Shown here: positions 1 through 64,000 of the stretch, piece by piece
Position numbering within the stretch: the stretch's first letter is position 1
Layout: the number at the start of each line of letters is the position of its first letter
Source of the DNA: Dehalococcoidia bacterium
Lineage (GTDB): Bacteria; Chloroflexota; Dehalococcoidia; JAUSIH01
Length of the DNA stretch: 64,000 nt
NCBI GenBank assembly: GCA_030648205.1
Contig: JAUSIH010000037.1
Span: 3,744 to 67,743, forward strand
Direction of reading: 5' to 3'
Position numbers and translations under genes: made by a program
The notes under the pieces: model-generated
Database searches by the model: none
The model's input: only the letters and a program-made list of their open reading frames with translations
What the model was told of the DNA's origin: nothing

Positions 1-528
1 CGCATTCATGGTCTGGCCGACAGGATTGCCCGGCGCATGGGTCTGCCCGACCAGGACCGGGCCGCTCTAGCCCTTGCCGCCGTCAGTAAAGACGTCGGTC
101 TTCTGGCCGTGCCGGACGGCATCCTGATGAAGCCGGGAACCCTGAACGCAGGGGAATGGGCGCACGTGTGGCTCCACGCGCCGGTGAGCGCGCAGTGTTT
201 CCAATGCGTATCCACACTGGGCGAGCACGGTCCCTCGGCGGCGCTTCCCATTGTTCGGCACCACCACGAGCGGTGGGACGGGACCGGGTATCCTGACGGC
301 CTCCGTGACAACGCCATTCCCCTGGGCGCCCGCGTTCTGGCCGTGGCCGATGCCTACGACTCCCTGACCCATGACCGTCCTCACCGGCGGCGCTACTCGC
401 AGCAGGAGGCGCAGGCCATTTTGCACGAAGGCGCGGGAAGCCAGTGGGACCCCACCATCGTCGCCACGCTCGGCGAGATTCTGGCTGATGCCGAGCATGG
501 CGGGGCGGAAGCAGACACGCTACAATAG
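1..528 (+). CDS. HD-GYP domain phosphodiesterase, C-terminal fragment (5' end outside window)
   Basis: Frame 1 is open from nt 1. Translation contains 'HHHERWDGTGYPDGL', the HD-GYP hallmark. Stop at 526-528. Confidence 0.7.
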   Translation, partial: RIHGLADRIARRMGLPDQDRAALALAAVSKDVGLLAVPDGILMKPGTLNAGEWAHVWLHAPVSAQCFQCVSTLGEHGPSAALPIVRHHHERWDGTGYPDGLRDNAIPLGARVLAVADAYDSLTHDRPHRRRYSQQEAQAILHEGAGSQWDPTIVATLGEILADAEHGGAEADTLQ

Positions 529-533
529 CGCGC

Positions 534-1745
534 ATGGGGCTTGACCTCTCCCGGACCGCGCGCCACATTGATAGCATGGCGGGCCGTCTCCACGACGGGG
601 CCGCCGACCAGGCCGGACGCCTGACGCGCGCCCGCGCTGTTCTGCATGCCCAGGATGCCCTGCTGGACGGGCTGCGGGAAAAGCTCAAGCGCGGCGGGGA
701 CAAGGTCAAGTTCCGGGTGGCGGGCCTTTCCGACGGTCTCGCCGCCCGCCACGCCGCGCCGAGCGCCCCGTCCGACTACGTGGCCCTGGGCGCCGACGGC
801 TCGCAAATCGAGGCCGACAGGCATACGCCCGCCGCATGCTTCCTGCTCAACATCGGCACGGTGTCCCTTCGCTATGGCGCGGCCCCCGGCGCCAGCCTGG
901 ACAGCGTCCCCCTGCTGCTCGCGGACGCCGCGGACCTGGAGGTGCGCGACCCCTCCAGCAGCCGGAGCGAGCGACTGGAGGGGCCGCTTCTGGGCGTGCG
1001 CCGGGCCATCGAGGAGCACAAGGCCCTGCTGGAGCTGGCGCGCCGCGCGCCCCCGGAGCTTCCGGTCGTGGCGCTGCTGGACGGTTCGCTGGTGCTGTGG
1101 ACGCTGGCGGAACAGGCCTACCCCGAGTTCGTGCGCGAGACGCTGCTGGACAAGGCGCTGCTGCCCGTCCTGGACGAGTTCGCCGCGCTGGCCCGGTCGC
1201 GGCCTCTGGCCCTTGCGAGCTACATCAGCTATCCTAGGAGCACGGACGTCGTCAACGCCCTGCGCGTCGCCGAGTGCCCGTACGCGCCGCCCGACTGCGA
1301 CCGCCACTGCTCCGGGATGGGCGCGTTCCAGCGCAAGTGCGACAAGGTGGGCGGCGTCCTTGACCGTGACCTGTTTAGCGGGCTGCTGGCCCCAGGCGAG
1401 CGCTCCGCCCTGTTCGATATCACGTCCAAGATCGTGCAGCGGTACGGGCGGCACGCGGTGCGGTTCTTCTACCTGAACGTGGGGAACGAGATCGCGCGGG
1501 TGGAGATGCCCCAGTGGGTGGCGGACTCGCCGCGCCTGCTGGACCTGGCCCACGGCCTGGCGCTCGACCAGTGCCGGCGCGGGCGCGGCTACCCGGTGTC
1601 CCTGTCGGAGGCGCACGAGCAGGCCGTGGTCCATGAGCCGGACCGCCAGCAGTTCTGGCATCTGGTGGAAAACGCCCTGGCCCGGCGCGGCATGCGCTCG
1701 GACACGTCCGCGAAGAACGTGAGCAAGAGGACGCGATGGCTATGA
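534..1745 (+). CDS. NurA-like 5'-3' nuclease
   Basis: 403 aa. 'YVALGADGSQIEADRH' matches NurA motif I (xDGS) and a second 'LLDGSLVLW' follows. It lies upstream of a HerA-like ATPase gene. Confidence 0.55.
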   Translation: MGLDLSRTARHIDSMAGRLHDGAADQAGRLTRARAVLHAQDALLDGLREKLKRGGDKVKFRVAGLSDGLAARHAAPSAPSDYVALGADGSQIEADRHTPAACFLLNIGTVSLRYGAAPGASLDSVPLLLADAADLEVRDPSSSRSERLEGPLLGVRRAIEEHKALLELARRAPPELPVVALLDGSLVLWTLAEQAYPEFVRETLLDKALLPVLDEFAALARSRPLALASYISYPRSTDVVNALRVAECPYAPPDCDRHCSGMGAFQRKCDKVGGVLDRDLFSGLLAPGERSALFDITSKIVQRYGRHAVRFFYLNVGNEIARVEMPQWVADSPRLLDLAHGLALDQCRRGRGYPVSLSEAHEQAVVHEPDRQQFWHLVENALARRGMRSDTSAKNVSKRTRWL

Positions 1746-2380
1746 CCAGCGGCGACAGCCCTTCCGCCGCAGCGCGCGCGCACGGCGCGGAAGGGCGGCG
1801 CATCGGCGAGGTGGTCCTGGCCGAAAGCGCGCGGTTCACCGTTCACTGCTACGATTTGCACGGAGCGCCGCCTCTGGGCGCGTTCCTGCGCGCCAGCAAC
1901 GGCCATACGCCGGTGTACGCCGTCGTGGCGGGCGCCTCCACGGTGAGCATTGACGCGGGACGGCGGCCCGTGGCCCTGGGCGCGGAGATGGAGAGCGAGG
2001 AGGAGGTGTACCGGAGCCAACCACAACTGGCGCAGCTCTTCCGGACGGAAGCGCAGGCCCTGGCCGTGGGCTTCCACGATCCTTCCACGGAAGGACCGCG
2101 GCACTACCTCCCGCCGCGTCCGCCGCGCATTCACGCTTTCGTGTACCTCTGTCCGCCGGAGGAGGTGCGGGCGTTCACCCAGTCGCTGGACTTCCTGGCG
2201 CTGCTGGCGAACGCGCCCATTCCCTCAGCGGACGACGTGCTGGCCGCGTGCGTCCGGGAGGCCGCCGCCGCCCACGACGACCGGCAGGCGTTCCTGCTGC
2301 GGGCGGGCCGGGAGACGGCGCGGCTGCTGGGCGCGGACGCGCAGCGGCTCATGGCTGTCCTGAAGCGCATACGGCCGTAG
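1736..2380 (+). CDS. hypothetical protein (overlaps NurA stop by 10 nt, probably co-transcribed)
   Basis: 214-aa ORF whose start is translationally coupled to the end of the NurA-like gene. No recognisable motif. Confidence 0.45.
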   Translation: MAMTSGDSPSAAARAHGAEGRRIGEVVLAESARFTVHCYDLHGAPPLGAFLRASNGHTPVYAVVAGASTVSIDAGRRPVALGAEMESEEEVYRSQPQLAQLFRTEAQALAVGFHDPSTEGPRHYLPPRPPRIHAFVYLCPPEEVRAFTQSLDFLALLANAPIPSADDVLAACVREAAAAHDDRQAFLLRAGRETARLLGADAQRLMAVLKRIRP

Positions 2381-2394
2381 GAGCTATTCCAAAA

Positions 2395-2812
2395 ATCGGC
2401 TTCATGGTTCGACCCTTCGGCTCTGCTCAGGGCAGGCAGGCTCACCATGAACGGGAAAACCACCGCTCACCCTGAGCTTGTCGAAGGGCGAACAGGCATT
2501 TTGAAATGACTTCTAGTGTGGTGTCTCCGAAATTCATTGCCAACGTCATTGCGAGCCCCGATGAAATCGGGGCGTGGCAATCTGGTTGCGGGGTACACCC
2601 CTCCTCCAGATTGCTTCGTCCTCCTTCCGCGGAAGGACTCCTCGCAATGACAATTCCTAAGCGTATTTCAAGGACAGGACGCCAGGTTCTGTTGACAATC
2701 TGCATTTCCCCGCTCATGGTGAGCTTGTCGAATCCATGAGCGGGATAACAATATCCCCCGCTCGCCCTGAGCTTGTCGAAGGGCGAGCGAACAAGGTCAA
2801 CAGAACCTAGCG
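2395..2812. repeat. composite MITE-like repeat cluster (modules 'gctcaccctgagcttgtcgaagggcga', hairpin 'gtcattgcgag...ctcgcaatgac', 'ctagtgtggtgtc')
   Basis: Sub-modules recur at 12826-12970, 26420-26700, 28330-28540, 32840-33060, 35832-36185 and 37303-37727. The ORFs inside (2442..2717, 2506..2739) are repeat-encoded artefacts. Confidence 0.75.
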
Positions 2813-2830
2813 CGGGAAGGAAAACGAGAG

Positions 2831-3721
2831 ATGAACATCGGCGTGATAGGAACGGGCAGAATCGGCTCGCGCATGGCGGCGAACCTGCTGAAGGCCGGCC
2901 ACAAGGTGTTTGTGCACGACGTCAGGAGAGAGGCGACGGACGCGCTCGTCAAGGCGGGCGCCGCGTGGGCGGACACGCCCGCCCGCGTCGCCGCGGCCAG
3001 CGACATGACCATTGCGTCGCTGCCCGGCCCTGCTGAAGTCGAGCAGGTCGCGCTGGGACAGGACGGCGTACTCGCCGGAGCGCGGAAGGGCCATATCTAC
3101 ATTGATACGACAAGCAGCTATCCCAGCCTGATACAGCGCATAGCGGCGGAGGCGGATAAGAAGGGCGTGCAGGTGATTGATGCGCCTCTGACGGGCGGCA
3201 CATCGGGCGCCGAAGCGGGGACGCTCATCTTCATCGCGGGCGGGTCGAAGGAGGCGCTGGAGAGGGCGCAGCCGATTCTGAGTGTGCTCGGCAGGAAGGT
3301 CTTTCACATGGGGCCGAGCGGCTCCGGCAACGCCGCGAAGCTGGTCAACAACATGCTCGGCCAGATAGAGGTCTATGCCTTCGCGGAGGCCCTGGCCTTG
3401 TCGGCGAAGTTTGGCCTGGACCTCAAGCAGGTTGTGGAACTGCTCAGCAGCGGGCAGACCGGCAGCGGCATCCTCACCCAGTTCTACATGAGCAAGGGGC
3501 TGAAGGGAGACTTCGAGCCGGGCTTTACCGTGGACCTGGCGTTCAAGGACCAGACACTCATTGCACAACTTGGCAGGGAGCTTGGCGTGCCGCTCTATTT
3601 CAACGCGCTTGTCCTTCAGAGGATTGCCGATACGCGCGCCCGGGGCTTGGGGTCGAAAGACCACACGGCGGCTATCATTCCGCTGGAGGAACTGCTCAAG
3701 GTCAAGATCAGGGTCGAGTAG
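2831..3721 (+). CDS. NAD-binding 3-hydroxyisobutyrate / 6-phosphogluconate dehydrogenase-family oxidoreductase
   Basis: N-terminal Rossmann motif 'MNIGVIGTGRIGSRMAANLLKAGHKV'. The 296-aa length and C-terminal helices match the HIBADH family. SD 'ggaaggaaaacgagag' precedes the ATG. Confidence 0.8.
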   Translation: MNIGVIGTGRIGSRMAANLLKAGHKVFVHDVRREATDALVKAGAAWADTPARVAAASDMTIASLPGPAEVEQVALGQDGVLAGARKGHIYIDTTSSYPSLIQRIAAEADKKGVQVIDAPLTGGTSGAEAGTLIFIAGGSKEALERAQPILSVLGRKVFHMGPSGSGNAAKLVNNMLGQIEVYAFAEALALSAKFGLDLKQVVELLSSGQTGSGILTQFYMSKGLKGDFEPGFTVDLAFKDQTLIAQLGRELGVPLYFNALVLQRIADTRARGLGSKDHTAAIIPLEELLKVKIRVE

Positions 3722-3820
3722 ACGCGAGGCCCACGCGCCGTCGGACGGTCCGACGGACATCGCTCGCCACGAAAGTTGCTCTGTATGCTACAATCCGAAT
3801 CGTTCTGCCTATGAATAAGT

Positions 3821-5467
3821 ATGAATAAGCAAGACGTGAACAAGGACGGCGCGCAGGCCCAGCGGCTCGGCGCGGTCGTCGGCGGATCGCTCGGCGAGGG
3901 GCTGGACGTCCACCTGGACGCCGACGTCTCAGTGGAGGACGTCAAGGTTGGCCGCTTCGTTACCATCCAGGGCCAGAAGCAGCGCTTCTTCGGCGTGGTG
4001 ACGGACGTGGCCCTGGCCTCCGCCGACCAGCGGCTGTCCGCCATCCCGCCGGACGCCAGCGACCCCTTCATCGCGCAGGTGCTGGCGGGCACGGGCGCGT
4101 ACGGCCTTATCACTGTCACGCCCATGCTCACCCTCGGCGGCGGCATCGCGGGCATCGAGGGGCCGCAGCCGGTCAAGACGGTGCCGTCGCACTTCTCGGA
4201 GGCGCGCACCGCCACGGACGCGGACGTGGAGCTGGTCTTCGGGCGCGAGGACGAGCACCATTTCGTGGTGGGCACGCCGCTGGACATGGAGACCAGGGTC
4301 TGCCTGGACCTGCACGAGTTTGTGAAGCGGAGCAACGGGGTCTTCGGCAAGAGCGGCACGGGCAAGAGCTTCCTCACGCGGTTGCTGCTGATTGGCATCA
4401 TTCAGAAGCAGGCGGCGGTCAACCTCGTCTTCGACATGCACAACGACTATGGGTGGGAGGCGCCCCGCGAGGGCGGCCCGCCCGTCAAGGGCCTGAAGCA
4501 GTTCGCCCCGGGCAGGGTGGCCGTGCTGACCCTCGACCCCGAGAACGCGCGCCGACGCCGCGTGTCCACGGACGGCGATGTCCAGATTGGCTTTGAGGAT
4601 GTGCAGCCGGAAGACATCGCCATGCTGCGCGAGACGCTCAACCTCACGCCGCTGGCGGCCCAGTCCGTGTACCGGCTGGTGAAGCGCTTCGGCTCGAAGA
4701 AGTGGTTGGGGGAGTTTCTAGCGCTGGACGCGGAGGGCGTGAACGCGCTGGCCGCCGAACTCGGCGAGCACGAAGGGACGCTCCACAACCTGAGGCGGGG
4801 CCTCGACCGGCTAGGCCGCATGGGCTTCCTGGCGCCGCGCGCTCCGGTGGACTCGGTGCAGACCATCCTGTCCAACCTCCAGCAGGGGAAACACGTCGTG
4901 CTGGAGTTCGGGCGGTACGGCGAAGACCTTGCCGCCTACGTCCTCGTCGCCAACATGCTGACCCGGCGCATCCGCGAGCGCTACGTGCATCTGATGGAGC
5001 AGGCCCAGGGCGATAGGGGCCAGATGCCCCGGCCCGTCGTCATCACCATTGAGGAAGCGCACAAGTTCCTGAGTCCCGAGGTGGCTGGCATGACCGCCTT
5101 CGGGACCATTGCACGGGAAATGCGCAAGTACAACGTCACCCTGCTGGTGGTGGACCAGCGTCCCAGCGGCATTGACGAGGAGGTCATGTCGCAGATCGGC
5201 ACCAAGATCACCTGTCTGCTGGACAACGAGCGGGACATTGACGCGGTGCTGACGGGCGTCTCCGGCAGCCGGGAGCTGCGCGGCGTCCTGGCCAAGCTGG
5301 AAACGAAGCAGCAGGCGCTCATCTTCGGGCACGCGGTGCCCATGCCCGTGGTCATCAAGACACGGGAGTACGGCACCGCCAAGTCCTACGCGGAGCTGAA
5401 GTTCGCGGACGCCTCTCAGTTGAAGCGCGCCGCCGAGGATGACATAGACCTGTTTCCCAAGCAGTAG
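3821..5467 (+). CDS. HerA-like (FtsK/HerA superfamily) ATPase
   Basis: N-terminal HAS-barrel-like region ('VKVGRFVTIQGQKQRFFGVVTDV'). Walker A 'FGKSGTGKSF', Walker B 'VVITIEEAHKF' and the HerA C-terminal 'LLVVDQRPSGIDEEV' are present. Confidence 0.75.
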   Translation: MNKQDVNKDGAQAQRLGAVVGGSLGEGLDVHLDADVSVEDVKVGRFVTIQGQKQRFFGVVTDVALASADQRLSAIPPDASDPFIAQVLAGTGAYGLITVTPMLTLGGGIAGIEGPQPVKTVPSHFSEARTATDADVELVFGREDEHHFVVGTPLDMETRVCLDLHEFVKRSNGVFGKSGTGKSFLTRLLLIGIIQKQAAVNLVFDMHNDYGWEAPREGGPPVKGLKQFAPGRVAVLTLDPENARRRRVSTDGDVQIGFEDVQPEDIAMLRETLNLTPLAAQSVYRLVKRFGSKKWLGEFLALDAEGVNALAAELGEHEGTLHNLRRGLDRLGRMGFLAPRAPVDSVQTILSNLQQGKHVVLEFGRYGEDLAAYVLVANMLTRRIRERYVHLMEQAQGDRGQMPRPVVITIEEAHKFLSPEVAGMTAFGTIAREMRKYNVTLLVVDQRPSGIDEEVMSQIGTKITCLLDNERDIDAVLTGVSGSRELRGVLAKLETKQQALIFGHAVPMPVVIKTREYGTAKSYAELKFADASQLKRAAEDDIDLFPKQ

Positions 5468-5542
5468 CAAGCGGTGCGCTGGCAAGAGGGATTCGCGGCG
5501 CGCCGCCAAGCAAGAATACTGACGACGCATAAGGAGGCATGT

Positions 5543-6673
5543 ATGCAAGCTCTGGTCATCGGCGGGAGCGGCCCGACGGGCCCGTTCATCATCAACGGGC
5601 TGCTGGCCCGGGGCTATCAGGTCACGGTGCTGCACCGCGGCTTTCACGAAGTGGAGTACGACAAGCCGGTAGAGCACATTCACACGGACCCCTACTTCCC
5701 GGAGCCGGTGAAGCAGGCGCTGGGCGACCGTCGCTTTGACGTCGCCATCGTCACCTACGGGCGGACCCGCCACATCGCGGACATCCTCGCGGGCAGGGTC
5801 AAGCACCTGCTGACGGCCAGCGGCTCGCCCGCCTACCTGGGGTGGCTGGACCAGAGCCAGGCGCCCAACGGGCGGCTGGTCGGCCCTCTGCGCGAGGACG
5901 ATCCCGTTGTCCGCGACCCCAGCGTCAACAAGTTGTGCTCGCTGGTCGTCGCGACGGAAGACAGCATCCTTGAGCATGGCAAGAAGGGCGACTTCCAGAC
6001 GACCATCTTCCGCTATCCGAACATCTACGGGCCGCGCATGCTCAACCCCCGCGAGTGGTGCGTCGTCCGCCGCGTCCGCGACGGGCGCAAGTTCATGATC
6101 CTGCCCTTCGGCGGCATGACCTTCCACGAGCGGACCTACGCGGAGAACGCCGCCTACGCCTTCATGCTGGCCGTGGAAAAGCCCTTGGCCGCGAACGGGC
6201 AGATTTACAACCTGGCCGAGGAGCGCAAGTACAGCCTGCGCCAGGTGGTGGAGGTCGTGCTGGAGGTCATGGGGGCCAAGATGGAGTTCCTGGACCTGCC
6301 CTGGGACTGGGCGGAGGCGGGAAAGCCGTTCATCCGGCACTGGCACCACAAATTGCTGGACAGCACCAAGCTCCGTCAGCAGCTTGGCTACACGGAGTTC
6401 GTTCCCACCGCGGAGGCGATGCGCAGGACGGTGGAGTGGTACGTGAAGAACCCGTTGAAGCCGGGCTGCGAGGAGGAGAAGACCCTGCAGGACGCCTTCG
6501 ACTACGCGGCGGAGGACAGGGTGTATGCGATTTGCAAAGAGACGTCCGCCAGACTGGCGGAAGCGTACCAGTCCAAGTTCGCCTGGCGCCACACGTACGA
6601 GCACCCGAAGGAGGTGGGCGAGAAGCGCTACGAGCAGGGATCGGCTCCAGGCAAGGGAAAGCAGCCGTCGTAA
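5543..6673 (+). CDS. atypical NAD(P)-binding (epimerase/NmrA-like) protein, paralog of 33109..34254
   Basis: 'MQALVIGGSGPTGPFIINGLLARGYQVTVLHRGFHEVEY'. SD 'aaggagg' lies 5 nt upstream of the ATG at 5543. About 50% identical to the protein at 33109. Confidence 0.65.
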   Translation: MQALVIGGSGPTGPFIINGLLARGYQVTVLHRGFHEVEYDKPVEHIHTDPYFPEPVKQALGDRRFDVAIVTYGRTRHIADILAGRVKHLLTASGSPAYLGWLDQSQAPNGRLVGPLREDDPVVRDPSVNKLCSLVVATEDSILEHGKKGDFQTTIFRYPNIYGPRMLNPREWCVVRRVRDGRKFMILPFGGMTFHERTYAENAAYAFMLAVEKPLAANGQIYNLAEERKYSLRQVVEVVLEVMGAKMEFLDLPWDWAEAGKPFIRHWHHKLLDSTKLRQQLGYTEFVPTAEAMRRTVEWYVKNPLKPGCEEEKTLQDAFDYAAEDRVYAICKETSARLAEAYQSKFAWRHTYEHPKEVGEKRYEQGSAPGKGKQPS

Positions 6674-6715
6674 CATCCCCGCGGTGCAAGAGGCGTCCAC
6701 GCTGAATCTCAACCT

Positions 6716-7780
6716 GTGAGGTCCGTCATGGCGACCCGCGCCCGCGTCCTGGACGTCCAGGACGACCTTGAGGTCATCAACGAGTACGCCTATGAGCAGG
6801 GCTGGACGGACGGCCTGCCGATTGTTCCGCCCACCCCTGCGCGCGTGAACGCGATGATGCGCGCCGTGGACCGCCGTCCGGATGACGTGGTGGCCCACCT
6901 GCCGCCGCTACGGGCCGCCGCGACGGTGGAGAAGATAGCCATCAGCGCCGTCATGGCGTGGTGCAAGCCGGAGTACTTCCCCGTCGTGCTCGCCGCGGTG
7001 GAGGCCGCCGCGGACCCGCGTCTGTGCATTATGGCCATGAACACGACAACGAACCCCACCGTGCCGTTCGTGCTCGTGAACGGGCCTGTGCGCAACGACA
7101 TAGACCTGAACTGCTCGTGGAGCGTGCTGGGGCCGCGCAAGCGCGCCAACGCGACGATTGGCCGCGCTCTCAGCCTCATCATGATCAATTTGGCGGGTCG
7201 TTTGCCGGAGCAGACGTGCAAGGCGACGTGGAAGATGCCGGGCGCGTTCACCATGTGCGCGGGTGAATACGAGGAGGAAAGCCCCTGGGAGCCTTTCCAT
7301 ACAGACCGGGGCTTCAAGAAGGACGAGAGCACGGTCACGCTCATGTCGCCCGTCTCCGCCGTGAACATCGTGGACAATGAGAGCCAGACGCCGGACGAGC
7401 TGCTCGCCAACATCAACGCGGGCATGTTGGGCGCGGGCAGCAACAACGTCTTTCCTTTCTACGGCATCGGGAACATGGGGCTGATGCTCTGCCCCAACCA
7501 TGCACAGCTTCTGGCCCGGCAGTACACTCGGCGACAGCTCCAGGAGCACTTCCTGACTCACCTCAGGCTGCCTGCGTCGTACCTCAGCCCCCGGCGCGTG
7601 GCGATGATGAAGTCGGCGGACCTGGGGCAGATTGAGGACGGCTATGTGCGGTACGCCGCCCGCGCCGACCAGTTCCTGATCTTCGTGGCGGGCGGACTCG
7701 GCGGGCTGCATTCCGGATTCTTCCCCACGCTGGGCGACTCCAAGGCGGTGACGTACCCCATCCGCCTGCCCGACAGATAG
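6716..7780 (+). CDS. uncharacterised conserved protein, 'GWTDGLPxVPPT' family, paralog 1
   Basis: 354 aa. Shares 'EQGWTDGLPIVPPTPARV...AISAVMAWCKPEYFPVVLAAVEA...VNGPVR...IGRA' with the ORFs at 7800 and 11769. Confidence 0.6.
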   Translation: MRSVMATRARVLDVQDDLEVINEYAYEQGWTDGLPIVPPTPARVNAMMRAVDRRPDDVVAHLPPLRAAATVEKIAISAVMAWCKPEYFPVVLAAVEAAADPRLCIMAMNTTTNPTVPFVLVNGPVRNDIDLNCSWSVLGPRKRANATIGRALSLIMINLAGRLPEQTCKATWKMPGAFTMCAGEYEEESPWEPFHTDRGFKKDESTVTLMSPVSAVNIVDNESQTPDELLANINAGMLGAGSNNVFPFYGIGNMGLMLCPNHAQLLARQYTRRQLQEHFLTHLRLPASYLSPRRVAMMKSADLGQIEDGYVRYAARADQFLIFVAGGLGGLHSGFFPTLGDSKAVTYPIRLPDR

Positions 7781-7799
7781 ACCGAATCGCGGGACGAGG

Positions 7800-8867
7800 T
7801 TGCGCATGGACCTTCAGTCACAGCGCGTGGAGACGGCGGGCGCCGACGATGCGATAGAGCTGTTCTTCGATAAGGGGTGGACGGACGGCCTGCCGGTCGT
7901 GCCGCCCACGGCGGAGCGGGTGGAGCGCATGATCGCCGCCGGTGGCCGTGGGGCGGATGAGCTTGTCGGCCTCATTCCGCCCAAGGGAAGCGCCGGTACG
8001 GTCGAAAAGCTGGCCGTGAACGCCGTGATGGCGGGCTGCAAGCCGGAGTACTTCCCCGTCGTCCTTGCCGCAGTGGATGCGATGCTCGCCCCCGAGTTCA
8101 ACTGGAACGGCGTCGCCACCACGGCGCACATCGCGTCGCCGCTCGTCATCGTGCACGGCCCTGTGCGCAAGCGCATTGGCGTGAACTGTGGCTGGGGGGT
8201 CTTCGGCAACGGGTGGCGCGCGAACGGGACCATAGGGCGCGCGGTCGCCCTCATCATGTGGAACCTGGGGGGCGCCATCCCCGGCGAGACCTGTCGCAAG
8301 ACCATGGGTCACCCGGGCAAGTGGAGCTACTGCATCGGCGAGAACGAGGAGGTCAGCCCGTGGCCGCCGTTCCACGCGGAGCGGGGATTCAAGCCGGAGC
8401 AGAGCGCGGTGACGGTCTTCGGGTGCGAGGCGCCGCACGGCGTGCGCTCGGTGGGCGACGCGAAGGCCGTGATGTACAGCATTGCCAGCGCGTACTCGAC
8501 CATTGCGAACAACAACATAGCGTACATGGGCCAGGCGCTGGTGGTCGTCGGCTCCCTCTGTGCCGAGGTGTTCAGGAACGAGAATTGGTCCAGGCAAGCG
8601 GTGCAGGAGTTCATCTGGCAGCACGCGCGCCTGCCCGTGGGCGTGGTGGACGGAAGCGGCACGTACTCCGAGGGGCTGGAGCACCACTTCTGGCCGCAGT
8701 GGGTGGACAGGAAGAATCCCCGCGATCTCGCGCCCATCACGAAAAGGCCGGAGGACATCCACGTGCTGGTGGCCGGCGGCTATGGCCGCTCGTGCGCCAT
8801 CTGCCCTGGCTGGGGTGAATTCGGCGGTTTCGCGGTCACGCGGGAGGTCCGGCTGGCTTCCCGCTAA
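7800..8867 (+). CDS. uncharacterised conserved protein, 'GWTDGLPxVPPT' family, paralog 2
   Basis: 355 aa. 'DKGWTDGLPVVPPTAERV...NAVMAGCKPEYFPVVLAAVDA', collinear with paralogs 1 and 3. Confidence 0.6.
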   Translation: MRMDLQSQRVETAGADDAIELFFDKGWTDGLPVVPPTAERVERMIAAGGRGADELVGLIPPKGSAGTVEKLAVNAVMAGCKPEYFPVVLAAVDAMLAPEFNWNGVATTAHIASPLVIVHGPVRKRIGVNCGWGVFGNGWRANGTIGRAVALIMWNLGGAIPGETCRKTMGHPGKWSYCIGENEEVSPWPPFHAERGFKPEQSAVTVFGCEAPHGVRSVGDAKAVMYSIASAYSTIANNNIAYMGQALVVVGSLCAEVFRNENWSRQAVQEFIWQHARLPVGVVDGSGTYSEGLEHHFWPQWVDRKNPRDLAPITKRPEDIHVLVAGGYGRSCAICPGWGEFGGFAVTREVRLASR

Positions 8868-8901
8868 ACCGGCCAGCCGCCAACCGCGCAGCGCCGAGAA
8901 A

Positions 8902-8940
8902 CGAAGGAGCGCCCCTCCGAGGGGCGCTCCTTCGTTCTGC
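8902..8940. terminator. bidirectional intrinsic terminator (perfect palindrome 'cgaaggagcgcccctc/cgaggggcgctccttcg')
   Basis: A 16-bp perfect inverted repeat lies between convergent genes (7800..8867 + and 8953..10704 -), followed by 'ttct'. Confidence 0.6.
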
Positions 8941-8952
8941 CGGGACCTGGCG

Positions 8953-10704
8953 TTAGCGGCTTATCCAGACCTTGTCCATCTTCAGATTGTCGTAGAGACC
9001 GTTGCCCGGCTCGTAGTCCCGCACTTCCTTCCACCAGGCGCGGTAGTACAGGTCCCAGTAGGACACAATGTAACCGCCGAGTTCAATGATGCGCAACTGC
9101 ATGTTGCGGACGATCTCCTTGCGCTTCGCTATGTCCAGCGTCCGTGTCTGCTGATCGTACATCGCGTCAATCTGCTTGTCGCTGAACGAGCCGAAGTTCC
9201 GAGAGCCGTCCGTCACGTAGAGCGCCGCGAAGGTCGGGTCGGGGTCGTCCATCGGCTCCGCGAGACCCCACCAGGCTGAATCGAAGGTCTTGTTGTTCAG
9301 ACGATCGAAGGCCGGCCCTTGCTCCTGCAGGTCTAGCTGTACGTCAATGCCGACCTCCGCAAGCTGCTGCTTGATAACGGGCCCCAGGCGGCCTGAGCCG
9401 CCGATGCGGTTGAGCATCACCGTCTTGGCGCCTTTGCCGTAGCCCGCGTCCGCGAGCAGTTTCTTGGCGGCCGCAATGTCCTGGGTCTTGTCCGGCCGAT
9501 AGCCGGGCAATTTGATCAGGTCATCTGGCGTAAGTCCCCAGACACCCTGAGGGTTTAGCGCCGCTCCTATCACGCCACCACCGCCGCCGGCCTTGAGCAT
9601 GTTCTGGCGGTCCAGCGCCAGTTGAACGGCCTGTCGGACGCGCACGTCCTTCCAGGGGTCGCGGGTCATGTTCATGAAGAAGACCGTGCGGGCGAGCGCC
9701 GGGTGTTCGGCGAGAGTGACGGTGCTGGCCATCTCCGTCCGGACGGTGTCCGCCTGGGTGGGCGACAGCGCGCGTGATGCGATGGTTGTTATGCGCACGC
9801 GGCCCGCGCGGAACGCCGCGAAGCGTGTGTTGTCGTCGCGGATGATGAAGAAGGTCAGGCCATCCATGTAAGGCAGGCCCTTGTCCCAGTAATTCGGGTT
9901 CTTCTTCATCTGAATGCTGACGTCACGGTCGTGCCTGGCCCACGTGAAGGGCCCCGTGCCGTTCACCACGCGCTTCATGTCACCGTTGTTTGCCAGAAGG
10001 GTGTGCTTGGGCATCATGAGGATGTTGTCCGTGGCCATGCCGCGCAGGAACGAGGCGCTGGAGAACTTGAGGGTCACGCGGACCGTGGAGGCATCTACCG
10101 CCTCGGCCTTGCTCATCGCGGCAAGGAGCGCCTCTCCCCGCGGGCTGATGGTCTTGAACTCCTGAGGGCGCGCCATGCGGGACAGGCTATAGACGACGTC
10201 TTCCGAGGTGAACGGCTTGCCATCGTGCCAGGTCACGCCCTTGCGCAGGCGGAAGGTATAGACCGTGCCGTCCCCGTTGACCTCCCAGCTCTCAGCAAGC
10301 TCCGGCACCACCTCACCGTGGTTCTTGTAGTGGTACTTGACCAGGCCGTCGTACACGTTGCGGAGCGGGGCGAGCGAGCTGACCGATGTCTGCTCAGCTA
10401 TGTCGTAGTTGGGCGGGTCCTCAAAGTGAGCTACGTTGAGGATGCCGCCGCTGGTGGGCTGCGCGCCGCCCGCGGCAGGCACGGGCGCGGGCGCGGAGGT
10501 CGGTGGGCGGGGCGTCGGCGAAGCGGCGGTCGCCGGCGCGGACGGTGCGGTGGGCACAGCGGTGGGCCGCGGTGCGGCAGTCGCCGCGGGCGCAGCGGGC
10601 GTGGGCGCGGACGGCGCGGGCGCAGCGGCTGGCGCGCACGCTCCGGCGAGGAACGCCAGGGCCAGGACGGCTCCTGATAGACGGTGCAAACTAGATAGTC
10701 TCAC
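8953..10704 (-). CDS. ABC transporter substrate-binding lipoprotein, family 5 (peptide/nickel type)
   Basis: SBP_bac_5-like body ('NVAHFEDPPNYDIAEQTSVSSLAPLRNVYDGLVKY'). Likely GTG start at 10704 with SD 'aagaggaggg', giving signal plus lipobox 'LAFLAGAC'. The longer ORF to 10860 is probably an over-extension. Confidence 0.75.
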   Translation of the reverse strand: MRLSSLHRLSGAVLALAFLAGACAPAAAPAPSAPTPAAPAATAAPRPTAVPTAPSAPATAASPTPRPPTSAPAPVPAAGGAQPTSGGILNVAHFEDPPNYDIAEQTSVSSLAPLRNVYDGLVKYHYKNHGEVVPELAESWEVNGDGTVYTFRLRKGVTWHDGKPFTSEDVVYSLSRMARPQEFKTISPRGEALLAAMSKAEAVDASTVRVTLKFSSASFLRGMATDNILMMPKHTLLANNGDMKRVVNGTGPFTWARHDRDVSIQMKKNPNYWDKGLPYMDGLTFFIIRDDNTRFAAFRAGRVRITTIASRALSPTQADTVRTEMASTVTLAEHPALARTVFFMNMTRDPWKDVRVRQAVQLALDRQNMLKAGGGGGVIGAALNPQGVWGLTPDDLIKLPGYRPDKTQDIAAAKKLLADAGYGKGAKTVMLNRIGGSGRLGPVIKQQLAEVGIDVQLDLQEQGPAFDRLNNKTFDSAWWGLAEPMDDPDPTFAALYVTDGSRNFGSFSDKQIDAMYDQQTRTLDIAKRKEIVRNMQLRIIELGGYIVSYWDLYYRAWWKEVRDYEPGNGLYDNLKMDKVWISR

Positions 10705-11151
10705 AAACCCTCCTCTTGATACGGCCCTGTTCAGGGCCGTCCCCCCAAAAACACTTGGGGTAGGATAATATGCCGCAGATTCAAAGTCAAGCCCTGGCCG
10801 CCTTGCGCACGGAGGAGAGCGGAGCGGACTTCGTGCATCAGGCAGGCGGCAAGTCGACACAGGCTATCCAGAGGCCTTGACAGTCCATGTGTCCGCGCAT
10901 ACGATACGCTTTGGCCTCGCAGGATTGGGTTGCGCGCCGCGGCCTGCTCCTTCGCCTCGCCACGACGCAGCGCCGCCACTGTTATCGGGTGCGGACTTGC
11001 GGAGCGGTGTACGCATGCGATAAAGGCAACTCCAGGAGGACTGGACTCGCGGATTGGACAAAGCTCTGGACGGTGTCAGGGCGCCTGGGTGGCGCCCGGT
11101 GGTGGCAGGCCCCCTTTTCCCCTCGGTCGGACCGAGTGACAAGGAGCACAT

Positions 11152-11712
11152 ATGGCGAAGATACGATTGCTCCAGCCGGTGGCGCCCGAGCCGCAGGCTG
11201 CCTCGAAAGTCAGCCCGCGCCTGACCGATGGCGTGCGCGGCAAGCGGCTGGGCTTCCGCGTTTACTGGCCTCGCTTTGCTCTGTTTATGGAGAAGGCCGA
11301 GCAGGTGTTGCGCGAGCGCTATGGCATCGGCTCGGTGAACCGGATCGAGGGGCTGGTGACGCAGAACATCACCGTCTATGGAAAACAGAAAGAGGAGTGG
11401 GCGGCCTGGCAGCAGAGCAGCGACGCCGCCATTCTGGGCCTGGCTGCCTGAGGGTCGTGCACATCCTGGCTTGTCCAGGACGTGATTGACACCGAAAAGA
11501 AGGGTATTCCCACCGTCATGGTGGTGACCGAGGAGTTCGTGGAGCTGGCGAAGGCGGCGGCGCGCGCCCGCGGCTATCCCGACCTCCCCATGGTGGTGCT
11601 GCCACACCCGTTCGAGACGAAGTCCGCCGAAGAGGTCGAGAGGATAGCGGTGGAGAAGGCGGACGAGCTGGTGCGGAAGCTGACGGCCCCGCTGTCGCCC
11701 GTGCGGGCCTAG
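11152..11712 (+). CDS. UGSC-family selenoprotein (in-frame TGA = Sec at 11449-11451)
   Basis: ORFs 11152..11451 and 11482..11712 are in the same frame, separated only by TGA. Read-through gives '...ILGLAA-U-GSC-TSWLVQDVIDTEKKGIPTVMVV...'. A hairpin at 11457-11484 starts 6 nt after the TGA, like a bacterial SECIS. Confidence 0.6.
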
Positions 11713-11768
11713 GCGCGACGCCGCTCTTTTTCCGCTGGGAGTTGATGACGGAGCAGCAGGACTGACAC

Positions 11769-12824
11769 ATGTCTTCACTACAATTGCGCTCGCCGATCGT
11801 GGAGGCCGAGGACGACCTGGATGGCGTCTTCGCCGAGTATTATCGAAAAGGCTGGACGGACGGCCTGCCCATCGTCCCGCCCACGGAGGCGCGCGTGCGC
11901 CGGATGATAGAGGCGTCTGGACGCTCGCCGGACGAGGTGGTCGGGGTGTTCCCGCCGCGCCAGGCGCAGGGAACGGTGGAGCAGATAGCGGTCAACGCCG
12001 TCATGGCCGGGTGCCTGCCGGAGTACCTCCCCGTGGTGCTCGCCATCGCCGACGCGATGACCGACCCGGGCTTTGATCTCTTTTCGCTCAACACGACCAC
12101 CAATGCGGTCGCCATCCTGACCGTGGTCAACGGCCCCGTCCGCCAGCAGCTTGACATCAACTGCAGCTACGGCCTCCTTGGGCCGGGCTGGCGCGCCAAC
12201 GCGACCATCGGGCGGGCGGTGCGGCTGGTGCAGACGAACATCGCGGGTGCGCTGCCGGGGCCGGTCAGCAAGTCCACGCATGGACAGCCCGGACGCTACG
12301 CCATGTGCTTCGGCGAGTTCGAGGAGAAGAACCCCTGGGAGCCGCTGCACGTGGAGCAGGGGTTCAAGCGCGAGGAGAGCGCCGTCTCCCTGTTCACCGC
12401 GCAGGGCACGGTCCCCATCACCGAGTCGCGCACCCGGACGGCGAAGGCGCTCATCCACTTCATCGCGCACTGCATGGACATCGTGGGCACGAACAACATG
12501 CTGTCGGGGCATCCCGGCGATTCGCTGCTCATCCTGTGCCCCGACCATGCGGCGATCATCGCGCGGGACGGCTACTCGAAGAAGGCGCTCCAGGAGGCGC
12601 TCTTCGCGAAGACCAACCGGATATCGCTGAGCCGCTGGCCGGAGGACAAACACGAGGAACTTCTGAAGAACCGGAAAGCCACAGGGCGGTTCGTGTCCCT
12701 GCACGACGGCCCCGCCAACTTCCGCATCGTTGTCGCCGGGGGGCTTGGCGGCATCCATTCGACCTGGGTCCCCACCTACGGCCATTCGGTCGCCATCACC
12801 AGGCGAATCAAGGCTGGAAGCTAG
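11769..12824 (+). CDS. uncharacterised conserved protein, 'GWTDGLPxVPPT' family, paralog 3
   Basis: 351 aa. 'RKGWTDGLPIVPPTEARV...NAVMAGCLPEYLPVVLAIADA'. Confidence 0.6.
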   Translation: MSSLQLRSPIVEAEDDLDGVFAEYYRKGWTDGLPIVPPTEARVRRMIEASGRSPDEVVGVFPPRQAQGTVEQIAVNAVMAGCLPEYLPVVLAIADAMTDPGFDLFSLNTTTNAVAILTVVNGPVRQQLDINCSYGLLGPGWRANATIGRAVRLVQTNIAGALPGPVSKSTHGQPGRYAMCFGEFEEKNPWEPLHVEQGFKREESAVSLFTAQGTVPITESRTRTAKALIHFIAHCMDIVGTNNMLSGHPGDSLLILCPDHAAIIARDGYSKKALQEALFAKTNRISLSRWPEDKHEELLKNRKATGRFVSLHDGPANFRIVVAGGLGGIHSTWVPTYGHSVAITRRIKAGS

Positions 12825-12825
12825 T

Positions 12826-12970
12826 GTAGTGTCCCTGAAATACGTTCCCTATTTCACGTCATACCGGCGAAAGCCGGTATCCAGAGAAGCGCAGGGGAAT
12901 GCTGGATTCCGGATCAAGTCCGGAATGACGGACACTGTAAAGCTGTTGCTGAGACACTACACTAGCAGCG
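12826..12970. repeat. MITE-like element with terminal inverted repeats 'ctagtgtagtg...cactacactag'
   Basis: Starts 2 nt after the stop of the gene at 11769..12824. Its internal module 'ccggcgaaagccggtatccagagaagcgcaggggaatgctggattccggatcaagtccggaatgacgg' recurs inverted at 32880-32990 and partly at 35960-36010. Confidence 0.75.
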
Positions 12971-13104
12971 GAGCACAGCGCGGAGATATTGCGCGAGATG
13001 GGCTACTCGCAGGCGGACATTCAGAAGTTGAGCGACGAAGGGGCCGTGGGGCTGTCCGACAGCTCTCCGTGCCTTCCTCGGTAGCAGATTGAAAGGAGAC
13101 ACGA

Positions 13105-13974
13105 ATGGCTTACCAGTACATCCTCTACGGGGTCGAGAACCGGATAGCGACCATCACGTTGAACCGTCCGGAGAAGATGAACGCGGTGCATGACGCCATG
13201 CGCGCGGAGATCAGCGCCGCATACGCGGACGCGGCCAAGGACGATGCAGTCAAGGTGGTCATCCTGAAAGGCGCCGGGACGTGCTTTTCGGCGGGCCACG
13301 ACCTGCAGGCGGTGGGCCGGCCCTACGGGTTCAACGACGGGCGCACGGAGGAGGAGCGCAGCCGGCGCCCCAGCCAGCGCGTCCGCCTGCGCCGCGACCG
13401 CTGGATAGCGGAAATCTGGCGGGACATCCTCGTCCACCCCAAGATCACCATTGCGCAGATACACGGCCACTGCCTGGGCGGCTCAAGCCTTATGCAGCTC
13501 TGCTGCGACGTCGCGGTCGCCGCTGAGGACGCTACCCTGGGCCACCCGGAGTACCGGCTGGTCGGCCCCAAGGTAAGCCTGCTCCAGATGCTCATCATGG
13601 GAATGCGCCGCGCCAATTTTGTGTGCTACACGGGCCGCAAGTTCACGGGCAGGGAGGCGGAGCGCCTCGGCCTCGTCAGCCTGGCAGTCCCCGCCGACAA
13701 GCTGGAGGAGGAAGTGCGGACCATGGCCCAGTCCTTCGCCCAGTTCCCCGCGGACGGCATTGCCATCGGCAAGGCCATCACGCACCAGGCGCTGGAGGCG
13801 CTGGGGGTCACCAAGGCGTTCAGCCAGTGGTACATGGGCCACACGCTGGGGACCAACATCCAGTTTGAGCAGGAAGACCACAACTTCTTCCGCGAGCGCC
13901 GGGAGAAGGGCACCAAGACCGCCTTCCACGAGCGCGACGCGCGGTTTGACAAGCTTGGCAAGGCGAAACGCTAG
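13105..13974 (+). CDS. enoyl-CoA hydratase/isomerase (crotonase) family protein
   Basis: 'YILYGVENRIATITLNRPEKMNAV...ILKGAGTCFSAGHDL' is a crotonase-fold signature. SD 'gaaaggagac' precedes the ATG. Confidence 0.8.
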   Translation: MAYQYILYGVENRIATITLNRPEKMNAVHDAMRAEISAAYADAAKDDAVKVVILKGAGTCFSAGHDLQAVGRPYGFNDGRTEEERSRRPSQRVRLRRDRWIAEIWRDILVHPKITIAQIHGHCLGGSSLMQLCCDVAVAAEDATLGHPEYRLVGPKVSLLQMLIMGMRRANFVCYTGRKFTGREAERLGLVSLAVPADKLEEEVRTMAQSFAQFPADGIAIGKAITHQALEALGVTKAFSQWYMGHTLGTNIQFEQEDHNFFRERREKGTKTAFHERDARFDKLGKAKR

Positions 13975-14182
13975 CTAACTTTGCGCTCCCACAGGTACGA
14001 GCGGCGTTCAGAGGAGGGTGTCCCCGAGCAGCGGACACCCTCCCGGCTTTCTGGCACGGGCGCGGCGGCCTCGCCAAACTGGCGCGGCGGCAGGTGACGT
14101 GCTACGATTACCGTGTCGCCGCCACGGATATTCCGCACGTGGCAATCGGCGGATACGCCCTTCGGGAGCGAGGTAACCATTC

Positions 14183-15259
14183 GTGTTTATCTTCGACACC
14201 ATGCTGGGGCGCGACTACGAGCAACTGGTCGTGTGCACTGACAAGGCCTCGGGCCTACGCGCCTTCATTTGCATTCACGACACCACCCTTGGGCCGGCGT
14301 TGGGCGGAGTCCGCATCTGGCCCCACAAGACGGAGGAGGACGCGCTGACCGATGTGCTGCGGCTTGCGCGCGCCATGACGTACAAGGCGGCGGCGGCGGG
14401 ACTCTCGCTGGGCGGCGGCAAGGCGCTCATCATGGCCGACCCGCGCCGCGACAAGAGCGAGGCGCTGCTGCGGGCGTACGGCCGGTTCGTCGAAGCGGTG
14501 GGCGGCCGCTACATCACCACCGAGGACATGGGTAGCACCACGGACGACATGGAGATTATCGCCACGCAGACGCGCCACGTGATCGGCCTGCCCGTGGCGC
14601 AGGGCGGCAGCGGCGACCCGTCGTCCATGACAGCCTACGGCGTTTTTCGCGCCATGCAGGCGTGCGCGAAGGACGTCTGGGGCAATCCCTCCCTCCAGGG
14701 ACGCACGGTGGCCGTGCAGGGCTTCGGCAAGGTAGCCTCCAATCTGGCGGCGCATCTGAAAAGGGACGGAGCGCGGCTTATCGTGACCGACATCAACGAG
14801 CAGGCGGCGGACAGGGCGCGCCGCGAGTTCGACGCGCGGCTGGTCGCGCCTGACGACGTCTTCGATGCCGCGTGCGACATCTTCGCCCCTTGCGCTCTGG
14901 GCGGCGCTTTGAACGACACCACCATCCCGCGCCTGCGCTGCAAGGTGGTCTGCGGCGGCGCCAACAACCAGTTGGCGGAGGACCGACACGGTGAGGGGCT
15001 GATGAAGCGGGGCATCCTGTACGCGCCTGACTTCATCGTCAACGCGGGCGGCGTCATCAACCTCAGCGTGGAGCTGATGCCGCTGGGCTACAACGAGGAG
15101 ATGGCGCGGGAGCGCACGTCGCGCATCTATGGGACGCTGGAGAAAGTCATCGCCGTCAGCAAGGCGGAGGGCATCCCCACCAGCCGCGCCGCCGAACGCC
15201 TGGCGGAAGAGCGCGTCGGCGGGGCGCGTGCGGTCAAGCGCATCTGGCTGCCTCACTAA
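14183..15259 (+). CDS. Glu/Leu/Phe/Val dehydrogenase family (leucine/valine dehydrogenase-like)
   Basis: 'GPALGGVRIWP...AAAGLSLGGGKALIMADP' is the ELFV dehydrogenase catalytic Lys region. C-terminal Rossmann 'VAVQGFGKVASNLA'. The start could be the ATG at 14201. Confidence 0.8.
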   Translation: MFIFDTMLGRDYEQLVVCTDKASGLRAFICIHDTTLGPALGGVRIWPHKTEEDALTDVLRLARAMTYKAAAAGLSLGGGKALIMADPRRDKSEALLRAYGRFVEAVGGRYITTEDMGSTTDDMEIIATQTRHVIGLPVAQGGSGDPSSMTAYGVFRAMQACAKDVWGNPSLQGRTVAVQGFGKVASNLAAHLKRDGARLIVTDINEQAADRARREFDARLVAPDDVFDAACDIFAPCALGGALNDTTIPRLRCKVVCGGANNQLAEDRHGEGLMKRGILYAPDFIVNAGGVINLSVELMPLGYNEEMARERTSRIYGTLEKVIAVSKAEGIPTSRAAERLAEERVGGARAVKRIWLPH

Positions 15260-15272
15260 CCCGCTGTCTGTC

Positions 15273-16598
15273 ATGACACAGCCCCCCCGACAGTCCACGA
15301 CGCGTTCCGAAGCCCTGTTCGCCGAGGCGCAGCGCTACCTGGTCGGCGGGGTCAACAGCCCGGTGCGGGCATTCCGCGCCGTGGGCGGCTCGCCCCGGTT
15401 CATCGCCCGCGGGCAGGGGCCGTACGTGTGGGATGTGGACGGCAACCGGTACGTTGACTACGTCTGCTCGTGGGGGCCGCTCATCCTGGGCCACGCGCAC
15501 CCGCGGGTCATTAAGGCGGTGACGGCGGCCGCCGCGCGCGGCACGAGCTATGGCGCGCCCACCGAGGCGGAGGTGGAGTTGGCCCGTCTGGTCTGCCAGG
15601 CGATGCCCTCCATCCAGATGGTGCGCTTCACCAGCTCCGGCACCGAGGCCTGCATGAGCGCCCTGCGCCTCGCCCGCGCCTACACGGGCCGGAGCAAGGT
15701 CGTCAAGTTCGAGGGGTGCTACCACGGCCACGCCGACGGCCTGCTGGTCAAGGCGGGCTCCGGCGCGGCGACCTTCGGCGTGCCGGACAGCGCGGGGGTG
15801 CCCGCGTCCTACGCCCAGGAGACGTTGGTCTGCCCCTACAACGACCTGTCGGCCCTGGACGAGCTGTTCGACAACCATGAAGGGGAGATCGCCGCGGTCA
15901 TCGTGGAGCCCGTGGCGGCGAACATGGGCGTGGCGCCGCCGCTGCCCAGCTTCCTGGAGGGCCTGCGGCAGGTCACGCGCAAGTGTGGGGCGCTGCTCAT
16001 CTTCGATGAGGTGATTACGGGCTTCCGCGTCGCCTGGGGTGGGGCGCAGGCCCTTCCGATGTGCGGAAGGGTGACACCGGACCTGACCTGTCTGGGGAAG
16101 GTCATCGGCGGGGGGCTGCCCGTGGCCGCCTATGGAGGGCGGCGGGACATCATGGAAATGGTGTCGCCGCTGGGGCCCGTGTACCAGGCGGGCACTCTGT
16201 CCGGCAATCCGCTGGCCATGGCGGCGGGCCTGGCGACGCTGAAGGCGCTTGGCGCGCCTGGCGTGTACGAGCGGCTGGAGGCGCTGGGCGAGTCCCTGGA
16301 GCGCGGCCTGCGGGACGCGGTCGCGCTCAACGGCGTGGAGGCGTGCGTGCAGCGAGTCGGCTCCGTGCTGACGCTCTTCTTCCGCCAGGGCCCCGTCACC
16401 GACTGGGCCACGGCGAAGCGGGCCGACACGCGGCGCTACGCCGCGTTCTTCCATGCCATGCTCCGACAGGGCGTGTACCTGCCGCCCTCGCAGTTCGAGG
16501 CGTGGTTCGTGTCACTGGCGCATACGGAGGAGGACATCACGGCCACGGTGCGCGCGGCGGGCGAGGCTCTGGCGGGAGTACGTTCCGCGGCTTCTTGA
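15273..16598 (+). CDS. hemL: glutamate-1-semialdehyde 2,1-aminomutase
   Basis: 'EALFAEAQRYLVGGVNSPVRAF...GPLILGHAHP...YGAPTEAEVELA' is canonical HemL. The ATG at 15273 follows the upstream stop. The ORF extension back to 15129 is rejected. Confidence 0.9.
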   Translation: MTQPPRQSTTRSEALFAEAQRYLVGGVNSPVRAFRAVGGSPRFIARGQGPYVWDVDGNRYVDYVCSWGPLILGHAHPRVIKAVTAAAARGTSYGAPTEAEVELARLVCQAMPSIQMVRFTSSGTEACMSALRLARAYTGRSKVVKFEGCYHGHADGLLVKAGSGAATFGVPDSAGVPASYAQETLVCPYNDLSALDELFDNHEGEIAAVIVEPVAANMGVAPPLPSFLEGLRQVTRKCGALLIFDEVITGFRVAWGGAQALPMCGRVTPDLTCLGKVIGGGLPVAAYGGRRDIMEMVSPLGPVYQAGTLSGNPLAMAAGLATLKALGAPGVYERLEALGESLERGLRDAVALNGVEACVQRVGSVLTLFFRQGPVTDWATAKRADTRRYAAFFHAMLRQGVYLPPSQFEAWFVSLAHTEEDITATVRAAGEALAGVRSAAS

Positions 16599-16623
16599 GA
16601 TTGCGTTATCCGTGGGGTATACT
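16595..16623 (+). promoter_or_regulatory. sigma70-like promoter TTGAGA-17-TATACT upstream of dnaN
   Basis: -35 at 16595-16600, a 17-nt spacer, -10 at 16618-16623. It sits ~50 nt upstream of the dnaN ATG. Confidence 0.5.
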
Positions 16624-16674
16624 AGCGCCACTCGATTCTCGATATATTTCTTTTTTGCCTGAGGAGGCTGTCCG

Positions 16675-17805
16675 ATGCGTGTCTCTTGTCTTCAAGAAAA
16701 CCTGGCGAAGGGCCTCTCGATTGTGGGACGTGCGGTCGCGGTCCGCTCCACGCTGCCCGTGACGCAAAATGTTCTGATCGCGACGGACAACTCCCGGCTG
16801 AAGCTGGCGGCGACGAATCTGGAGATCGCGGTCTGCTGCTGGATAGGGGCGAAGGTGGAGGAGGAGGGAGCTCTCACGGTGCCGTCCCGCATCCTCACCG
16901 AGTTCGTCAGCGCGTTGCCCAACGACAAGATTGCCTTGACGGTACCCGCCAAGGGTAAGGTGCTGCACATGGCCTGCGGGCGCTACGAGGCGCGTATGAG
17001 CGGCATTGACGCCGACGACTTCCCGCCCATTCCGGAGGTGGGCGGCGACCTGACGGCGACGATTGAGCCGGATGTCCTCCGCACGACCATCGGCCAGGTG
17101 GCCCTCGCGGCGGCGCAGGAAGACTCGCGGCCCGTGCTCACCGGCGTGAACATGTCCTTCAGCGAGGATATGATGACTCTGGCCGCGGCTGACGGGTTTC
17201 GGCTGGCGGTGCGCAAGACCAAGCTGTCGGCCCATGTGACTGAGGCGAGCGTCATCGTGCCCGCGCGGGCGCTGATGGAGCTGGCCCGGCTGCTGGCCGA
17301 CCAGGCGGACCCGGTTGAGGTGACCGTCAACACGGCTCGCAGCCAGGTACTCTTCCGTCTGAAGAACGTGGAGCTGGTCTCGCAGCTTCTGCAAGGCACC
17401 TTTCCGAACTATACGCAACTCATTCCCCAGGGTCACGCCTCTCGCGCGGTGGTGGACGCCGGAGAGTTCCAGCGCGCCACCAAGACGGCCGCTATTTTCG
17501 CTCGGGACGCCAGCGGCATCGTCCGGATCCAGGTCACGCCCGGCGCCGACGGCGCGCGGGGCAAACTGACTGTCATGGCCCGCGCCGAGGAGGTGGGCGA
17601 CAACCAGTCCGAGATTGACGCGGTGGTCGAGGGCGAGGCGGCGAAGATCGCGTTCAACAGCAAGTACCTGCTGGACGTGCTGTCGGTGCTGGACAAGGGG
17701 CAGGTGGCGCTGGAGACGACCAGCCCGTCGAGTCCGGGCGTCATCCGGCCCGTCGGCGACGACAGCTACGTGCACGTGGTCATGCCGATGTTCGTTCAGT
17801 GGTAG
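16675..17805 (+). CDS. dnaN: DNA polymerase III beta sliding clamp
   Basis: 'MRVSCLQENLAKGLSIVGRAVAVRSTLPVTQNVLI' and a three-domain clamp architecture, 376 aa. Confidence 0.9.
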   Translation: MRVSCLQENLAKGLSIVGRAVAVRSTLPVTQNVLIATDNSRLKLAATNLEIAVCCWIGAKVEEEGALTVPSRILTEFVSALPNDKIALTVPAKGKVLHMACGRYEARMSGIDADDFPPIPEVGGDLTATIEPDVLRTTIGQVALAAAQEDSRPVLTGVNMSFSEDMMTLAAADGFRLAVRKTKLSAHVTEASVIVPARALMELARLLADQADPVEVTVNTARSQVLFRLKNVELVSQLLQGTFPNYTQLIPQGHASRAVVDAGEFQRATKTAAIFARDASGIVRIQVTPGADGARGKLTVMARAEEVGDNQSEIDAVVEGEAAKIAFNSKYLLDVLSVLDKGQVALETTSPSSPGVIRPVGDDSYVHVVMPMFVQW

Positions 17806-17881
17806 AGGTGACGGTCTGTTCAGGCGCTGGTCGGCAGGCCAATCAGCTTTGAGTTTGCCCTGACTGCGGCTGTCGGCGAAA

Positions 17882-18583
17882 CTAGGCCCTGGGCAGGAGT
17901 TCGCGGGTCATAACGCGCAGTATGCGCAGCCCCGTGGGGATGGGTGGAAGCTTGCTCCGCCCGCCGATGCGGTCACCTTCTCGGGTAGGGATCTCCGCCA
18001 CCTTGCACTTCAGCTTCAGCGCGCGGATCGTCATCTGGGACTCGATCTCGAACTGTTGCGCGTCGAGGTTCATCTCCTCGAATCGCGCCCGCCGCACGCC
18101 GCGGAAACCGTTCTGCGTATCGGTGATGTGGCCGCCCCACAGTAGCCGGAAGGCCAGGGTGAAGCCAAGATTGGCCCACTTGCGGGTTGCGATGATCTTG
18201 CCATCCTCCTCATTGCGCGCCCCTTTCATGAACCGTGAGGCGATCGCCAGGTCGGTTCCCTGCTTGACCAGGTCTACGAGGCGTACGATGTCCGCGGGGT
18301 CTTCGTTGCCGTCCGGACTGAAGAAGATGAGGTAATCCCCTTTGGTTTCCGCAGCGCCGATCTGAAAGGCAAGCCCTCGGCCGGGAACGCTCTGCCGCAC
18401 CACGCGCAGACCGCGCTGCTCCAGGAACTCCACCGTGCCGTCAGTCGACCCACCGTCGACTGCGATGCATTCGTCCACGGCGTGAAAGGGGATGCGATCA
18501 AAAAGCGCGCGTACTCCGTGGATCTCATTGCGTGTAAGCAAAATGAGCGACGTCGTGCCGGTCTGCTGTCCTGTTACTGCCAT
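17882..18583 (-). CDS. family-2 glycosyltransferase (polyprenyl-phosphate sugar synthase-like)
   Basis: 'ILLTRNEIHGVRAL...IAVDGGSTDGTVEFL...GRGLAF' is a GT2 DxD-type fold. It lies downstream of a large polytopic membrane protein gene on the same strand. Confidence 0.75.
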   Translation of the reverse strand: MAVTGQQTGTTSLILLTRNEIHGVRALFDRIPFHAVDECIAVDGGSTDGTVEFLEQRGLRVVRQSVPGRGLAFQIGAAETKGDYLIFFSPDGNEDPADIVRLVDLVKQGTDLAIASRFMKGARNEEDGKIIATRKWANLGFTLAFRLLWGGHITDTQNGFRGVRRARFEEMNLDAQQFEIESQMTIRALKLKCKVAEIPTREGDRIGGRSKLPPIPTGLRILRVMTRELLPRA

Positions 18584-18738
18584 CCCTCCTCCTGATAACG
18601 CGATGGGAAAATGTGGCGAAGCACTGTTTCCCTCACGGGAGCAAGGTCACCATTGCAGACTATATCACAAATAGGATGAGTCATGGCAGTGGGGCATGAT
18701 GCCGCTTGTTGGGGTATAGCACTCGCAGGATGAAGATA

Positions 18739-20769
18739 TTACTTCTCCCGGCGCTCCAGCACTTTGACGGCTCCCGCTGACAGCGTCTCAACATAGGTGT
18801 CTTTCAGGTACCGCACGATCTCTGGCTCCATCACGTCGATCGGGACGCCCCAAAGGGATGCGCCGTCGTATATGACGAACCGGGTCTTGTCGCGTTCAAG
18901 GTCCGCGATGACGCGCCGCCTGTCCTCCCGCGTGTTAGGCATGAGAAAGAAGTCGAATCGTGTGCTGCTCGTGCGGTCGGTCAGGAAATAGTAAACCGGT
19001 GAGTACGAAAAAACGAAGATGTGCTCGGACGGCGCCGTGCGCTCTCGAATAAAACGCACGACGCTTTCAATCTCGCCTCGCGTCTTTTGCGTGACCCACA
19101 TGCCCTCGGCGCGGGGAATGGTGAGCTGTACCGCCTCCTCGCCGTACCATGCCTGGTACGGCACGGGTGCGCCAAGAGCGGCGCGGAGTTTGAGGATGGT
19201 TTGCTGGGCGAATGGCCCGGACGCTGTGCTGTACGCCCCGTACAGCACAAGCCCTCCCGCAAGGGCCGCGACGGCGAGGCCGCGGGCTGCCATCACCCCG
19301 GGCGCGCCTCGCCTTGGCCAAAGGTCATCCATATATATCCAGGCCAGGATGGTGACCGGAGGAAGCGTGCCGACGATGGACCATGCGGCGCTGAGGGAGA
19401 GGGTGTAGGGGAAAAGGGCGACACCGAGGACGACGAGGCCGAGCTTGAGCGCATCCCTGGTATCGAACCGTCGTTTGACCAGACGAACCGCGAGACTCGC
19501 GCACACGGTCATGTACAGGGCCACTGGCAGATAGTCGGCGAGGGCCAGGGCGAGGCGGCCCACGCCGTGGGGTGGGAAGACGCCGCTGGACACGCTACGG
19601 GACAAAAGGTCCGCCGCTTCAAGCAGGCCCGCCCGGAGGTCGGGGTAAGGGATGCCAGGGTAGCTGGACACGCGATAGCCGGCGAAGGAGACGACGTTGT
19701 GGACATAAGCGGCAAGGGCGCCGTTGAGCGCAAGAAAGGCCAGGACAGGTATGGCGACCACTGCCACGCCGAGGGCGGCCCATGCCGCGGAAGTCAGCGA
19801 TGCGCGCGGGTCTCGCCTCTCCCAGGCGTTTGCGACCAGCATCACCGCGATTGCCGCGAGCGCGGCCACGCCCGTCTCCTGGCTGTAGAACAGCGCGAAG
19901 CCCGCAAGCAGGCCGGAAGCTGTCATCAGCAGGCGCGCGCGCCTCTCGCGCGCCAACCAGCAGAGAAAGACGGCCACAACGGCGGGTGTCGTCCTGAACA
20001 CGGCGCTTTGCATGCCAGGAAACAGGGGAAAGTGAATGACGATTGCCAGGACCGCTCCGGTGTAAGCCAGGAGACGCCAGCGCAGGACGCGGCGTAGCAT
20101 CAGCGCAATGGATACGAGCGCGATCAGGTTGAGAATGAAGTTGAAGACGCGCAGGGTCAACACGGATGCGCCGACGAGCGACATGGCCGCGGCCAGCGGA
20201 TACTCCATAAGCGGACCGTACAACAGGTGTGTGTCTCGGTAGAGCACGCCGCCATGCAGGACGGTATTGGCCCAACTCAAGTGCATCCCCTGGTCCTGCA
20301 GGAAGACCCAGTCCGCGCCGGTCCCCCAGAAGATGACGGGGCTGTAGGCAAGCAGAAGGACACCGGCAGCGGCCAGAGCTGCTTCCAGGAGGGTGAGTGG
20401 AGGAGAGGACACCGACGGAGGAGCGGGCTCCAAGGCGCGATATGGGGCGACGTTGATGTTATCCGCGCGGCGGGATGCCAGGAGCGCCCATGCGAGCCAG
20501 AAGATGAGGGCGACGCCGACCGTCAAAAACATCCAGAGAAGATAGTGGATGTTTTCCTTGTACTTGACGTACCCGCTCAGCGTGCCGGGGCTGATGATAC
20601 CCTGCGCCCTGGCGCTTTCCAGGGACTCCACACCGACGGGCCAGACGCTCGTTGCGACATAGGCGGCCAGCAGCCCGAGAGCAAGCCCCGCGGCGAGAGC
20701 GATGTTGCCTGTGGAAGCATTTTCCGGACGGGAGGCAAACTGTGTCGCCTTGAGGAAGGCTGCCTTCAT
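18739..20769 (-). CDS. large polytopic membrane protein, probable GT-C-type glycosyltransferase
   Basis: 676 aa with more than 12 hydrophobic helices and a soluble C-terminal domain. Operon partner of the GT2 gene. No catalytic motif verified. Confidence 0.5.
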   Translation of the reverse strand: MKAAFLKATQFASRPENASTGNIALAAGLALGLLAAYVATSVWPVGVESLESARAQGIISPGTLSGYVKYKENIHYLLWMFLTVGVALIFWLAWALLASRRADNINVAPYRALEPAPPSVSSPPLTLLEAALAAAGVLLLAYSPVIFWGTGADWVFLQDQGMHLSWANTVLHGGVLYRDTHLLYGPLMEYPLAAAMSLVGASVLTLRVFNFILNLIALVSIALMLRRVLRWRLLAYTGAVLAIVIHFPLFPGMQSAVFRTTPAVVAVFLCWLARERRARLLMTASGLLAGFALFYSQETGVAALAAIAVMLVANAWERRDPRASLTSAAWAALGVAVVAIPVLAFLALNGALAAYVHNVVSFAGYRVSSYPGIPYPDLRAGLLEAADLLSRSVSSGVFPPHGVGRLALALADYLPVALYMTVCASLAVRLVKRRFDTRDALKLGLVVLGVALFPYTLSLSAAWSIVGTLPPVTILAWIYMDDLWPRRGAPGVMAARGLAVAALAGGLVLYGAYSTASGPFAQQTILKLRAALGAPVPYQAWYGEEAVQLTIPRAEGMWVTQKTRGEIESVVRFIRERTAPSEHIFVFSYSPVYYFLTDRTSSTRFDFFLMPNTREDRRRVIADLERDKTRFVIYDGASLWGVPIDVMEPEIVRYLKDTYVETLSAGAVKVLERREK

Positions 20770-21058
20770 ACAATGCCCTGGGAGACGGGGTTATCAGGCA
20801 TGGGCTCCTGCCTATCAGATGCACCGACGCGCAGACTGGTTGAAATGGACTATTACTATACATGGCCCGATGGTCGCACGCAAAGAGGGGGACTTACACA
20901 GTCTCTCCGCGCGGTCGCCTTTTATACAGGGGTATTGTTCCTGGGTCTCCTATCAAGCGAGGCCCTAGAAGATGTCAGTCACGAGGTAACCGACAGAGAC
21001 GTGCGCGCCAGGACTGGATTTGACAAGCTGCGCGCGCTTGAGCGCAAGCTCATCGTGA

Positions 21059-21424
21059 TCAGCGGGCGCCTTTCGCCTTGGGCTTCTTTGGCGGAAGTGA
21101 CGCGGCGTAAGCAAAGGTCTTCTCAAGCCAGACCAGGATATCGCCTTCCGCGTTCAGCAAGGCCTGGGGAACAAGCACATAGTCCCCCATAGTGCGGCCC
21201 GGCATGGGATCGAACGGCTTTGAATCTGGGAGCCTGAGGAAGGCGGCGCAATCAGAGGGCGACAGCCGGAGCACGAACGAGTCCTGGTGCAGCCCCGCGA
21301 ACATGTGCCCGTTGGCGAACGCGGCGGGATAGCCGAACATCTTGCGCTTCGCCGCCTCGGGTAGGGACTGCATGGTGACCTCGAAGAGGCGGACCATCTT
21401 GCTTGGCGCAGGCTGCCATTTCAT
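21059..21424 (-). CDS. TfoX N-terminal-domain family protein
   Basis: 'MFGYPAAFANGHMFAGLHQDSFVLRLS' matches the TfoX_N-like motif. Confidence 0.55.
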   Translation of the reverse strand: MKWQPAPSKMVRLFEVTMQSLPEAAKRKMFGYPAAFANGHMFAGLHQDSFVLRLSPSDCAAFLRLPDSKPFDPMPGRTMGDYVLVPQALLNAEGDILVWLEKTFAYAASLPPKKPKAKGAR

Positions 21425-21513
21425 GACGCGACTCCCCGCTGCTGCCCGGATTAAGCGAAGGACATGTGTTGAGAACAGTGTGTTTGGCTAATGCTGGCGG
21501 GCGCTGCCAATCG

Positions 21514-22212
21514 CTACATCAGCCCCTTCACCGCCCGCTGGACAACCCGGTTCGCGATGTCCACTTTTGCCTTGGTCTCCCTTTTCAGGTCGTCCACATG
21601 GAGAGGCTGGTTCTCGGCCAGTGCCTCTTGGGCTCTCCTATCGATTAAATCCAGCATGTCTTTCTTCAGATTGTCAAACTCCTCGCCCGCCTGCTTCACT
21701 GCTCGGGACGCCAGCGGCGTGGTGCTGAAGCCCAGGACAGACAGGAAGCCCGTCCATGAAGCGCCCACGAAAATGGCCTGGAACTGCTTCGGCAAGGTGA
21801 CGTCAAAGCCCTCGACTTTCACCTTGTCGGACAGAAGCGCGGCGATTGCGCCGCCAAGGACCGCGTACAGGACGAAGCCGAGAAGGCGGGTGGTCACCTG
21901 CCCCTGCTTGATCTCGCGCTCCAGCTTCTCCAGGCGTTGGCGGTCGTCTTCCAGCTCGCGCTGGGCCGTGTCAAGGGCCTTGCCGAGCTGGTCCAATTGC
22001 GCCTGGGGAAGCGTGCTCTTCTGGAGCGTGTCCTGTATCTTGTCGATCTCCTCGCGGGTCTTCTTGTTGTGCTCCCGCAGGTCTTTCGCCTCCTGGTCCG
22101 TGTCAATAGTGTCAAAGAAGGGGCGAAACTCAGGGATGACCTCCTGCTGGGCGATGTAGATGGTGATGAGTGCACCGAGCACGCCCAGGGCGAACAGAAT
22201 CAAGAAGTCCAT
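21514..22212 (-). CDS. membrane-anchored coiled-coil protein, unknown function
   Basis: N-terminal TM ('FLILFALGVLGALITIYIA'), a long heptad-rich region and a second TM in the middle. Confidence 0.5.
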   Translation of the reverse strand: MDFLILFALGVLGALITIYIAQQEVIPEFRPFFDTIDTDQEAKDLREHNKKTREEIDKIQDTLQKSTLPQAQLDQLGKALDTAQRELEDDRQRLEKLEREIKQGQVTTRLLGFVLYAVLGGAIAALLSDKVKVEGFDVTLPKQFQAIFVGASWTGFLSVLGFSTTPLASRAVKQAGEEFDNLKKDMLDLIDRRAQEALAENQPLHVDDLKRETKAKVDIANRVVQRAVKGLM

Positions 22213-22706
22213 GGCAGTTCCTCCTTTGCGGCGCTAGCTTACGTCCCCCAACCGAAACACCTTGCTCTCGCGGATTGTGGAAACACCCGTGTGCCGTGCT
22301 TCCCGTTCGGGAAGGTGATCCGCTTTGTGTTTTCCGTTCGCGTCACCTCTATTTCGGGCGCGAACTCGGCTTTATTCTACACCCGCTGTCCATCCCTGCC
22401 GGAGGGCGGGAAGCGCGGCATGAGCACAAACTCCGTGACCGTGTAGTCGCCTGTGCAACAGCCCGGGTTTCTAGGACATGTGCCGGCCACCGCCCGCCCT
22501 TGGGCGCTTCCTCGCTTCGGAATGAGGAGATTCGCGGCGCTGCCAGCGTGAGGGTGCTGGAAGCTATTCCGCACCTAAGTATGTCGGCTTCCTTGGACCC
22601 AACCGGCATGCTATAATACAGATACTTACCCACCAGTCTGTTCCTGGCGCTATCTTCTCATTGAGGCTCTCGCGGAACGGCAAGCAGACAGGAGGGTCTT
22701 ATCCCT

Positions 22707-22735
22707 TTACACACAGATAGGCAATCTCGTATAAT
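22707..22735 (+). promoter_or_regulatory. sigma70-like promoter TTACAC-17-TATAAT upstream of the S1-like gene
   Basis: -35 at 22707-12, -10 at 22730-35. It sits at the 3' end of an unusually long (535-nt) non-coding region. Confidence 0.5.
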
Positions 22736-22748
22736 GAAACTGTAACTT

Positions 22749-23946
22749 ATGACATCTACATCGTCGGACAGCCCTTCCGAGACGCCAAACGGAATGCAGA
22801 AACTCCTGGAGCAAGAAAAAGGACAGGGGTATAAGAGTCTGCGCCGTGGGGACGTGACTGAAGGGATTGTCATGCGAATGGACAAGGACGGCATCCTTGT
22901 CAGCCTGGGCCTGAAGTCCGAGGGACTGGTGCCCGCGCAAGAGATGCGGACGCTGAGTCCGCAGGCCCTGGGCAGAATGCACGTGGGAGACCGCGTTCTC
23001 GCCACCGTCATACGTGGAGAGAACGAGTTTGGGGAAGTCCTCCTGTCGGTGGACCAGGCCCGGAGCGAGGTGGGTTGGCGGCTCCTGGAAAAGGGCCTGG
23101 AGAGCGCCGAGGCGATTGAGGTGGAGGTGACGGGCAACAACAAGGGGGGCTTGCTGGTTGACGTGGAAGGCGTTCAGGGCTTTATTCCACTCTCTCAGAT
23201 GGGGTTGATGATACGTGCGGATGACCCCCAGGCGCAGGAGAAGCTGGACAGCCTGACAGGCCAGTCCATGCGGTGTAAGGTCATCGAGTTGAACCGCCGC
23301 CGCAACCGGGTCATCCTGTCGGAGCGAGCGGCGCTCCAGGAGAAAAGGGCGCAGCAGAAGGAGCTCCTTCTGGCTGGGCTCAAGGAAGGGGATGTGCGCC
23401 ACGGACGGGTGACCGGAGTGACCACCTTCGGGGCGTTCGTGGACATCGGCGGGGCCGAGGGACTGGTGCACATCTCCGAGATGTCGTGGGAGCAGGTCGC
23501 CACGGCTGACCAGGTGGTCAAAGTGGGCGACGACGTGGAAGTCTACGTCCTCAAAGTGGACGCGGAGACCAAGAAGATAGCATTGAGCCTCCGGCGGCTG
23601 AAGCCGGAGCCGTGGCAGACGGTCACCGATCGGTATCAGGTGGGGCAGATTGTGAGCGGGATCATCACAAAGTTAACGACCTTTGGGGCCTTCGCGCGGA
23701 TTGAGGGGTCCGTGGAAGGTCTTGTCCACATATCGGAGCTGAGCGACCGTCCCATTCGACACCCCAAGGAGGTGGTGAAGGAGGGCGACACGGTACCTTT
23801 GAAGGTCCTGCGGATTGAGCCCGAGCGGCACCGCCTGGGCCTCAGCCTGCGTCAGGCGCTGGAGGCGGGCGCGGAGCCAGGGCTCTCAGTCAGCGCCGGT
23901 GCGCCGCAGAGCGCCGGGGGGGAAGCTGCTACGACGGGAGAGGAAC

Positions 23947-23954
<8 letters not shown>
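22749..23954 (+). CDS. rpsA: 30S ribosomal protein S1-like (four S1 domains)
   Basis: Four repeated S1 modules ('GDVTEGIV..', '[17 protein letters not shown]', '[22 protein letters not shown]', '[22 protein letters not shown]'). Confidence 0.8.
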
Positions 23955-26415
<2,461 letters not shown>

Positions 26416-26419
26416 GTCT

Positions 26420-26700
26420 GTTGCAAACCCTCACCCCCTGCCCCCGCTCCCTTTACGAAAGGGAGCGGGGGTATTGAATCTGGGGGTATCCCCCAGGCCC
26501 CCGCCAGAGGGACTGCGGCCCCTCTGGACACCCCAAAATGGGCCTTCGCGAGCGCCCCATGTGTTCTGTAGGCTCTGCTTCTATTGAGATGCAGGTCAAA
26601 GCTCTGCCGGGGTCTGGGGTGTCCCCAGAAGTCTTATCTCCCCCTTTCCCGCAGGAGAGGGGGAGAGGTGAGTATCTGAAGAAACAAGGCTTGTGCCGCA
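26420..26700. repeat. MITE-like repeat (module 'ctgggggt.tcccccag.cccccgccagaggg...cccctctgg')
   Basis: Near-identical module at 28470-28530 and 37440-37495. Second partial copy at 26620-26690. Confidence 0.7.
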
Positions 26701-26850
26701 GGGTAGGCGCCCGGCCTTTTGGACGGTCTAGGCTGCCAGCAGACGGAAGACGGACGTTCCAGCGGATGGGGAAGCGCAACGCTTCCCCATCTGTGTTTCC
26801 GGCGGGTGGCCCGCTATAGCTCTGCTATAATGTGGCCGGAGATAAGACTG

Positions 26851-28281
26851 ATGCCGCGCCAGCGTTCACGGATGTCCTTTTTCTGCAAGGAGTGCGGAGC
26901 GGAAAGCCCCAAGTGGGCGGGTTCCTGTCCCGCGTGCGGCCACTGGAACACAATGGTGGAAGCGCCCGCCGCCGGGCCCGCGACCTCTGGCGCCCGCTCC
27001 TGGCTCTCGTCCGCGGAGGCGGCGCCGCAGGAGCTGGCTACGCTGGCCCCCGCGGCCCGCGCGCGCCTGCCCGTGCATATCGGCGAGGTGGACCGCGTCC
27101 TGGGCGGTGGCATCGTGCCCGGCTCGCTGGTCCTGGTAGGCGGCGACCCCGGCATCGGCAAGTCCACCCTGCTGCTGCAGGTGGCGGCGTCCGCGGTGGA
27201 GGCCCTGGGACCGGTGCTCTACGTCTCCGGCGAGGAGTCGGCCCAGCAGATACGCCTGCGCGCCGAGCGTCTGGGCATCTCCGGCAAGGGCCTGTTCCTG
27301 TGCGCCGAGACGTCGCTGGAGGCTGTCCTGCGCCACATGGACGCCATGAAGCCCGCTCTGGGCATTGTGGACTCCATTCAGACGGTGTGGGCGGAGGACG
27401 TGGCGGGCGCGGCGGGAAGCGTGGCGCAGGTGCGGGAGTGCGCCCTGCGGCTCATGCAGTGGGCCAAGGCGCGCGGCACGCCCGTCTTCATCACCGGCCA
27501 CGTGACCAAGGAGGGGGCCATCGCCGGGCCGCGCGTGCTGGAGCACATGGTGGACGCGGTGCTGTACCTGGAGGGGGAGTCCTTCGGCGCCTACCGCATT
27601 CTGCGCGGGGTCAAGAACCGCTTCGGCTCCACGAACGAGGTGGGCGTCTTCGAGATGACGGACAGGGGCATGCGCGAGGTGGCGAACCCGTCGCTGGCGT
27701 TCCTTTCGCCGCACGCTGCGCCCGCTCCGGGCGTGGCCATCGTGCCGACGCTGGAGGGCACGCGGCCCCTGCTGGCGGAGGTGCAGGCGCTGACATCGCC
27801 GTCGCAGTTCGGCACGCCGCGGCGCACGGCCAACGGCGTGGACCTGAACCGGCTGCACCTTATGACGGCGGTGCTGGGCCGGCGGCTGCGCGTCCCGCTG
27901 GGGAACCAGGATGTCATCGTTAACGTGGTGGGCGGCCTGCGCATTGACGAGCCCGCCGCCGACCTGGGCATTGCGCTGGCCATCGTGTCCAGCTTCCGCA
28001 ACGTGCCCGTGCGCGACAAGATGGTGGTCGTGGGCGAGGTCGGGCTGAGCGGCGAGCTGCGCCCCGTGAGCCAGACGGACCGGCGTCTGGCGGAGGCGGC
28101 CAGCCTGGGGTTCCGCGCGTGCCTGCTGCCGAGCGCCGCCATGCCCGCGGCGCCGCCGGAGGGGCTGGAGTTGTTGCCCGCCGCTACGCTGCGGGAGGCG
28201 GTGCGATTGGCTATGCCGCTCGCGGCGAAGCCGGACGAACGGGATGCGGAAGATGACCTGGTGTTTGAGGACAAGTCATGA
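26851..28281 (+). CDS. radA: DNA repair protein RadA/Sms
   Basis: Zinc finger 'CKECGAESPKWAGSCPACGHWNT', RecA-like Walker A 'GGDPGIGKST', 'KNRFG' motif and a Lon-like C-terminal domain. The start is the ATG at 26851 or 26872. Confidence 0.9.
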   Translation: MPRQRSRMSFFCKECGAESPKWAGSCPACGHWNTMVEAPAAGPATSGARSWLSSAEAAPQELATLAPAARARLPVHIGEVDRVLGGGIVPGSLVLVGGDPGIGKSTLLLQVAASAVEALGPVLYVSGEESAQQIRLRAERLGISGKGLFLCAETSLEAVLRHMDAMKPALGIVDSIQTVWAEDVAGAAGSVAQVRECALRLMQWAKARGTPVFITGHVTKEGAIAGPRVLEHMVDAVLYLEGESFGAYRILRGVKNRFGSTNEVGVFEMTDRGMREVANPSLAFLSPHAAPAPGVAIVPTLEGTRPLLAEVQALTSPSQFGTPRRTANGVDLNRLHLMTAVLGRRLRVPLGNQDVIVNVVGGLRIDEPAADLGIALAIVSSFRNVPVRDKMVVVGEVGLSGELRPVSQTDRRLAEAASLGFRACLLPSAAMPAAPPEGLELLPAATLREAVRLAMPLAAKPDERDAEDDLVFEDKS

Positions 28282-28329
28282 CCGCTACGTCTCCGCATAC
28301 TGCGTCTTCTTTCCCCTTCGACGGGCCCG

Positions 28330-28540
28330 TCCTTCGACAAGCTCAGGACGAGCGGAAGATTGCCCCGCTCATGGTGAGCCTGTCGAACCATGAGCTTGCG
28401 CCTGCACCGTTGGGCCAGAATCCCTCACCCCCTGTGTCCCCCTCTCCCCAGGAGAGGGGGAGAGAAATGAATCTGGGGGTGTCCCCCAGACCCCCGCCAG
28501 AGGGGGACAACCCCTCTGGACTCCCCGCACATGGGCTGTC
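28330..28540. repeat. MITE-like repeat overlapping the 5' end of the larE-like gene
   Basis: Modules 'cgctcatggtgagcctgtcgaaccatgag' and 'ctgggggtgtcccccagacccccgccagagggggacaacccctctgg'. Confidence 0.7.
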
Positions 28541-29366
28541 GGAGAGGGCTCTCGACCAGAAGCTGGAGGCCCTGCACGCCCTGCTCCGCGAGATGGGTTC
28601 GGTCGTCGTCGCGTATTCGGGCGGCGTGGACAGCACCTTTGTCGCCGCTGTTGCCTGCGACGCGCTCGGCGACCGGGCGCTCGCCGTGACCGCCGTGTCG
28701 CCGCAGATTACGGACGTGGAGCTGGCGGAGGCGAAGGAGCTTGCCGTGCGCATCGGCGTCCGGCACATCGCCCTCGATACGCTGCAGATGGAGGACGCGA
28801 ACTTCGTCCGGAACGACGCGCGCCGCTGCTACTTCTGCAAGACGGAGCTGTACACGAAGCTGTCGCCCATCGCCCGCGCGCGGGGCTTCGCGTGGGTCGT
28901 GAACGGCACGAATACCGACGACCTGGGCGACTACCGCCCCGGCCTGGATGCGGCGGCGGAGCACCGCGTGCGCAGCCCGCTGGTGGAGGCGGGCGTCTCC
29001 AAGGCGGAGGTGCGGGAGCTGTCGCGGCGTCGCGGCCTACCTACGTGGGACAAGCCCGCCTCGCCGTGCCTGGCATCGCGGCTGCCGTACTGGACGCGCG
29101 TCACCGTCGAGGCGCTGACGATGGTGGGCCGCGCCGAGGCCTATCTGCATAGCCTGGGTATCCGCGAGGCGCGCGTGCGCCACCACGGCGACCTCGCCCG
29201 CATTGAGGCGGACGCGGCGGGCATGGCGCTGCTGGCGCGGGAGGACGTGCGCGCGCAGGTGAAGGAGCGGCTGCGGTCGTTCGGCTACGCGCGCGTGGAA
29301 GTGGACCCGAGAGGGTTTCGCAGTGGCAGCCTGAACGAGGCGTTGGGACGGAGGAGCGGCCCGTGA
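28467..29366 (+). CDS. larE: PP-loop ATPase, LarE-like (ATP-dependent sacrificial sulfur transferase family)
   Basis: 'LREMGSVVVAYSGGVDSTFVAAVA' is the PP-loop SGGxDS. 'CYFCK' and the C-terminal region match LarE/TIGR00268. The start is uncertain. The only in-frame ATG with an SD (28467) lies inside the repeat. Confidence 0.65.
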   Translation: MNLGVSPRPPPEGDNPSGLPAHGLSERALDQKLEALHALLREMGSVVVAYSGGVDSTFVAAVACDALGDRALAVTAVSPQITDVELAEAKELAVRIGVRHIALDTLQMEDANFVRNDARRCYFCKTELYTKLSPIARARGFAWVVNGTNTDDLGDYRPGLDAAAEHRVRSPLVEAGVSKAEVRELSRRRGLPTWDKPASPCLASRLPYWTRVTVEALTMVGRAEAYLHSLGIREARVRHHGDLARIEADAAGMALLAREDVRAQVKERLRSFGYARVEVDPRGFRSGSLNEALGRRSGP

Positions 29367-29785
29367 GGCGACATCATAAGCTAGCCATCGTCCTTGTCGT
29401 GACCGCCGTGACTCTGGCGGTGCTGGTCGCGCGGCTGAGCGTGTCGTCAATCGTCCACGCGCCGACGAAGCCGCCCGAATACACGGCGTCGGACAGCCGC
29501 ATCGAGGCGCGCGTAGGCGAGACGTTCGTGATTGTGCTTGAGTCCAATCGCACGACGGGCTATGGCTGGGCGCTGGCGGAGCAGCCGAACGCGGCGGTGG
29601 TGACGCTGGTCGGCTCGGAGTATGTTGCGCGGGGCGTCGGCATTCCCGGCCAGGGCGGCGAGGAGCGCTGGACGTTCCGCGCGGCGGGCGCGGGCGCGGC
29701 GGCGTTGCGGCTGGCGTACATGCGGCCGTGGGAGAAGGATATGCCGCCCGCGAAGACGCAGACGTATGCGGTGAGCGTGAGGTAA
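29363..29785 (+). CDS. chagasin-family (I42) peptidase inhibitor-like secreted protein
   Basis: N-terminal TM/signal and 'NRTTGYGW' (chagasin motif NPTTGYxW). About 140 aa, the typical size. Confidence 0.55.
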   Translation: MRRHHKLAIVLVVTAVTLAVLVARLSVSSIVHAPTKPPEYTASDSRIEARVGETFVIVLESNRTTGYGWALAEQPNAAVVTLVGSEYVARGVGIPGQGGEERWTFRAAGAGAAALRLAYMRPWEKDMPPAKTQTYAVSVR

Positions 29786-29882
29786 GGGGAGGCGCTGCGC
29801 TCGTTCGGCTACACTTGCGTCGAGGTTTGACTCACGGGGGTACAGGGGCGGGAGTTGAATGAGGGAGTGAGATTACAGAGCA

Positions 29883-30965
29883 ATGAAGTATCGAAACGAG
29901 CTTGAAGAACACCGTGCACTCGAATATCAACGCTGGAACAAGAAGCGGAAATTTAGGCAGACTGTTACTGTAATGTTGATCCTTGGGGCAGTAGCAGCCG
30001 TTATCGGCACTGTTGCTCTACTGGTACCCACTATCAAGCCTGACCAACAACTAACACGAGTCACTCAGTTCCTGCAAAGTCTTTCCCCGTCCACTGATAT
30101 TTCATCCGCATCAAAGGCGCTTGCTTTCCCAACTTCAGATAGCTATGCGGCGCAACCACCTGTTGCTTTAGCTACCGTTACACCGGATGCGATCAAATTG
30201 AGGTCCGAACTTCCACGGGACGTTTATGAGCAGTTTTATAACGACTTCTACGCGGGATGTGTAGATCCTCCGCGAGACAAGCTTGGAGTCGCGAAAACCT
30301 GGTCAGGCACTGGGAATTCTACGGTCATCATTCCACCACAGTTCGGCACTTATTTTCTTGTGCTCATTGCCAATCCATCCTCCTCGGGCTGGCGTTTTGA
30401 TAGCGTCCTTGACACAGGCTCCAGTGGCAAGAAACAGTCCCTAAGAGTCAGCAGCACAGCACCTACGGTGCTGACCGATTCGCAGGAATGGTGTACGATG
30501 GGCGCCGGTGTCCCACGTCCATACGCACTTGAAATCCAGTCCCAAAACTTAGCTTGGACAGTTCATTTAGTGACCTCTGGCGGCCAGAGCGTGCTCTCCA
30601 AGGCTGTCAACGATTCGTTATCTGGCTATTATGGTGTATGTCCAGCGGTACCTCCTGTGGGTAGTTTAGGTGTCCTGAGAACATGGAGTAGTACTCAAGG
30701 CAATATGCAGCAATCTATAGAGTTTGCAGGTGGGCCTCCCTTTTACTTCTTAGGGGTAAGATTCGAGCCGTTGCAAAAGGAATGGAGCTTTGAAAGTACC
30801 GAGATCAATGGCAACCGCCGGGTGGCTGGTCCGAAAGTCTCCTATCAAACCGGTGAGAGGGTTAACTTTACAGCCACATGTCCGGATGGCCCTGGGTTAG
30901 GGCATCTGGACATCCAGTCGCAAGGAGGAGATTGGACTATTTACCTGATAGGTGTCCGTAGGTAA
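29883..30965 (+). CDS. hypothetical membrane-anchored protein with internal duplication, encoded in an AT-rich island
   Basis: N-terminal TM ('VTVMLILGAVAAVIGTVALLV'). Two ~100-aa repeats both end in '...IQSQ..W T(V/I)(H/Y)L(V/I)'. Local GC is ~48% versus ~67% in the flanks. Confidence 0.5.
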   Translation: MKYRNELEEHRALEYQRWNKKRKFRQTVTVMLILGAVAAVIGTVALLVPTIKPDQQLTRVTQFLQSLSPSTDISSASKALAFPTSDSYAAQPPVALATVTPDAIKLRSELPRDVYEQFYNDFYAGCVDPPRDKLGVAKTWSGTGNSTVIIPPQFGTYFLVLIANPSSSGWRFDSVLDTGSSGKKQSLRVSSTAPTVLTDSQEWCTMGAGVPRPYALEIQSQNLAWTVHLVTSGGQSVLSKAVNDSLSGYYGVCPAVPPVGSLGVLRTWSSTQGNMQQSIEFAGGPPFYFLGVRFEPLQKEWSFESTEINGNRRVAGPKVSYQTGERVNFTATCPDGPGLGHLDIQSQGGDWTIYLIGVRR

Positions 30966-31050
30966 AAAGACAGCTTAGAGTCAACCACATTGAGGGCGAC
31001 AGCTCGATTGCTTTAGAAGTTGGCAGCAGTTGTAAAGGAGGATAGCAGTC

Positions 31051-31338
31051 ATGCCGAAAGGAAAGTCCAAACGCGGCAATGCGCACACGTCCGAAAACCT
31101 TGTCCTTCACTTTATGGCAATTCCGACCATTGTCCTAATTAGTATCTATGTCGCCGGCACTCTCGTCGAAAGCCTTTTCGGTCTGCCTGGAGCAATCAAG
31201 TATATCTTTTTGGGTATTGGCGGCACAGGCTTTGTAGTAGTTTATTTCAATCGAGAAATCAAGGCCCATTTTCAAATAGACATGGCCAGCGGAGCCAACA
31301 AACTTTACCAGACACTCAAAAATAGCAAGAAAAGCTAA
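31051..31338 (+). CDS. small two-TM membrane protein (in AT-rich island)
   Basis: 95-aa ORF with two hydrophobic helices and low-GC codon usage like its neighbour. Confidence 0.35.
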   Translation: MPKGKSKRGNAHTSENLVLHFMAIPTIVLISIYVAGTLVESLFGLPGAIKYIFLGIGGTGFVVVYFNREIKAHFQIDMASGANKLYQTLKNSKKS

Positions 31339-31617
31339 GCCATTTTGCGACAACGGATTAGAGCAATACAACAATTACTTGGCACACAACTGACACGATC
31401 GTCACCGTCTAGGTGAAGAAGCCGCTGGACAAGGTGATTCCCGTGCGCCTGTCCGCGGACGTGTGGGAGGCCCTGCGCAAGGAGGCGCGTGAGCTTGGCG
31501 TCGGGCCGACGACGGCTGTGCTCGGAATGACAGGAAACGTCGGTCCGCTCATGGATTCGACAGGCTCACCACGAGCGGGCTATTATTTGGCCTGACGCTT
31601 AATTGAGAGGCCGTCCC

Positions 31618-32817
31618 ATGACCATTGCGTACTTTGACCTGATAGGCGGCGCGAGCGGCGATATGACGCTCGGCGCGCTGGCGGACGCCGGGCTGGACAT
31701 GGCGGCGCTGGAGTCGGCGCTTCGCACTCTGCCCGTGCGCGGCTACCGCCTGGAGGCGGAGCGCGTGCGGCGCGGCGCTCTCTCCGCCACGCGCGTCCGC
31801 GTCCGCATCACACGCCGCTCCAAGCAGCCGCGCACCCTCGCCGACCTGCTCGCCATCGTCCGCGCGGGCAAGCTGCCGACGCGCGTCCGCGAGCAGGCGG
31901 CGGCCATCTTCCGTCGCCTGGCGGAGGTCGAGGCCAAAGTCCACGACGTGCCCGTCGAGCAGGTCCACTTCCACGAGCTGGGCGCGGTGGACACCGTCGT
32001 GGACGTGGTCGGCGCGTGCCTGGGCCTGCACCTGCTGGGCGTGGACCAGGTGTACGCCTCGCCGCTGCCGCTCGGCCACGGCCTCATCCGCTCTGACGAC
32101 GGCCCGCTGCCTCTGCCCGCGCCTGCCACGCTGGAGCTGGCCGCGCGCGCGAAGGCCCCCCTTCGGCCCGACGACGGCACGATGGGCGAGACGGTCACGC
32201 CCACGGGCGCGGCCATCCTGACCACCCTCGCTGAGTTCCGGCGGCCCGCCATGCGGCTGGAGCGCGTCGGCTACGGCGCGGGCGGGCGCGACACGCCTGA
32301 GCGTCCCAACGTGCTCGCCGTGTGGCTCGGCCAGCCTGTCGAGAGCGCAGGGGAGACGCCGCTGGCGCTGCTGGAGACGAACATTGACGACATGGACCCG
32401 CGCATCTACGGCCACCTGATGGAGCGGCTGCTGGAGGCGGGCGCGCGCGACGCGTGGTACACGCCCATCCAGATGAAGAAGGGGCGGCCCGCGACGATGG
32501 TGAGCGTGCTCGCGACGCCCGACCTCGAAGGCGCGCTCGTCGGTCTGCTGCTGCGCGAGACGACGACGCTGGGCGTGCGCGTGCGCGACGTGCGCCGCCA
32601 CGAGGCGCAGCGCGAGAGCGTCACGCTCAAGACGAGCCTCGGCGAGGTGCCGGTCAAGGTGAAGCGCATCGAGGGCAAGGCGGTGGGCGCGACGCCGGAG
32701 TATGATGTGTGCCGGCGCATCGCGCGGGAGAAGGGGATGCCGCTCGTGGATGTGCTGCGGCGCGTGCAGCGGGAGGCGGAGGCGAAGCTGCTCAAGGGCG
32801 GCGACAAAAGGGCATAG
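31618..32817 (+). CDS. larC: nickel insertion protein LarC (pyridinium-3,5-bisthiocarboxylic acid mononucleotide nickel chelatase) family
   Basis: 'MTIAYFDLIGGASGDMTLGALADAG' matches the LarC/DUF111 N-terminus. About 400 aa. Confidence 0.8.
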   Translation: MTIAYFDLIGGASGDMTLGALADAGLDMAALESALRTLPVRGYRLEAERVRRGALSATRVRVRITRRSKQPRTLADLLAIVRAGKLPTRVREQAAAIFRRLAEVEAKVHDVPVEQVHFHELGAVDTVVDVVGACLGLHLLGVDQVYASPLPLGHGLIRSDDGPLPLPAPATLELAARAKAPLRPDDGTMGETVTPTGAAILTTLAEFRRPAMRLERVGYGAGGRDTPERPNVLAVWLGQPVESAGETPLALLETNIDDMDPRIYGHLMERLLEAGARDAWYTPIQMKKGRPATMVSVLATPDLEGALVGLLLRETTTLGVRVRDVRRHEAQRESVTLKTSLGEVPVKVKRIEGKAVGATPEYDVCRRIAREKGMPLVDVLRRVQREAEAKLLKGGDKRA

Positions 32818-32839
32818 GTGTGTCCTGTCTCTGAAGTAC

Positions 32840-33060
32840 GCATACTAATTCATGCATGAGAAGTTGTTCGAGGAAACGCCCTTGGGCACTTGCCGTCTTT
32901 CCGGCGAAAGCCGGAATCCAGCGTTCCCTTGTGCTTCTCTGGATACCGGCTTCCGCCGGTATGACATGGAATAGGGAACGTATTTCGGGGACAGGACAGT
33001 AGATTCATTTCCCTATCTCCCTCTCCCTGTCAGGGAGAGGGAGACGCAGAGGGTGAGGGT
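32840..33060. repeat. MITE-like repeat (inverted copy of the 12826-12970 module plus hairpin 'tccctctccctgtcagggagagggag')
   Basis: 'ggcgaaagccggaatccagcgttcccttgtgcttctctggataccggcttccgccggtatgac' is the reverse complement of 12860-12930. Confidence 0.7.
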
Positions 33061-33108
33061 GGTATCCTGAACACGCTGCCCGGCGCAACGGGCTGAACGG
33101 AGAAAGAG

Positions 33109-34254
33109 ATGTCGAAGACGGCGCTGGTCATCGGCGGCACCGGCCCCACGGGGCCGTTCGTTGTGAACGGACTGATGGACCGCGGCTACACGGTCACGAT
33201 CTTCCACGGCGGCTTCCACGAGGTCGAGTTCAAGAGGCCGGTCGAGCACATCCACAACGACCCGCACTTCAAGGAGACGTTCGAGGCGGCGCTCGGCACG
33301 CGCACGTGGGACATCGTCATCTTCGCCTACGGGCGGCTGCGGCTGGCCGTTGACGTGCTCAAGGGGCATACGGGCCGGCTCATCGCGCTGGGCGGCGCGA
33401 CCGGCACCGCGGCGCAGCCGGACGACCCGCGCTGGGGGCCGTTCGGCATGCCCGCCTACGTGTCGGAGGACAACACCATCATCGAGGACAATCCGAACCG
33501 CAACAAGTTCGGCTATCAGATGGCGGAGGCGCAGGCGGCGCTGCTCCAGGCGCACAAGGAGGGCCACTACAACGCGACGTACATGGGCTTCCCCATCGTC
33601 TACGGCCCGCGGCAGCCCGGCCCGCACGAGTGGTCCATCATCCGCCGCGTGCTCGACAAGCGCCCGCACTTCATCATCGCGGACGGCGGCATCAAGCTGG
33701 AGAGCCGCGCCTACGTGGAGAACGCGGCGCACGCGCTGTTGCTGGCCGTGGACAAGCCGGACATCTCGGCGGGCAAGAAGTACGGGATGGCGGACGACAA
33801 TATCTTCACCATGCGCCAGCGCATCGAGGCCATCGCGAACTACATGGGCCACAAGTTCGAGTTCGTGGACATGCCCTTCGACCTGGCGGTCCCGTGTCAC
33901 GTGCTCTGGCGCAACGCGCGCGGGCACCGCATCCGCAACCTGCAGAAGATACGGGCTGACCTGGGGTACAGGGACGTCGTCGCCGCCGACGAGGCGATGC
34001 GCCGCACCGTGGACTGGCTGGTGAAGAACCGTCCGGAGCCGGGCGGCGAGGCGGAAATACAGCTCGGCGACCCCTTCGACTACGCGAAGGAGGACCAGCT
34101 CATTCGGGCGTGGAAGGACTGGCGGAACATGTTCCCGCGGGTGGACTACCCGGTGCTGCCGCCGGCGCACATGTACCGCCACCCGAAGAAGCCGAACGAG
34201 CCGTGGACGCGGCCCGACCACTGGGCCACCGGCAGAGGCGAGAAGCCGAAGTAG
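33109..34254 (+). CDS. atypical NAD(P)-binding (epimerase/NmrA-like) protein, paralog of 5543..6673
   Basis: 'MSKTALVIGGTGPTGPFVVNGLMDRGYTVTIFHGGFHEVEF'. SD 'ggagaaagag' precedes the ATG. Confidence 0.65.
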   Translation: MSKTALVIGGTGPTGPFVVNGLMDRGYTVTIFHGGFHEVEFKRPVEHIHNDPHFKETFEAALGTRTWDIVIFAYGRLRLAVDVLKGHTGRLIALGGATGTAAQPDDPRWGPFGMPAYVSEDNTIIEDNPNRNKFGYQMAEAQAALLQAHKEGHYNATYMGFPIVYGPRQPGPHEWSIIRRVLDKRPHFIIADGGIKLESRAYVENAAHALLLAVDKPDISAGKKYGMADDNIFTMRQRIEAIANYMGHKFEFVDMPFDLAVPCHVLWRNARGHRIRNLQKIRADLGYRDVVAADEAMRRTVDWLVKNRPEPGGEAEIQLGDPFDYAKEDQLIRAWKDWRNMFPRVDYPVLPPAHMYRHPKKPNEPWTRPDHWATGRGEKPK

Positions 34255-34284
34255 AAGCAGAAAAGCCTATGACCTAGATACTCT

Positions 34285-34329
34285 GAATGGAGCGGACCCT
34301 CGAACAGCAGGTTTCGCTCCATTCTTTTG
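34285..34329. terminator. intrinsic terminator hairpin 'gaatggagcg...cgctccattc' + TTTT
   Basis: A 10-bp perfect stem followed by 'ttttgc', between convergent genes. Confidence 0.55.
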
Positions 34330-34340
34330 CTCAAACACAC

Positions 34341-35117
34341 TCAACCAGCGGATTCTATACTTAGGGGCATCAGATGGCTCGGGTCCGTATCAAACCTAAT
34401 CCTCACACGCGTCGCTCTGAATTCAGCAGTGAATGAGCCAACCTCAATTACCGCTTCAAAAGTGCCGACTCGAACCCTTGGATAAGCTAGGCCAGTTTCA
34501 GTTGGCGTAAGCCAGTTAGTAGGATGTGGAACGTCTGCAGCTACATACAGATACTCACACCCGTTATTCCCTGAAATAGTTGTATCTATGGGGCTACGAT
34601 CGGTCCATGACCACGGGTATCGATGACCCTCCGGTGGAAAGGCGCCAGTTGGCAACTCCGGGTCTTGTGGCCCCACCGGTAGTAACCCTTGTGGAGTGTC
34701 TATCAACATTGTGATGCTGATCAGTGTTCCATAACAATCGGCGATAGGTAGAGCGCTTGGGTTTTCGACCTTCAAGCGCAGAAAGTGAACCCTATTTGGG
34801 TCTACGTAAGGTTCTGCCCAAGAGATTGTCAAGCGTTTTTGTGTTAGTAGCGTTACGCGAGAATGCTCATTTTGCCATCGTATTGCGGGCGCGATTACAA
34901 ACGCAATGATTGCCACAGGCAATACCAAGCCAAATAACATGGTGTTGCCTTCAAGTATCCCCTTCACACCATAAGCACCGACCAATCCTAGCGCCCACGC
35001 CAAAACGGTCAGCCAGTTGCTCAGAAGTGACTCGCTCTTTTCCCACCGCCAAAAAGACCACTTGAGGCAGTCCGCCCAGAAGACAAGGATTTGTTTTGCA
35101 AAAAGCAATATCCGCAC
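34341..35117 (-). CDS. hypothetical membrane protein in a low-GC patch
   Basis: 258 aa with two N-terminal TM helices. Local GC is ~50%. Confidence 0.45.
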   Translation of the reverse strand: MRILLFAKQILVFWADCLKWSFWRWEKSESLLSNWLTVLAWALGLVGAYGVKGILEGNTMLFGLVLPVAIIAFVIAPAIRWQNEHSRVTLLTQKRLTISWAEPYVDPNRVHFLRLKVENPSALPIADCYGTLISITMLIDTPQGLLPVGPQDPELPTGAFPPEGHRYPWSWTDRSPIDTTISGNNGCEYLYVAADVPHPTNWLTPTETGLAYPRVRVGTFEAVIEVGSFTAEFRATRVRIRFDTDPSHLMPLSIESAG

Positions 35118-35333
35118 GCCGCCATACTAACACATTTGTGTTCCAGGTATGGTACATAACGCGTGTCGTTCGCCCTTCTTACCCCGACCCTTCCCGAGCT
35201 GGCCGCGCGCCCGCGCCATCGGAATGAGCGATAGTCTCACGACAGCCCGTCCATCGCCTCATTGCGCTTCGGATAGCCAGCCGCTACCATAGAGCGGTTG
35301 GCTATTTTGTTTGACGACCGAGGCGCACGGGAC

Positions 35334-35831
35334 ATGGACGACCTGACACACGTCATCATCTACACGGACGGCGCCTGCCTGGGCAACCCGGGCCCGGGCG
35401 GCTACGGCGCGCTGCTCATCAACGGGGACAGGCGGCAGCACATATCGGGTGGGTACCGCCTCACCACGAACAATCGCATGGAGATCATGGCCGCCATCGT
35501 CGCGCTGGACGCGCTGCGCTCCCGCTGCCGCGTGACGCTCTACAGCGACTCGCAGTACGTCGTCAACGCCATGTCCAAAGGCTGGGCGCGGAAGTGGCGC
35601 TTAAACGGCTGGATGCGGAACAAGGACGAAAGGGCCATCAATCCTGACCTGTGGGAGCGCCTGCTCCAGCAGTGCGAGCGGCATGACGTCGAGTTCAAGT
35701 GGGTCAGGGGCCACGCGGGCATTGACGGCAACGAGCGCGCCGACCGGCTTTCCATGCAAGGGGCGCAAAAGCCCGGCCTGCCGCCGGACATCGAGTACGA
35801 AAAGACCGCCGGAGGCCCTGCGCGCAGATAG
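35334..35831 (+). CDS. rnhA: ribonuclease HI
   Basis: 'VIIYTDGACLGNPGPGGYGALL...NNRMEI...YSDSQYVVNA...WVRGHAGIDGNERADRL' are the RNase H catalytic motifs (DEDD). Confidence 0.85.
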   Translation: MDDLTHVIIYTDGACLGNPGPGGYGALLINGDRRQHISGGYRLTTNNRMEIMAAIVALDALRSRCRVTLYSDSQYVVNAMSKGWARKWRLNGWMRNKDERAINPDLWERLLQQCERHDVEFKWVRGHAGIDGNERADRLSMQGAQKPGLPPDIEYEKTAGGPARR

Positions 35832-36185
35832 CCCCTTTGAAAAAGCGGCGTCATTGCGAGTCCCGATGCAATCGGGACGTGGCAATCTGGAAGTGGGGGT
35901 GCGTCCCGTCCCCGCCGCATTGCCGTGAGAATGGCCTCTTCGTCATTCCCGCGTTCGCGGGAATCAAGGAAAGCCACGGGCATGGATTCCGGATCAAGTC
36001 CGGAATGACGGGTTGGTGGCCATGTTTTCATCTCCCGTGGCACCCCAATAGGGCATGGCTGATTGCCGCGCTGCGCTCGCAATCAGCGAACCGGGGGCGC
36101 CGCGTCTCCGCCAGATTGCTTCGCTCCGCTCGCAATGACGGACGGGGGGCGCTGCGTCCGCGGATGAGTGCACGGCTGTGTAGTA
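35832..36185. repeat. MITE-like repeat cluster (two 'gtcattgcgag/ctcgcaatgac' hairpin modules plus the 'ggattccggatcaagtccggaatgacgg' module)
   Basis: It begins right after the rnhA stop. Modules are shared with 2556-2668, 12900-12935 and 37588-37700. Confidence 0.7.
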
Positions 36186-36195
36186 CAATACGTTC

Positions 36196-37305
36196 ATGCC
36201 TTCATCATCTCTCCCTTCTACATTCTTTGACCTAACGCTGGACGAGCTGACCGAGCGGCTGCGCGGCATGGGCGAAAAGACCTTCCGCGCAAAGCAGCTC
36301 TACCACTGGGTCTATCGTCGCTTCGCCGCGTCCTACGACGAGATGACCGATCTGCCCGCGCCGCTGCGCCAGCGCTTCGTGGAGGAACTGCCGCTGCGCA
36401 GCCTCAAGCGCGTCGTGGTGCAGGAGTCGAAGGACGGCACGACGCGCAAGGCGCTCTTCCGCCTCCGCGACGGCCACACCATCGAGACGGTGCTGATGCT
36501 CTACCTGCCCAAGAAGGGCGGCGCGTGGCGGCGCACGGTCTGCGTCTCCACGCAGGTGGGCTGCGCGCTTGCGTGCTCCTTCTGCGCCACCGGCCAGATG
36601 GGCCTTGCGCGCGACCTCTCCGCCGGCGAAATCGTGGAGCAGGTCATCGCGTTCGCGCGGGAGCTGCGCCAGGAGGGTCTGGCGAAGGAGGAGCAGCCCG
36701 TCACGAATGTCGTCTTCATGGGCATGGGCGAGCCGTTCGCCAACCTGGACGGGACGTGGAAGTCCGTCCACATCCTCAACGACAAGGACGGCTACGCCCT
36801 GGGCGCGCGGCACATCACCATCTCGACGGTCGGCATCGTGCCCGGCATCCAGCGTCTCATCAAGGAGAAGGTGCAGGTCAACCTCGCCGTCTCCCTGCAC
36901 GCGCCGAACGACGAGATCCGCTCGCGCATCATGCCCATCAACAAGCGCTACCCCGTTGACGAACTGCTGAAAGCCTGCCGCGAGTACGTGGACGCCACCC
37001 ACCGTCGCGTCTTCTTCGAGTACCTCATGATCCGCGACCTGAACGACGGCATAGAGCACGCCCATGAGCTGGGGCGCAAGCTGTACGGCATGACCTGCCA
37101 CGTGAACATGCTGCCCATGAACCCCGTCCCCGGCTCTGACATGCGCGGCTCGCCTCCGGCTCGCGTCAATGCCTTCGGGGAAGAGCTCCGCAAGTGGGGC
37201 ATCCGCTCAACCGTCCGCTTTGAGAAGGGCGTGGACATCCAGGCGGGCTGCGGCCAGCTCAAGACCGCGGTGGAGAGAGGCCGCGAGAAGGCGGGCGCGC
37301 GCTAG
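36196..37305 (+). CDS. rlmN: 23S rRNA (adenine2503-C2)-methyltransferase, radical SAM
   Basis: 'FRAKQLYHWVYRR' and radical-SAM 'CVSTQVGCALACSFCATGQMG'. 369 aa. Confidence 0.9.
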   Translation: MPSSSLPSTFFDLTLDELTERLRGMGEKTFRAKQLYHWVYRRFAASYDEMTDLPAPLRQRFVEELPLRSLKRVVVQESKDGTTRKALFRLRDGHTIETVLMLYLPKKGGAWRRTVCVSTQVGCALACSFCATGQMGLARDLSAGEIVEQVIAFARELRQEGLAKEEQPVTNVVFMGMGEPFANLDGTWKSVHILNDKDGYALGARHITISTVGIVPGIQRLIKEKVQVNLAVSLHAPNDEIRSRIMPINKRYPVDELLKACREYVDATHRRVFFEYLMIRDLNDGIEHAHELGRKLYGMTCHVNMLPMNPVPGSDMRGSPPARVNAFGEELRKWGIRSTVRFEKGVDIQAGCGQLKTAVERGREKAGAR

Positions 37306-37727
37306 TGTAGTGCTTTCGCAATCTCGTTACCTGCGAGACTCTGCAACGTTGATCGCCTTTGCATGGTTCCTGGTCTTTGACCCAGGGAACCATCCCCTTC
37401 AGTTCCCCTTTCCTTCTCCGAGGAAGGGGAATGAGGGATACTGGGGGTGACCCCCAGTGCCCCCGTCAAAGGGGGCTCTGCCCCCTCTGGCTCCCTCGTG
37501 CCGGAGATTCCAGACGCACCCCTTCCGTAACGAAGCGTTGGAAGCACTACACTAGTGTCCTGTCCCTGAAATACGCGTACGAAATTGTCATTGCGAGGAG
37601 TCCTTCCGCGGAAGGACAACGAAGCTATCGGGAAGAGGGATGGACCCGGCCGCCAGATTGCCACGGCCCTCCTTCGTCTGGCCTCGCAATGACATTGTGA
37701 CAAACTTCGGGGACACCACACTAGGAA
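37303..37727. repeat. MITE-like composite element bounded by 'ctagtgtagtg' (37304) and 'caccacactag' (37717)
   Basis: It contains the 'ctggggg...ccctctgg' module, a second internal TIR pair ('cactacactagtgtcc' at 37545) and the 'gtcattgcgag...cgcaatgac' hairpin. Confidence 0.75.
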
Positions 37728-37770
37728 GAAACCTCACCAGCGGGGCCGACCGGGATTCTCGTCGTTTCGC

Positions 37771-37799
37771 TTGACATCGTCTTGGCTTGCTCCTATACT
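37771..37799 (+). promoter_or_regulatory. consensus sigma70 promoter TTGACA-17-TATACT for the tRNA-tuf operon
   Basis: -35 at 37771-76, a 17-nt spacer, -10 at 37794-99. It sits 32 nt upstream of the first tRNA. Confidence 0.6.
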
Positions 37800-37830
37800 T
37801 GTTATTTGTGTAAATCGCCGCACATGAAAG

Positions 37831-37903
37831 CGCGTCCTTGCCCGAGTGGCGCAATGGCAGCGCAGCCGATTTGTAATCGGCAGGTTAGCGGGTTCGAATC
37901 CCC
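37831..37903 (+). tRNA. tRNA-Thr (anticodon TGT)
   Basis: Acceptor 'gcccgag/ctcgggc', anticodon arm 'gccga-ttTGTaa-tcggc' and T-loop 'ttcgaat'. One C-C mismatch in my T-stem fold. CCA is not encoded. Confidence 0.6.
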
Positions 37904-37997
37904 TCTCGGGCTTTTCTCACTATCGGGAGGGGGTCTGAGCAAAGCTGTGCGCCCGCTGGCAGAGACGCAAATCGTGTGGTAAACTAGACCCTCATAC

Positions 37998-38085
37998 GGA
38001 GGGGTGGGTGAGTGGTTAATACCAGCAGGCTGTAAACCTGCCGCCCTGACGGGCTGCGTAGGTTCGAATCCTACCCCCTCCACCA
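37998..38085 (+). tRNA. tRNA-Tyr (anticodon GTA), type II with long variable arm, CCA encoded
   Basis: Acceptor 'ggagggg/cccctcc', anticodon loop 'ctGTAaa', variable arm 'gccgccctgacgggctgc' and T arm 'gtagg-ttcgaat-cctac'. Confidence 0.85.
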
Positions 38086-38124
38086 TAGAAGAAGCGGAAG
38101 AGGTAATCCCAGGCACAGAGTCGG

Positions 38125-38200
38125 GCCCTCATAGCTCAGCCGGTAGAGCACGGTCTTGGTAAGACCGGGGTCACCAGTTCGAATCTGGTTGAGGGCTCCA
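38125..38200 (+). tRNA. tRNA-Thr (anticodon GGT), CCA encoded
   Basis: Acceptor 'gccctca/tgagggc', D arm 'gctc-agccggta-gagc', anticodon arm 'cggtc-ttGGTaa-gaccg' and T arm 'accag-ttcgaat-ctggt'. Confidence 0.85.
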
Positions 38201-38223
38201 TTTAGGCAGGAGGAAGTTGTAGC

Positions 38224-39447
38224 ATGGCAAAGCAGAAGTTCGAAAGGACCAAACCGCACGTCAACATCGGCACCATCGGTCACATTGACCATGGCAAGAC
38301 AACGCTGACGGCGGCCATCACCAAGGTCCTGTCGACCAAGGGCCTGGCGAAGGAGCGCGCCTACGCGGACATTGCCAAGGGCGGTGTCGTCCGGGCCGCG
38401 GGCAAGATCCTGACGGTCGCCATCTCGCACACGGAGTACGAGACGGAAAAGCGTCACTACGCGCACGTGGACTGCCCCGGCCATGCTGACTACATTAAGA
38501 ATATGCTCACCGGCGCCGCGCAGATGGACGGCGGCATCCTCGTCGTGAGCGCGCCCGACGGCCCCATGCCGCAGACGCGCGAGCACGTGCTTCTCGCTCG
38601 TCAGGTGCAGGTGCCGTACATTGTCGTGGCCCTGAACAAGATGGACCTGGCCGAGGACCAGGAGCTTGTGGACCTGGTGGAACTTGAGGTCCGCGACCTA
38701 CTGAAGAAGTACAACTTCCCGGGTGACGATCTCCCCGTCGTCCGCGTGAGCGCGCTGAAGGTACTGGAGTGCGGCTGCGGCAAGCGCGAGTGCCAGTGGT
38801 GCGGCGCCATCTGGAAGCTCATGGACGCCGTGGACGCGAATATCCCGGTCCCGATGCGCCCCACGGACAAGCCCTTCCTGATGCCCGTTGAGGACGTCTT
38901 CGGCATCAAGGGACGCGGCACCGTGGTCACCGGTCGCGTGGAACGCGGCACCGTGAAGGTGGGCGACGAAATCGAGATTGTCGGCTTCGAGGACGCCGGG
39001 GGCGCCGCCAAGAACCGCAAGGTGATCGTGACGGGTGTGGAGATGTTCCACAAGACGCTGGACAGCGCCGAGCCCGGCGACGCCGTGGGCCTGCTCCTGC
39101 GCGGCATTGAGCGCGAGGAGATATGGCGCGGCATGGTGTTGGCCAAGCCCGGCTCCATCAAGCCGCACACCAAGGCGGAGAGTGAGGTTTACGTGCTGAC
39201 CAAGGAGGAGGGAGGCCGTCATACTCCCTTCTTCACCGGCTACAAGCCGCAGCTCTACATCCGGACCACCGACGTGACCGGGGACATCGCCCTGCCCGAG
39301 GGAGTGGAGATGTGCATGCCCGGTGACAACATCCGCATGACCATCAGGCTCATCTCGCCCGTGGCCATGGAGGCCGGACTGCGCTTCGCCATCCGCGAGG
39401 GCGGCCGGACGGTGGGCTCGGGCGTAGTCACCAAGATCACGGAATAG
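38224..39447 (+). CDS. tuf: translation elongation factor Tu
   Basis: '[32 protein letters not shown]', 'DCPGHADY', 'NKMD'. 407 aa. Contains an atypical Cys4 insertion '[11 protein letters not shown]' in domain I. Confidence 0.95.
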
Positions 39448-39473
39448 GAGACGGCGCGAAGCCGCAATAGCGT

Positions 39474-39638
39474 ATGGCCAAAAAAGGCGACCGCATCACC
39501 ATAGACATGGCGTGCAACGACTGTAAGGAGCGCAATTACAGCACGTCCAAGAACAAGCGCAACGATACCGGCCGCCTGGAGCGGAACAAGTTCTGCTCCA
39601 GGTGTGGTGGGTATCGTCCTCACAAGGAGGTCCGCTAA
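39474..39638 (+). CDS. rpmG: 50S ribosomal protein L33
   Basis: Hand translation gives '[54 protein letters not shown]' (54 aa, CxxC...CxxC zinc ribbon). It is below the 60-aa cutoff, so absent from the ORF track. Confidence 0.85.
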
Positions 39639-39906
39639 CCTGGAAGCCGCGGCAAGGGACAAAGAGGCGAAGCTGGCCAAGAAGCCGGCGGTGGGTGGAG
39701 AGCGCCCCAAGCTCAACCTGCCCGGCGTGCGCTTCTTCCAGGATATCATCGCCGAGCTGAAGCGAGTGGTCTGGCCCACCCGGCAGGATGCGATGCGCAT
39801 GAGCATGATGGTCATCATCGTCTCCGTGGCGGTGGGCCTGGCCCTGGGCGTCGTTGACTACATCTTCACAGTTGTGGTAGACCGGATACTGATTGGCGGC
39901 GCGTAG
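39604..39906 (+). CDS. secE: preprotein translocase subunit SecE (start uncertain)
   Basis: '[22 protein letters not shown]' plus a single C-terminal TM. The GTG at 39604 overlaps rpmG. The SD 'aaggagg' at 39624-30 suggests the real start may be near 39640, but no canonical codon is there. Confidence 0.7.
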
Positions 39907-39954
39907 GCGGGGCCGGCGGAAACAGCCTCGGCCACGCAGCGGGTTAAGGCATCC

Positions 39955-40554
39955 ATGACCATGACGGAAACCCAGCAAAAGGCGCAACAGACGACTACGG
40001 CCCAGGCCGCGGACACCGAGGCCAAGTGGTTTGTTGTCCATACGTACTCCGGCTACGAGGAGCGCGTCCGGCGCAACCTCACGCAGCGCATTGAGACCAT
40101 GGACGTCAAGGACAGGATATTTGAGGTCGTGGTCCCGGAGGAGTCCATCGTCGAGCTGCGGGATGGCCAGCGGCGCGAGCGCAAGGTGCGCGTTTATCCC
40201 GGCTACATTCTCGTCAAGATGGTCATGGACGAGAAGAGTTGGTTTGTGGTGCGCAACACCCCCGGCGTGACCGGCTTCGTCAGCGCCAAGGACGAGAAGG
40301 ACCGGGACGTGCCCATCCCGCTCAGCGACGATGAGGCCCAGGGCATCCTGAAGCGGATTCAGGAGAAGATACCCAAAATCAAGGTGGGGATCTCCAAGGG
40401 CCAGACGGTGCGCATCAAGGAAGGGCCGTTCGTGGACTTCATCGGCACCGTGGACCAGGTCTTCCCGGACAAGGGCAAGGTACGGGTGCTGGTCTCCTTC
40501 TTCGGTCGGGAGACCCCGGTGGAAATGGACTACTTCCAGGTGGAGAAGCAGTAA
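39955..40554 (+). CDS. nusG: transcription termination/antitermination factor NusG
   Basis: 'KWFVVHTYSGYEERV' NGN domain and C-terminal KOW 'GQTVRIKEGPFVDFIGTV'. Confidence 0.9.
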   Translation: MTMTETQQKAQQTTTAQAADTEAKWFVVHTYSGYEERVRRNLTQRIETMDVKDRIFEVVVPEESIVELRDGQRRERKVRVYPGYILVKMVMDEKSWFVVRNTPGVTGFVSAKDEKDRDVPIPLSDDEAQGILKRIQEKIPKIKVGISKGQTVRIKEGPFVDFIGTVDQVFPDKGKVRVLVSFFGRETPVEMDYFQVEKQ

Positions 40555-40584
40555 GCGGAAGGCTTCTGGTATGGACCCGGAGCA

Positions 40585-40616
40585 CCGGCCGGGGGTCGCG
40601 CCCCTGGCCTTATTTT
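40585..40616 (+). terminator. hairpin plus U-tract between nusG and rplK (attenuator/partial terminator)
   Basis: 'ccggccggggg tcgcg cccctggcc' followed by 'ttatttt'. Confidence 0.45.
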
Positions 40617-40630
40617 GTGAGTGAAGCATT

Positions 40631-41053
40631 ATGGCTAAAAAAGTCAAGACAATCGTCAAGCTCCAGATTACGGCGGGCAAGGCCACGCCGGCGCCGCCTG
40701 TCGGCCCTGCCCTGGGCCAGCACGGCGTCAACATCATGGCCTTCTGCAAGGACTATAACGAGCGGACGGCCCAGTACGCCGGCTCGATTGTGCCTGTCGA
40801 GATCACCGTCTTCGAAGACCGGTCGTTCACGTTCGTCACGAAGACGCCGCCCGCCAGCGACCTGCTGAAGAAGGCGCTGGGCGTGGAAAAGGGCTCGGGC
40901 ACGCCCAACAGGTTAAAGGTGGGCAAGCTGCCGCGCTCCAAGATCCGCGAGATCGCCCAGGCCAAGATGAAGGACCTGAACGCTTCGGACGTGGACGCCG
41001 CCATGCGGATTGTCGAGGGCACGGCCCGCAGCATGGGCATAGACATCGTCTAG
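40631..41053 (+). CDS. rplK: 50S ribosomal protein L11
   Basis: '[43 protein letters not shown]'. Confidence 0.95.
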
Positions 41054-41130
41054 TCAGGACACACACCTCGCCGCCGGCGAAGCCGGGACGGGCCGAGGGA
41101 GACGGACAGCCGTCGCTGAGGAGAACACCA

Positions 41131-41844
41131 ATGGCAATACACGGCAAAAAGTTTCAAGAAGCGGCCAAGCAGGTGGACAGGGCCAAGGCCTATGCGCCGC
41201 AAGAGGCTATTGACGTCGCCAAAAAGGCGGCCTTCGCAAAGTTCGACGAAACGGTAGAGGTGCACATGCGCATGGGCGTGGACTCGCGCCAGGCGGACCA
41301 GCAGGTCCGGGGCGTGGCCACGCTGCCTCACGGGCTGGGCAAGACGGTGCGGGTGCTCGTCTTCGCGGTGGGCGACACCGCCAAGGCTGCCCAGGATGCG
41401 GGCGCCGACTTTGTGGGCGGGGATGAGCTGATTGCGAAGGTGGACGGCGGCTGGGTGGAGTTCGACGTGGCGATGGCGACTCCCGACATCATGGGCAAGG
41501 TGGGCAAGCTGGGCAAGGTGCTGGGCCGCAAGGGCCTGATGCCCAACCCGAAGTCCGGCACGGTAGTCCAGGCAAAGGACGTCGCCAAGGCCATCGTCGA
41601 GGCCCGTAAAGGCCGTGTGGAGTTCCGCCTGGACAAGACGGGCATCATCCATGTGCCCGTGGGCAAGGCGAGCTTCGATTCTCAAAAGCTGGCGGACAAC
41701 GTCGCTGCGCTGGTGGACGCGGTCAACAAGGCGCGGCCCGCCGGCGCCAAGGGCCAGTACATTCGCACGGTGTTTCTTAAGACCACCATGGGGCCGAGCG
41801 TCAAGCTGGACGTGGCAGGCATGCTGACGAAGAAGGTGGAGTAG
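41131..41844 (+). CDS. rplA: 50S ribosomal protein L1
   Basis: '[24 protein letters not shown]...[10 protein letters not shown]'. Confidence 0.95.
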
Positions 41845-42049
41845 GAGGCGCGGCGGCCCACCACAGGGCCGCGTACCTGGCGCGCACAAGAACATACAGC
41901 GAGCCGTAGACCGCGAGTGGCCGTAAGGGCCTGAAGGGCGCCAGCCCGCTCGCCGAGGCGCATGAGAGCAGCCCCCCTGCAAGGGGTGTGTTGCACGTCC
42001 CTGCGCTCCCGTCTGCGGCCGCGGGGATTTTTGTTGGAACGGAGGTGTT
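41845..42049 (+). promoter_or_regulatory. rplJ 5' leader (candidate L10 autoregulatory leader / attenuator)
   Basis: A 205-nt structured GC-rich untranslated region ending in 'gcggccgcggggatttttgttgg' just before the rplJ SD. Position is analogous to known L10 leaders. Structure not verified. Confidence 0.35.
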
Positions 42050-42631
42050 ATGCCGGCAAAAAAGATCCCGGAAAAGAAGGTCAAGGCAGTCGAGCAGCTC
42101 CAGGACAGGATAGGGCGCTGCACGATCGCCGTCGGCGTGGACTTCAAAGGCGTTAAGGGTGGCGCCATGACGGCCATGCGGCGCAAGATGCGGGGGCAGA
42201 AGATTGAGGTGCGGGTGGTCAAGAACACCCTCACCCGCATCGCCGCGGAGAAGGCGGGCCGTCCCGACCTGATGAAGGTGGTACAGAACACGACGGCCAT
42301 CGTGTTCGGCTACGGGGACCCGGCGGAGATAGCCAAGGCGGTGTGCGAGTACGGGCAGGCGGAGAAGACGCCCCTGTCGCTTCGGGGGGCGCTTCTTGAC
42401 AGGCGCGTGCTCAGCCTTGACGATCTGAAGGTACTGGCCGCCCTGCCGCCCCGGGCCCAGCTTGTGGCCATACTCCTGGGTCAGATCCAGGCGCCGCTGG
42501 TCCGTCTGGTGTCCGTGCTGAACGGCCCGTCCCGTGGCTTGGTGACGGTCCTGCATCGCCACGCCGAGCAGTTGCAGAAGCAGGTGGCGGCTTCGGCTGC
42601 TCCTGCCGCCCCTGCTGGTCAAATTAGCTAG
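42050..42631 (+). CDS. rplJ: 50S ribosomal protein L10
   Basis: 'KKVKAVEQLQDRIGRCTIAVGVDFKGVKGGAMTAMRRKMRG'. Confidence 0.9.
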   Translation: MPAKKIPEKKVKAVEQLQDRIGRCTIAVGVDFKGVKGGAMTAMRRKMRGQKIEVRVVKNTLTRIAAEKAGRPDLMKVVQNTTAIVFGYGDPAEIAKAVCEYGQAEKTPLSLRGALLDRRVLSLDDLKVLAALPPRAQLVAILLGQIQAPLVRLVSVLNGPSRGLVTVLHRHAEQLQKQVAASAAPAAPAGQIS

Positions 42632-42666
42632 AGCGCGCATAAGCGCGTACTAAAGGAGGAATTGTC

Positions 42667-43053
42667 ATGGCCCTGAGCAGAGAAGAACTGGTGCAAGCCA
42701 TTAAGGAGCTTCCCGCTATGGATCTGGCGGAGCTGGTCAAGGACCTGGAGAAGGCATTCGGCGTCAGCGCCGCCGCGCCCGTCGCCGCGGCCGCCGCACC
42801 CGCGGCAGCAGGCGCCCCCGCAGCCGCCAAGGCGGAGGAGAAGACCGAGTTCACAGTCATCCTCAAGGAGATCGGCGCAAATAAGATCAACGTCATCAAG
42901 GCCGTCCGCGAGGTGACCACACTGGGCCTCAAGGAAGCCAAGGACCTGGTGGAGGCCGCGCCCAAGCCCGTTAAAGAGGGCATCACCAAGGACGAGGCGG
43001 CCCAGGTCAAGTCCAAGTTGGAAGCTGCCGGCGCCGTCGTCGAAGTCAAGTAA
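42667..43053 (+). CDS. rplL: 50S ribosomal protein L7/L12
   Basis: '[45 protein letters not shown]...[35 protein letters not shown]'. Confidence 0.95.
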
Positions 43054-43074
43054 GCACATCTGGCCCCTGCATAC

Positions 43075-43118
43075 AGAAGGAGGAGACCCCGGCGGAAGGG
43101 CCTCCTCCTTCTGTTGCC
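43075..43118 (+). terminator. intrinsic terminator after rplL ('agaaggaggag...ctcctccttct' + 'gttg')
   Basis: An 11-bp perfect stem with a 15-nt loop, followed by a T-containing tract. It ends the ribosomal operon. Confidence 0.55.
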
Positions 43119-43342
43119 GTTCATCCCCTGTACCCCGCCTTGCGGGGCGCGCCAGCGCACCCGTCGGTGGCCCTACTCCCACAACACGTCGCATTGCTTT
43201 TGTTGGCCCCTGAGACGCGGCGAATGACGCCTAAAAGGTCATCTTTCTCCGGCGGCGTTTCCTCCCCTATGACGCTTGCCTTTCGCCGTACCCTCCGCTA
43301 AGCTTTTGCTGACGGACCGATGACTCCCGGCAGGAGGCGCCC

Positions 43343-44050
43343 GTGGACACACATGCCCTCGACTACACCCTCCGTATCCGAGACCTGCCTGCCTCCGAGC
43401 GGCCCCGCGAGCGTCTGCGGGACGCCGGCCCCAACGCCCTCTCCGCCGCGGAGCTTCTGGCGATCCTGCTCCGCACGGGCACTCCCTCCGAGAGCGCGCT
43501 GGCCCTCGGCTCGCGCCTGCTGTCGCAGTTCGGCGGGCTGGCGGGACTCGCCCGCGCCTCGCTCCGCGAGATGTGCGCGACGCACGGTGTGGGCGAGGCG
43601 AAAGCCGCGCAGCTCATGGCAGGCTTCGAGTTGGGGAAACGACTGCTGGCGCTGCATCCGGAGGAGCGCGCCGTGGTGCGCAGCCCGGCGGACGCCGCCA
43701 ACCTTCTTCAGGCGGAGATGGGGCTTCTGGCCCAGGAGCACCTGCGCGTCCTCCTGCTGAACACCAAGAACCGGGTGATCGGCGTCTCGGAGGTGTACAA
43801 AGGCAACGTCAACTCGTCAATGGTGCGTCCCGGCGAGGTCTTCCGCGACGCCATCCGCGAGAATTGTCCCGCCATCATCGTGGCGCACAACCACCCGTCG
43901 GGCGACCCCACGCCCTCGCAGGAGGACGTGCAAATGACTCGAAGACTGGTGGACGCGGGAAAACTGCTGGACATTGAGGTGCTGGACCACCTGATCATCG
44001 CGGGCAACAGCTTTGTCAGCCTCCGCGAGAAGAAGCTGGGGTTTGAGTAG
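43343..44050 (+). CDS. radC: RadC-like JAMM/MPN-domain protein (UPF0758)
   Basis: N-terminal HhH region and the JAMM motif '[22 protein letters not shown]'. Confidence 0.8.
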
Positions 44051-44053
44051 GCA

Positions 44054-46879
44054 GTGATGCATCCGGCCACGTCCTCGCGCCTGACCATTGTAGCCATCGG
44101 CGTTGCGCTGGCCCTCCTCTTCGCGGTGGAGGAGCTGGTCCGCACCATGTCGCCTGCCATCTTTGCCGTTCCTCCGTACATCGTCGGGGTTGCCCTGCTG
44201 GTGTGGGCCACCCGAGGCGTGACCCGCCGTCGTCCGGAGGCTTCCCCCGCGGTCGCGGCGCGAGCGGGGCGGCCGGGAGCAGCGGCTATGGCGCTGCTGA
44301 GCTTCAGCGCTCTCGTGCTGGTTGTCTCGTCCATCCTTGTGATCGTGGACGCGCGCCGCGCTCCGAGCATGTACTTCGACCGGGCCATGGTGCTGATGGC
44401 CGCGGGCATGGCGGCGGGCGTTGTGGGGTTCGCTCTGTGGCTGGGATTCTCGTGGGCCGGCGCGGGCCGCTGGCTGCGCGCGAACTGGCGGGAAGTCGCG
44501 GTGATCGCCGCCATCGTCGTCTTCGGCGCTTTTCTGCGCTTGTACCGCATCGGCGAGTACCCGCCGCCGGGCGGGCTGGCCCAGGACGAAGGGCTGACAG
44601 GTGCGTCCGCGTCGCTCATCGCATTGGATCCCGGCTTCAGGCCGCAGCCCATCCATCCGATCTCGTACTACTACATCGCGGGCTACGCCGCCCGCGTTTT
44701 CGGGGACGACGTGCTCACCCTGCGTCTGGTGCACGTGGTGGTGGGCGTGGCCCTGCTGCCCGCGTTCTACCTGCTGGCGCGCGTCTTGCTAGGCGTCTGG
44801 CCCGCGCTGGCGGTGACCTTCCTTCTGGCCGTCGAACGGTGGTATGTCAACAACAGCCGACTGTTGTACAACTGGATGCACGTGTCGCTGTTTGAAGTCC
44901 TGGCCGTCCTCGGCCTCATCCTGGGATTGCGGACACGGCAGCCGGCGTACTTCGCCCTCGCCGGATGGGCGCTGTCCGAGGGCGTCAAGGGGTACGTCAC
45001 GTTCCGCGTCGTCATCATCGCCGTTGTGCTGTACCTGGTGTGGCTGGCCATCGCTGACAGGCGGGCGCTGAAGGGGAACCTGGTGAATCTGGGCGTCTTC
45101 GCCCTCACCTTCGGCGTCTTCGCCGCGCCGTACATCTCCAACGTCATCCGCGAGCCGTACTGGTTCTTCGAGCGGCACGTGGTCATCCAGAACATCGCCG
45201 CCGACGCGGCGCGTCAGAACCTTACGGTCCCGGACCTTCTGTGGCGGAACGCCCAGGGGATCCTGTCGCTGCTCATGCAGCGGGGCGAGCGCTGGGCCGT
45301 GGAGAACCTGCAGAACGCGCCGTTGCTGGACCCCGTTACAGCGGCGCTGGCCCTGGCGGGCGTGGGCTATGCGCTCGTCCGGTGGCGTCGCGAGGGCAAC
45401 GTCCTGCTGCTTCTGCTCATCGCGGGTACGCTCGCGGGAGGAGGCCTCCTGTCGCAGGACCCCATAGGCCGTCGCATCTTCGGTGTCTTTCCCATCCTGC
45501 TGCTGGTCGGCGGGCAGGCGCTCCTGGACGCGGGCCGCGCACTGGCGGGGGTCGCGTGGCGGCCCCGGCTTGTCCATGCGGCAAGCGCCACGGTCCTGGG
45601 CGTCCTGCTGGTTGGCGCCGCCGTGTCCGGCATCTACACATTCTTCTGGGGCCAGGCCCGGAACCCGGTAACGCTCATGGAGTTCATGGGGCCGCGCGTG
45701 GCGACTGCGAACGGCGTGCGGGCGCTCCCCGGCAGGCCCTATGTGTACCTGATGTCCGACCTGGAGTGGTTCCATCCCATTCAGGACTACACCTGGCTGG
45801 CGGGCCGTCCGGAGGGCCGCAGGGTGCAGGACCTGCGCGACGTGGCGCCCGGCAAGGATGCCCCGGGGCGCGACGTGGCCTTTGTCATCGCCACGCCCTA
45901 CAGCACACGCGCGCTGGCCGTCGAGCTGCAGCGGCTGTACGCGGGCGGCACGGCCACCTGGTACGATTCGCCGTTTCCCTCCGTGCGGCCATACTCGGTC
46001 GTCACCTACTACGTGACGTCGCAGGTCATGGTCAGCTCGCAGGGGCTGCTGTCCATATACCAGGAAGGTCTGTCGCCTCCCCAGCCGTCCGCGCGGCCTG
46101 ACGCGACTCTGGCGCTGGGCTGGGGCGACGGCGGCCCGCCGTCCACAGTGCGCTTCGCACGGTGGGCGGGGGCGCTCTACGCGCCCATCTCCGGAGTCTA
46201 CACCTTCTCACAGCCACCGGGCCACATCCTCGTCCTTGCCGTTGACGGTGTGGAGACGCTGGCGGCGCTGAAGACCCGAACGGCCATCCCCATGGCGCGC
46301 GGATGGCACCGCCTGGAGGCTGTCGCCACCCTTGACCCCGCGCGGCCTCCGCCCATCCTCTCGTGGCTGCGGCCGGACAACGTGGAGGAGCCTGTGCCCG
46401 CCGCGTTTCTGCGTCCTGTTGAAAGGCCGGGTGGACTCCTGGGCACCTACGAGTCGGACTCGCAGTCCTTCCAAGCCATAGACCCCGTGGTCTCCGCGTT
46501 CTGGGCGCCGCACCCGCTGCCGACGCCCTACCGCGTCCGCTGGCAGGGCGCTCTCCTGACGCCGCAGGCGGGAGCTTATCGTCTTGAGATGACGCTGCTG
46601 GGCGGGACGGCAAGGCTGTGCGTTGACGGCAACGAGGTCATCCAGGCGCAAGCCTCCCGCGACCTGCCGGGGATGACCTTCGCCGCGCCGTCGCTGAGCC
46701 TTGATGCGGGCCGGCATGCTGTGGAGATCGCGTTTGTATGGCGCGACAGCGAGGTGTCCGGAGTGGAGCTTCGGTGGGCGCCGCCAGGCGGCCAGATGCA
46801 GGTTATCCCCTCCACCGCGCTGCAGCCGGCCGCGTCGGGCGGTCCGGTGTCGGGCTCAGCCTGCCCGCCGCCTGGCTAG
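44054..46879 (+). CDS. large GT-C-fold (PMT/ArnT-like, GT39/83-type) membrane glycosyltransferase with C-terminal PA14-like domain
   Basis: 941 aa. About 12 TM helices with the first extracytoplasmic loop 'YRIGEYPPPGGLAQDEGL'. The C-terminal ~140 aa ('YRVRWQGALLTPQAGAYRLEMTLLGGTARLCVDGNEV...') resemble PA14/GLEYA. Confidence 0.55.
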   Translation: MMHPATSSRLTIVAIGVALALLFAVEELVRTMSPAIFAVPPYIVGVALLVWATRGVTRRRPEASPAVAARAGRPGAAAMALLSFSALVLVVSSILVIVDARRAPSMYFDRAMVLMAAGMAAGVVGFALWLGFSWAGAGRWLRANWREVAVIAAIVVFGAFLRLYRIGEYPPPGGLAQDEGLTGASASLIALDPGFRPQPIHPISYYYIAGYAARVFGDDVLTLRLVHVVVGVALLPAFYLLARVLLGVWPALAVTFLLAVERWYVNNSRLLYNWMHVSLFEVLAVLGLILGLRTRQPAYFALAGWALSEGVKGYVTFRVVIIAVVLYLVWLAIADRRALKGNLVNLGVFALTFGVFAAPYISNVIREPYWFFERHVVIQNIAADAARQNLTVPDLLWRNAQGILSLLMQRGERWAVENLQNAPLLDPVTAALALAGVGYALVRWRREGNVLLLLLIAGTLAGGGLLSQDPIGRRIFGVFPILLLVGGQALLDAGRALAGVAWRPRLVHAASATVLGVLLVGAAVSGIYTFFWGQARNPVTLMEFMGPRVATANGVRALPGRPYVYLMSDLEWFHPIQDYTWLAGRPEGRRVQDLRDVAPGKDAPGRDVAFVIATPYSTRALAVELQRLYAGGTATWYDSPFPSVRPYSVVTYYVTSQVMVSSQGLLSIYQEGLSPPQPSARPDATLALGWGDGGPPSTVRFARWAGALYAPISGVYTFSQPPGHILVLAVDGVETLAALKTRTAIPMARGWHRLEAVATLDPARPPPILSWLRPDNVEEPVPAAFLRPVERPGGLLGTYESDSQSFQAIDPVVSAFWAPHPLPTPYRVRWQGALLTPQAGAYRLEMTLLGGTARLCVDGNEVIQAQASRDLPGMTFAAPSLSLDAGRHAVEIAFVWRDSEVSGVELRWAPPGGQMQVIPSTALQPAASGGPVSGSACPPPG

Positions 46880-46905
46880 AGGATAGGCCGGCCCTCCGTC
46901 GGTCT

Positions 46906-47385
46906 TTAGGTCGAACTCCAGGGGATGGCGCCGATGGGCCCCACGCTCCAGTCGGGTTCGTATTGACTGTGGCCGAGGGAGAAGAGCGCGACGAGCAGAA
47001 GGATGGCGAAAGCCCACCAGTAGCGGCGGAGCGCGCGGTTGGCCAGCCCCTCGTGGTGCCTGGCAACGCGCCTGGCCCGCTCAATCTGACGATGCACCGC
47101 GTCGTGGGAGACGGCTTCACGTCGCGCCCAGCGGCTCAGAAGCTCGGCGCACTCCGCTTGGGCGAACGCGATCTCCTGGCGCGCGGACGGGCTCGTGGAG
47201 CCGACGGCGAGGGACGAAAGGTAGCTGTGCACCGACCGCAGTTGCTGCCATTCCGTCAGGCCGGGGGACTCGAAGTCCAGGGGGTTGTTGATGGTCAACT
47301 GCTGTTTGAAGAGCTGCATCTTGTTGCCCCCCTCGTTAAACGACAAGGTTAGCATGGCTGACCTTTCCACCGAAAGGCCAGCCAT
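46906..47385 (-). CDS. hypothetical protein with C-terminal TM (last gene of the minus-strand operon)
   Basis: 159-aa ORF directly downstream of lipoprotein A1. The start may be the internal Met ('MQLFKQQ'). Confidence 0.35.
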   Translation of the reverse strand: MAGLSVERSAMLTLSFNEGGNKMQLFKQQLTINNPLDFESPGLTEWQQLRSVHSYLSSLAVGSTSPSARQEIAFAQAECAELLSRWARREAVSHDAVHRQIERARRVARHHEGLANRALRRYWWAFAILLLVALFSLGHSQYEPDWSVGPIGAIPWSST

Positions 47386-47462
47386 GCTGCACAGGCGTCA
47401 ACTCGTACTAGCTACGCGCCGATCCAATGCCTCTTTCGCGGGTCGCCGCCCTGGCGTGCGGC

Positions 47463-49097
47463 TTACGGCACCACCTCTATCGCCAGCCGGAAGATGGGCA
47501 GTTGATATCCATACTCCAGGCTGGGATGGTCCTGAAGCGCGGTCAGTTGCGGCGTCTGGTACATGAAGGGGGGCTTCCCGTGCCCCTGATAGACGGTGGG
47601 GTACAGGTCAATCAAGTGCGTCCCCGGCTGGCCAGTCGCCCGCATGTTAATGACCACATCGCCTTTGCTGTTGAAGCCGCAGGCGTAGCCAATGTAGCTG
47701 TTGTCGTACGTGAGCGTGAAGGTGTTGTCAAGCTCCGTCCATCCGATGCCCTTCACGTGGACCTGGAACATCTCTCCCACCTTCACGCGGGAGGGAGTGA
47801 CCTCCACAAGACTCTGCTGGACGTAGAAGAAGGGCTCCGCGACCACCTTGTCGCCCTGCACGACCTTGAGCGTGTGCCACCCGCCGAGGTCGTCGGGGAC
47901 CTGGAAGTCCAAAGTCAGCGCACCCTGATTGTCCGATTTCGCTGTCCCCAGCGAGAGTTCCGCCAGCGCCCAGCCTCTGCCGCTCACGCGACTGCCTCTG
48001 GCCGTCATGAAGAAGACTTCGGTGGGGGTGTTGGCCGTCAGGCCCGTGACTCGCAGGGTCGCGTTGGAAAGAACGGGCCCTGTCGAGGGCGTGATGGTTG
48101 CCCGCGCTCCGGAGTTTATGGGCGTTTCACTCGCGGTGGTACGTATCGCGCTGAAGTTCAGCTTAACCACGCCCGGCTCCGGCCCGTCCAGGCTGGTGGC
48201 CGGCACGCCTGGGTCTTCCGTGACGGTGAACGTGAACTGGAAGGTGGGGGTATGACCCACTGGCGCCTGCTCCCAGTTCAGGTAGGGCACGCTCTTGTGG
48301 CCGTGCCAGAGTTCAATGACGTGTTTTCCCGGCGGCCCGCTGGCGCGAATAGCCGCCGTGGCCTGTCCACCCGTGGTGACGGTTGAAATGAACCCGGTGA
48401 ACTGGTTATCGTAGGTGAGGACCCAGGTGTTCTCGTACGGCCTCCAGCCGATCCCTTTGCCTTTGATGGTGATAGGCGTTCCTATGGGCCCTTGCGTGGG
48501 GGTGACGGTGAACTCCGGCAGGACGCGGAAGCCTCCCCGCGTCACATCCTGTCCGTCAACCACGCCGTACACGTCATGCACGCCGCCGTAGCCGTCCGGG
48601 GCGACAAGGTTCGCGCTCAGCTTGCCTTGTCCGTCGGTGACGGCGCGGCCGACAGGAACGCGCTTCTCGGTCCACTTGGCTTCGTAAAACTCTATGGTCT
48701 CCTGGCTGGGCTCCATGTCATAGCGTGCGCTCGCCGTCGCCCAGAAGAACTGCACCTCTTTGCTGGCGGGCAGGCCCTCGGCGCTGATGCTGAAGGGCTG
48801 GCCCACGCTGCCCTTGACGGGATTCACGTTGAGCGGCTTTGGGAGAGCGGCGGCGGCTGGCGCCGCCGCGGGCGCTGGCTGTCGAGGCGCGACCGCCGCC
48901 ACCGCTTCCGGCGCGCGCGGCTGCTCCATCTGCTTGGCCGCGGCCGGTGCGGCGACCGGCGCGGAACGCGGGGGTGCGGGAGAGGCCGATGAAACTCCCG
49001 GCGTACAGGCCGCCGCCAGCACAATCAGTCCAGAGAGGGCCAGATTGAATCCGGCCATCGGCAGATGTCGCTTTGGGAACGTTGCAAGGTTTTTCAT
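47463..49097 (-). CDS. uncharacterised lipoprotein 'A1' (~540 aa, internally duplicated beta-rich domains); paralog of 50037..51653
   Basis: SD 'gaaaggggggagg', then ATG at 49097. Lipobox 'VLAAAC'. Two internal repeats ('TVTPTQGPIGTPITIKGKGIGWRPYENTWVLTYDN' / 'EVTPSRVKVGEMFQVHVKGIGWTELDNTFTLTYDN'). Co-linear and similar to A2 over the whole length. Confidence 0.6.
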   Translation of the reverse strand: MKNLATFPKRHLPMAGFNLALSGLIVLAAACTPGVSSASPAPPRSAPVAAPAAAKQMEQPRAPEAVAAVAPRQPAPAAAPAAAALPKPLNVNPVKGSVGQPFSISAEGLPASKEVQFFWATASARYDMEPSQETIEFYEAKWTEKRVPVGRAVTDGQGKLSANLVAPDGYGGVHDVYGVVDGQDVTRGGFRVLPEFTVTPTQGPIGTPITIKGKGIGWRPYENTWVLTYDNQFTGFISTVTTGGQATAAIRASGPPGKHVIELWHGHKSVPYLNWEQAPVGHTPTFQFTFTVTEDPGVPATSLDGPEPGVVKLNFSAIRTTASETPINSGARATITPSTGPVLSNATLRVTGLTANTPTEVFFMTARGSRVSGRGWALAELSLGTAKSDNQGALTLDFQVPDDLGGWHTLKVVQGDKVVAEPFFYVQQSLVEVTPSRVKVGEMFQVHVKGIGWTELDNTFTLTYDNSYIGYACGFNSKGDVVINMRATGQPGTHLIDLYPTVYQGHGKPPFMYQTPQLTALQDHPSLEYGYQLPIFRLAIEVVP

Positions 49098-49133
49098 CGT
49101 CCTCCCCCCTTTCATTCGATGTACAGGCCGTTG

Positions 49134-49928
49134 CTATTCAATGATCTGGAGTCGCGTGTCCTCAGGGGGACTGCCTTGAGGAAAGATCAGGTACGGGGGC
49201 TTCCATGTGTACTTGCGCCCGTCCTTGGTGGCTATGTCAAACTCGTAGGTCAGGGCGCCCAGCGGATAGTTGAGGGGGACATCCCATTGGGTCACCCACA
49301 TGAAAGGGGCGTCAGGCTGGCGCCCGCCGGCGCGCTGGCCGAACCGCACGGTCTTTTCGTCGCCGTTCTGCATGCGCAGCTTGACGGTCGATCCATCCTG
49401 AGGTGTAAGGCGCTTCCCCGTGGATGTGTCGAACACTTCGAAGCGCCAGACTATGTTCATCCCGCGCTTGAACACGGTGGCGCCGACACAGGCGATGCTG
49501 CCCTGGATGACGTCTTCGGCATTGATCTTCAGATTGCCATGGGAGGAGGTCAGCACTTCCACGTAGACAACGAACGGGACGGGCTCGTAGAGAGAGGGTG
49601 GTGGCGGGGGTGGTGGTCGTGGCGTCGGGGCGCCGGGCACGGGCGTTGGCGCCGGTGTCCGCGGCTTGGCCAACGCCGCCGACACGAGCGCCATGCTGCC
49701 GGCTTGCTTGGCCGCGGCGGCTGCCTTCTGCTGCGCCGCCTGAATCTCCTGGTCCTTGGCGGCGAGTTGCTTCTGCAGGTCCGCTGCCTTCTTTTCCTGG
49801 GCCGTCGCCTGCGCCTTCGCGGCGTCCAGGTCTGCCTGGGAGATGCCGCTGCAAGCCGAGGCCAGCATGAGGATCGTGCCCAGCAGTCCGAACACTGCCG
49901 ACTTCTTGAACCGTATGCCGAATTTCAT
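49134..49928 (-). CDS. uncharacterised lipoprotein 'B1' (coiled-coil plus Pro-rich linker plus C-terminal domain); paralog of 51684..52493
   Basis: SD 'aaggaga', then ATG at 49928. Lipobox 'MLASACSG'. 'SQADLDAAKAQATA' coiled coil, a 'PPPPPPP' linker and the C-terminal domain 'VWRFE..D..TGKR.T..DG.TVK.R...GE......QRAGGR.PDAP.MW...WD.PLNYPLG'. Confidence 0.6.
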   Translation of the reverse strand: MKFGIRFKKSAVFGLLGTILMLASACSGISQADLDAAKAQATAQEKKAADLQKQLAAKDQEIQAAQQKAAAAAKQAGSMALVSAALAKPRTPAPTPVPGAPTPRPPPPPPPSLYEPVPFVVYVEVLTSSHGNLKINAEDVIQGSIACVGATVFKRGMNIVWRFEVFDTSTGKRLTPQDGSTVKLRMQNGDEKTVRFGQRAGGRQPDAPFMWVTQWDVPLNYPLGALTYEFDIATKDGRKYTWKPPYLIFPQGSPPEDTRLQIIE

Positions 49929-50036
49929 GCGTTCTCCTTTGTCAGTGGGGTGGTCTCGTCCATATGATGGTCGGTGCTTCAACCCAGACAAGCTGTATAT
50001 TTCGGGTCTCACCTCCGTTGGCTACCGCCTGGCCAG

Positions 50037-51653
50037 CTACGGCACCACCTCTATGGCCAGCCGGACGGCGGGCAGCTTGTATCCCAGCGACAGGGCAGGG
50101 AAGTCGTCTTTGTAGCTCAGGATGGGTACCTGGTATCCCCACGGCGGCTTCCCGTGCCCCTGATAGATCATCGGGTACAGGTCCACCAGGTGAATGCCAG
50201 GCGCGCCTGTGGCCACGAGGTTTACCGTGACGTCGCCCATGCTGTTGAAGCCGCACGCGAAGCCGATGTAGGCATTGTCATAGGTCATCGCCACGCCGTT
50301 CGTCAGCTCGGTCCAGCCCACTCCCTTGATGCGGATTGTAAAGGTCTCGCCAGCCTTCACGCGCGTTGGCGTCACGTCCACGAGGCTGATCTCGACGTAG
50401 TAGGGGACATCCGCGACAACCTTGCCCCCTTGCACCAGCTTCACCACGTGCCAGCCGCCCAGGTCGTCCGGGACCTGGATCGTCCCCGCCAGCACCCCAT
50501 TCGCGTCGGTTCTGGCCTTGAGAAGGGATGTCTCGTTCAAGCTCCACCCGCTCGGGCTGACGCGATTGCCGCGAACGGTCACCCAGAAGGCTTCCACATC
50601 GCTGTTGGGCGTGAGACCGCTCGCATTTAGCGCAGCTTTGGAGAGGATGGGGCCGGAGGCGGGTTTCAGCGTGGCGGTGGGGCCCGGCGACCGCAGGACG
50701 CCGCCCGCGCTACCTTGCGTGGTCTTGACAGCCTCGCTCACCGAGGCGACGCGGCTCGCGTCCGGCCAGTCGAGCGAGAAGGCCGGAAGGCCCTTGCTCT
50801 CGGTCACGGTGAACCAGGCGCGGAGGTCTGGTATGTGGGCGGTGCCGGACTGCTGGTTATTGAGGTACGGGACGGACTTGGCGCCATGGTTGAAGTCCAG
50901 GACGTGCTTGCCCACCGGGCCCGCGGCGCGGATGTGGGCTGTCGCCGTGCCGCGCGTGGTCACCGCCGTGATAATCCCCGTGGGCTGGTTGTTGTAGCGG
51001 AGCGCGATGGTGCTCTCGTAGACCTTCCAGCCGAGTCCGGTCATTTTGATGGTGATGGGGGTGCCGATGGGTCCTTCCTGCGGCGTGATGGTGACGTTCC
51101 GCATGATGCGGTAGCCGCCGCGCGCAACGTCGCCATTGTCCACGACGGCGAAGATGTCATGGACCTCCCCGAAGTCCTCCGGCGCCTTGAGCGACGCCGA
51201 GAACCTGCCTTGAGCGTCCGTGGTTGCCTGCCCCAGAGGCATCCGCTTCTCGACGAAATTCCTCTCGTAGAACTCGACGTTCTCCGCGGTGGCCTTCATG
51301 ACATAGCTGCCGTCCACCGTGACCCATAGCAACGTCACCGGCTTTCCGGGCGCAAGGCCGTCGCCGCTGATGGTGAAGGCGTCACCCACATAGCCCTTGC
51401 TGGGCTCGACCTTGAGCAGCTTCAGCGGTACGGGAGTGGGCGTGGGCGCCGTGGCGGGGCCGGCGCCGATCACCGGAACGTCCTGCATGTTTGGCGCAGT
51501 CGTTGTGGAAGAACTGGGGGAGGGCGGTCGCTCAGCGGGCTGCGCTTGCGGGGCAGAGACACAGGCCGCAAGCAACAGACCCGTGAGCGCAAGCATCAGG
51601 AACAGTCGTGCCCTCAAAGACCAATGCCTTGCTGATTCGTATGCGTTTGTCAT
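50037..51653 (-). CDS. uncharacterised lipoprotein 'A2' (paralog of A1)
   Basis: SD 'ggaggg', then ATG. Lipobox 'LLLAAC'. Shares '...LPxxRLAIEVVP' C-terminus and domain order with A1. Confidence 0.6.
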   Translation of the reverse strand: MTNAYESARHWSLRARLFLMLALTGLLLAACVSAPQAQPAERPPSPSSSTTTAPNMQDVPVIGAGPATAPTPTPVPLKLLKVEPSKGYVGDAFTISGDGLAPGKPVTLLWVTVDGSYVMKATAENVEFYERNFVEKRMPLGQATTDAQGRFSASLKAPEDFGEVHDIFAVVDNGDVARGGYRIMRNVTITPQEGPIGTPITIKMTGLGWKVYESTIALRYNNQPTGIITAVTTRGTATAHIRAAGPVGKHVLDFNHGAKSVPYLNNQQSGTAHIPDLRAWFTVTESKGLPAFSLDWPDASRVASVSEAVKTTQGSAGGVLRSPGPTATLKPASGPILSKAALNASGLTPNSDVEAFWVTVRGNRVSPSGWSLNETSLLKARTDANGVLAGTIQVPDDLGGWHVVKLVQGGKVVADVPYYVEISLVDVTPTRVKAGETFTIRIKGVGWTELTNGVAMTYDNAYIGFACGFNSMGDVTVNLVATGAPGIHLVDLYPMIYQGHGKPPWGYQVPILSYKDDFPALSLGYKLPAVRLAIEVVP

Positions 51654-51683
51654 GACCGCCCTCCGATCCCAGTTTAATGACTG

Positions 51684-52493
51684 CTATTCGACGATTTGAA
51701 GCCGACTGTCTGCCGTCGCGCTCACCAGCGCTGGCTGCTTCCATGTGCCAGTCGTCTTGCCATCCTTGGATGTCACAGTGATGCTGTAGTCGAGGCCGCC
51801 CAGCGGGTAGTTGAGCGGGATATCCCAAAACGCGTTCCACATCCAGGGTGCATCAGGGACGCGCCCGCCGGCTCGCTGGGACCACCGGGCGGTTATCTCC
51901 TCGCCGTGCGGGAGCCGCATCTTGACCGTCGCTCCGTCCAGGTCCGTCACCCGCTTGTCCGTGGCGAGGTCAATCGCCTCGAAGCGCCAGACGATGCGCT
52001 GCCCGCGCTTGAACACGCTGGTGGGCAGGCAGTTGACGGTGGAGGCTATGTCAAACTGGCTGGGCCTTTGTGTAGCCAGCGCCTCGACATGGAAGTAATA
52101 GGGGCCCACGGGCTGGGAGTAAGAAGCGGGAGTCACGGGCCGTGGTGGCGCCGCGACGCCGGGTGGGAGCGGCGTGGGAGTGGGAGGAGGCGGCGGCTGG
52201 GGCACTTTCTTCGCACCGATGAGCACCGTCACGCCCGCCGGGCCCGCGCTCTTCAGCGCGTCCTCTGCCTTCTTCTGCTCGGCCGTCAGCTTCTGTTGAA
52301 TGGTTGTGATCTCCTGCTGCCTGGCGGCCAGGTCCTTCTGGACAGCCGCCGTCTTCTGCTCGGCGGCGGTCGCCTGCGCCTTGGCGGCGTCCAGGTCCGC
52401 CTGGGAGATGCCGCTGCAGGCCGAGGCCAGCACCAGCGTTGCGCTCAGCGCCGAGAAAACCCCTAGCCTTTTGATACCTTTGCTAAACCCCAT
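51684..52493 (-). CDS. uncharacterised lipoprotein 'B2' (paralog of B1)
   Basis: Lipobox 'LVLASACSG'. Same coiled-coil, poly-Pro and C-terminal domain architecture as B1. Confidence 0.6.
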   Translation of the reverse strand: MGFSKGIKRLGVFSALSATLVLASACSGISQADLDAAKAQATAAEQKTAAVQKDLAARQQEITTIQQKLTAEQKKAEDALKSAGPAGVTVLIGAKKVPQPPPPPTPTPLPPGVAAPPRPVTPASYSQPVGPYYFHVEALATQRPSQFDIASTVNCLPTSVFKRGQRIVWRFEAIDLATDKRVTDLDGATVKMRLPHGEEITARWSQRAGGRVPDAPWMWNAFWDIPLNYPLGGLDYSITVTSKDGKTTGTWKQPALVSATADSRLQIVE

Positions 52494-52555
52494 GATGACC
52501 TCCTTTATCTCCTTTTTGGTGCGAGCCCAAAATACCGGCGCCGAAATGGCTTAGT

Positions 52556-53158
52556 CTATGGTCCCTTGTAGTCCAGGTTGGGGTACAAGGGGGCCGTAGG
52601 GCGGGTTACCTTGATGGCCTTGATCTCAAAACCGCCGCCTTTTGAAGATGCATGGCACGCGTTGCAGCCGTCAATGGCGTTGTCGTAAGCCTTTTCAAAG
52701 GCGGCTTTGTCTTTGGCCTTGGCCGCTGCTTCCAGGGCTTTCAGCGCTGGCGCCCAGTCACTCATGGCCTGCGCTCTTCCCGGGCGTGTCACCGCAATGG
52801 TGTTAAGCTCTTCGCCAGCGCGATAGATCTCGAAGCCGGCGAATTCCCAGTTTCCTGCCTGAGCAGCAAACCACATCAGGTTGAAGCTCTCGGTGAACTC
52901 GCGCATCCTGCCGGCTGTGCCAGGCTGGATAGCCCAGAGGGGCAGCTTTGTGTCAACCTTGGTGAACTTCTCGTCTATGATCTTGGTTACAGCTTCCGCG
53001 GAAGGGCCAGACGCACCTGCCGGGCCGGCCAGGCCTTGCGGTCCGGCAGGGCCGGGTGAGCCGGTAGGGCCAGCCGGGCCCTGGGGGCCAGCACACGCGG
53101 CCAGGACCAGAGTCATCAGGAGTCCTAGGATCAGAACAGGCCCGAGTTTTCTGAGCAC
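52556..53158 (-). CDS. cytochrome c'-like (class II, C-terminal CxxCH) lipoprotein with N-terminal collagen-like GXY repeats
   Basis: GTG start at 53158 with SD 'aaaggagg'. Lipobox 'LVLAAC'. Ten consecutive GXY triplets 'GPQGPAGPTGSPGPAGPQGLAGPAGASGPS'. Helical domain ends in 'AIDGCNACHASSKGG', a heme c site near the C-terminus as in cytochrome c'/c556. Confidence 0.6.
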   Translation of the reverse strand: MLRKLGPVLILGLLMTLVLAACAGPQGPAGPTGSPGPAGPQGLAGPAGASGPSAEAVTKIIDEKFTKVDTKLPLWAIQPGTAGRMREFTESFNLMWFAAQAGNWEFAGFEIYRAGEELNTIAVTRPGRAQAMSDWAPALKALEAAAKAKDKAAFEKAYDNAIDGCNACHASSKGGGFEIKAIKVTRPTAPLYPNLDYKGP

Positions 53159-53211
53159 GGAAACCTCCTTTGTTTGCTTACTTTGTGCAGGTCGCCGGGT
53201 AGCTCCTTTTC

Positions 53212-54189
53212 TCACCTCCTGCCGTGGACTCGGGAGATGCTGAAGGCCTGGTACAGGATGAACCCGAAGATTCCCCAGACCGCCAGTACAACAAGGGCCA
53301 GGCCAGAAGTGGCCCAGTGGTCGAGGAGTTGGTGGATGAGAGGCCGGTCCGCCACGCCGACTGTAAGAGACGCCGCCCACGGAGGTATGATGCCCAGCCC
53401 CGTCGACTCCATGACGTAGGCCGACGGCGGCGCGCCCGTGGACTGGATCGCTATGGCCTGCTCGCTCTCAGCGTACACGCCCATGCCCTCGAAGCGTGCC
53501 GTGATGGCGTACTGGTTCGTGGCAAGAGTGGGCTTGAAGTCCAGGAAGGCGACTCCTTTGGCATCGGTCTTCGCGGAGCCGATGTCCATCTTGCCCTTCC
53601 TGCCCGCGAACTCGGCGTCCAAGAGGAAGCGGACCTCCGCTTTGGGAACGGGGTTGCCGGAGCCGTCGTTCAGCGAGGCCATCAGGGCGACGGTCTCGCC
53701 TCCCGTGACCCAGGAAGAGGGAGAAACGTTCAGCTTTGTCGGGGTCAGCGCCGCGGCCCCACCGCCGCCACCGCCGCGCCGGACATTCAAGGCGCCGCGT
53801 TGCATGAAGTCGTGGATCTCGCAGTCCAGGTCGCACTTGAAGCGGAACGTGCCCGGTTTGTCCGCGAGGAACTTGAAGGTGAACTCTTTGTGTTCGGACG
53901 TGAGCTTGTCCGACTCCAGCTTGTATCCTTCCAGCACAATGATATGCTCGTCATGGATATACCCTTTGTGCGCCCACACGAAGGTCATCTCCACGAGCTT
54001 GCCCTGCTCGACTTCAATGACCGGGTCCCCTTCCTTGCCGTTGTAAGCGAACCCGGAGTCTGTTATCTCCACCCGCAGCTTCACGGGGTCATCGGCGCGG
54101 GCGACTCGCAGGGGCGTCAGCGCCAACAGAGCGACCAGGACGGCGGCGACTATTGCCGCGCGTCGTGTCCAGCTAACCATTTCTCGCAC
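53212..54189 (-). CDS. membrane-anchored cupredoxin-domain protein (type-1-like Cu site) with Ig-like domain and C-terminal TM
   Basis: N-terminal signal/TM. Cupredoxin beta-sandwich with 'WAHKGYIHDEH' and 'FKCDLDCEIHDFM' (C-x2-H-x2-M as in amicyanin, with an extra Cys 4 residues upstream). Gly-rich linker, a second beta domain and the C-terminal TM 'LALVVLAVWGIFGFILY'. Confidence 0.55.
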   Translation of the reverse strand: MREMVSWTRRAAIVAAVLVALLALTPLRVARADDPVKLRVEITDSGFAYNGKEGDPVIEVEQGKLVEMTFVWAHKGYIHDEHIIVLEGYKLESDKLTSEHKEFTFKFLADKPGTFRFKCDLDCEIHDFMQRGALNVRRGGGGGGAAALTPTKLNVSPSSWVTGGETVALMASLNDGSGNPVPKAEVRFLLDAEFAGRKGKMDIGSAKTDAKGVAFLDFKPTLATNQYAITARFEGMGVYAESEQAIAIQSTGAPPSAYVMESTGLGIIPPWAASLTVGVADRPLIHQLLDHWATSGLALVVLAVWGIFGFILYQAFSISRVHGRR

Positions 54190-55552
54190 CTCCCGTCTGC
54201 GGCGTGAGCGTGGTGGGCCCGGCCGCTAGTCCCGCGGACGGCGCCGACTGCTTGGCTTTCTCCTGCTCCCATCCTTCCTTCATCTCCCACACGGGGATTA
54301 TCGGAAAGAGCTTGGTGAAAAGCGTCAGGGTGAGCGCGAAGCCTCCGAAGGATGCCACGGTGACAGCTATCTCCACCCATGAGGGGGTATAGACGCCCCA
54401 GTCATACGGCAGAAGGGGCAGGGAAAGCGTTGGAACGACGATGATGAACCGTTTGATCCACATGCCGATGTTCACCAGGATGGACCCGATCAGCATCAGT
54501 GGGATGGTGCGCGTCCGGCGGAACGCCGCCCAGATGATGGGCAGAATCTGACCGAAGAAGAATCCCCCCCAGACCAGGGGGCTGTACTTGCCGAGCAGGA
54601 GCGACTCCAGCAGGAGTTTATCCTCGCTCGCCAGCTTGTAGCCTATGGTCAGGTACTCGGCGAAGGTGAAGTAGAGGTAGCCGATGCCGAATACCACGAG
54701 CAGGTAGCTCAGGTAGCGGAAGTGCTTCTCCGTTAAGTACTCCTCCAGGTGATAGACCTTGCGGAAGATGATCATGAGGGTGATGAGCATGGCCGTGCCG
54801 GAATACAGGGCGCCGACGGCGAAGTAGGGGGCGAAGATGGTGCTCGCCCAGCCCGCGCGGTAGGTCATGCCAAAGATCCAGGAGACCACTGAGTGCACCG
54901 TCACGCCGATGGGGATGATGATGAGCATCATGATGCCCGCGCCGCGCTCCAGGTGCCTGTGCTGCTCGGGCAATCCCTGCCATCCCAGGGAGACCAGAGA
55001 ATAGACGCGGTGACGCAGCCCGGATACCTTGCCGGCGAATTTGTCGCGCAGGAGGGCGGAGTCCGGAATAATGAACAGGAACAGGTAAATGACGCTGGCC
55101 GTCAGGTACGTGCTGATAGCCAGAATGTCCCACAGGAGGGGCGATTCAAGACGCCCGTACAGAAGAATGTTGGCGACCCGATCAGGGCGTCCCATGTCAA
55201 CTATGGGCATGAGGCCGCACATCAGCAGGGCGGAGACGGTGGTGATTTCCGCCAGGCGCGTGATCGGTCGGCGCCACTCCGCGCCCGTGATGCGCAGAAT
55301 GGCGGAGATGAAGGTGCCGGACATGCTCACTCCGCTGAAGAAGACGAAGTTGGAGATGTACAGGCCCCAGACCACCGTGTCACGCATCCCCGTGACGGCA
55401 AGGCCTCTCTGGAGCTGCTCGTAGTAGGCGACGAAGCCCACCCCCATAAGCACGACCAGGACGGCCATCCAGGCGTACCATGCGCGGGACGTATGCAAGA
55501 GGGGGCGATAGACCGTCTCTTCCAGTCGTTCTTCACGACTCGCGGTCGTCAT
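54173..55552 (-). CDS. NrfD/PsrC-family polytopic quinone-interacting membrane subunit
   Basis: 459 aa with ~10 TM helices and the typical NrfD N-terminal segment ('AWYAWMAVLVVLMGVGFVAYYEQLQRGLAVTGMRDTVVWGLYISNFVFFSG'). The start ATG at 55552 overlaps the stop of the FeS subunit. Confidence 0.8.
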   Translation of the reverse strand: MTTASREERLEETVYRPLLHTSRAWYAWMAVLVVLMGVGFVAYYEQLQRGLAVTGMRDTVVWGLYISNFVFFSGVSMSGTFISAILRITGAEWRRPITRLAEITTVSALLMCGLMPIVDMGRPDRVANILLYGRLESPLLWDILAISTYLTASVIYLFLFIIPDSALLRDKFAGKVSGLRHRVYSLVSLGWQGLPEQHRHLERGAGIMMLIIIPIGVTVHSVVSWIFGMTYRAGWASTIFAPYFAVGALYSGTAMLITLMIIFRKVYHLEEYLTEKHFRYLSYLLVVFGIGYLYFTFAEYLTIGYKLASEDKLLLESLLLGKYSPLVWGGFFFGQILPIIWAAFRRTRTIPLMLIGSILVNIGMWIKRFIIVVPTLSLPLLPYDWGVYTPSWVEIAVTVASFGGFALTLTLFTKLFPIIPVWEMKEGWEQEKAKQSAPSAGLAAGPTTLTPQTGGARNG

Positions 55553-56481
55553 TACTTGCCTCCTTCATGGGTCTTGTCCAGAGTGGCCCCCAGTTCCTGC
55601 CATGAGCGCGGGTTCTGGGTAGCGCGCTCGTCGCCGACGTGGTGGCCGTATTCCTGGCCGTGGCCGGGGATGTACCACACCCGTGGCCGCGTGCCCAGCT
55701 CCTCCTTCAGGCGGTAGGCGCTATTCTCGCCCAGGAACGTGGAGAGCTTGACGATGTCCGTGCCGTTGGTGGCGATGTCCTCGGTCAGATCGCCAAGATA
55801 GATCGCCTTCATGGGGCACTTCTCGGCGCAGGCGGGGAGCTTCCCATCCGCCGTGCGGTGCGCGCAGAGCATGCACTTCTCCACGGTACCCTGGCGGTGG
55901 GGAACGGGGAATTCAGGGCTGTACTTGGCGAATGTGGCCCCGGGCGGGTTCTGCGGCTGGTTCCAGTTGAAGGAGCGAGCTCCGTAGGGACAGGCGGCCA
56001 TGCACATGCGGCAGCCAATGCACCGCTCGTGGTTAATGAGGGTGACTCCCTCCTCCGTCCTGTAGGTGGCCCCCACCGGGCAGACCTTGACGCAGGGCGG
56101 GTTCTCACACTGCATGCACGGGCGGGGCAGGTAGTAGGTGTGGCCTGCCTCGCTTTTCACGTTCATGACCCTGAGCCACTGCTGCCCCGCCGGGACGAAG
56201 TGTTCCGTGTTGCAGGCCTCGGTGCACGCGGGCGGCTTGTCCTGCGTGACGCAGCCCTCGCACTTCCGCAGGTCAATCACCAATGTCCACTGGCGAAGCA
56301 CGCCGCCAGCCTTTTTGCCGGCTTCACCGGATGCGGTCCCGGTGGATTTACCCATCATCGAGGGCACAAGCGGCGCTGCGACGGCGGCCGCTCCGGCCAC
56401 TCCAATCAGTGCTAACAGCCGTCTCCGGCTGATTTTCCCGGCTTCGCCGGACTGGTTGGGGTCGCTGGTGTCACTGTCCAT
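55552..56481 (-). CDS. TAT-exported 4x[4Fe-4S] ferredoxin-type subunit (NrfC/PsrB/DmsB-like)
   Basis: Twin-arginine signal 'SRRRLLALIGVAGAAAVA'. Four Cys clusters ('CEGC..C...C', 'CMQCENPPCVKVCP', 'CIGCRMCMAACP', 'CMLCAH...CAEKCP'). SD 'aagggagggg' precedes the ATG at 56481. The upstream ATG at 56538 lacks an SD. Confidence 0.8.
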   Translation of the reverse strand: MDSDTSDPNQSGEAGKISRRRLLALIGVAGAAAVAAPLVPSMMGKSTGTASGEAGKKAGGVLRQWTLVIDLRKCEGCVTQDKPPACTEACNTEHFVPAGQQWLRVMNVKSEAGHTYYLPRPCMQCENPPCVKVCPVGATYRTEEGVTLINHERCIGCRMCMAACPYGARSFNWNQPQNPPGATFAKYSPEFPVPHRQGTVEKCMLCAHRTADGKLPACAEKCPMKAIYLGDLTEDIATNGTDIVKLSTFLGENSAYRLKEELGTRPRVWYIPGHGQEYGHHVGDERATQNPRSWQELGATLDKTHEGGK

Positions 56482-56640
56482 GGTCTCCCCTCCCTTGACT
56501 CGATCGAGGAACCCTCCCGCTCCTCGGCGCATATTCATATGCCAGATTCATTATGGCCGTTTAGAGGGGAGGGCAACATCCGAAAAACCTCGCGTCTTCC
56601 AGCGCGTGGAAACACCTGCTGTCAACACGTAGTCGTTCGG

Positions 56641-56670
56641 TTGCGATTCAAAGCGCGCCGCAAATATACT
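56641..56670 (+). promoter_or_regulatory. sigma70-like promoter TTGCGA-18-TATACT for the two-component system; divergent region shared with the NrfCD-like operon
   Basis: -35 at 56641-46, -10 at 56665-70. It lies in the 220-nt divergent intergenic region, 56482-56701. Confidence 0.45.
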
Positions 56671-56701
56671 AGAATAGAGTGTGAAAGCAGGTGCAGGGCG
56701 T

Positions 56702-57370
56702 ATGGAGCCGATTCGGGTTGTCCTGGGGGAAGACCACTCGCTGGTGCGCGAGGGGACGCGGCGCATCCTTGAGCAATACCCTGACCTGGTTGTCGTGGGA
56801 GAGGCCGGCGATGGGGAGCAGGCGCTTGAGATGGTGGGACGCCTGCAGCCAGACGTTGCTATCCTGGACGTTCGGATGCCAAAGCTCAGCGGCATCGAGG
56901 TAGTGCGTCGGATAAAGGCGTGCTCCCCGAACACGAAGGCATTGATGTTGACTGCCTACGATGACGACGACTACATTCTGGCATCAATGGAAGCGGAGGC
57001 GGCGGGCTATCTTCTTAAGACCGCCAGGGCCAGTGAGCTGGTAGAGGCGGTCCGGAGTGTCCATGCGGGCGAGTCTGTCCTGCACCCTGCTATCGCAGCG
57101 AAGGTGGCTCGCTTGTGGGGGCGCCGCCGGGTCAAGGTGGAGCAGGAGCCCGCCGAGGCGCTCAGCCCGCGGGAGCGCGAGGTGATGGACCTCGCCGCCA
57201 AGGGCCTTCGCAACAAGGACATAGCCGAGAAACTGTCCATAAGCGTGCGGACCGTGGAGGGACATTTCAATAGCATATTTGCCAAGCTGGGTGTCTCCTC
57301 CCGCGTTGAGGCTATTCTCTACGCGGTGTCGTTGCACACGGTCACTCCTGAAGAGGACAAGCGGACATAA
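56702..57370 (+). CDS. NarL/FixJ-family response regulator (REC + LuxR HTH)
   Basis: 'IRVVLGEDHSLVREG...VAILDVRMPKLSGIEV' receiver domain. The C-terminus 'LSPREREVMDLAAKGLRNKDIAEKLSISVRTVEGH' is a LuxR-type HTH. Confidence 0.85.
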   Translation: MEPIRVVLGEDHSLVREGTRRILEQYPDLVVVGEAGDGEQALEMVGRLQPDVAILDVRMPKLSGIEVVRRIKACSPNTKALMLTAYDDDDYILASMEAEAAGYLLKTARASELVEAVRSVHAGESVLHPAIAAKVARLWGRRRVKVEQEPAEALSPREREVMDLAAKGLRNKDIAEKLSISVRTVEGHFNSIFAKLGVSSRVEAILYAVSLHTVTPEEDKRT

Positions 57371-57372
57371 CT

Positions 57373-58941
57373 ATGGCGATTGACTACGTACGCAACGGCG
57401 ACCAGAGTTCTTCCTCGCGGCCCTTGGACGGGTTGGTTGAGAAGGGCAGGCATCGGCTTTCGCCTTATCTTCCCCGTTTCAGGGACTGGCGCTTCTGGGC
57501 GGTCCAGGGCTTGATAGCACTCATCGCGGGGACGCACACTATCCTGGAAGTCATGCGCCACAGCGGGTACACGGTCTTCGTGGGCCCTCCGGACGCGCAG
57601 GTGGTCCTGCTCTCTTTCATACCCGTCTCGCTGTTCTTCGTCCCCGTGGTGTACGCAGCCCTTAACTTCGGCCTGGCGGGCGCTGTGGCGACCGCCATAT
57701 GGTGTACGTTTCTTACAACACCCAACATCATGCTTCATTCGGAAACGGAGCGCATCCGCGAAGTCTTGCAGTTGGGGATTGTGGACGGCGTCGCGGTCTT
57801 CGTGGGGCAGCGCGTTAACCGGGAGATGAGCGCGCGGAAAGAGGCGGAAGACGCCAGCGCGGCGCTGCGTGTGTCAGAGGCCAAGTACCGGGGGCTTTTT
57901 GAGTCCTCCCCGGCGCCCATCCTCGTCCTGGACTCGCAGGGGGTCGTTTTGGAGGCCAATCCGGCGGCGGGCGTGCTGCTGGCCAGGTCTTCCGACGCTC
58001 TCAAGGGCGCCCATGTTTCTGACCTTTTTGAAACGCCGGGGGCCGAGCGGATACTGGGCTTGCTTCAGGAGGGCAGACGCGAAGACTCGTACGTTGTTTT
58101 GAAGTCCCTGGCCGGTGAGGAAACATACTTGGAGCCGATGGGGACGCGTATCAACGGCGGCCAAGCCAAAGCCGTCGTTCAGGTATTACTCAGGGACGTG
58201 ACTGTGGAGCGCCAGAGGCAGTTGGGCCTGCGGGCCTACGCCGCCCACGTGCTCCGCGCGCAGGAAGAAGAACGCAAGCGCATCGCCCAGGAGCTCCACG
58301 ATGAGACCGTCCAGACCCTCATTCTGCTGTGCCGTCGCCTGGATGTAGTGGAGACCGGGTGCGGGTCTATGCCCTCGTCCGCCATGGATGGGTTGAGGGA
58401 GGCCCGGAAGACGGCTGAAGCAGTCGTCAGAGACCTGCGGGATTTCAGCAAGGCTCTGCGGCCGCCGACGCTGGACGACCTTGGGTTGGTCACTTCCATT
58501 CGCAGGATTCTGATGGACCTGATGGACAGGGCCAAGGTGAATGGCCAGATAAAGGTGGTGGGGGAGGAGCGGCGCCTGCCGCCGGACCTGGAGCTTGCCT
58601 TATTCCGGATCGCGCAGGAGGCAATGCGGAACGTGGAGCGTCATGCCCAAGCGCGGGAAGTGACGGTGACCCTGTCCTTCTCCGGACGCGAGGCCAGGCT
58701 GGACGTTGTGGACAACGGCGTGGGCTTTGTGCTGCCTCCCCACTCGAGCGACATGGCCGCGTTCGGCCGGCTGGGGCTTCTCGGTATGCGGGAGCGGGCG
58801 GAACTGCTGGGCGGCAGGCTTGAGGTCAAGTCCACCGCTGGCAAGGGCACGCGGATCACCGCCTCTATTCCCGCTCCCGCTGACTCCACCTCACAGCCCC
58901 TCAGCCCCACCGGAAGCGCTGGGGGGAGAGGCAGTCCCTAA
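57373..58941 (+). CDS. membrane sensor histidine kinase (HisKA_3/NarX-DesK type) with PAS domain
   Basis: N-terminal TM helices, a PAS-like region ('LFESSPAPILVLDSQGVVLEANPAA'), H-box 'RIAQELHDETVQTL' and HATPase 'VVDNGVGF...GLLGMRERAELLGGRLEV'. Confidence 0.8.
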   Translation: MAIDYVRNGDQSSSSRPLDGLVEKGRHRLSPYLPRFRDWRFWAVQGLIALIAGTHTILEVMRHSGYTVFVGPPDAQVVLLSFIPVSLFFVPVVYAALNFGLAGAVATAIWCTFLTTPNIMLHSETERIREVLQLGIVDGVAVFVGQRVNREMSARKEAEDASAALRVSEAKYRGLFESSPAPILVLDSQGVVLEANPAAGVLLARSSDALKGAHVSDLFETPGAERILGLLQEGRREDSYVVLKSLAGEETYLEPMGTRINGGQAKAVVQVLLRDVTVERQRQLGLRAYAAHVLRAQEEERKRIAQELHDETVQTLILLCRRLDVVETGCGSMPSSAMDGLREARKTAEAVVRDLRDFSKALRPPTLDDLGLVTSIRRILMDLMDRAKVNGQIKVVGEERRLPPDLELALFRIAQEAMRNVERHAQAREVTVTLSFSGREARLDVVDNGVGFVLPPHSSDMAAFGRLGLLGMRERAELLGGRLEVKSTAGKGTRITASIPAPADSTSQPLSPTGSAGGRGSP

Positions 58942-59131
58942 GGAGGCCTCTGTGCCTGCCGCTCGGAATAGTACCAGCGGTAAGGCAGAACTCAGCCCCC
59001 CGCTTCTCCGCCTCGTGCCATTCCGCGGCAGGCCCCTTCTGACATGCAATCGTACCGTTGTCTTGCCCCAGGCGCGAGTCTGACAGAGCCTGTCGCTTTG
59101 CTGTCGGAGCTTTGGAAGATTGCCGTGTCGC

Positions 59132-60289
59132 TTACTTGGCCCGCTTGCCTTTGGGAGGGGTGCTCCGGCCCTTGAAGCGCTTGAGCAGGCCGGTGAGGGT
59201 GTCGCGGAAGCCACCGTACTCCAGCTCGCTGTAGGGGAGCATGGCGGCCCCGGACCATCCCTGGTCGCGCATGTACAGGGCCTTCTCCTGGGCCTTCGTC
59301 CGCACCACGTCCCAGGCGACGTTCGCGAAGAAGTCGCAGTGATTCTCGGAGAAATAACCCGCCACGTCCATGGAGAACCCCACGCAGGAGACGAGCGGCA
59401 GGCAGTATATCCCCGTGACGGGCGTGCCCAGGGGGACGGGCATGAGAGGCATGACGTGCGAGCCGCGCGCGTCGCCGCCCACGTAGTGCGCCTTGGCGAA
59501 GGGGGAGAGCAGCTCTTCCGGCGCGGGGAAGATGCCCTGGTTGCGGACGAGCGCCACGGGGTCGTCTTTGCCGGTGTATGTGCCCGCGATGCTGTGAAGC
59601 CGCTGCGCCGACACGGATACGGCCACGTCGCCCGTGGTGCGGGAGATGATCGCGTCAATGCCGAACCGCTCGTTGTCGCGGAGCAGCATGGCGATCTGGT
59701 AGTAGTCCTCCGGAGCGTTGAGTTCAATGATGCTGTCCGTTCCGGTGTGGTCCATGTCAATGATGCGGAATGTGAATCCCTTGATCATCTTGGGCAGCAT
59801 CAGGCCGGCGCAGTACATGGGGTCGGCGAAGGCGAGGAACAGGGGAAGGTTGTAGGCGCCGGGGCCGCACTTGTCGGCGGCGAACATGCAGAAGGACTCG
59901 GCGGCCCGGTTCTTGTTGGTCTTGACGGGGTTGTGGTCAAACTCCACCTCCGCCACGGCGGGGCCCGCCCCCCGGATGTTTCCCGACGGCGCATCCACCA
60001 GCAGGTCCTGTCCGGCCCCGTACAGCCCGGAGCGCTGTGCTATGGACGTCGCCTGTACAAAGGTGTTCCATGCGAACTGGTGGATGTCCGAGTTGCCCTC
60101 ACCTCGCGTGTGCGACATGAGTATGGCGATGTCGTCGCCGGTGTGGGACACAAAGCCGTCTATGACGAGTTTCTTGCCGATGGCGGATTTGACCGCCCGG
60201 CGCACCGACTCCACCATCTTCTGGGATGGCGTGGTGTGGCCGCCAATGGAGCCGACGTCTGCCTTCAGGATGGACAGGGTCATTTTCAT
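59132..60289 (-). CDS. fbp: bifunctional fructose-1,6-bisphosphate aldolase/phosphatase (FBPase class V)
   Basis: 'LSILKADVGSIGGHTTPS...FVSHTGDDIAILMSHTRGEGNSDIH' is highly characteristic of archaeal-type FBP aldolase/phosphatase. 385 aa. Confidence 0.85.
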   Translation of the reverse strand: MKMTLSILKADVGSIGGHTTPSQKMVESVRRAVKSAIGKKLVIDGFVSHTGDDIAILMSHTRGEGNSDIHQFAWNTFVQATSIAQRSGLYGAGQDLLVDAPSGNIRGAGPAVAEVEFDHNPVKTNKNRAAESFCMFAADKCGPGAYNLPLFLAFADPMYCAGLMLPKMIKGFTFRIIDMDHTGTDSIIELNAPEDYYQIAMLLRDNERFGIDAIISRTTGDVAVSVSAQRLHSIAGTYTGKDDPVALVRNQGIFPAPEELLSPFAKAHYVGGDARGSHVMPLMPVPLGTPVTGIYCLPLVSCVGFSMDVAGYFSENHCDFFANVAWDVVRTKAQEKALYMRDQGWSGAAMLPYSELEYGGFRDTLTGLLKRFKGRSTPPKGKRAK

Positions 60290-60353
60290 GGTGTTATCTC
60301 CTTCTTGATGTGTTCAGTGGGGCCACGGGCGCCAGGATGCCAATGTTATATCG

Positions 60354-61112
60354 CTATTGCGCCACCCAGCCGCCGTCCACCACCATGGGGTGCCCGGTCA
60401 CAAAGGACGCCGCGTCCGAGCAGAGCCACACGACAGCTTCAGCAATCTCCTCCGGCGCGCCCATCCTTCCGACAGGCTCTCCGGCGGCTAGCTGGGCCGC
60501 CGCCGCCGCATTTCCCCCTGTGAAGTGCTCGATCATCGGCGTGCGAATGACCCCCGGGCATACGGCGTTGACCCTGATGCCCGACTTGGCGTACTCCAGC
60601 GCGGCCGTCTTTGTCAGGCCCACGACGCCATGCTTGCTCGCCACGTAGGGCGTGACGCCGGGGAAGCCGACGAGACCGGCGATGGACGAGCAGTTGACGA
60701 TGGCGCCGCCCTTGTGCTTCAGCATCTCCGGAATCTCGTATTTCATGCAGAGCCAGACGCCCTTGAGGTTGATGCCGATGACACGGTCGAAGTTCTCCTC
60801 CGTGCTGTCAACGATAGGCGCGGCTGCCCCCTCGATGCCCGCGTTGTTGAAGGCGCAGTCCAGACGGCCGTATTTCCGGACGGTCCTCTCCACCATTGTC
60901 TGCACGTCTGCGGTCCTGGACACGTCCGTCTTGATGAAGATGGCCTGGCCGCCGGCCTTCTTGACCATCCGCACCGTCTCGTCGCCGCCGGCGACCAGCA
61001 CGTCGGCCACGACGACCCGTGCGCCCTCCCGTGCGAACGCCAGCGCCGTTGCGCGGCCTATGCCCGAGCTGGCTCCTGTGACGATGGCGACCTTCCCATC
61101 AAATGTGCCCAT
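60354..61112 (-). CDS. short-chain dehydrogenase/reductase (SDR) family oxidoreductase
   Basis: 'GKVAIVTGASSGIGRA', 'NNAG' and catalytic 'YVASKHGVVGLTK'. Confidence 0.8.
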   Translation of the reverse strand: MGTFDGKVAIVTGASSGIGRATALAFAREGARVVVADVLVAGGDETVRMVKKAGGQAIFIKTDVSRTADVQTMVERTVRKYGRLDCAFNNAGIEGAAAPIVDSTEENFDRVIGINLKGVWLCMKYEIPEMLKHKGGAIVNCSSIAGLVGFPGVTPYVASKHGVVGLTKTAALEYAKSGIRVNAVCPGVIRTPMIEHFTGGNAAAAAQLAAGEPVGRMGAPEEIAEAVVWLCSDAASFVTGHPMVVDGGWVAQ

Positions 61113-61250
61113 GATGCTGTCCTGGCCTTTCCCCCTCCCGGCTTCCGGCGTCTGTCCAGCCTAGCGGCGTTGCAACGCTCATTTCCTGCGGCTACGCGAA
61201 AAGAGGGAATGGGAGGACGTGGGCCGAGTCCGGGCGCAGTGGTCTGGGCC

Positions 61251-62915
61251 CTACGCCGCCCAGGCCGGGTTGTACACGCCGTAGACCTCGCGCAGCACGT
61301 CGCAGATTTCGCCGAGCGTTGCGTAGGCGCGCACCGCGTCCAGCATCGCCGGCATCACGTTCTGGTCGTCGCGCGCGGCCCGCTTCAACTCGTCCAGCCG
61401 CTTCAGCGTCTCCCTGTTGTCCCGCTCGTGGCGCACCTGGGCAAGCCGTTGCATTTGCCGTCGCTCGCTTTTCGGGTCGATTTTCAGGATTTGCATGGAA
61501 GTCGGCTCCTCGACGACGTAGTCGTTCACGCCGACGATGATGCGGTCGCGCCGGTCCACCTCCTGTTGGTAGCGGAAGGAGGCCTCGGCGATCTCGCGGA
61601 CGAAGAACCCGCTCTCCACGCACGCCACCACGCCGCCCATGTCCTCCACGCGCCGGAAGTACTCCCGCGCTCCCTCCTCCATCTTATTGGTCAGCCACTC
61701 CATGTAGAAGCTGCCGCCCAGCGGGTCTACCGTGTTGGCCACGCCCGTCTCGTGGGCGATGACCTGCTGCGTGCGCAGGGCGATGAGCGCCGCCTTGTCG
61801 GTGGGCAGAGAGAGGGCTTCGTCCATCGAGTTGGTGTGGAGCGACTGGGTGCCGCCCAGTACCGCCGCGAGCGCCTGAAGGGCCACGCGCGCCACGTTCA
61901 CCTCCGGCTGCTGCGCCGTCAGGGAGCATCCCGCCGTCTGGGCGTGGGTGCGCATCCACAAGGTACGCTCGCTGGTTGCCTTGTATTTCTCCTTCATCTC
62001 CCGTGCCCAGATGCGGCGCGCCGCCCGGAACTTGGCGATCTCCTCGAAGAAGTCGTTATGGACGTTGAAGAAGAAGCTCAACCGCGGCCCGAATTCGTCA
62101 ATCTTCAGGCCCCGCTCCAGACAGGCGTCCACGTAGGCGAACCCATCACTCAGCGTGAAGGCCAGCTCCTGGACCGCCGTGGACCCCGCCTCCCTGATAT
62201 GGTAGCCGCTGATGCTGATGGGGTTCCATTTGGGCATGTTACGGGTTGCGAACTCCACCGTGTCCACCACCAACTTGATGGAGGGCGCCGGCGGGAAGAT
62301 GTATTCGTTCTGGGCGATGTATTCCTTCAGGATGTCATTCTGGAGGGTGCCGCCCAGGGACGCCATGGGAATGCCCTTCTTCTCGGCGGCGATGATGTAC
62401 ATGGCCCAGATGGGCGCGGCGGGGCTGTTGATGGTCATGGACGTGGTGATCTTGTCCAACGATATGCCGTCGAACAGGACTTCCATGTCCCGCAGCGAGG
62501 ACACGGCCACGCCGCACTTGCCGAACTCGCCCTTGGAGGCGGGATGGTCCGAGTCGTAGCCCATGAGCGTAGGCAGGTCGAGCGCGACGGACAGGCCCGC
62601 GCCGCCGGACTTCAACAGGTACTTGTACCGCTGGTTCGTGTCCTCGGCGTCTCCGAAGCCCGCGAACTGGCGCATGGTCCAGAGCTTGCCGCGGTAGCCG
62701 GTGGCGTGGACGCCGCGCAGGAAGGGGTACTCGCCCGGCAGGCTCATGTCCCGCTTGTAGTCGAAGCCTTCCAGGTGGCGCTGTGTATAGACCCGCTCGA
62801 TGGGTGTATTGGAGAGGTTGGTCGGGTCTTTGCGCGCCTCGCGCGCATGGCCGTTGCTCTCCCGCGCGTGGGCCTCTTTTCCTTTAACATGGCCGAGCTT
62901 CTTGGCGTCGGGCAC
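61251..62915 (-). CDS. methylmalonyl-CoA mutase-family large (substrate-binding) subunit, no fused B12-binding domain
   Basis: '[61 protein letters not shown]' is the acyl-CoA mutase TIM-barrel signature. 554 aa. Confidence 0.85.
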
Positions 62916-63172
62916 AAGGACACCTCCCTGGGAGACGCTAGCGCCACATGCCGGCCCTGATGGAGAGGAACGCGGGCGAGTCTGCTATCATCAGATGCGC
63001 TGAAACATGCGGATTTATTGGTCTAAGTGTAGCAAAGGCGTCATATAGTGTCAACGCTGGCAAATAGGGCCACGGGACCGCCGCGCCATCCCCGGCGGAG
63101 CGCGCCTGTCTCTCTCGGCGCGTCTGGTAAACTGGAACAGGGTGCACATCCCGCAGGGAAGGGGACAGCGTC

Positions 63173-64000
63173 ATGCGCAAGCCAGAGGCCGATAGGCCGG
63201 TGCGTTCTCCAATCGCGACGACTTCGCGCCCGCCCTCCGTACGCTACGATGTGACCCTGCTGTCCCCCGGCGACCTGCACCTTTTCAACGAGGGTTCCCA
63301 TTGTCGTCTGTATCAGGCGCTGGGCGCTCACCCCCTGTCGGTCGGTGGCGAGGACGGCACGTACTTCGCCGTATGGGCGCCGGGCGCGACGCAGGTCTCC
63401 GTGACGGGTGAATTCAACGGCTGGAACAGGGCCAGCCATCTCCTGCGACCATGCGGTCAGTCCGGTATCTGGGAGGGCTTCGTTCCCGGAGTCGGCGAAG
63501 GCGCCGTTTACAAATTCAACGTGGTCTCCCGGCACGGCGGGTACAGCGTGGACAAGGCGGACCCCTTTGCGTTCCACACCGAGACGCCTCCCCGGACGGC
63601 CTCCATCGTGTGGGACGCCGCGTACGCGTGGGGCGACCAGGCATGGATGGACACGCGGCGGCGGCGCAACGCTCGGGAGGCCCCCATCGCTATCTACGAG
63701 GTCCACGTAGGCTCGTGGATGCGCGTGCCGGAGGAAGGCAATCGCTCGCTGACCTACCGCGAGATGGCCCCCCGGCTCGCGGAGTACGTGCAGCGCATGG
63801 GGTTCACGCACGTGGAGTTCTTGCCCGTCATGGAGCACCCCTTCTATGGCTCCTGGGGCTACCAGACCACCGGCTACTTCTCGCCCACCAGCCGCTACGG
63901 CGCGCCCGAGGACTTCATGTACCTGGTTGACTATCTGCACCAGCAGGGCATCGGCGTCATCCTCGACTGGGTGCCCTCCCACTTTCCGTCCGACGAGCAC
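63173..64000 (+). CDS. glgB: 1,4-alpha-glucan branching enzyme, N-terminal part (3' end outside window)
   Basis: Hand translation from the ATG at 63173 is open to the window end. It gives '...LFNEGSHCRLYQALGAH...FAVWAPGATQVSVTGEFNGWN...YKFNV...IYEVHVGSW...GFTHVEFLPVMEHPFYGSWGYQTTGYF...GIGVILDWVPSHFP'. It is not in the ORF track because it lacks a stop. Confidence 0.85.
   Translation, partial: MRKPEADRPVRSPIATTSRPPSVRYDVTLLSPGDLHLFNEGSHCRLYQALGAHPLSVGGEDGTYFAVWAPGATQVSVTGEFNGWNRASHLLRPCGQSGIWEGFVPGVGEGAVYKFNVVSRHGGYSVDKADPFAFHTETPPRTASIVWDAAYAWGDQAWMDTRRRRNAREAPIAIYEVHVGSWMRVPEEGNRSLTYREMAPRLAEYVQRMGFTHVEFLPVMEHPFYGSWGYQTTGYFSPTSRYGAPEDFMYLVDYLHQQGIGVILDWVPSHFPSDEH

What the first reader, a model, noticed from the sequence alone, without database searches (positions are those of the whole stretch)
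37303..37727. Family of modular MITE-like elements with 11-bp terminal inverted repeats inserted at gene boundaries (7 loci in 64 kb)
Copies at 2395-2812, 12826-12970, 26420-26700, 28330-28540, 32840-33060, 35832-36185 and 37303-37727 are built from shuffled sub-modules. One is a GC hairpin 'ctgggggtNtcccccag.cccccgccagaggg...cccctctgg'. Another is the hairpin 'gtcattgcgag...ctcgcaatgac'. A third is 'ggattccggatcaagtccggaatgacgg'. The fourth is 'gctcaccctgagcttgtcgaagggcga'. Complete units are bounded by 'ctagtgtagtg' / 'cactacactag'. They sit precisely between stop and start codons (for example 2 nt after the 12824 stop and right after the rnhA and rlmN stops), so they are non-disruptive and possibly terminator- or regulator-like. 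They generate many spurious ORFs.
Basis: seen in the sequence. Interest (0 to 1): 0.55.

Follow-up and report, generated by a model that had tools for sequence, protein, structure and literature searches.

The report
IS630-type MITEs stacked at stop codons
The repeats are real: they are small, non-coding passenger copies (MITEs) of IS630/Tc1-mariner-type jumping genes that land in the TA of (C)TAG, which is usually a stop codon, so they pile up between genes; this is a known kind of element in a little-studied Chloroflexota lineage.

Summary
All four quoted motifs and the terminal repeat exist at or near the stated coordinates and are far above chance.

Five units (2513-2685, 12821-12965, 32815-33002, 37302-37555, 37552-37724) share a 21-24-nt terminal inverted repeat, CTAGTGTNNTGTCYCYGAAAT.

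In other genomes from at least ten phyla, the same ends bound 49-470-nt MITEs. They also bound 1.13-1.2-kb insertion sequences that encode an IS630-family transposase (NCBIfam NF033545, 274 bits). No transposase lies in the window.

The other loci are CTAG/TA-bounded inserts with variant ends. They are built from near-perfect GC-rich palindromes.

Relatives at 88-97% identity have empty sites at four loci. They also carry the same MITE types at sites that are empty here, so the elements moved recently.

Six clusters begin inside the TAG stop codon of the upstream gene. Each insertion recreates CTAG at both ends, which explains both the exact gene-boundary placement and the tandem stacking.

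There is no support for a terminator or regulator role.

Verdict: a new member of a known kind, of moderate interest.

The parts
2378..2516 (.). Unit X1. A TA/CTAG-bounded ~139-nt insert that starts in the TAG stop of ORF 1736-2380. It has weak ends (GGAGCTATTCCAAAA / GAAGTCATTTCAAAA) and holds D-type hairpins (one nested, one at 2460-2491).
   Evidence: Sequence read; D copies; folds better than shuffles, z=-4.2. The ends were judged by eye only, so unit status is tentative.
2513..2685 (-). MITE M1 (173 nt) with canonical IS630-type ends. The left end is exact; the right end is degenerate (CTAG changed to CCAG). The interior is an inverted pair of GTCATTGC...GCAATCTGG hairpins. It is the inverted homologue of M5.
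   Evidence: (83% over 169 nt to 37557-37724); z=-6.1.
2682..2810 (.). MITE X2 (~125 nt) with ends (C)CAGGTTCTGTTGAC...GTCAACAGAACCTAG. It carries two D hairpins (2709-2743, 2755-2788) and shares its left tetranucleotide with M1.
   Evidence: Homologous CTAG-bounded units occur after the enoyl-CoA hydratase (ECH) stop in relative L127 (4748-4866) and in the Chloroflexi metagenome-assembled genome (MAG) L016. z=-7.8.
12821..12965 (+). MITE M2 (145 nt), bounded by CTAGTGTAGTG...CACTACACTAG. The first CTAG contains the TAG stop of ORF 11769-12824. The interior is an inverted pair of GTCATNCCGG-loop-CCGGNATCC hairpins.
   Evidence: The site is empty in relatives L127-L130. z=-7.4.
26412..26731 (.). 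A 316-nt insert bounded by CTAG...CTAG. The first CTAG contains the clpC-like stop. It contains two F-E palindrome cores in opposite orientation (26428-26527 and 26613-26675).
   Evidence: Relative L126 has 13 nt here and a single CTAG. z=-6.9.
28282..28520 (.). radA-larE spacer cluster. It holds two D hairpins (28325-28393, within 28308-28414) followed by an F-E core (28415-28520). No terminal repeat was recognised.
   Evidence: The D pair is absent from the 97% relative L125 and from L126. Those two instead carry 136 or 168 extra nt inside hairpin E2.
31545..31579 (-). A solitary D hairpin (CCCGCTCGTGG TGAGCCTGTCGAAT CCATGAGCGG) at the edge of a low-GC insert.
   Evidence: (I4).
32815..33002 (-). 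MITE M3 (~186 nt). It is the inverted homologue of M2 and has slightly degenerate ends. It starts in the TAG stop of larC.
   Evidence: (89% over 96 nt); z=-6.9.
33000..33068 (-). An isolated F-type palindrome unit (CTCCCTCTCCC..GGGAGAGGGAG + GGTGAGGG) that abuts M3 and is flanked by TA...TA.
   Evidence: 33033-33059 matches 28448-28422. Limits were set by eye.
35829..36183 (.). A 349-nt insert between the rnhA stop and the rlmN start, flanked by TAG...TAG. It has an outer GTCATTGCGAG...CTCGCAATGAC hairpin like M1/M5, with degenerate ends and nested GTCATTCC-type hairpins (35944-35970, 35984-36011).
   Evidence: Relatives L121/L122 (91%) have only 12 nt and one TAG here. z=-3.1.
37302..37555 (+). 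MITE M4 (254 nt), bounded by CTAGTGTAGTG...CACTACACTAG (only 11 nt match well). The first CTAG contains the rlmN stop. The interior holds an F-E core (37407-37490).
   Evidence: The rlmN-tRNA spacer is empty in L123. z=-9.2.
37552..37724 (+). MITE M5 (173 nt) with canonical ends, stacked on M4 and sharing its CTAG. The interior is the GTCATTGCGAG...CTCGCAATGAC double hairpin.
   Evidence: A homologue exists in the Chloroflexi MAG L042 at 2058-2251. An M5-type end lies upstream of ECH in L131. z=-6.7.

Best explanation
The window comes from a Chloroflexota chromosome whose intergenic spacers have been colonised by several subfamilies of non-autonomous IS630/Tc1-mariner-type transposons (MITEs).

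Proposed mechanism:
- A transposase supplied in trans binds the 21-24-nt terminal inverted repeats and cuts the element out. This step is inferred: no transposase lies in the window.
- The element is pasted into a TA dinucleotide, preferably the TA of CTAG, and the TA is duplicated.
- CTAG is five-fold depleted in this genome, and TAG is the dominant stop codon. Usable and harmless targets are therefore mostly stop codons.
- The elements begin with G and end with C, so an insertion into C-TA-G restores the TAG stop. It also recreates CTAG at both ends, and later insertions stack there in tandem.
- This accounts for the exact placement after stop codons and for the mosaic clusters.

The interiors are made of near-perfect GC-rich palindromes: GTCATT-box hairpins, the D hairpin with the loop GAGCYTGTCGAA, and the three-hairpin F-E core. 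These are shared among MITE subfamilies and can sit nested inside one another. Their role is not shown. The most likely reading is that they are passenger or structural DNA of the elements rather than host regulatory signals.
For: Shown:
1. The ends are far above chance.
2. The same 21-nt end occurs in at least 120 stretches of genomes from at least ten phyla.
3. There it bounds 35 short units of 49-470 nt, nearly all flanked CTAG...CTAG, and 7 units of 1129-1200 nt.
4. The long units encode an IS630-family transposase: L045 scores 274 bits on NF033545 against a cut-off of 100, with DDE_3 plus HTH domains. Transposase genes lie next to the ends in 15 of 120 loci.
5. Empty sites in close relatives: the rnhA-rlmN spacer (12 nt versus 355 nt, one TAG versus TAG...TAG); the clpC-radA spacer (13 nt versus 337 nt, one CTAG versus CTAG...CTAG); the M2 site; and the rlmN-tRNA spacer in L123, where the stop is TGA.
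6. The reverse case also holds. L127 has an X2-type plus an M2/M3-type MITE stacked on the CTAG stop of ECH, where the window has a bare CTAG. L131 has an M5-type end upstream of ECH.
7. Stacked units share one CTAG both in the window (M4/M5; M1/X2) and in L112 and L127.
8. Outer flank bases differ between the two ends in several copies (TTAG...CTAG, CTAG...CTAA) while TA is kept. This fits a 2-bp TA duplication.
9. Six clusters start in a TAG stop. TAG accounts for 29 of 51 stops, and CTAG is observed 40 times against about 209 expected.

From the literature: IS630-family elements insert into TA and duplicate it (PMC2170065). IS630 prefers TA within CTAG (Tenzen and Ohtsubo 1991, cited there). 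RUP is an accepted MITE linked to IS630-Spn1 by end similarity and a TA target (PMC2229807).
Against: - No transposase is present in the 64-kb window.
- None of the sampled full-length elements comes from a Chloroflexota genome, so a cognate enzyme in this lineage is inferred, not shown.
- Three loci (26412-26731, 28282-28520, 35829-36183) lack clear inverted ends.
- The two D hairpins at 28308-28414 are an insertion relative to a 97% relative, yet have no TA or CTAG at the junctions. D-like units also sit nested inside other hairpins at TTCG/TTCC microhomologies. This hints at a second mechanism that does not depend on terminal repeats.
- The empty M2 site in L127 reads TTGA rather than CTAG, so the TA duplication of a canonical unit is not directly demonstrated.
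Confidence: 0.8

Rival explanations
1. REP/BIME-like elements: short palindromic units spread by a RAYT-type (Y1/HUH) transposase acting on single-stranded hairpins. They assemble into mosaics in intergenic regions.
For: - The loci are mosaics of 25-45-nt near-perfect palindromes in inverted pairs.
- D-type units occur without terminal repeats. They are inserted relative to a 97% relative without TA junctions and are nested inside other hairpins.
- Stems stay perfectly paired while their sequence varies: 757 Watson-Crick pairs against 17 non-Watson-Crick pairs in F stems.
Against: - Complete units have long terminal inverted repeats identical to those of IS630-family insertion sequences.
- Inserts are CTAG/TA-bounded, with duplication seen against empty sites.
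- No conserved GTAG head was seen in the units read.
- No RAYT was looked for beyond the window.
Confidence: 0.08
2. Host cis-acting RNA elements (terminators, mRNA-stabilising 3' hairpins or attenuators) kept by selection at gene ends.
For: - The elements are placed directly after stop codons.
- They fold very stably (z -3 to -9).
- Stem sequences vary in a compensatory way across about 80 copies.
- A few G-T wobbles recur in D stems on one strand.
Against: - The hairpins have no T tails, and terminator or promoter matches are not above shuffles.
- There is no Rfam match even at E<=1.
- The elements are present or absent between relatives at 88-97% identity, and different elements occupy the same site.
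- Both orientations occur, and folding energy is equal on both strands.
- G-T pairs are almost absent from stems.
Confidence: 0.05
3. MITEs of the IS5 / PIF-Harbinger type, which duplicate a 3-4-bp YTAR target (CTAG) rather than TA.
For: - Most copies are flanked by a full CTAG on both sides.
- The rnhA-site insert is flanked by TAG...TAG, which could be a 3-bp duplication.
Against: - The full-length elements with these very ends encode IS630-family, not IS5-family, transposases.
- In several copies the outer bases differ between the two flanks while TA is kept.
Confidence: 0.05

Closest known systems
RUP (repeat unit of pneumococcus) and IS630-Spn1
   Same: A roughly 100-nt non-coding intergenic repeat whose terminal inverted repeats match those of an IS630-family insertion sequence. 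It inserts at TA and is thought to be mobilised in trans (PMC2229807).
   Different: - Here several subfamilies with related or different ends coexist.
- The interiors are GC-rich perfect palindromes.
- The ends are shared across many phyla.
- No cognate insertion sequence has yet been seen in the same lineage.
IS630 (Shigella) / IS870 (Agrobacterium) group of the IS630/Tc1-mariner family
   Same: - The target is the TA of 5'-CTAG-3', with TA duplication (PMC2170065 and Tenzen 1990/1991 cited there).
- In L009 the transposase ORF ends exactly in the terminal CTAG. From memory, IS870 has the same feature (Fournier et al. 1993).
- The transposase has a DDE_3 domain plus N-terminal HTH domains.
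   Different: The window holds only deletion derivatives without any gene. Sequence identity to named insertion sequences was not established; plasmid hits are annotated only as 'IS630 family transposase'.
Correia/NEMIS elements of Neisseria
   Same: Abundant TA-targeting MITEs with long inverted ends that fold into hairpins and sit next to genes (PMC2229807).
   Different: Correia elements carry IHF sites, promoters and RNase III sites with shown effects on expression. No such signals were found here.
REP / BIME mosaics of enterobacteria
   Same: Intergenic mosaics built from a small set of palindromic modules in varying order and orientation.
   Different: REPs lack long terminal inverted repeats and a TA duplication, and they depend on RAYT transposases. 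Here complete units have IS630-type ends.

Membership tests
Bacterial MITE | Short (under about 500 nt) and non-coding | tested here: met
   Units are 124-254 nt and clusters are at most 355 nt. ORFs across them have no Pfam hit.
Bacterial MITE | Terminal inverted repeats | tested here: met
   Met for M1-M5 and X2. Weak or absent for X1, 26412-26731, 28282-28520 and 35829-36183.
Bacterial MITE | Target-site duplication seen against an empty site | tested here: met
   One CTAG versus CTAG...CTAG at the clpC site. One TAG versus TAG...TAG at the rnhA site. For canonical M2 the relative's site reads TTGA, so the duplication itself is not visible there.
Bacterial MITE | Multiple copies and insertion polymorphism | tested here: met
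   At least 10 units in 64 kb. Four empty sites in relatives, plus occupied sites in relatives that are empty in the window.
IS630/Tc1-mariner derivative | Ends shared with elements encoding an IS630-family transposase | tested here: met
   Seven elements of 1.13-1.2 kb with the same ends. NF033545 scores 274 bits against a cut-off of 100, with DDE_3 plus HTH.
IS630/Tc1-mariner derivative | TA target (CTAG preferred), 2-bp duplication | tested here: inconclusive
   CTAG or TA lies at nearly all ends. Unequal outer bases with TA kept favour a 2-bp duplication. Too few filled/empty pairs are available to exclude a 3-4-bp duplication.
IS630/Tc1-mariner derivative | Cognate transposase in the same genome | not testable with these tools
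   None in the window (tblastn). The rest of the genome is not available. No Chloroflexota locus in the sample had one.
REP/BIME | 20-40-nt imperfect palindromes with a conserved GTAG head, linked to a RAYT gene | tested here: not met
   The palindromes are present but have no GTAG head. Heads are GTCATT, CCGCTC or CCCCC. A RAYT gene was not searched for genome-wide.
Described structured RNA / intrinsic terminator | Match to an Rfam model, or a GC hairpin followed by a T run | tested here: not met
   Only tRNAs at gathering score. Nothing on the elements at E<=1. Terminator-like sites are not above shuffles.

The most novel reading that the evidence does not exclude
The GC-rich palindrome modules may be mobile units in their own right. 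These are the three-hairpin F-E core, the D unit with the conserved loop GAGCYTGTCGAA, and the GTCATT-box hairpins.

The F-E core occurs in at least 80 environmental contigs, flanked by at least three unrelated classes of terminal repeats. Its stems are nearly perfect yet differ in sequence from copy to copy. D-like units sit nested inside its hairpins, or appear in a 97%-identical relative's empty site without TA junctions.

This would imply a second layer of insertion or copying that is directed by hairpins and independent of terminal repeats. Candidate mechanisms are a Y1/HUH enzyme or template switching. It would operate across many bacterial phyla and would shuffle modules between MITE backbones.
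Probability: 0.2. Interest if true: 0.65.

Novelty: new member of a known kind. Interest (0 to 1): 0.35.

Why it matters
- It explains a recurring nuisance in metagenome-assembled genomes from groundwater and sediment. These repeats create many spurious 'hypothetical proteins', lengthen or alter gene ends (RlmN is extended by 18 residues in one relative), and break assemblies.
- It is a clean example of how target choice (TA in CTAG), together with rarity of that tetranucleotide and heavy use of TAG stops, steers transposons to harmless sites at gene ends and makes them stack.
- The insertion polymorphisms could serve as strain markers.
- The near-identical 21-nt end across at least ten phyla points to wide horizontal spread of one IS630 subgroup.

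Tried and rejected
- **Exact-protein look-ups.** RlmN and EF-Tu of the window found no record. The source genome is not in that collection, so relatives were reached through homologues instead.
- **RNAalifold on a MAFFT alignment of 60 F-E cores.** It recovered only the invariant hairpin, because the variable stems were misaligned. I replaced it with an alignment-free stem tally. A first tally based on MFE folds was confounded by the C-rich strand.
- **Orientation of F-E cores relative to neighbouring ORFs.** The result was 37 sense versus 49 antisense. It is noisy because ORF calls on short GC-rich contigs are crude, and I treat it only as 'no strong bias'.
- **The end CTAGCAGGGTGCTGAAAAA.** It bounds many F-E MITEs in metagenomes but is absent from the window.
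- **A phage vector.** This looks unlikely: only 3 and 7 hits in 2.9 million viral contigs.
- **Literature searches.** Searches for the sequence strings and for IS630 MITEs in Chloroflexi found nothing relevant.
- **Parsing 26412-26731 and 35829-36183 into clean sub-units with inverted ends.** This did not succeed. They are reported as composite inserts.
- **A script scanning for long pairs of the CAGGGTGCTGAAAA end.** It timed out and was not repeated.
Full report
**1. Observation.**
The region 37303-37727 and the six other loci were read directly.
- CTAGTGTAGTG (up to 1 mismatch) occurs 6 times against 0.23 expected.
- GTCATTGCGAG occurs 7 times against 1.4 expected.
- A local BLAST of each spacer against the window links all seven loci through shared segments of 25-169 nt at 83-100% identity.

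The repeats are therefore real and not chance.

**2. Anatomy.**
The 11-nt repeat is the outer part of a longer end, CTAGTGT(AG/CC/GG)TGTCCCTGAAATACG. With the pattern CTAGTGTNNTGTCYCYGAAAT the window has 7 matches at up to 3 mismatches against 0.02 expected. At up to 4 mismatches it has 9 ends against 0.1 in shuffles.

These ends pair into five units:
- M1, 2513-2685
- M2, 12821-12965
- M3, 32815-33002
- M4, 37302-37555
- M5, 37552-37724

M1 is the inverted homologue of M5, and M3 is the inverted homologue of M2. M4 and M5 abut and share a single CTAG.

The interiors are inverted pairs of hairpins.
- M1 and M5 contain two GTCATTGC...GCAATCTGG units. These form the large 'GTCATTGCGAG...CTCGCAATGAC' hairpin.
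- M2 and M3 contain two GTCATNCCGG-loop-CCGGNATCC units.
- M4 contains a block of three GC-rich palindromes, here called F, E1 and E2.

The remaining loci lack this end.
- 2682-2810 (X2) has its own inverted ends, GGTTCTGTTGAC/GTCAACAGAACC, followed by CTAG. It carries two 'D' hairpins with a conserved loop GAGCTTGTCGAA and covarying stems.
- 2378-2516, 26412-26731 and 35829-36183 are bounded by TA(G) or CTAG but have poor inverted ends.
- 28282-28520 has no recognisable ends.

All units fold much better than shuffles, equally on both strands (z -3 to -9).

**3. Context.**
The flanking genes are ordinary housekeeping genes: a ClpC/ClpB-like ATPase, RadA, a LarE-like protein, LarC, RNase H, RlmN, three tRNAs and EF-Tu. 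The best protein matches are to Chloroflexota metagenome-assembled genomes.

Six clusters begin inside the TAG stop codon of the upstream gene: 2378, 12822, 26413, 32815, 35829 and 37303.

Rough gene calls give TAG 29, TAA 15 and TGA 7 among 51 stops. A relative's database gene calls give 13, 4 and 1. CTAG itself is rare, at 40 observed against about 209 expected.

**4. What the ends belong to.**
The hits come from:
- Acidobacteriota
- Verrucomicrobiota
- Chloroflexota
- Alpha- and Gammaproteobacteria
- Latescibacterota
- Planctomycetota
- Armatimonadota
- Thermodesulfobacteriota
- Bacillota
- other phyla

In these loci, inverted pairs of the end delimit 35 short units of 49-470 nt, almost all flanked CTAG...CTAG. 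They also delimit seven units of 1129-1200 nt.

The long units encode IS630-family transposases.
- L045:1762-2904(-) is 380 aa. It scores 274 bits on NCBIfam NF033545 against a cut-off of 100, and carries Pfam DDE_3 plus HTH domains.
- Transposase genes lie next to the end in 15 of the 120 loci.
- In L009 the transposase ORF ends exactly in the terminal CTAG.
- Two copies in L112 are stacked and share a CTAG, as M4 and M5 do.

L042, from a Chloroflexi genome, carries a clear homologue of M5 that includes the GTCATTGCGAG hairpin. The window itself has no transposase.

**5. Evidence of movement.**
Contigs of relatives were obtained through homologues of RlmN, RadA and the enoyl-CoA hydratase.
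- (a) L121 and L122 (91% identity) have 12 nt and one TAG between rnhA and rlmN. The window has a 355-nt cluster there, flanked by TAG...TAG.
- (b) L126 (about 89%) has 13 nt and one CTAG between clpC and radA. The window has 337 nt there (26416-26752), most of it a 316-nt insert flanked by CTAG...CTAG.
- (c) L127-L130 (about 88%) lack M2.
- (d) L123 (about 78%) has a TGA stop on rlmN followed directly by the tRNA promoter. M4 and M5 are absent.
- (e) The reverse also occurs. L127 has an X2-type MITE and an M2/M3-type MITE stacked on the CTAG stop of the hydratase gene, where the window has a bare CTAG. L131 has an M5-type end upstream of that gene.
- (f) L121 carries a different 353-nt repeat block at the rlmN 3' site. 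There CTAG is mutated to CCAG, which extends RlmN by 18 residues.

The elements have therefore been active since these lineages diverged.

**6. Mechanism.**
IS630-family elements are cut out and pasted into TA, which is duplicated (PMC2170065). IS630 prefers the TA of CTAG (Tenzen and Ohtsubo 1991, cited there). RUP of *S. pneumoniae* is the accepted precedent for an IS630-linked MITE (PMC2229807).

Because these elements start with G and end with C, insertion into C-TA-G restores the stop codon. It also leaves a CTAG at each end, which invites stacking.

Unequal outer bases in some copies (TTAG...CTAG, CTAG...CTAA) with TA kept favour a 2-bp duplication.

Status of the steps:
- Shown: shared ends with IS630 elements, insertion polymorphism, and TA/CTAG junctions.
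- Inferred: trans-mobilisation by a transposase in this lineage.

**7. The modules.**
About 80 of these contigs contain the same F-E1-E2 core as the window.

Of 85 cores, 16 have the inverted repeat CTAGCAGGGTGCTGAAAAA...TTTTTCAGCACCCTGCTAG at both ends, giving units of about 149 nt. Another 9 show it at one end only. Other cores are bounded by different ends, of the TCTATCTCAAAAC type and the GGCCGTTTAATA type. The core is therefore part of CTAG/TA-bounded MITEs with several classes of ends.

Stems are almost perfectly paired although about 70 different stem sequences occur:
- F stems: 757 Watson-Crick, 7 A-C, 6 G-T, 4 other.
- E2 stems: 596 Watson-Crick, 20 A-C, 7 G-T, 8 other.

There is no clear strand signature and no orientation bias relative to neighbouring ORFs.

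D-like units are found nested inside F or E2 hairpins in several contigs. The D pair at 28308-28414 is absent from a 97% relative, and no TA lies at its junctions. This layer is not explained by IS630 transposition.

**8. Function.**
Nothing supports a terminator or regulator role.
- Terminator- and promoter-like sites are not above shuffles, and the hairpins lack T tails.
- Rfam gives nothing on the elements even at E<=1.
- Presence varies between close relatives.

**9. Comparison and novelty.**
The closest known element is RUP with IS630-Spn1. The closest known target behaviour is that of IS630 and IS870. The mosaic look resembles BIMEs, but REP-defining features are not met.

No paper in the searchable library contains these sequences or describes IS630 MITEs in Chloroflexi.

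I file this as a new member of a known kind. The open and more novel question is whether the palindrome modules move on their own.

**10. Verdict.**

Noticed in passing
whole window; L123: TAG is the dominant stop codon in this 65% GC lineage. The window has TAG 29, TAA 15 and TGA 7 among 51 rough gene calls, including tuf, rplK, rplA and rplJ. Relative L123 has 13, 4 and 1 among 18 database gene calls. TGA stops occur mostly in ATGA/GTGA start-stop overlaps. This is unusual for a GC-rich bacterium and provides many harmless TA targets at gene ends.
   Followed up: partly
window 29786-31602: A low-GC (about 0.51) insert of about 1.8 kb lies between the chagasin-like inhibitor gene and larC. 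It is absent from relative L126. It holds ORF 29883-30965 (360 aa, no Pfam hit), a small membrane-like ORF at 31051-31338, and a D hairpin at its right edge.
   Followed up: partly
L121 2460-2533: In the 91% relative the CTAG that ends rlmN is CCAG. RlmN therefore runs 18 codons into a repeat block. This is an example of these elements altering a protein's C-terminus.
   Followed up: partly
window 28278-28592; L125 1437-1701; L126 5324-5578: The longest larE-like ORF starts at the ATGA overlap with radA and reads through the repeat cluster. The conserved domain begins only at about residue 97. The true start is probably near 28593, and database gene calls in relatives disagree (370 aa in L126, a later start in L125).
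   Followed up: partly
L138, L156, L168, L216, L229, L248 (F hairpin); L146, L159, L222, L223, L125, L126 (E2 hairpin): A unit of about 27 nt, GAGCCTGTCCTGAGCGNAGTCGAAGG, is related to the window's D loop. It sits nested inside other palindromes, often next to TTCG/TTCC microhomology and with no terminal inverted repeat.
   Followed up: partly
window 6716-7780, 7800-8867, 11769-12824: Three paralogous genes of about 350 aa with no Pfam hit share about 70-75% nucleotide identity in blocks (repeat families D3, D4, D7, D17). The third one ends in MITE M2.
   Followed up: no
window 41886-42041: A sub-threshold match to the ribosomal protein L10 leader (RF00557, 31.6 bits against a gathering score of 44) lies upstream of rplJ, in the expected place.
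   Followed up: no
L126 8333-8443: After the larC TAG stop, the 90% relative carries different hairpin modules (GGTAGATTCCTCGCTACGCTCAGAATGAC twice, and GTGTCACCCTGAACGAAGTGAAGGGTC) instead of M3. The same site is filled by different elements in different strains.
   Followed up: no

What the first reader, a model, noticed from the sequence alone, without database searches (positions are those of the whole stretch)
46906..58941. Candidate novel extracytoplasmic electron-transfer module: Mo-less NrfC/NrfD-like pair, cupredoxin, cytochrome c' and duplicated lipoproteins, divergent from a NarL-type two-component system
Nine co-directional, tightly spaced or overlapping minus-strand genes form one apparent operon. 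From its 5' end at 56481 they are: a TAT-exported 4x[4Fe-4S] subunit; an NrfD-family quinol-interacting membrane subunit; a cupredoxin anchored at both termini; a lipoprotein cytochrome c' with collagen-like linker; lipoprotein pairs B2-A2 and B1-A1; and a small TM protein. There is no molybdopterin, NiFe or multihaem catalytic subunit, which would be present in Psr/Nrf/Dms/Ttr/ACIII. The FeS/NrfD pair therefore looks like a stand-alone quinol dehydrogenase feeding one-electron carriers (Cu and haem c) on the outer face of the membrane, with four uncharacterised lipoproteins as candidate terminal partners. The adjacent, divergently transcribed HisKA_3 kinase and NarL-type regulator share the 220-nt promoter region, consistent with dedicated regulation. 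I do not recognise this gene combination as a described complex.
Basis: partly seen in the sequence, partly recalled or inferred. Interest (0 to 1): 0.85.

Follow-up and report, generated by a model that had tools for sequence, protein, structure and literature searches.

The report
ActC-like quinol module with unknown lipoproteins
An uncultured Chloroflexota bacterium carries a conserved gene cluster joining a small quinol-handling membrane module and a copper protein to two very conserved surface lipoproteins of unknown family, which probably form an undescribed branch of its respiratory chain.

Summary
On the minus strand, 56481 to 46906, lie a Tat-exported protein with 16 cysteines for four Fe-S clusters, an NrfD-family membrane protein, a cupredoxin with an Ig domain and a C-terminal membrane anchor, a cytochrome c'-like lipoprotein, two B-A lipoprotein pairs and a small ORF. 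A NarL-type two-component system is transcribed divergently.

New here:
- The membrane subunit is specifically ActC-like (Alternative Complex III, E 1e-65). No other ACIII subunit is present.
- NrfC-NrfD-cupredoxin-B-A recurs in 17 of 25 informative Chloroflexota genome loci. It is also recovered when searching from the cupredoxin side.
- Where the cupredoxin is missing, c-type cytochromes or a cytochrome b/c complex sit beside B-A.
- A and B match no Pfam or NCBIfam family and no solved structure beyond generic Ig folds. A is nearly as conserved as the Fe-S and quinone subunits, with an invariant Cys and four conserved His.
- The cytochrome c' and the small ORF are lineage-specific additions.

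Most likely this is a quinol:carrier oxidoreductase serving A/B as a terminal extracytoplasmic redox unit. Its substrate and electron direction are unknown. I rate it a new variant of a known kind, of real interest.

The parts
55552..56481 (-). NrfC/ActB2-like Tat-exported ferredoxin subunit (309 aa) with 16 Cys, enough for four [4Fe-4S] clusters
   Evidence: RBS + ATG at 56481. SRRRLL Tat motif and four Cys motifs. Fer4_11 at 1.1e-22. Best NCBIfam hit is DsrO, 192.8 bits, below its cut-off of 200. PDB: ArrB 2e-33, PsrB 4.5e-31, ActB C-terminal domain 4e-23. Median 66% identity across 17 orthologous loci.
54173..55552 (-). ActC-like NrfD-family integral membrane quinol/quinone subunit (459 aa)
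   Evidence: Pfam NrfD, 101 bits. Full-length match to ActC of four solved ACIII structures, E 1e-65 to 1e-59. Ser137, Asp142 and Arg367 match ActC Ser164, Asp169 and Arg395. ActC His139 is Asp here and Asp253 is Ile, in all 13 close orthologs aligned; only a divergent L058 paralog differs at the His139 position (residues from PMC8076601).
53212..54189 (-). Signal peptide + cupredoxin domain (invariant His82, Cys119, Cys123, His126) + Gly-rich linker + Ig-like (Big_3_5) domain + C-terminal TM anchor
   Evidence: A variant lacking the cupredoxin domain but keeping Ig + TM occurs in L032, L043 and L050, followed by a dihaem cytochrome c.
52556..53158 (-). Cytochrome c'-like (class II-like) lipoprotein with a collagen-like G-x-y linker (200 aa); a lineage-specific insertion
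   Evidence: RBS + GTG at 53158. CNACH at the C-terminus. Pfam Cytochrom_C_2 E 5.8e-4 (sub-threshold) and Collagen E 1.2e-4 (sub-threshold, 22.2 bits against a cut-off of 27.2). Present in L068 but absent from L069 and from all other loci. Relatives sit in unrelated contexts.
51684..52493 (-). B2 lipoprotein: lipobox, Lpp-like coiled coil, Pro-rich linker, ~150-aa Ig-like head with an invariant Cys155
50037..51653 (-). A2 lipoprotein: four Ig-like (IPT/TIG-like) domains plus a conserved C-terminal extension; Cys467 invariant; His165, His250, His402 and His488 conserved in >=90% of distant homologs
49134..49928 (-). B1 lipoprotein, paralog of B2 (about 51% identical)
   Evidence: (P0164, 264 aa).
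47463..49115 (-). A1 lipoprotein, paralog of A2 (about 50% identical); belongs to a distinct 'A1-type' subgroup seen in other genomes
   Evidence: A1 is the best hit in L021, L026, L029 and L051.
46906..47385 (-). Small ORF (159 aa) with one C-terminal hydrophobic helix; membership in the system is uncertain
   Evidence: No family hit. Found only in the near-identical relative L069, at 78% identity, and in none of the 61 genome loci.
56482..56680 (.). Divergent intergenic/promoter region between the NrfC-like gene and the response regulator
   Evidence: Sequence. Sigma-70-like matches on the + strand at 56641-56675. No Rfam element.
56681..57370 (+). NarL/FixJ-type response regulator
   Evidence: Response_reg 3e-27 and GerE 2.5e-20. 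Orthologs lie next to the cluster in most loci.
57373..58941 (+). Membrane histidine kinase (N-terminal TM segments, PAS, HisKA_3, HATPase_c)
   Evidence: Orthologs, or HAMP-type HisKA_3 kinases, are adjacent in most loci.

Best explanation
This is a conserved Chloroflexota respiratory gene cluster.

Proposed assembly (inferred unless marked):
- A Tat-exported ferredoxin subunit, with 16 Cys for four Fe-S clusters, docks on an ActC-like NrfD-family membrane protein. Together they form a small quinol-interacting module on the outer face of the membrane, essentially the ActB2/ActC core of Alternative Complex III without its haem subunits.
- A dedicated third subunit is held next to it by a C-terminal TM helix and an Ig-like spacer. 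It carries a cupredoxin domain with an invariant His2Cys2 site and serves as the one-electron port.
- From there electrons pass to a complex of two Sec-exported proteins. In this lineage a stalked cytochrome c'-like lipoprotein may also take part.
- B is always a lipoprotein. In monoderm Chloroflexota it stands on a coiled-coil plus proline-rich stalk.
- A has four Ig-like domains, with four conserved His and an invariant Cys that probably bind a metal acquired outside the cell.
- A/B is the terminal, substrate-contacting unit.
- A NarL-type two-component system controls expression.

Most likely direction: quinol -> Fe-S -> Cu (-> haem c) -> A/B -> an unidentified, fairly high-potential extracytoplasmic acceptor.

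Shown: gene content, family assignments, synteny, conservation.
Inferred: physical complex, metal content of A/B, direction, substrate.
For: - ActC-like identity and retained Ser, Asp and Arg of the quinol site and gate. [quoted passage not shown]
- Tat motif and 16 Cys in the Fe-S subunit.
- Invariant His82, Cys119, Cys123 and His126 in the cupredoxin subunit.
- The NrfC-NrfD-cupredoxin-B-A order recurs in 17 of 25 Chloroflexota genome loci with enough upstream DNA. It also recurs when searching from the cupredoxin in metagenomes.
- Carrier substitution next to B-A: Ig-TM subunit + dihaem cytochrome c in L032, L043, L050 and L055; a monohaem cytochrome c lipoprotein in L020/L064 (the same contig, fetched twice), L027, L040 and L041; a cytochrome b-c fusion + cytochrome c in L010 and L012.
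- A is almost as conserved as the core redox subunits. Median identities are A 57%, NrfC 66%, NrfD 63%, cupredoxin 46%, B 44%.
- Cys467 is invariant and His165, His250, His402 and His488 are >=90% conserved down to 26-35% identity.
- A and B use Sec/lipoprotein signals, not Tat. Any cofactor must therefore be a metal ion inserted outside the cell (sequence).
- B lacks the coiled coil, and A lacks the lipobox Cys, in the diderm clade. This is consistent with envelope-specific tethering.
- The two-component system is adjacent in most loci, including NrfCD-less ones (L033, L040, L041).
Against: - A and B have no recognisable cofactor motif or catalytic fold. Only generic Ig-like sandwiches were found.
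- No experiment, expression data or cultured host exists; all 61 genome loci are MAGs.
- In the Binatia/'delta' clade, B-A has no redox gene within 10 kb. This is effectively one clade, with A proteins 64-95% identical to each other.
- A few cupredoxin genes lack B-A: L082, L088, L090, L093 and L094.
- Two ActC quinol-site residues (His139, Asp253) are replaced, so quinol chemistry is assumed, not shown.
- Electron direction rests only on analogy with ACIII and bc complexes.
Confidence: 0.55

Rival explanations
1. Same hardware, opposite direction. A/B oxidises an extracellular or periplasmic donor, such as Fe(II), Mn(II) or a reduced sulfur species. It hands electrons to the cupredoxin or cytochrome c. 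The ActC-like module or bc complex then feeds some of them to the quinone pool, uphill, as in the rusticyanin/bc1 branch of acidophilic iron oxidisers (that comparison is from my own knowledge).
For: - The association with a cupredoxin, c-type cytochromes and a cytochrome b/c complex fits an oxidative chain equally well.
- QrcCD shows that NrfD-family modules can reduce quinone (PMC8076601).
- The stalked architecture places A/B far from the membrane, suited to an external substrate.
- Each subunit has a single invariant Cys, reminiscent of sulfur-carrier chemistry.
Against: - Reducing menaquinone from a cupredoxin-level potential is energetically uphill.
- The closest relatives of the membrane subunit (ActC) work as quinol oxidisers.
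- No oxidase or other downhill branch is encoded beside the cluster.
- No known iron, manganese or sulfur oxidation marker is in the neighbourhoods.
Confidence: 0.2
2. A/B are non-redox envelope proteins, such as an S-layer-like canopy on a stalk, an adhesin or a scaffold. They merely share regulation or location with a quinol:cupredoxin module, whose real acceptor (for example a terminal oxidase) is encoded elsewhere.
For: - Both models are purely Ig-like.
- Export is Sec-dependent, there is no cofactor motif, and several tandem paralogs occur.
- B-A stands alone in the diderm clade.
Against: - A is 46-69% identical across Chloroflexota classes and 52-56% to the diderm clade. It is as conserved as the Fe-S and quinone subunits, unlike typical fast-evolving surface proteins.
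- Conserved polar His, Asp and Cys persist in distant members.
- Three different kinds of electron-carrier modules independently adjoin B-A.
- The cupredoxin is almost always followed by B-A.
Confidence: 0.13
3. A metal (Cu/Fe) handling system analogous to FtrABCD or EfeUOB. A cupredoxin and a polyferredoxin would change the redox state of a metal ion bound by Ig-like periplasmic proteins, for uptake or detoxification.
For: - The cupredoxin falls in Pfam Cupredoxin_1.
- His and Cys are conserved in A.
Against: - No Ftr1/EfeU-type permease or metal transporter lies in any locus.
- B has no conserved His or Met where P19 binds Cu.
- The membrane partner is a quinone-interacting ActC-like protein.
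Confidence: 0.07
4. It is simply part of a known complex: a canonical ACIII, NrfABCD, DsrMKJOP or a Psr-type molybdoenzyme whose remaining genes lie elsewhere.
For: ActC-like and DsrO/DsrP-like similarities.
Against: - There is no ActA, ActD, ActE or ActF, no ActB1 domain, no NrfA/B, no DsrMKJ and no molybdopterin subunit. This holds for the window and for about 35 homologous loci with conserved order.
- DsrO and DsrP scores are below the curated cut-offs.
- Quinol-site substitutions are specific to this subfamily.
Confidence: 0.03

Closest known systems
Alternative Complex III (ActABCDEF), with auracyanin as acceptor in Chloroflexus
   Same: The membrane subunit aligns over its full length with ActC of four solved ACIIIs (E 1e-65 to 1e-59). 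The Fe-S subunit matches the C-terminal Fe-S domain of ActB. The module is periplasmic-facing and Tat-exported. A membrane-tethered cupredoxin is the likely acceptor, as auracyanin is for Chloroflexus ACIII (established knowledge).
   Different: There is no pentahaem ActA, monohaem ActE, second NrfD-like ActF or ActD, and no molybdopterin-like ActB1 domain. The Fe-S subunit has 16 Cys, enough for four [4Fe-4S] clusters, whereas ActB has 1x[3Fe-4S] + 3x[4Fe-4S] (PMC8076601). ActC His139 is Asp here and Asp253 is Ile. The cupredoxin is a His2Cys2 type encoded as a subunit. The cluster is obligately linked to the A/B lipoproteins.
NrfCD of E. coli NrfABCD, QrcCD, and DsrOP of DsrMKJOP
   Same: These are two-protein Fe-S + NrfD-family quinone-interacting modules without a molybdenum enzyme, which pass electrons to or from periplasmic carriers (PMC8076601). 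DsrO and DsrP are the best NCBIfam hits.
   Different: The partners here are a cupredoxin and cofactor-less-looking lipoproteins instead of multihaem cytochromes. DsrO (192.8 against 200) and DsrP (130.7 against 350) scores are below cut-off. No DsrMKJ, NrfAB or QrcAB genes are present.
Blue-copper (type 1) and CuA cupredoxins
   Same: Weak sequence matches to cupredoxin domains of NirK and a multicopper oxidase align the invariant Cys119 with their type 1 Cu Cys. Only in the 6tfd alignment do the Cys and the Met line up; His126 aligns with no ligand His in either printed alignment. The C-x3-C-x2-H-x2-(L/M) spacing resembles the CuA loop C-x3-C-x3-H-x2-M (my knowledge).
   Different: A second invariant Cys is present. 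The axial Met is Leu in most orthologs. The loop is one residue shorter than in CuA. The metal content is unknown.
SlaA/SlaB-type stalked surface assemblies; Lpp
   Different: There is no sequence similarity. A/B are far more conserved than S-layer proteins and are linked to electron carriers.

Membership tests
NrfD/PsrC family (Pfam PF03916) | Profile match above the curated cut-off; polytopic membrane protein without redox cofactor motifs | tested here: met
   101.3 bits against a cut-off of 25.8. Full-length alignment to the 10-TMH ActC.
NrfD/PsrC family (Pfam PF03916) | Conserved quinone-pocket Ser (ActC Ser164) and mid-membrane Arg (ActC Arg395) | tested here: met
   Ser137 and Arg367 align with them. 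Arg is kept in all orthologs aligned; Ser is kept in all but L009, which has Ala. Residues are from PMC8076601.
Alternative Complex III | ActC-type subunit | tested here: met
   E 1.1e-65 to 8k9e_C, 4.3e-65 to 6f0k_C, 4.7e-63 to 6btm_C and 1.1e-59 to 6lod_C.
Alternative Complex III | ActC quinol-site residues His139 and Asp253 | tested here: not met
   Asp119 and Ile replace them in the window protein and in all 13 close orthologs aligned; a divergent L058 paralog has Ser at the His139 position.
Alternative Complex III | ActB with an N-terminal molybdopterin-like B1 domain fused to the Fe-S B2 domain | tested here: not met
   The Fe-S protein is 309 aa. It matches only residues ~796-968 of the 1039-aa ActB.
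Alternative Complex III | Pentahaem ActA, monohaem ActE, second NrfD-like ActF, and ActD in the operon | tested here: not met
   No such genes are in the window cluster or its flanks, nor in homologous loci.
DsrMKJOP (DsrO/DsrP) | NCBIfam equivalog score above cut-off; DsrM, DsrK and DsrJ adjacent | tested here: not met
   DsrO scores 192.8 < 200 and DsrP 130.7 < 350. No DsrMKJ genes are present.
Psr/Ttr/Arr/Dms-type molybdoenzymes | Mo-bisPGD catalytic subunit encoded next to the Fe-S and NrfD subunits | tested here: not met
   None in the window or in about 35 syntenic loci.
Cupredoxin (type 1 Cu / CuA) | Cupredoxin fold with His, Cys, His (+Met) ligands | tested here: inconclusive
   Cupredoxin_1 scores E 1.2e-3, 19.3 bits against a cut-off of 27, for the window protein. 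The ortholog in L001 has a precomputed PF13473 hit. His82, Cys119, Cys123 and His126 are invariant, while Met129 is not. Metal content is untested.
Cytochrome c' / class II cytochrome c (PF01322) | Four-helix bundle with a C-terminal CxxCH; profile score above cut-off | tested here: inconclusive
   A C-terminal CNACH is present. The score is 21.2 bits against a cut-off of 26.5. None of about 100 relatives has a precomputed PF01322 hit. The fold was not modelled.
NarL/FixJ two-component system | Response_reg + GerE regulator, and HisKA_3 + HATPase_c kinase | tested here: met
P19/FtrA-type metal-binding Ig proteins (FtrABCD) | Conserved His/Met Cu site; Ftr1-type permease in the operon | tested here: not met
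Any described family for A and B | Significant match to Pfam, NCBIfam, PDB sequences or a PDB fold beyond a single Ig domain | tested here: not met
   The best Foldseek TM-score for A, normalised to its length, is 0.19.

The most novel reading that the evidence does not exclude
A and B together are a new family of extracytoplasmic metalloenzyme. They would form a terminal oxidoreductase for an as yet unidentified substrate, built only from Ig-like domains with a His/Cys metal site. It would be wired to the quinone pool through a previously undescribed minimal ActB2/ActC + cupredoxin complex, and be widespread in uncultured Chloroflexota and a Binatia-like clade.
Probability: 0.35. Interest if true: 0.85.

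Novelty: new variant of a known kind. Interest (0 to 1): 0.66.

Why it matters
NrfD-family modules are the common membrane anchor of many anaerobic and alternative respiratory enzymes. The 2021 survey of the family lists fourteen complexes, none with a cupredoxin subunit or with these partners (PMC8076601). This cluster would add a minimal, haem-free relative of ACIII.

More importantly, it points to two large uncharacterised protein families. A has more than 1,000 close homologs and 1,694 clusters at 50% identity, 240 of them at E <= 1e-30. These may be the business end of an unknown respiratory reaction in abundant soil and groundwater bacteria that have no cultured representative.

The proposal is directly testable: metal analysis, spectroscopy and electron-transfer assays on recombinant A/B, cupredoxin and cytochrome.

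Tried and rejected
- An exact-sequence look-up of the window NrfD found nothing.
- The AlphaFold-database fold library was unavailable.
- Seven literature searches found no description of this gene combination. The library lacks most subscription papers.
- My recollection that NosGH is an NrfCD-type module was wrong. The paper describes it as NapGH-like, so I do not use it as a precedent.
- A hunt for informative domain fusions among 1,694 representative A homologs gave only TIG hits and one weak Cu_amine_oxidN1 hit.
- Profile-profile comparison of B against A matched only the signal peptides. B is therefore not a detached A domain.
- There is no riboswitch or other Rfam element in the cluster. 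The terminator scan was uninformative.
- The long plus-strand ORFs 59120-60523 and 60525-62960 are spurious. The real genes are on the minus strand: FBPase_3, an SDR and methylmalonyl-CoA mutase.
- The recurrent Binatia-type neighbours of B-A are TctC, an LLM monooxygenase, phosphoglucomutase, a GH13-like protein, MFS and NMT1. I treated them as lineage synteny rather than functional linkage, because those A proteins are 64-95% identical to each other.
- The cytochrome c' family was checked as a possible universal partner and rejected.

Full report
**What is in the window**

ORF listing and translation confirm nine co-directional minus-strand ORFs between 56481 and 46906. Two plus-strand genes lie at 56681-58941. 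The source is a MAG annotated as a Dehalococcoidia bacterium (locus tags Q7T26_04280/85/90).

Start sites were refined from the DNA:
- The NrfC-like gene starts at ATG 56481, behind GGGAGGGGAG.
- The cytochrome gene starts at GTG 53158, behind AAGGAGG.

The genes overlap or are separated by at most 108 nt.

Family scans give the following:
- a Tat-signal (SRRRLL) ferredoxin with four Cys motifs (16 Cys);
- an NrfD-family membrane protein (101 bits);
- a protein with a weak Cupredoxin_1 match, a Big_3_5 Ig domain and a C-terminal TM helix;
- a lipoprotein with G-x-y repeats and a C-terminal CNACH, scoring sub-threshold against Cytochrom_C_2;
- four lipoproteins with no family (A1, A2, B1, B2);
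- a 159-aa ORF with no family;
- a Response_reg/GerE regulator;
- a PAS/HisKA_3 kinase.

The flanks encode a PMT_2/PA14 glycosyltransferase on one side. On the other are FBPase_3, an SDR and methylmalonyl-CoA mutase. No molybdopterin, NiFe or multihaem subunit is adjacent.

**The quinone module is ActC-like**

Against all PDB sequences, the membrane protein matches ActC of four solved Alternative Complex III structures over its whole length (E 1e-65 to 1e-59). The Fe-S protein matches ArrB, PsrB and the C-terminal Fe-S domain of ActB.

I used the residues that Calisto and Pereira list for Rhodothermus ActC (PMC8076601):
- Ser164, Asp169 and the gate Arg395 are conserved.
- His139 is Asp and Asp253 is Ile.
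- These substitutions occur in the window protein and in all 13 close orthologs aligned; only a divergent L058 paralog differs at the His139 position.

This is therefore a distinct ActC-like subfamily, paired with a stand-alone ActB2-like ferredoxin. It is not a piece of a canonical ACIII, because none of ActA, ActD, ActE, ActF or the ActB1 domain is present here or in homologous loci. DsrO and DsrP are the best NCBIfam hits but fall below the curated cut-offs.

**The A and B families**

- A2 has more than 1,000 close homologs at 52-69% identity. All are 'hypothetical' and mostly from Chloroflexota MAGs.
- A profile search of 1.8 billion representatives finds 1,694 clusters, 240 of them at E <= 1e-30. 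No informative domain fusions appear.
- B has 76 detectable homologs. Some are named 'Lpp' because of the N-terminal alanine-zipper coiled coil.
- AlphaFold models are confident (pLDDT 86.9 and 87.8).
- A consists of four Ig-like domains plus a conserved C-terminal extension. B consists of a coiled coil, a Pro-rich linker and one Ig-like head.
- Sequence profiles hit nothing in the PDB.
- B is not a detached A domain.

Conservation is striking. Cys467 of A is invariant. His165, His250, His402 and His488, one per Ig domain, are kept in at least 90% of homologs, even at 26-35% identity. B has an invariant Cys155 and many conserved Arg, Lys, Asp, Glu and Trp residues.

Both proteins use Sec/lipoprotein signals. 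Any cofactor would therefore have to be a metal ion inserted outside the cytoplasm (inference).

**Synteny**

A scan of one genome per GTDB species found 61 loci, all of them MAGs. tblastn with the window proteins shows:
- B-A pairs occur in essentially every locus.
- NrfC-NrfD-cupredoxin-B-A, usually with the HisKA_3/NarL system upstream, occurs in 17 of 25 Chloroflexota loci with at least 4.5 kb of upstream DNA.

The reverse test started from the cupredoxin in metagenome contigs:
- NrfC-NrfD precede the cupredoxin wherever upstream DNA is available.
- B(-A) follow it in 17 loci.
- Five short or atypical contigs are exceptions. L094 is a stand-alone, frameshifted cupredoxin.

Across 17 loci, A is almost as conserved as the core redox subunits. 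Median identities are 57% for A, 66% for NrfC and 63% for NrfD, against 46% for the cupredoxin and 44% for B.

**Carrier substitution**

This is the strongest argument that A/B are redox partners.
- In L032, L043, L050 and L055, the third gene keeps the Ig domain and C-terminal TM helix but lacks the cupredoxin domain. A membrane-anchored dihaem class I cytochrome c follows, then B-A.
- In L020/L064 (the same contig, fetched twice), L027, L040 and L041, there is no NrfCD. A monohaem cytochrome c lipoprotein follows A.
- In L010 and L012, a cytochrome b fused to cytochrome c, plus a further cytochrome c, precede B-A.
- L009 and L032 carry additional multi-CxxCH proteins downstream.

Three unrelated quinol-oxidising or carrier solutions thus converge on the same lipoprotein pair.

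**Lineage-specific parts**

The cytochrome c'-like gene is present in a near-identical metagenome contig (L068, 88-97% identity). It is absent from another close relative (L069) and from all other loci. Its roughly 100 relatives sit in unrelated contexts. One of them lies directly behind a HAMP-HisKA_3/NarL pair.

The small ORF is seen only in L069, at 78% identity. I treat both genes as accessory.

**The non-Chloroflexota loci**

These loci are labelled Binatia, 'Deltaproteobacteria', Verrucomicrobiia or Syntrophobacter. They have B-A alone, with no redox gene within 10 kb.
- Their A proteins are 64-95% identical to one another and 50-56% identical to the window protein. They therefore count as roughly one clade, probably a single transfer.
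- In this clade A has an ordinary signal peptide and B is a short lipoprotein without the coiled coil.
- This fits a soluble periplasmic complex served by diffusible carriers. In monoderm Chloroflexota, by contrast, every component is tethered, some on long stalks (inference).

**Interpretation**

The best-supported reading is a minimal ActB2/ActC-type quinol:carrier oxidoreductase. Its dedicated His2Cys2 cupredoxin subunit, or a cytochrome c in variant clusters, connects the quinone pool to an A/B complex on the outer face or cell surface. A NarL-type two-component system provides control.

By analogy with ACIII and bc complexes, the likely direction is quinol to A/B and on to a fairly high-potential acceptor. 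The reverse direction (donor oxidation), a non-redox scaffold role for A/B, and a metal-handling role remain possible. They are ranked in the rival list.

Four corrections apply:
- the pair is specifically related to ACIII;
- Mo-less NrfD-family modules are not unusual in themselves;
- the cytochrome c' and the small ORF are accessory;
- one clade has B-A with no redox neighbours.

**Novelty**

Neither the 2021 family survey (PMC8076601) nor seven full-text searches describe this combination. The module type is known, while the partners are new families. I rate it a new variant of a known kind. I give about a one-in-three chance that A/B turn out to be a truly new class of extracytoplasmic redox enzyme.

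Noticed in passing
window 44054-46879 (+): A 941-aa membrane protein with a PMT_2 glycosyltransferase domain and a C-terminal PA14 domain lies convergent to the cluster. It is conserved in the same position in the close relative L069 (83% identity) but not in other loci.
   Followed up: partly
window 59120-60523 (+) and 60525-62960 (+): These long plus-strand ORFs are high-GC artefacts. The real genes are on the minus strand: an archaeal-type FBPase_3 (59132-60289), an SDR (60354-61112) and methylmalonyl-CoA mutase (61251-62915).
   Followed up: yes
L017 12034-14983; L055 5143-7951; L074 4548-6768: Some genomes carry a second, divergent NrfC-NrfD(-cupredoxin-like) module (29-48% identity in L017 and L055, up to 70% in L074) next to the first. 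In L017 it has its own kinase/regulator pair. This suggests paralogous systems.
   Followed up: no
L021 6976-7692; L031 9384-10832; L039 335-1720; L052 11787-13493: A roughly 460-aa FAD/NAD(P)-binding oxidoreductase (weak DAO/Pyr_redox_2 hits) recurs next to the cluster in four Chloroflexota loci. Its role is unknown.
   Followed up: partly
L066 5389-8675: A homolog of the collagen-linked cytochrome c'-like lipoprotein sits directly behind a HAMP-HisKA_3 kinase and a GerE regulator. This is the same regulator type as in the window, but without NrfCD or B-A.
   Followed up: partly
L098 7651-8564: A fragment matching only the first ~65 residues of the cupredoxin protein (70% identity) is followed directly by an 89%-identical cytochrome c' gene, behind a kinase/regulator pair. 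This may be a rearranged or degraded version of the cluster.
   Followed up: no
L069 11060-15100: In a close relative (86-95% identity) the lipoprotein region reads B, A1-like, B1-like, small ORF. One A gene and the cytochrome c' are missing. This is either recombination between the paralog pairs or an assembly collapse.
   Followed up: no
L020/L064 222-8737; L022: Aldehyde:ferredoxin oxidoreductase (AFOR) genes lie near B-A in two unrelated lineages. In L064 a TRAP transporter (DctQ/DctM) lies immediately upstream of B.
   Followed up: no
window 30001-32000 and 34001-36000; 37840-38197: Two 2-kb stretches have clearly lower G+C (0.55 and 0.58, against about 0.65 elsewhere). Three tRNA genes lie at 37840-38197, just upstream of EF-Tu (38224-39447).
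   Followed up: no
all 61 loci: Every genome hit for the A family is a metagenome-assembled genome. No cultured species representative was recovered with the two highly conserved peptide patterns.
   Followed up: partly

What the first reader, a model, noticed from the sequence alone, without database searches (positions are those of the whole stretch)
47463..52493. Recent tandem duplication of a two-gene lipoprotein cassette (B2-A2 / B1-A1)
The ~2.5-kb unit 'B lipoprotein + A lipoprotein' occurs twice in tandem. Paralogs are collinear at protein level, and nucleotide identity extends into gene starts and ends. Compare 49850-49900 with 52415-52450 ('gatgccgctgca(a/g)gccgaggccagca...'), and 47466-47500 with 50037-50070 ('ggcaccacctctat(c/g)gccagccgga...'). 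A proteins (~540 aa) carry two internal repeats of a beta-rich module with HGH/WxxHG motifs. B proteins combine a lipid anchor, a coiled coil, a poly-proline spacer and a conserved ~150-aa C-terminal domain. Tandem dosage or variant pairs of unknown extracytoplasmic proteins inside a redox operon suggest substrate- or partner-specific variants.
Basis: seen in the sequence. Interest (0 to 1): 0.6.

Follow-up and report, generated by a model that had tools for sequence, protein, structure and literature searches.

The report
Ancient paired lipoprotein genes, redox operon
Two neighbouring copies of a two-gene cassette for cell-surface lipoproteins are real but ancient duplicates; they belong to a widespread, undescribed protein pair that sits beside a quinone-linked iron-sulfur/copper membrane complex in many bacteria and at least one archaeon.

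Summary
The tandem B-A/B-A layout is real: A1/A2 share 52% and B1/B2 47% of residues, collinear end to end. It is not recent. Synonymous sites are saturated (dS about 1.1). A1 is closer to 58 of 78 homologs from other genomes than to A2, and the two never pair in 100 bootstrap trees. The largest (68 nt, 94%) covers the end of the B signal peptide and the start of the coiled coil, and mosaic B genes in relatives point to local gene conversion.

B-then-A is a conserved unit: 59 adjacent pairs in 66 genome loci, in one to three copies. In Chloroflexota it follows a Tat-exported FeS protein, an NrfD membrane subunit and a cupredoxin-like protein in 28 of 35 informative loci. The same layout with two B-A pairs occurs in a Thaumarchaeota MAG.

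A is four Ig-like domains (an internal two-domain repeat). B is a lipid anchor, helix, proline linker and one beta-sandwich. Neither matches Pfam, NCBIfam or PDB sequences. Each mature protein keeps exactly one invariant cysteine.

Function is unproven. My best guess is that B-A forms the outward-facing partner module of a small ACIII-like quinone complex.

The parts
51684..52493 (-). B1: 269-aa lipoprotein. Lipobox Cys26, long helix 31-82, Pro-rich linker of about 40 aa, C-terminal beta-sandwich. The single other Cys (C155, codon 52029-52031) is family-invariant.
   Evidence: ORF. AF2 pLDDT 86. Family alignment. Cys census 65/65. Ribosome-binding site AAGGAGG.
50037..51653 (-). A1: 538-aa lipoprotein. 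Lipobox Cys31, disordered linker to about residue 75, then four Ig-like beta-sandwich domains (a two-domain module repeated). Invariant C467 (codon 50253-50255), H165, H402, H488, W110, W447, Y458 and D459.
   Evidence: AF2 pLDDT 86, pTM 0.80. Internal repeat E = 8e-18. Conservation.
49134..49928 (-). B2: 264-aa paralog of B1 (47% identity). Lipobox Cys26 and invariant Cys147 (codon 49488-49490). The ORF lister extends it to 50012, but the annotated and homology-supported start is 49928.
   Evidence: P0164 = Q7T26_04280, 264 aa. Start and RBS. Cys positions.
47463..49115 (-). A2: 550-aa paralog of A1 (52% identity). The real start may be Met7 at 49097. Lipobox Cys37 and invariant Cys479 (codon 47679-47681). 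All A-family invariant residues are kept (one near-invariant Trp, W505, is Phe in A2).
52365..52432 (-). Patch of 64/68 nt identity with 49800-49867. It covers the end of the B signal peptide, the lipobox and the first coiled-coil turns. Probable gene-conversion tract between the B paralogs.
   Evidence: Local pS 0.35 against 0.57 overall. Mosaic B genes in relatives: P0150 has a B1-type leader (26/27) on a B2-type body (88/89 and 62/64), and P0147 is also mosaic.
50038..50065 (-). 27/28 nt identity with 47464-47491, covering the last codons of A and the stop. A second exact 22-mer at 50146-50167 / 47572-47593 encodes YQGHGKP.
52556..53158 (-). Context: 200-aa lipoprotein with a ten-triplet collagen-like Gly-X-Y stalk and a cytochrome c'-like domain carrying a C-terminal CNACH haem motif. 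The real start is the GTG at 53158, not 53380.
   Evidence: Pfam Collagen and Cytochrom_C_2, both below cutoff. Start and RBS.
53212..54189 (-). Context: cupredoxin-like domain plus Ig-like (Big) domain plus C-terminal TM helix. Conserved H...F-K-C-D-L-x-C-x-x-H-x-x-[L/M]-Q motif.
   Evidence: Pfam hits below cutoff. Alignment of 25 homologs from related loci.
54173..55552 (-). Context: NrfD-family integral membrane subunit (DsrP-like, below the NCBIfam cutoff).
   Evidence: PF03916 E = 1.1e-28. NF045798 DsrP 130.7 bits against a cutoff of 350.
55552..56538 (-). Context: Tat-exported (SRRRLLAL) four-cluster FeS subunit, DsrO/PsrB-like.
   Evidence: Fer4_11 E = 1.1e-22. DsrO 192.8 bits against a cutoff of 200. 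Tat motif read from the translation.
56681..58941 (+). Context: divergent NarL-type response regulator (56681-57370) and PAS/HisKA_3 histidine kinase (57373-58941). The same pair flanks many related loci.

Best explanation
B1-A1 and B2-A2 are two old paralogous copies of one conserved two-gene module. This much is shown.

Each module encodes two membrane-tethered, outward-facing proteins built from Ig-like beta-sandwiches. Neither carries a recognisable cofactor motif. Each has exactly one invariant cysteine, and A also has four conserved histidines, two per pseudo-repeat.

In Chloroflexota, in a Thaumarchaeota MAG, and in one further lineage of unknown taxon (L070; there the third gene aligns only over the Ig-like and TM part and lacks the Cys/His motif), the module sits immediately downstream of a Tat-exported FeS protein, an NrfD quinone-interacting subunit and a cupredoxin-like protein. 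A c-type cytochrome is often present too.

My inference is that B and A form a heteromeric complex that acts as the peripheral, partner- or substrate-facing end of a small ACIII/Qrc-like quinone-linked electron-transfer complex. That complex would use copper, with or without haem, instead of a molybdopterin subunit. The invariant Cys of A, the invariant Cys of B and the A histidines would form the working site. I think a thiolate-ligated metal (copper) site is most likely, and redox-active or persulfide-carrying thiols less likely.

On this reading the two pairs in the window are long-diverged isoforms (A1-type and A2-type) kept side by side. Occasional gene conversion homogenises the B leader and lipobox region.

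Shown: the duplication and its age, the pairing, the synteny, the folds and the Cys/His conservation. Inferred: A-B contact, metal or thiol chemistry, and the direction of electron flow.
For: Age and paralogy:
- 52% and 47% identity; dS about 1.1.
- A2-type copies occur in four other genomes, and L022 has the same order.
- A1 and A2 are sisters in 0 of 100 bootstraps.

Pairing:
- B lies directly upstream of A for 59 of 79 A genes in 66 loci.
- Distant B-like/A-like pairs occur in L070, L073 and L076; in L078 a 545-aa neighbour carrying the same Cys/R-G motif precedes the A-like gene but did not reach E <= 1 with the B profile.
- A and B distance matrices correlate (Mantel r = 0.65, 0 of 2000 permutations). 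Shared organismal history could produce this on its own.

Link to the redox module:
- 28 of 35 Chloroflexota loci with informative flanks carry FeS-NrfD-cupredoxin next to B-A.
- The archaeal locus L073 reads FeS, NrfD, cupredoxin-like, B-like, A-like, B-like, A-like, Redoxin, CcdA.
- L070 has the same order (FeS, NrfD, 350-aa protein, B-like, A-like), but its 350-aa protein matches only the C-terminal part of the cupredoxin-protein profile and lacks the Cys/His motif.
- Among 76 same-strand flanking genes in Chloroflexota, 16 are class I cytochromes c, 3 are cytochrome b and 1 is COX1.

Site:
- A C467 is present in 79 of 79 sequences, and 78 of 79 have no other mature Cys.
- B C155 is present in 65 of 65, and 61 of 65 have no other mature Cys.
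- H165 79/79, H402 76/79, H488 77/79, H250 74/79.
- Archaeal and TM-anchored variants keep YDNxYxGYxCGF and C-x5-F-x-R-G.
- A thioredoxin-like Redoxin plus CcdA sits in the archaeal operon. That fits cysteines that must be kept reduced.

Fold: confident AF2 models, pLDDT 86 for both and pTM 0.80 for A.
Against: - No cofactor motif, no haem motif and no known metal-binding family was detected in A or B.
- Foldseek finds only generic Ig/MG-domain matches: TM below 0.2 for A, and no match at E <= 0.001 for B.
- In Binatia/'delta' (0 of 9 informative loci), and in the single loci labelled Verrucomicrobiia, Thermoleophilia and Pseudomonadota, the pair stands alone. It sits beside luciferase-like monooxygenase, phosphoglucomutase and amylase genes, or beside MMPL and surface-protein genes. 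So the pair does not strictly need an adjacent FeS-NrfD module.
- All homologs come from uncultured MAGs, so there are no expression or biochemical data.
Confidence: 0.5

Rival explanations
1. Recent in-lineage tandem duplication that provides extra dosage.
For: The units are adjacent and collinear with short, nearly identical DNA patches at gene ends.
Against: - dS is about 1.1 and DNA identity is only 69-73% over the best stretches.
- Orthologs in other genomes are closer than the paralog.
- A1 and A2 are sisters in 0 of 100 bootstraps.
- The same two types sit in the same order in L022.
Confidence: 0.02
2. B and A are redox-inert envelope proteins: stalked Ig-like scaffolds, spacers or adhesins of the cell surface. 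In some lineages they would merely be co-transcribed with a respiratory complex, or would tether it. The conserved Cys would form an A-B disulfide or have a structural role.
For: - All-Ig-like folds, with best structural matches to MG domains, ICAM and an S-layer protein.
- Stalk-like coiled coil, poly-Pro and Pro/Ala linkers.
- Stand-alone pairs next to surface-protein, MMPL and carbohydrate genes in Binatia-like, L076 and L078 loci.
- One unpaired Cys on each partner is what an intermolecular disulfide needs.
Against: - The FeS-NrfD-cupredoxin-(B-A)n order is kept from Chloroflexota to an archaeon. That is hard to explain by chance co-transcription.
- The invariant His, Asp, Tyr and Trp set in A is more than a scaffold usually conserves.
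- A Redoxin/CcdA reductant in the archaeal operon argues for thiols kept reduced rather than a disulfide.
Confidence: 0.25
3. B-A is a thiol-based carrier pair, SoxYZ-like in logic. It would hold a sulfur (persulfide or polysulfide) or other thiol-bound substrate on its single cysteines, and the DsrO/DsrP-like FeS-NrfD module would oxidise or reduce that substrate.
For: - Two Ig-like partners encoded side by side, each with a single invariant Cys.
- The FeS and NrfD subunits score best against DsrO and DsrP.
- ArsR-type regulators sit upstream in L070 and L073. From general knowledge, some members of that family sense persulfide.
Against: - The Cys lies inside a domain, not on a flexible C-terminal GGCGG arm as in SoxY.
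- No Sox, Dsr or Sqr genes were seen nearby.
- The DsrO and DsrP scores are below the NCBIfam cutoffs.
- The flanking genes are cytochromes c/b and oxidase subunits, which suggests aerobic-type respiration.
Confidence: 0.12
4. B and A are maturation or chaperone factors that deliver copper to the neighbouring cupredoxin-like protein. This would be analogous to PCuAC/Sco/NosL.
For: - They are adjacent to a cupredoxin-like protein with a two-Cys, CuA-like motif.
- They are lipoproteins with Cys/His sites.
- A TlpA-like Redoxin plus CcdA is present in the archaeal operon.
Against: - A 540-aa four-domain protein in up to four copies per operon (L053) is unlike known chaperones.
- Pairs exist without any nearby cupredoxin gene.
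- There is no similarity to Sco, PCuAC or NosL.
Confidence: 0.08

Closest known systems
NrfD/PsrC-type quinone-interacting complexes (PsrABC, NrfCD, DsrMKJOP's DsrOP, QrcABCD, Nhc/Hmc, alternative complex III), as catalogued in PMC8076601
   Same: A Tat-exported four-cluster FeS subunit plus an NrfD-family membrane subunit are encoded side by side. Peripheral extracytoplasmic redox partners follow in the same operon.
   Different: There is no molybdopterin subunit and no multihaem cytochrome. Instead the operon has a cupredoxin-like TM-anchored protein, an optional mono- or dihaem cytochrome, and one to three B-A pairs. The 2021 review of NrfD-like subunits does not contain the words copper or cupredoxin. 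The DsrO and DsrP scores are below the NCBIfam cutoffs.
Alternative complex III with auracyanin in Chloroflexus (general knowledge)
   Same: It occurs in the same phylum and uses an FeS plus NrfD module. A membrane-tethered blue-copper protein and lipoprotein cytochrome subunits act as peripheral electron carriers.
   Different: ACIII has ActA (pentahaem), a large ActB, two NrfD-like subunits, and nothing like A or B. The system here is much smaller and carries the B-A pair.
SoxYZ carrier heterodimer
   Same: Two small Ig-like beta-sandwich partners are encoded together, and a conserved cysteine acts as the functional group.
   Different: There is no sequence similarity. The Cys is internal, not in a C-terminal GGCGG arm. 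Both partners carry a Cys. A has four domains. No Sox genes are present.
Braun lipoprotein Lpp / FtsB (labels that JGI gave to some B homologs)
   Same: An N-terminal lipobox and a coiled-coil helix.
   Different: B is about 260 aa, with a Pro-rich linker and a conserved beta-sandwich domain bearing an invariant Cys. The labels reflect the coiled coil only.
IPT/TIG and macroglobulin (MG) Ig-like domains
   Same: The fold class. A1 scores 21.0 bits against the TIG cutoff of 20.9. Foldseek top hits are alpha-2-macroglobulin/C3 MG domains and ICAM.
   Different: TM-scores are below 0.2. There is no thioester domain. The CGFN stretch is not a CGEQ-type thioester motif, because its fourth position varies (N, Y, Q) in distant members.

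Membership tests
Recent tandem gene duplication | Low synonymous divergence and high DNA identity across the whole unit | tested here: not met
   dS is 1.05-1.13. DNA identity is 69-73% over the best 185-300 nt stretches.
Recent tandem gene duplication | The paralogs are each other's closest relatives | tested here: not met
   A2 ranks 59th of 78 from A1. They are sisters in 0 of 100 bootstraps.
NrfD/FeS quinone-module complexes (PsrBC / DsrOP / ACIII type), for the operon that holds the cassette | NrfD-family polytopic membrane subunit | tested here: met
   PF03916 E = 1.1e-28, 101 bits against a cutoff of 25.8.
NrfD/FeS quinone-module complexes (PsrBC / DsrOP / ACIII type), for the operon that holds the cassette | Tat-exported polyferredoxin (four-cluster) subunit | tested here: met
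   Fer4_11 E = 1.1e-22. SRRRLLAL twin-arginine motif in the translation.
NrfD/FeS quinone-module complexes (PsrBC / DsrOP / ACIII type), for the operon that holds the cassette | Molybdopterin catalytic subunit or multihaem cytochrome partner | tested here: not met
   None lies between 46906 and 56538. Only a monohaem c'-like lipoprotein is present.
DsrMKJOP | DsrO and DsrP above the equivalog cutoffs, with DsrM, K and J adjacent | tested here: not met
   DsrO scores 192.8 against a cutoff of 200, and DsrP 130.7 against 350. There are no DsrMKJ neighbours.
SoxYZ | SoxY C-terminal GGCGG swinging arm, and Pfam/NCBIfam SoxY/SoxZ matches | tested here: not met
   The Cys is internal (A1 C467, B1 C155). 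No family hits.
Bacterial lipoproteins | Signal peptide ending in a lipobox [LVI][ASTVI][GAS]C | tested here: met
   LLAAC (A1), LAAAC (A2), LASAC (B1, B2). A lipobox was found in 49 of 73 A and 50 of 56 B homologs with a strict pattern. Binatia-type A have a plain signal or anchor instead.
IPT/TIG Ig-like domain (PF01833) | Score above the gathering threshold | tested here: inconclusive
   A1 scores 21.0 bits against 20.9, with no stretch passing on its own. A2 has no hit. Some homologs carry a precomputed PF01833 hit.
Thioester-containing alpha-2-macroglobulin/C3-like proteins | CGEQ thioester motif within a thioester domain | tested here: not met
   Only MG-type Ig domains match, at TM below 0.2. 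The fourth position of the CGFN motif varies in distant homologs.
Cupredoxin / CuA-type copper site (for A or B themselves) | Cys-x(2-4)-His-x(2-4)-Met loop, or C-x3-C-x3-H-x2-M | tested here: not met
   A has C467 and H488, 21 residues apart. B has no conserved His or Met. The neighbouring cupredoxin-like protein carries C-x3-C-x2-H-x2-[L/M]-Q.
A-B heteromeric complex | Physical contact between the two proteins | not testable with these tools
Only adjacency and correlated divergence are available.

The most novel reading that the evidence does not exclude
A and B together form a previously unrecognised kind of extracytoplasmic redox protein. It would be an Ig-fold heterodimer whose single cysteines (one from each chain) and the A histidines build a thiolate-bridged copper site, or another metal site. 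This heterodimer would be the catalytic or electron-exit head of a minimal, molybdenum-free, NrfD-FeS-cupredoxin quinone oxidoreductase conserved in Bacteria and Archaea. The A1-type and A2-type pairs would be isoforms for different partners or substrates.
Probability: 0.2. Interest if true: 0.8.

Novelty: new variant of a known kind. Interest (0 to 1): 0.55.

Why it matters
The duplication itself is ordinary. What it points to is not.

The A family has at least 236 representatives at E <= 1e-30 among 50%-identity clusters. A and B have no Pfam, NCBIfam or PDB-sequence relative. They are found across Chloroflexota, Binatia-like and actinobacterial MAGs, plus single loci labelled Acidobacteria, Verrucomicrobiia and Pseudomonadota, and in at least one Thaumarchaeota MAG.

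In two domains of life the pair is wired to an FeS-NrfD-cupredoxin module, and that combination is absent from the published catalogue of NrfD complexes. If the pair proves to be the working end of that complex, it would define a new respiratory or extracytoplasmic redox enzyme class in abundant, uncultured soil and groundwater lineages. The one-invariant-Cys-per-partner pattern gives a simple handle for experiments.

Tried and rejected
1. Sequence families. Pfam and NCBIfam scans of A1, A2, B1 and B2 gave nothing meaningful. PDB sequence searches with single proteins and with profiles gave nothing below E = 0.001, apart from coiled-coil noise.

3. Literature. Six full-text searches combining NrfD with cupredoxin, copper, Chloroflexi, Thaumarchaeota or Dehalococcoidia found no description of this operon.

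4. Thioester idea. CGFN resembles the CGEQ motif of alpha-2-macroglobulin. I dropped this because the fourth position varies (CGFY, CGFQ, CANN) in distant homologs and there is no thioester domain.

5. Natural B-A fusions as evidence of contact. The two candidates (P0284, P0285) read like frame-shifted or merged gene calls, with His/Arg-rich out-of-frame stretches. I did not use them.

6. The 159-aa ORF downstream of A2 (46906-47385). It has no family hit and no homolog in any of the 69 loci searched at that point (L001-L069), so I do not count it as part of the system.

7. Promoter and terminator scan. It found no minus-strand promoter-like site anywhere in 46500-57000, and no minus-strand terminator-like site in the B/A intergenic gaps.

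8. Mantel correlation of A and B distances. It is real, but I do not count it as proof of co-evolution, because shared species history would give the same signal.

Full report
**What is there.**
The minus strand between 56538 and 46906 carries a tight gene string with overlaps or gaps of 18-108 nt. In order it reads:
- a Tat-exported four-cluster FeS protein (55552-56538);
- an NrfD-family membrane protein (54173-55552);
- a cupredoxin-like plus Ig-like protein with a C-terminal TM helix (53212-54189);
- a lipoprotein cytochrome (52556-53158);
- B1 (51684-52493), A1 (50037-51653), B2 (49134-49928) and A2 (47463-49115);
- an unconserved 159-aa ORF.

A NarL-type response regulator and a PAS histidine kinase are transcribed divergently. 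The window matches a Dehalococcoidia MAG with locus tags Q7T26_04280 to Q7T26_04290.

**Checking the observation.**
A1/A2 align over 511 residues at 52% identity (E = 0.0). B1/B2 align over 278 residues at 47% (E = 4e-67). Both alignments are collinear through the folded domains, not only the Pro/Ala linkers.

The repeat finder sees the unit twice with 2541-2574 nt spacing, at 69-73% DNA identity over the best stretches.

The internal repeat in A is significant, with E = 8e-18 for A1 and 7e-24 for A2.

AlphaFold models built on alignments of 46-47 sequences are confident, with pLDDT 86 for both.
- A is an anchor, a disordered linker and four beta-sandwich domains, with pTM 0.80. That value suggests a fixed arrangement of the two two-domain halves.
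- B is an anchor, a helix spanning residues 31-82, a proline-rich linker and one beta-sandwich.

**The duplication is old.**
- Nei-Gojobori estimates give dS of 1.13 (A) and 1.05 (B). These are saturated values. dN is 0.41-0.44 and the ratio is about 0.39, which overestimates the true ratio because dS is saturated.
- A1 has orthologs at 60-69% identity in other Chloroflexota MAGs.
- In a distance matrix of 79 A proteins, A2 is only the 59th closest to A1. A2's own nearest relatives are copies in L030, L027, L022 and L002.
- In the NJ tree A2 groups with those four, apart from the A1 group.
- A1 and A2 are sisters in 0 of 100 bootstrap replicates. The exact A1 and A2 groups recur in 42 and 40 replicates, so the deeper order is soft.
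- Locus L022 has the same order, with an A1-type pair first and an A2-type pair second.
- Both window copies keep every family-invariant residue; one near-invariant Trp (W505) is Phe in A2.

**The near-identical patches.**
Background identity between the paralogs is about 60% at the DNA level. The B patch reaches 93-94% and includes synonymous positions; local pS is 0.35 against 0.57 overall.

B genes in close relatives are mosaics:
- P0150 has a B1-type leader (26 of 27) joined to a B2-type body (88 of 89 and 62 of 64).
- P0147 joins a B1 leader (27 of 27) to a B2-type first coil (20 of 20) and a third body type.

I read this as recurrent short gene conversion among the 5' ends of B paralogs. 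The A patches encode invariant motifs (YQGHGKP and the C-terminal RLAIEVVP), so they may simply reflect constraint plus codon bias.

**B-A is a conserved unit.**
A genome-collection scan returned 66 loci. Searching their ORFs with the window proteins shows B directly upstream of A for 59 of 79 A genes. A few loci have the order A-B.

Copy number varies:
- 47 loci have one pair.
- L022, L042, L043 and L048 have two pairs, like the window.
- L032 has three pairs.
- L014 and L059 have one B and two A.
- L053 has two B and four A.

The A and B distance matrices correlate (Mantel r = 0.65, 0 of 2000 permutations). That fits inheritance as a unit, but shared species history alone could also produce it.

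A profile search of 1.84 billion cluster representatives finds 236 proteins at E <= 1e-30 and 763 at E <= 1e-10.

**Link to the redox module.**
Among Chloroflexota loci with enough flanking sequence, 28 of 35 have FeS-NrfD-cupredoxin next to B-A. A NarL-type two-component system is usually present as well.

A dihaem class I cytochrome c lies between the cupredoxin gene and B, or just after A, in 11 loci. A Pfam census of 76 same-strand flanking genes gives 16 cytochromes c, 8 DAO-type and 5 Pyr_redox_2 flavoproteins, 3 cytochromes b and 1 COX1.

The most telling case is distant. P0229 comes from a Thaumarchaeota/Nitrososphaerota MAG. It is an A-like protein whose two halves are separated by a TM hairpin. 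Its locus L073 reads: ArsR-type regulator, FeS, NrfD, cupredoxin-like (H86, C122-x4-C127-x2-H130-x2-L-Q), B-like, A-like, B-like, A-like, thioredoxin-like Redoxin, CcdA.

L070, of unknown taxon, has FeS, NrfD, a 350-aa protein that matches only the C-terminal part of the cupredoxin-protein profile and lacks the Cys/His motif, B-like and a circularly permuted A-like.

By contrast, Binatia/'delta' loci (0 of 9 informative), the single loci labelled Verrucomicrobiia, Thermoleophilia and Pseudomonadota, and L076 and L078 carry the pair alone. There it sits next to unrelated metabolic or surface-protein genes.

**The conserved chemistry.**
Apart from the lipobox, each protein has exactly one cysteine, and it is invariant.
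- A C467 is present in 79 of 79 sequences, and 78 of 79 have no other mature Cys.
- B C155 is present in 65 of 65, and 61 of 65 have no other mature Cys.
- All four window proteins follow the rule.
- Archaeal and TM-anchored variants keep YDNxYxGYxCGF in A and C-x5-F-x-R-G in B.
- A also keeps H165 (79/79), H402 (76/79), H488 (77/79), H250 (74/79), W110, W447, Y458 and D459. That is two histidines and a Y-D-N motif per pseudo-repeat, with the Cys only in the last domain.
- B conserves arginines and tryptophans but no histidine or methionine.

**Interpretation.**
Single unpaired cysteines that are invariant in two adjacent, co-inherited extracytoplasmic proteins are unlikely to be decorative.

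Several observations fit together: the fixed position behind an FeS-NrfD-cupredoxin set, the frequent cytochromes, and a thiol reductant pair in the archaeal operon. From general knowledge, Thaumarchaeota typically lack cytochrome c maturation. So I favour a heteromeric B-A module that forms the outer end of a small, molybdenum-free, ACIII/Qrc-like quinone complex.

On this view the Cys and His residues make a metal (probably copper) or thiol-based site. This is inference. I could not model the A-B complex or inspect model coordinates, and no family, motif or fold match supports any cofactor.

The main rival is that B-A is a redox-inert, stalked surface scaffold. The generic Ig folds and the stand-alone pairs in other phyla keep that reading alive.

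**Comparison with what is known.**
The FeS and NrfD subunits place the operon among NrfD-type quinone modules. Their best scores are to DsrO and DsrP, both below cutoff. The defining catalytic partners, a molybdopterin subunit or a multihaem cytochrome, are absent.

The 2021 survey of NrfD-like subunits mentions neither copper nor cupredoxin partners, and six full-text searches found no description of this operon. A and B themselves belong to no described family. Labels such as 'Lpp' or 'FtsB' on B homologs reflect only the coiled coil.

**Verdict.**
'Recent' is wrong. 'Variant pairs in a redox operon' is reasonable. The duplication is ordinary. The module it duplicates is a widespread, undescribed partner of a known kind of membrane complex.

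Noticed in passing
window 52556-53158 (-): The lipoprotein cytochrome has a ten-triplet collagen-like stalk (GPQ GPA GPT GSP GPA GPQ GLA GPA GAS GPS) between the lipobox and a cytochrome c'-like four-helix domain with a C-terminal CNACH. The ORF lister starts it 222 nt too early; a GTG at 53158 follows an AAGGAGG site. All the lipoproteins in this operon carry long stalks: collagen-like, coiled coil plus poly-Pro, or Pro/Ala.
   Followed up: partly
window 53212-54189 (-); homologs in about 21 loci, e.g. L004:2-1141, L022:535-1461, L073:5485-6510: The cupredoxin-like protein conserves H...F-K-C-D-L-x-C-x-x-H-x-x-[L/M]-Q. This is a two-Cys motif, one residue shorter than the CuA signature C-x3-C-x3-H-x2-M. 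Most homologs have Leu-Gln where the window has Met-Gln. It may be a CuA-like or unusual type 1 copper site on a TM-anchored protein.
   Followed up: partly
window 52365-52432 vs 49800-49867; proteins P0147, P0150, P0161: B paralogs in close relatives are mosaics. P0150 has a B1-type leader on a B2-type body, and P0147 has a B1 leader, a B2-type first coil and a third body type. This indicates recurrent short gene conversion limited to the signal-peptide and lipobox end.
   Followed up: yes
proteins P0229, P0235, P0252, P0253, P0264 (N-half first) and P0250, P0255, P0272 (C-half first); loci L070, L073, L078: Distant A homologs split the two two-domain halves with a TM hairpin, add a C-terminal TM helix in place of the lipid anchor, and occur in both circular orders. 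This fits the two halves forming a pseudo-symmetric dimer at the membrane surface.
   Followed up: partly
L073:12620-13888 (+); L002:2459-3808 (+): Thiol-reductant genes sit beside the system: a thioredoxin-like Redoxin plus CcdA/DsbD_TM in the Thaumarchaeota locus, and a DsbD_TM protein next to a 666-aa cupredoxin protein upstream in L002. A DUF411 (CopG-type) gene lies about 2 kb further on in L073, on the other strand.
   Followed up: no
L002:18533-21560 and L018:11656-15124: Some genomes carry a second FeS-NrfD module a few kb away. It is followed by a cytochrome c plus Big-domain protein instead of the cupredoxin/B/A set, suggesting a family of related small NrfD complexes with swapped peripheral subunits.
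   Followed up: no
L022:6976-7692, L032:9384-10832, L038:6751-8070, L058:11787-13493, L041:335-1720, L069:12603-15260: A roughly 480-aa FAD-dependent oxidoreductase-like protein (weak DAO hit) recurs directly after the last A gene, or nearby, in six Chloroflexota loci. It is absent from the window.
   Followed up: partly
window 44054-46879 (+): A 941-aa membrane protein with a PMT_2 glycosyltransferase domain and a C-terminal PA14 domain converges on the end of the operon. RadC lies just upstream at 43343-44050.
   Followed up: no
window 46906-47385 (-): A 159-aa ORF 77 nt downstream of A2 has good codon statistics. It has no family hit and no homolog in any related locus, so its status as a gene or operon member is unclear.
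   Followed up: partly
proteins P0284, P0285: These apparent B-domain plus A fusions in the representative library contain long His/Arg-rich stretches typical of out-of-frame high-GC translation. They are probably merged or frame-shifted gene calls, not true fusions.
   Followed up: partly
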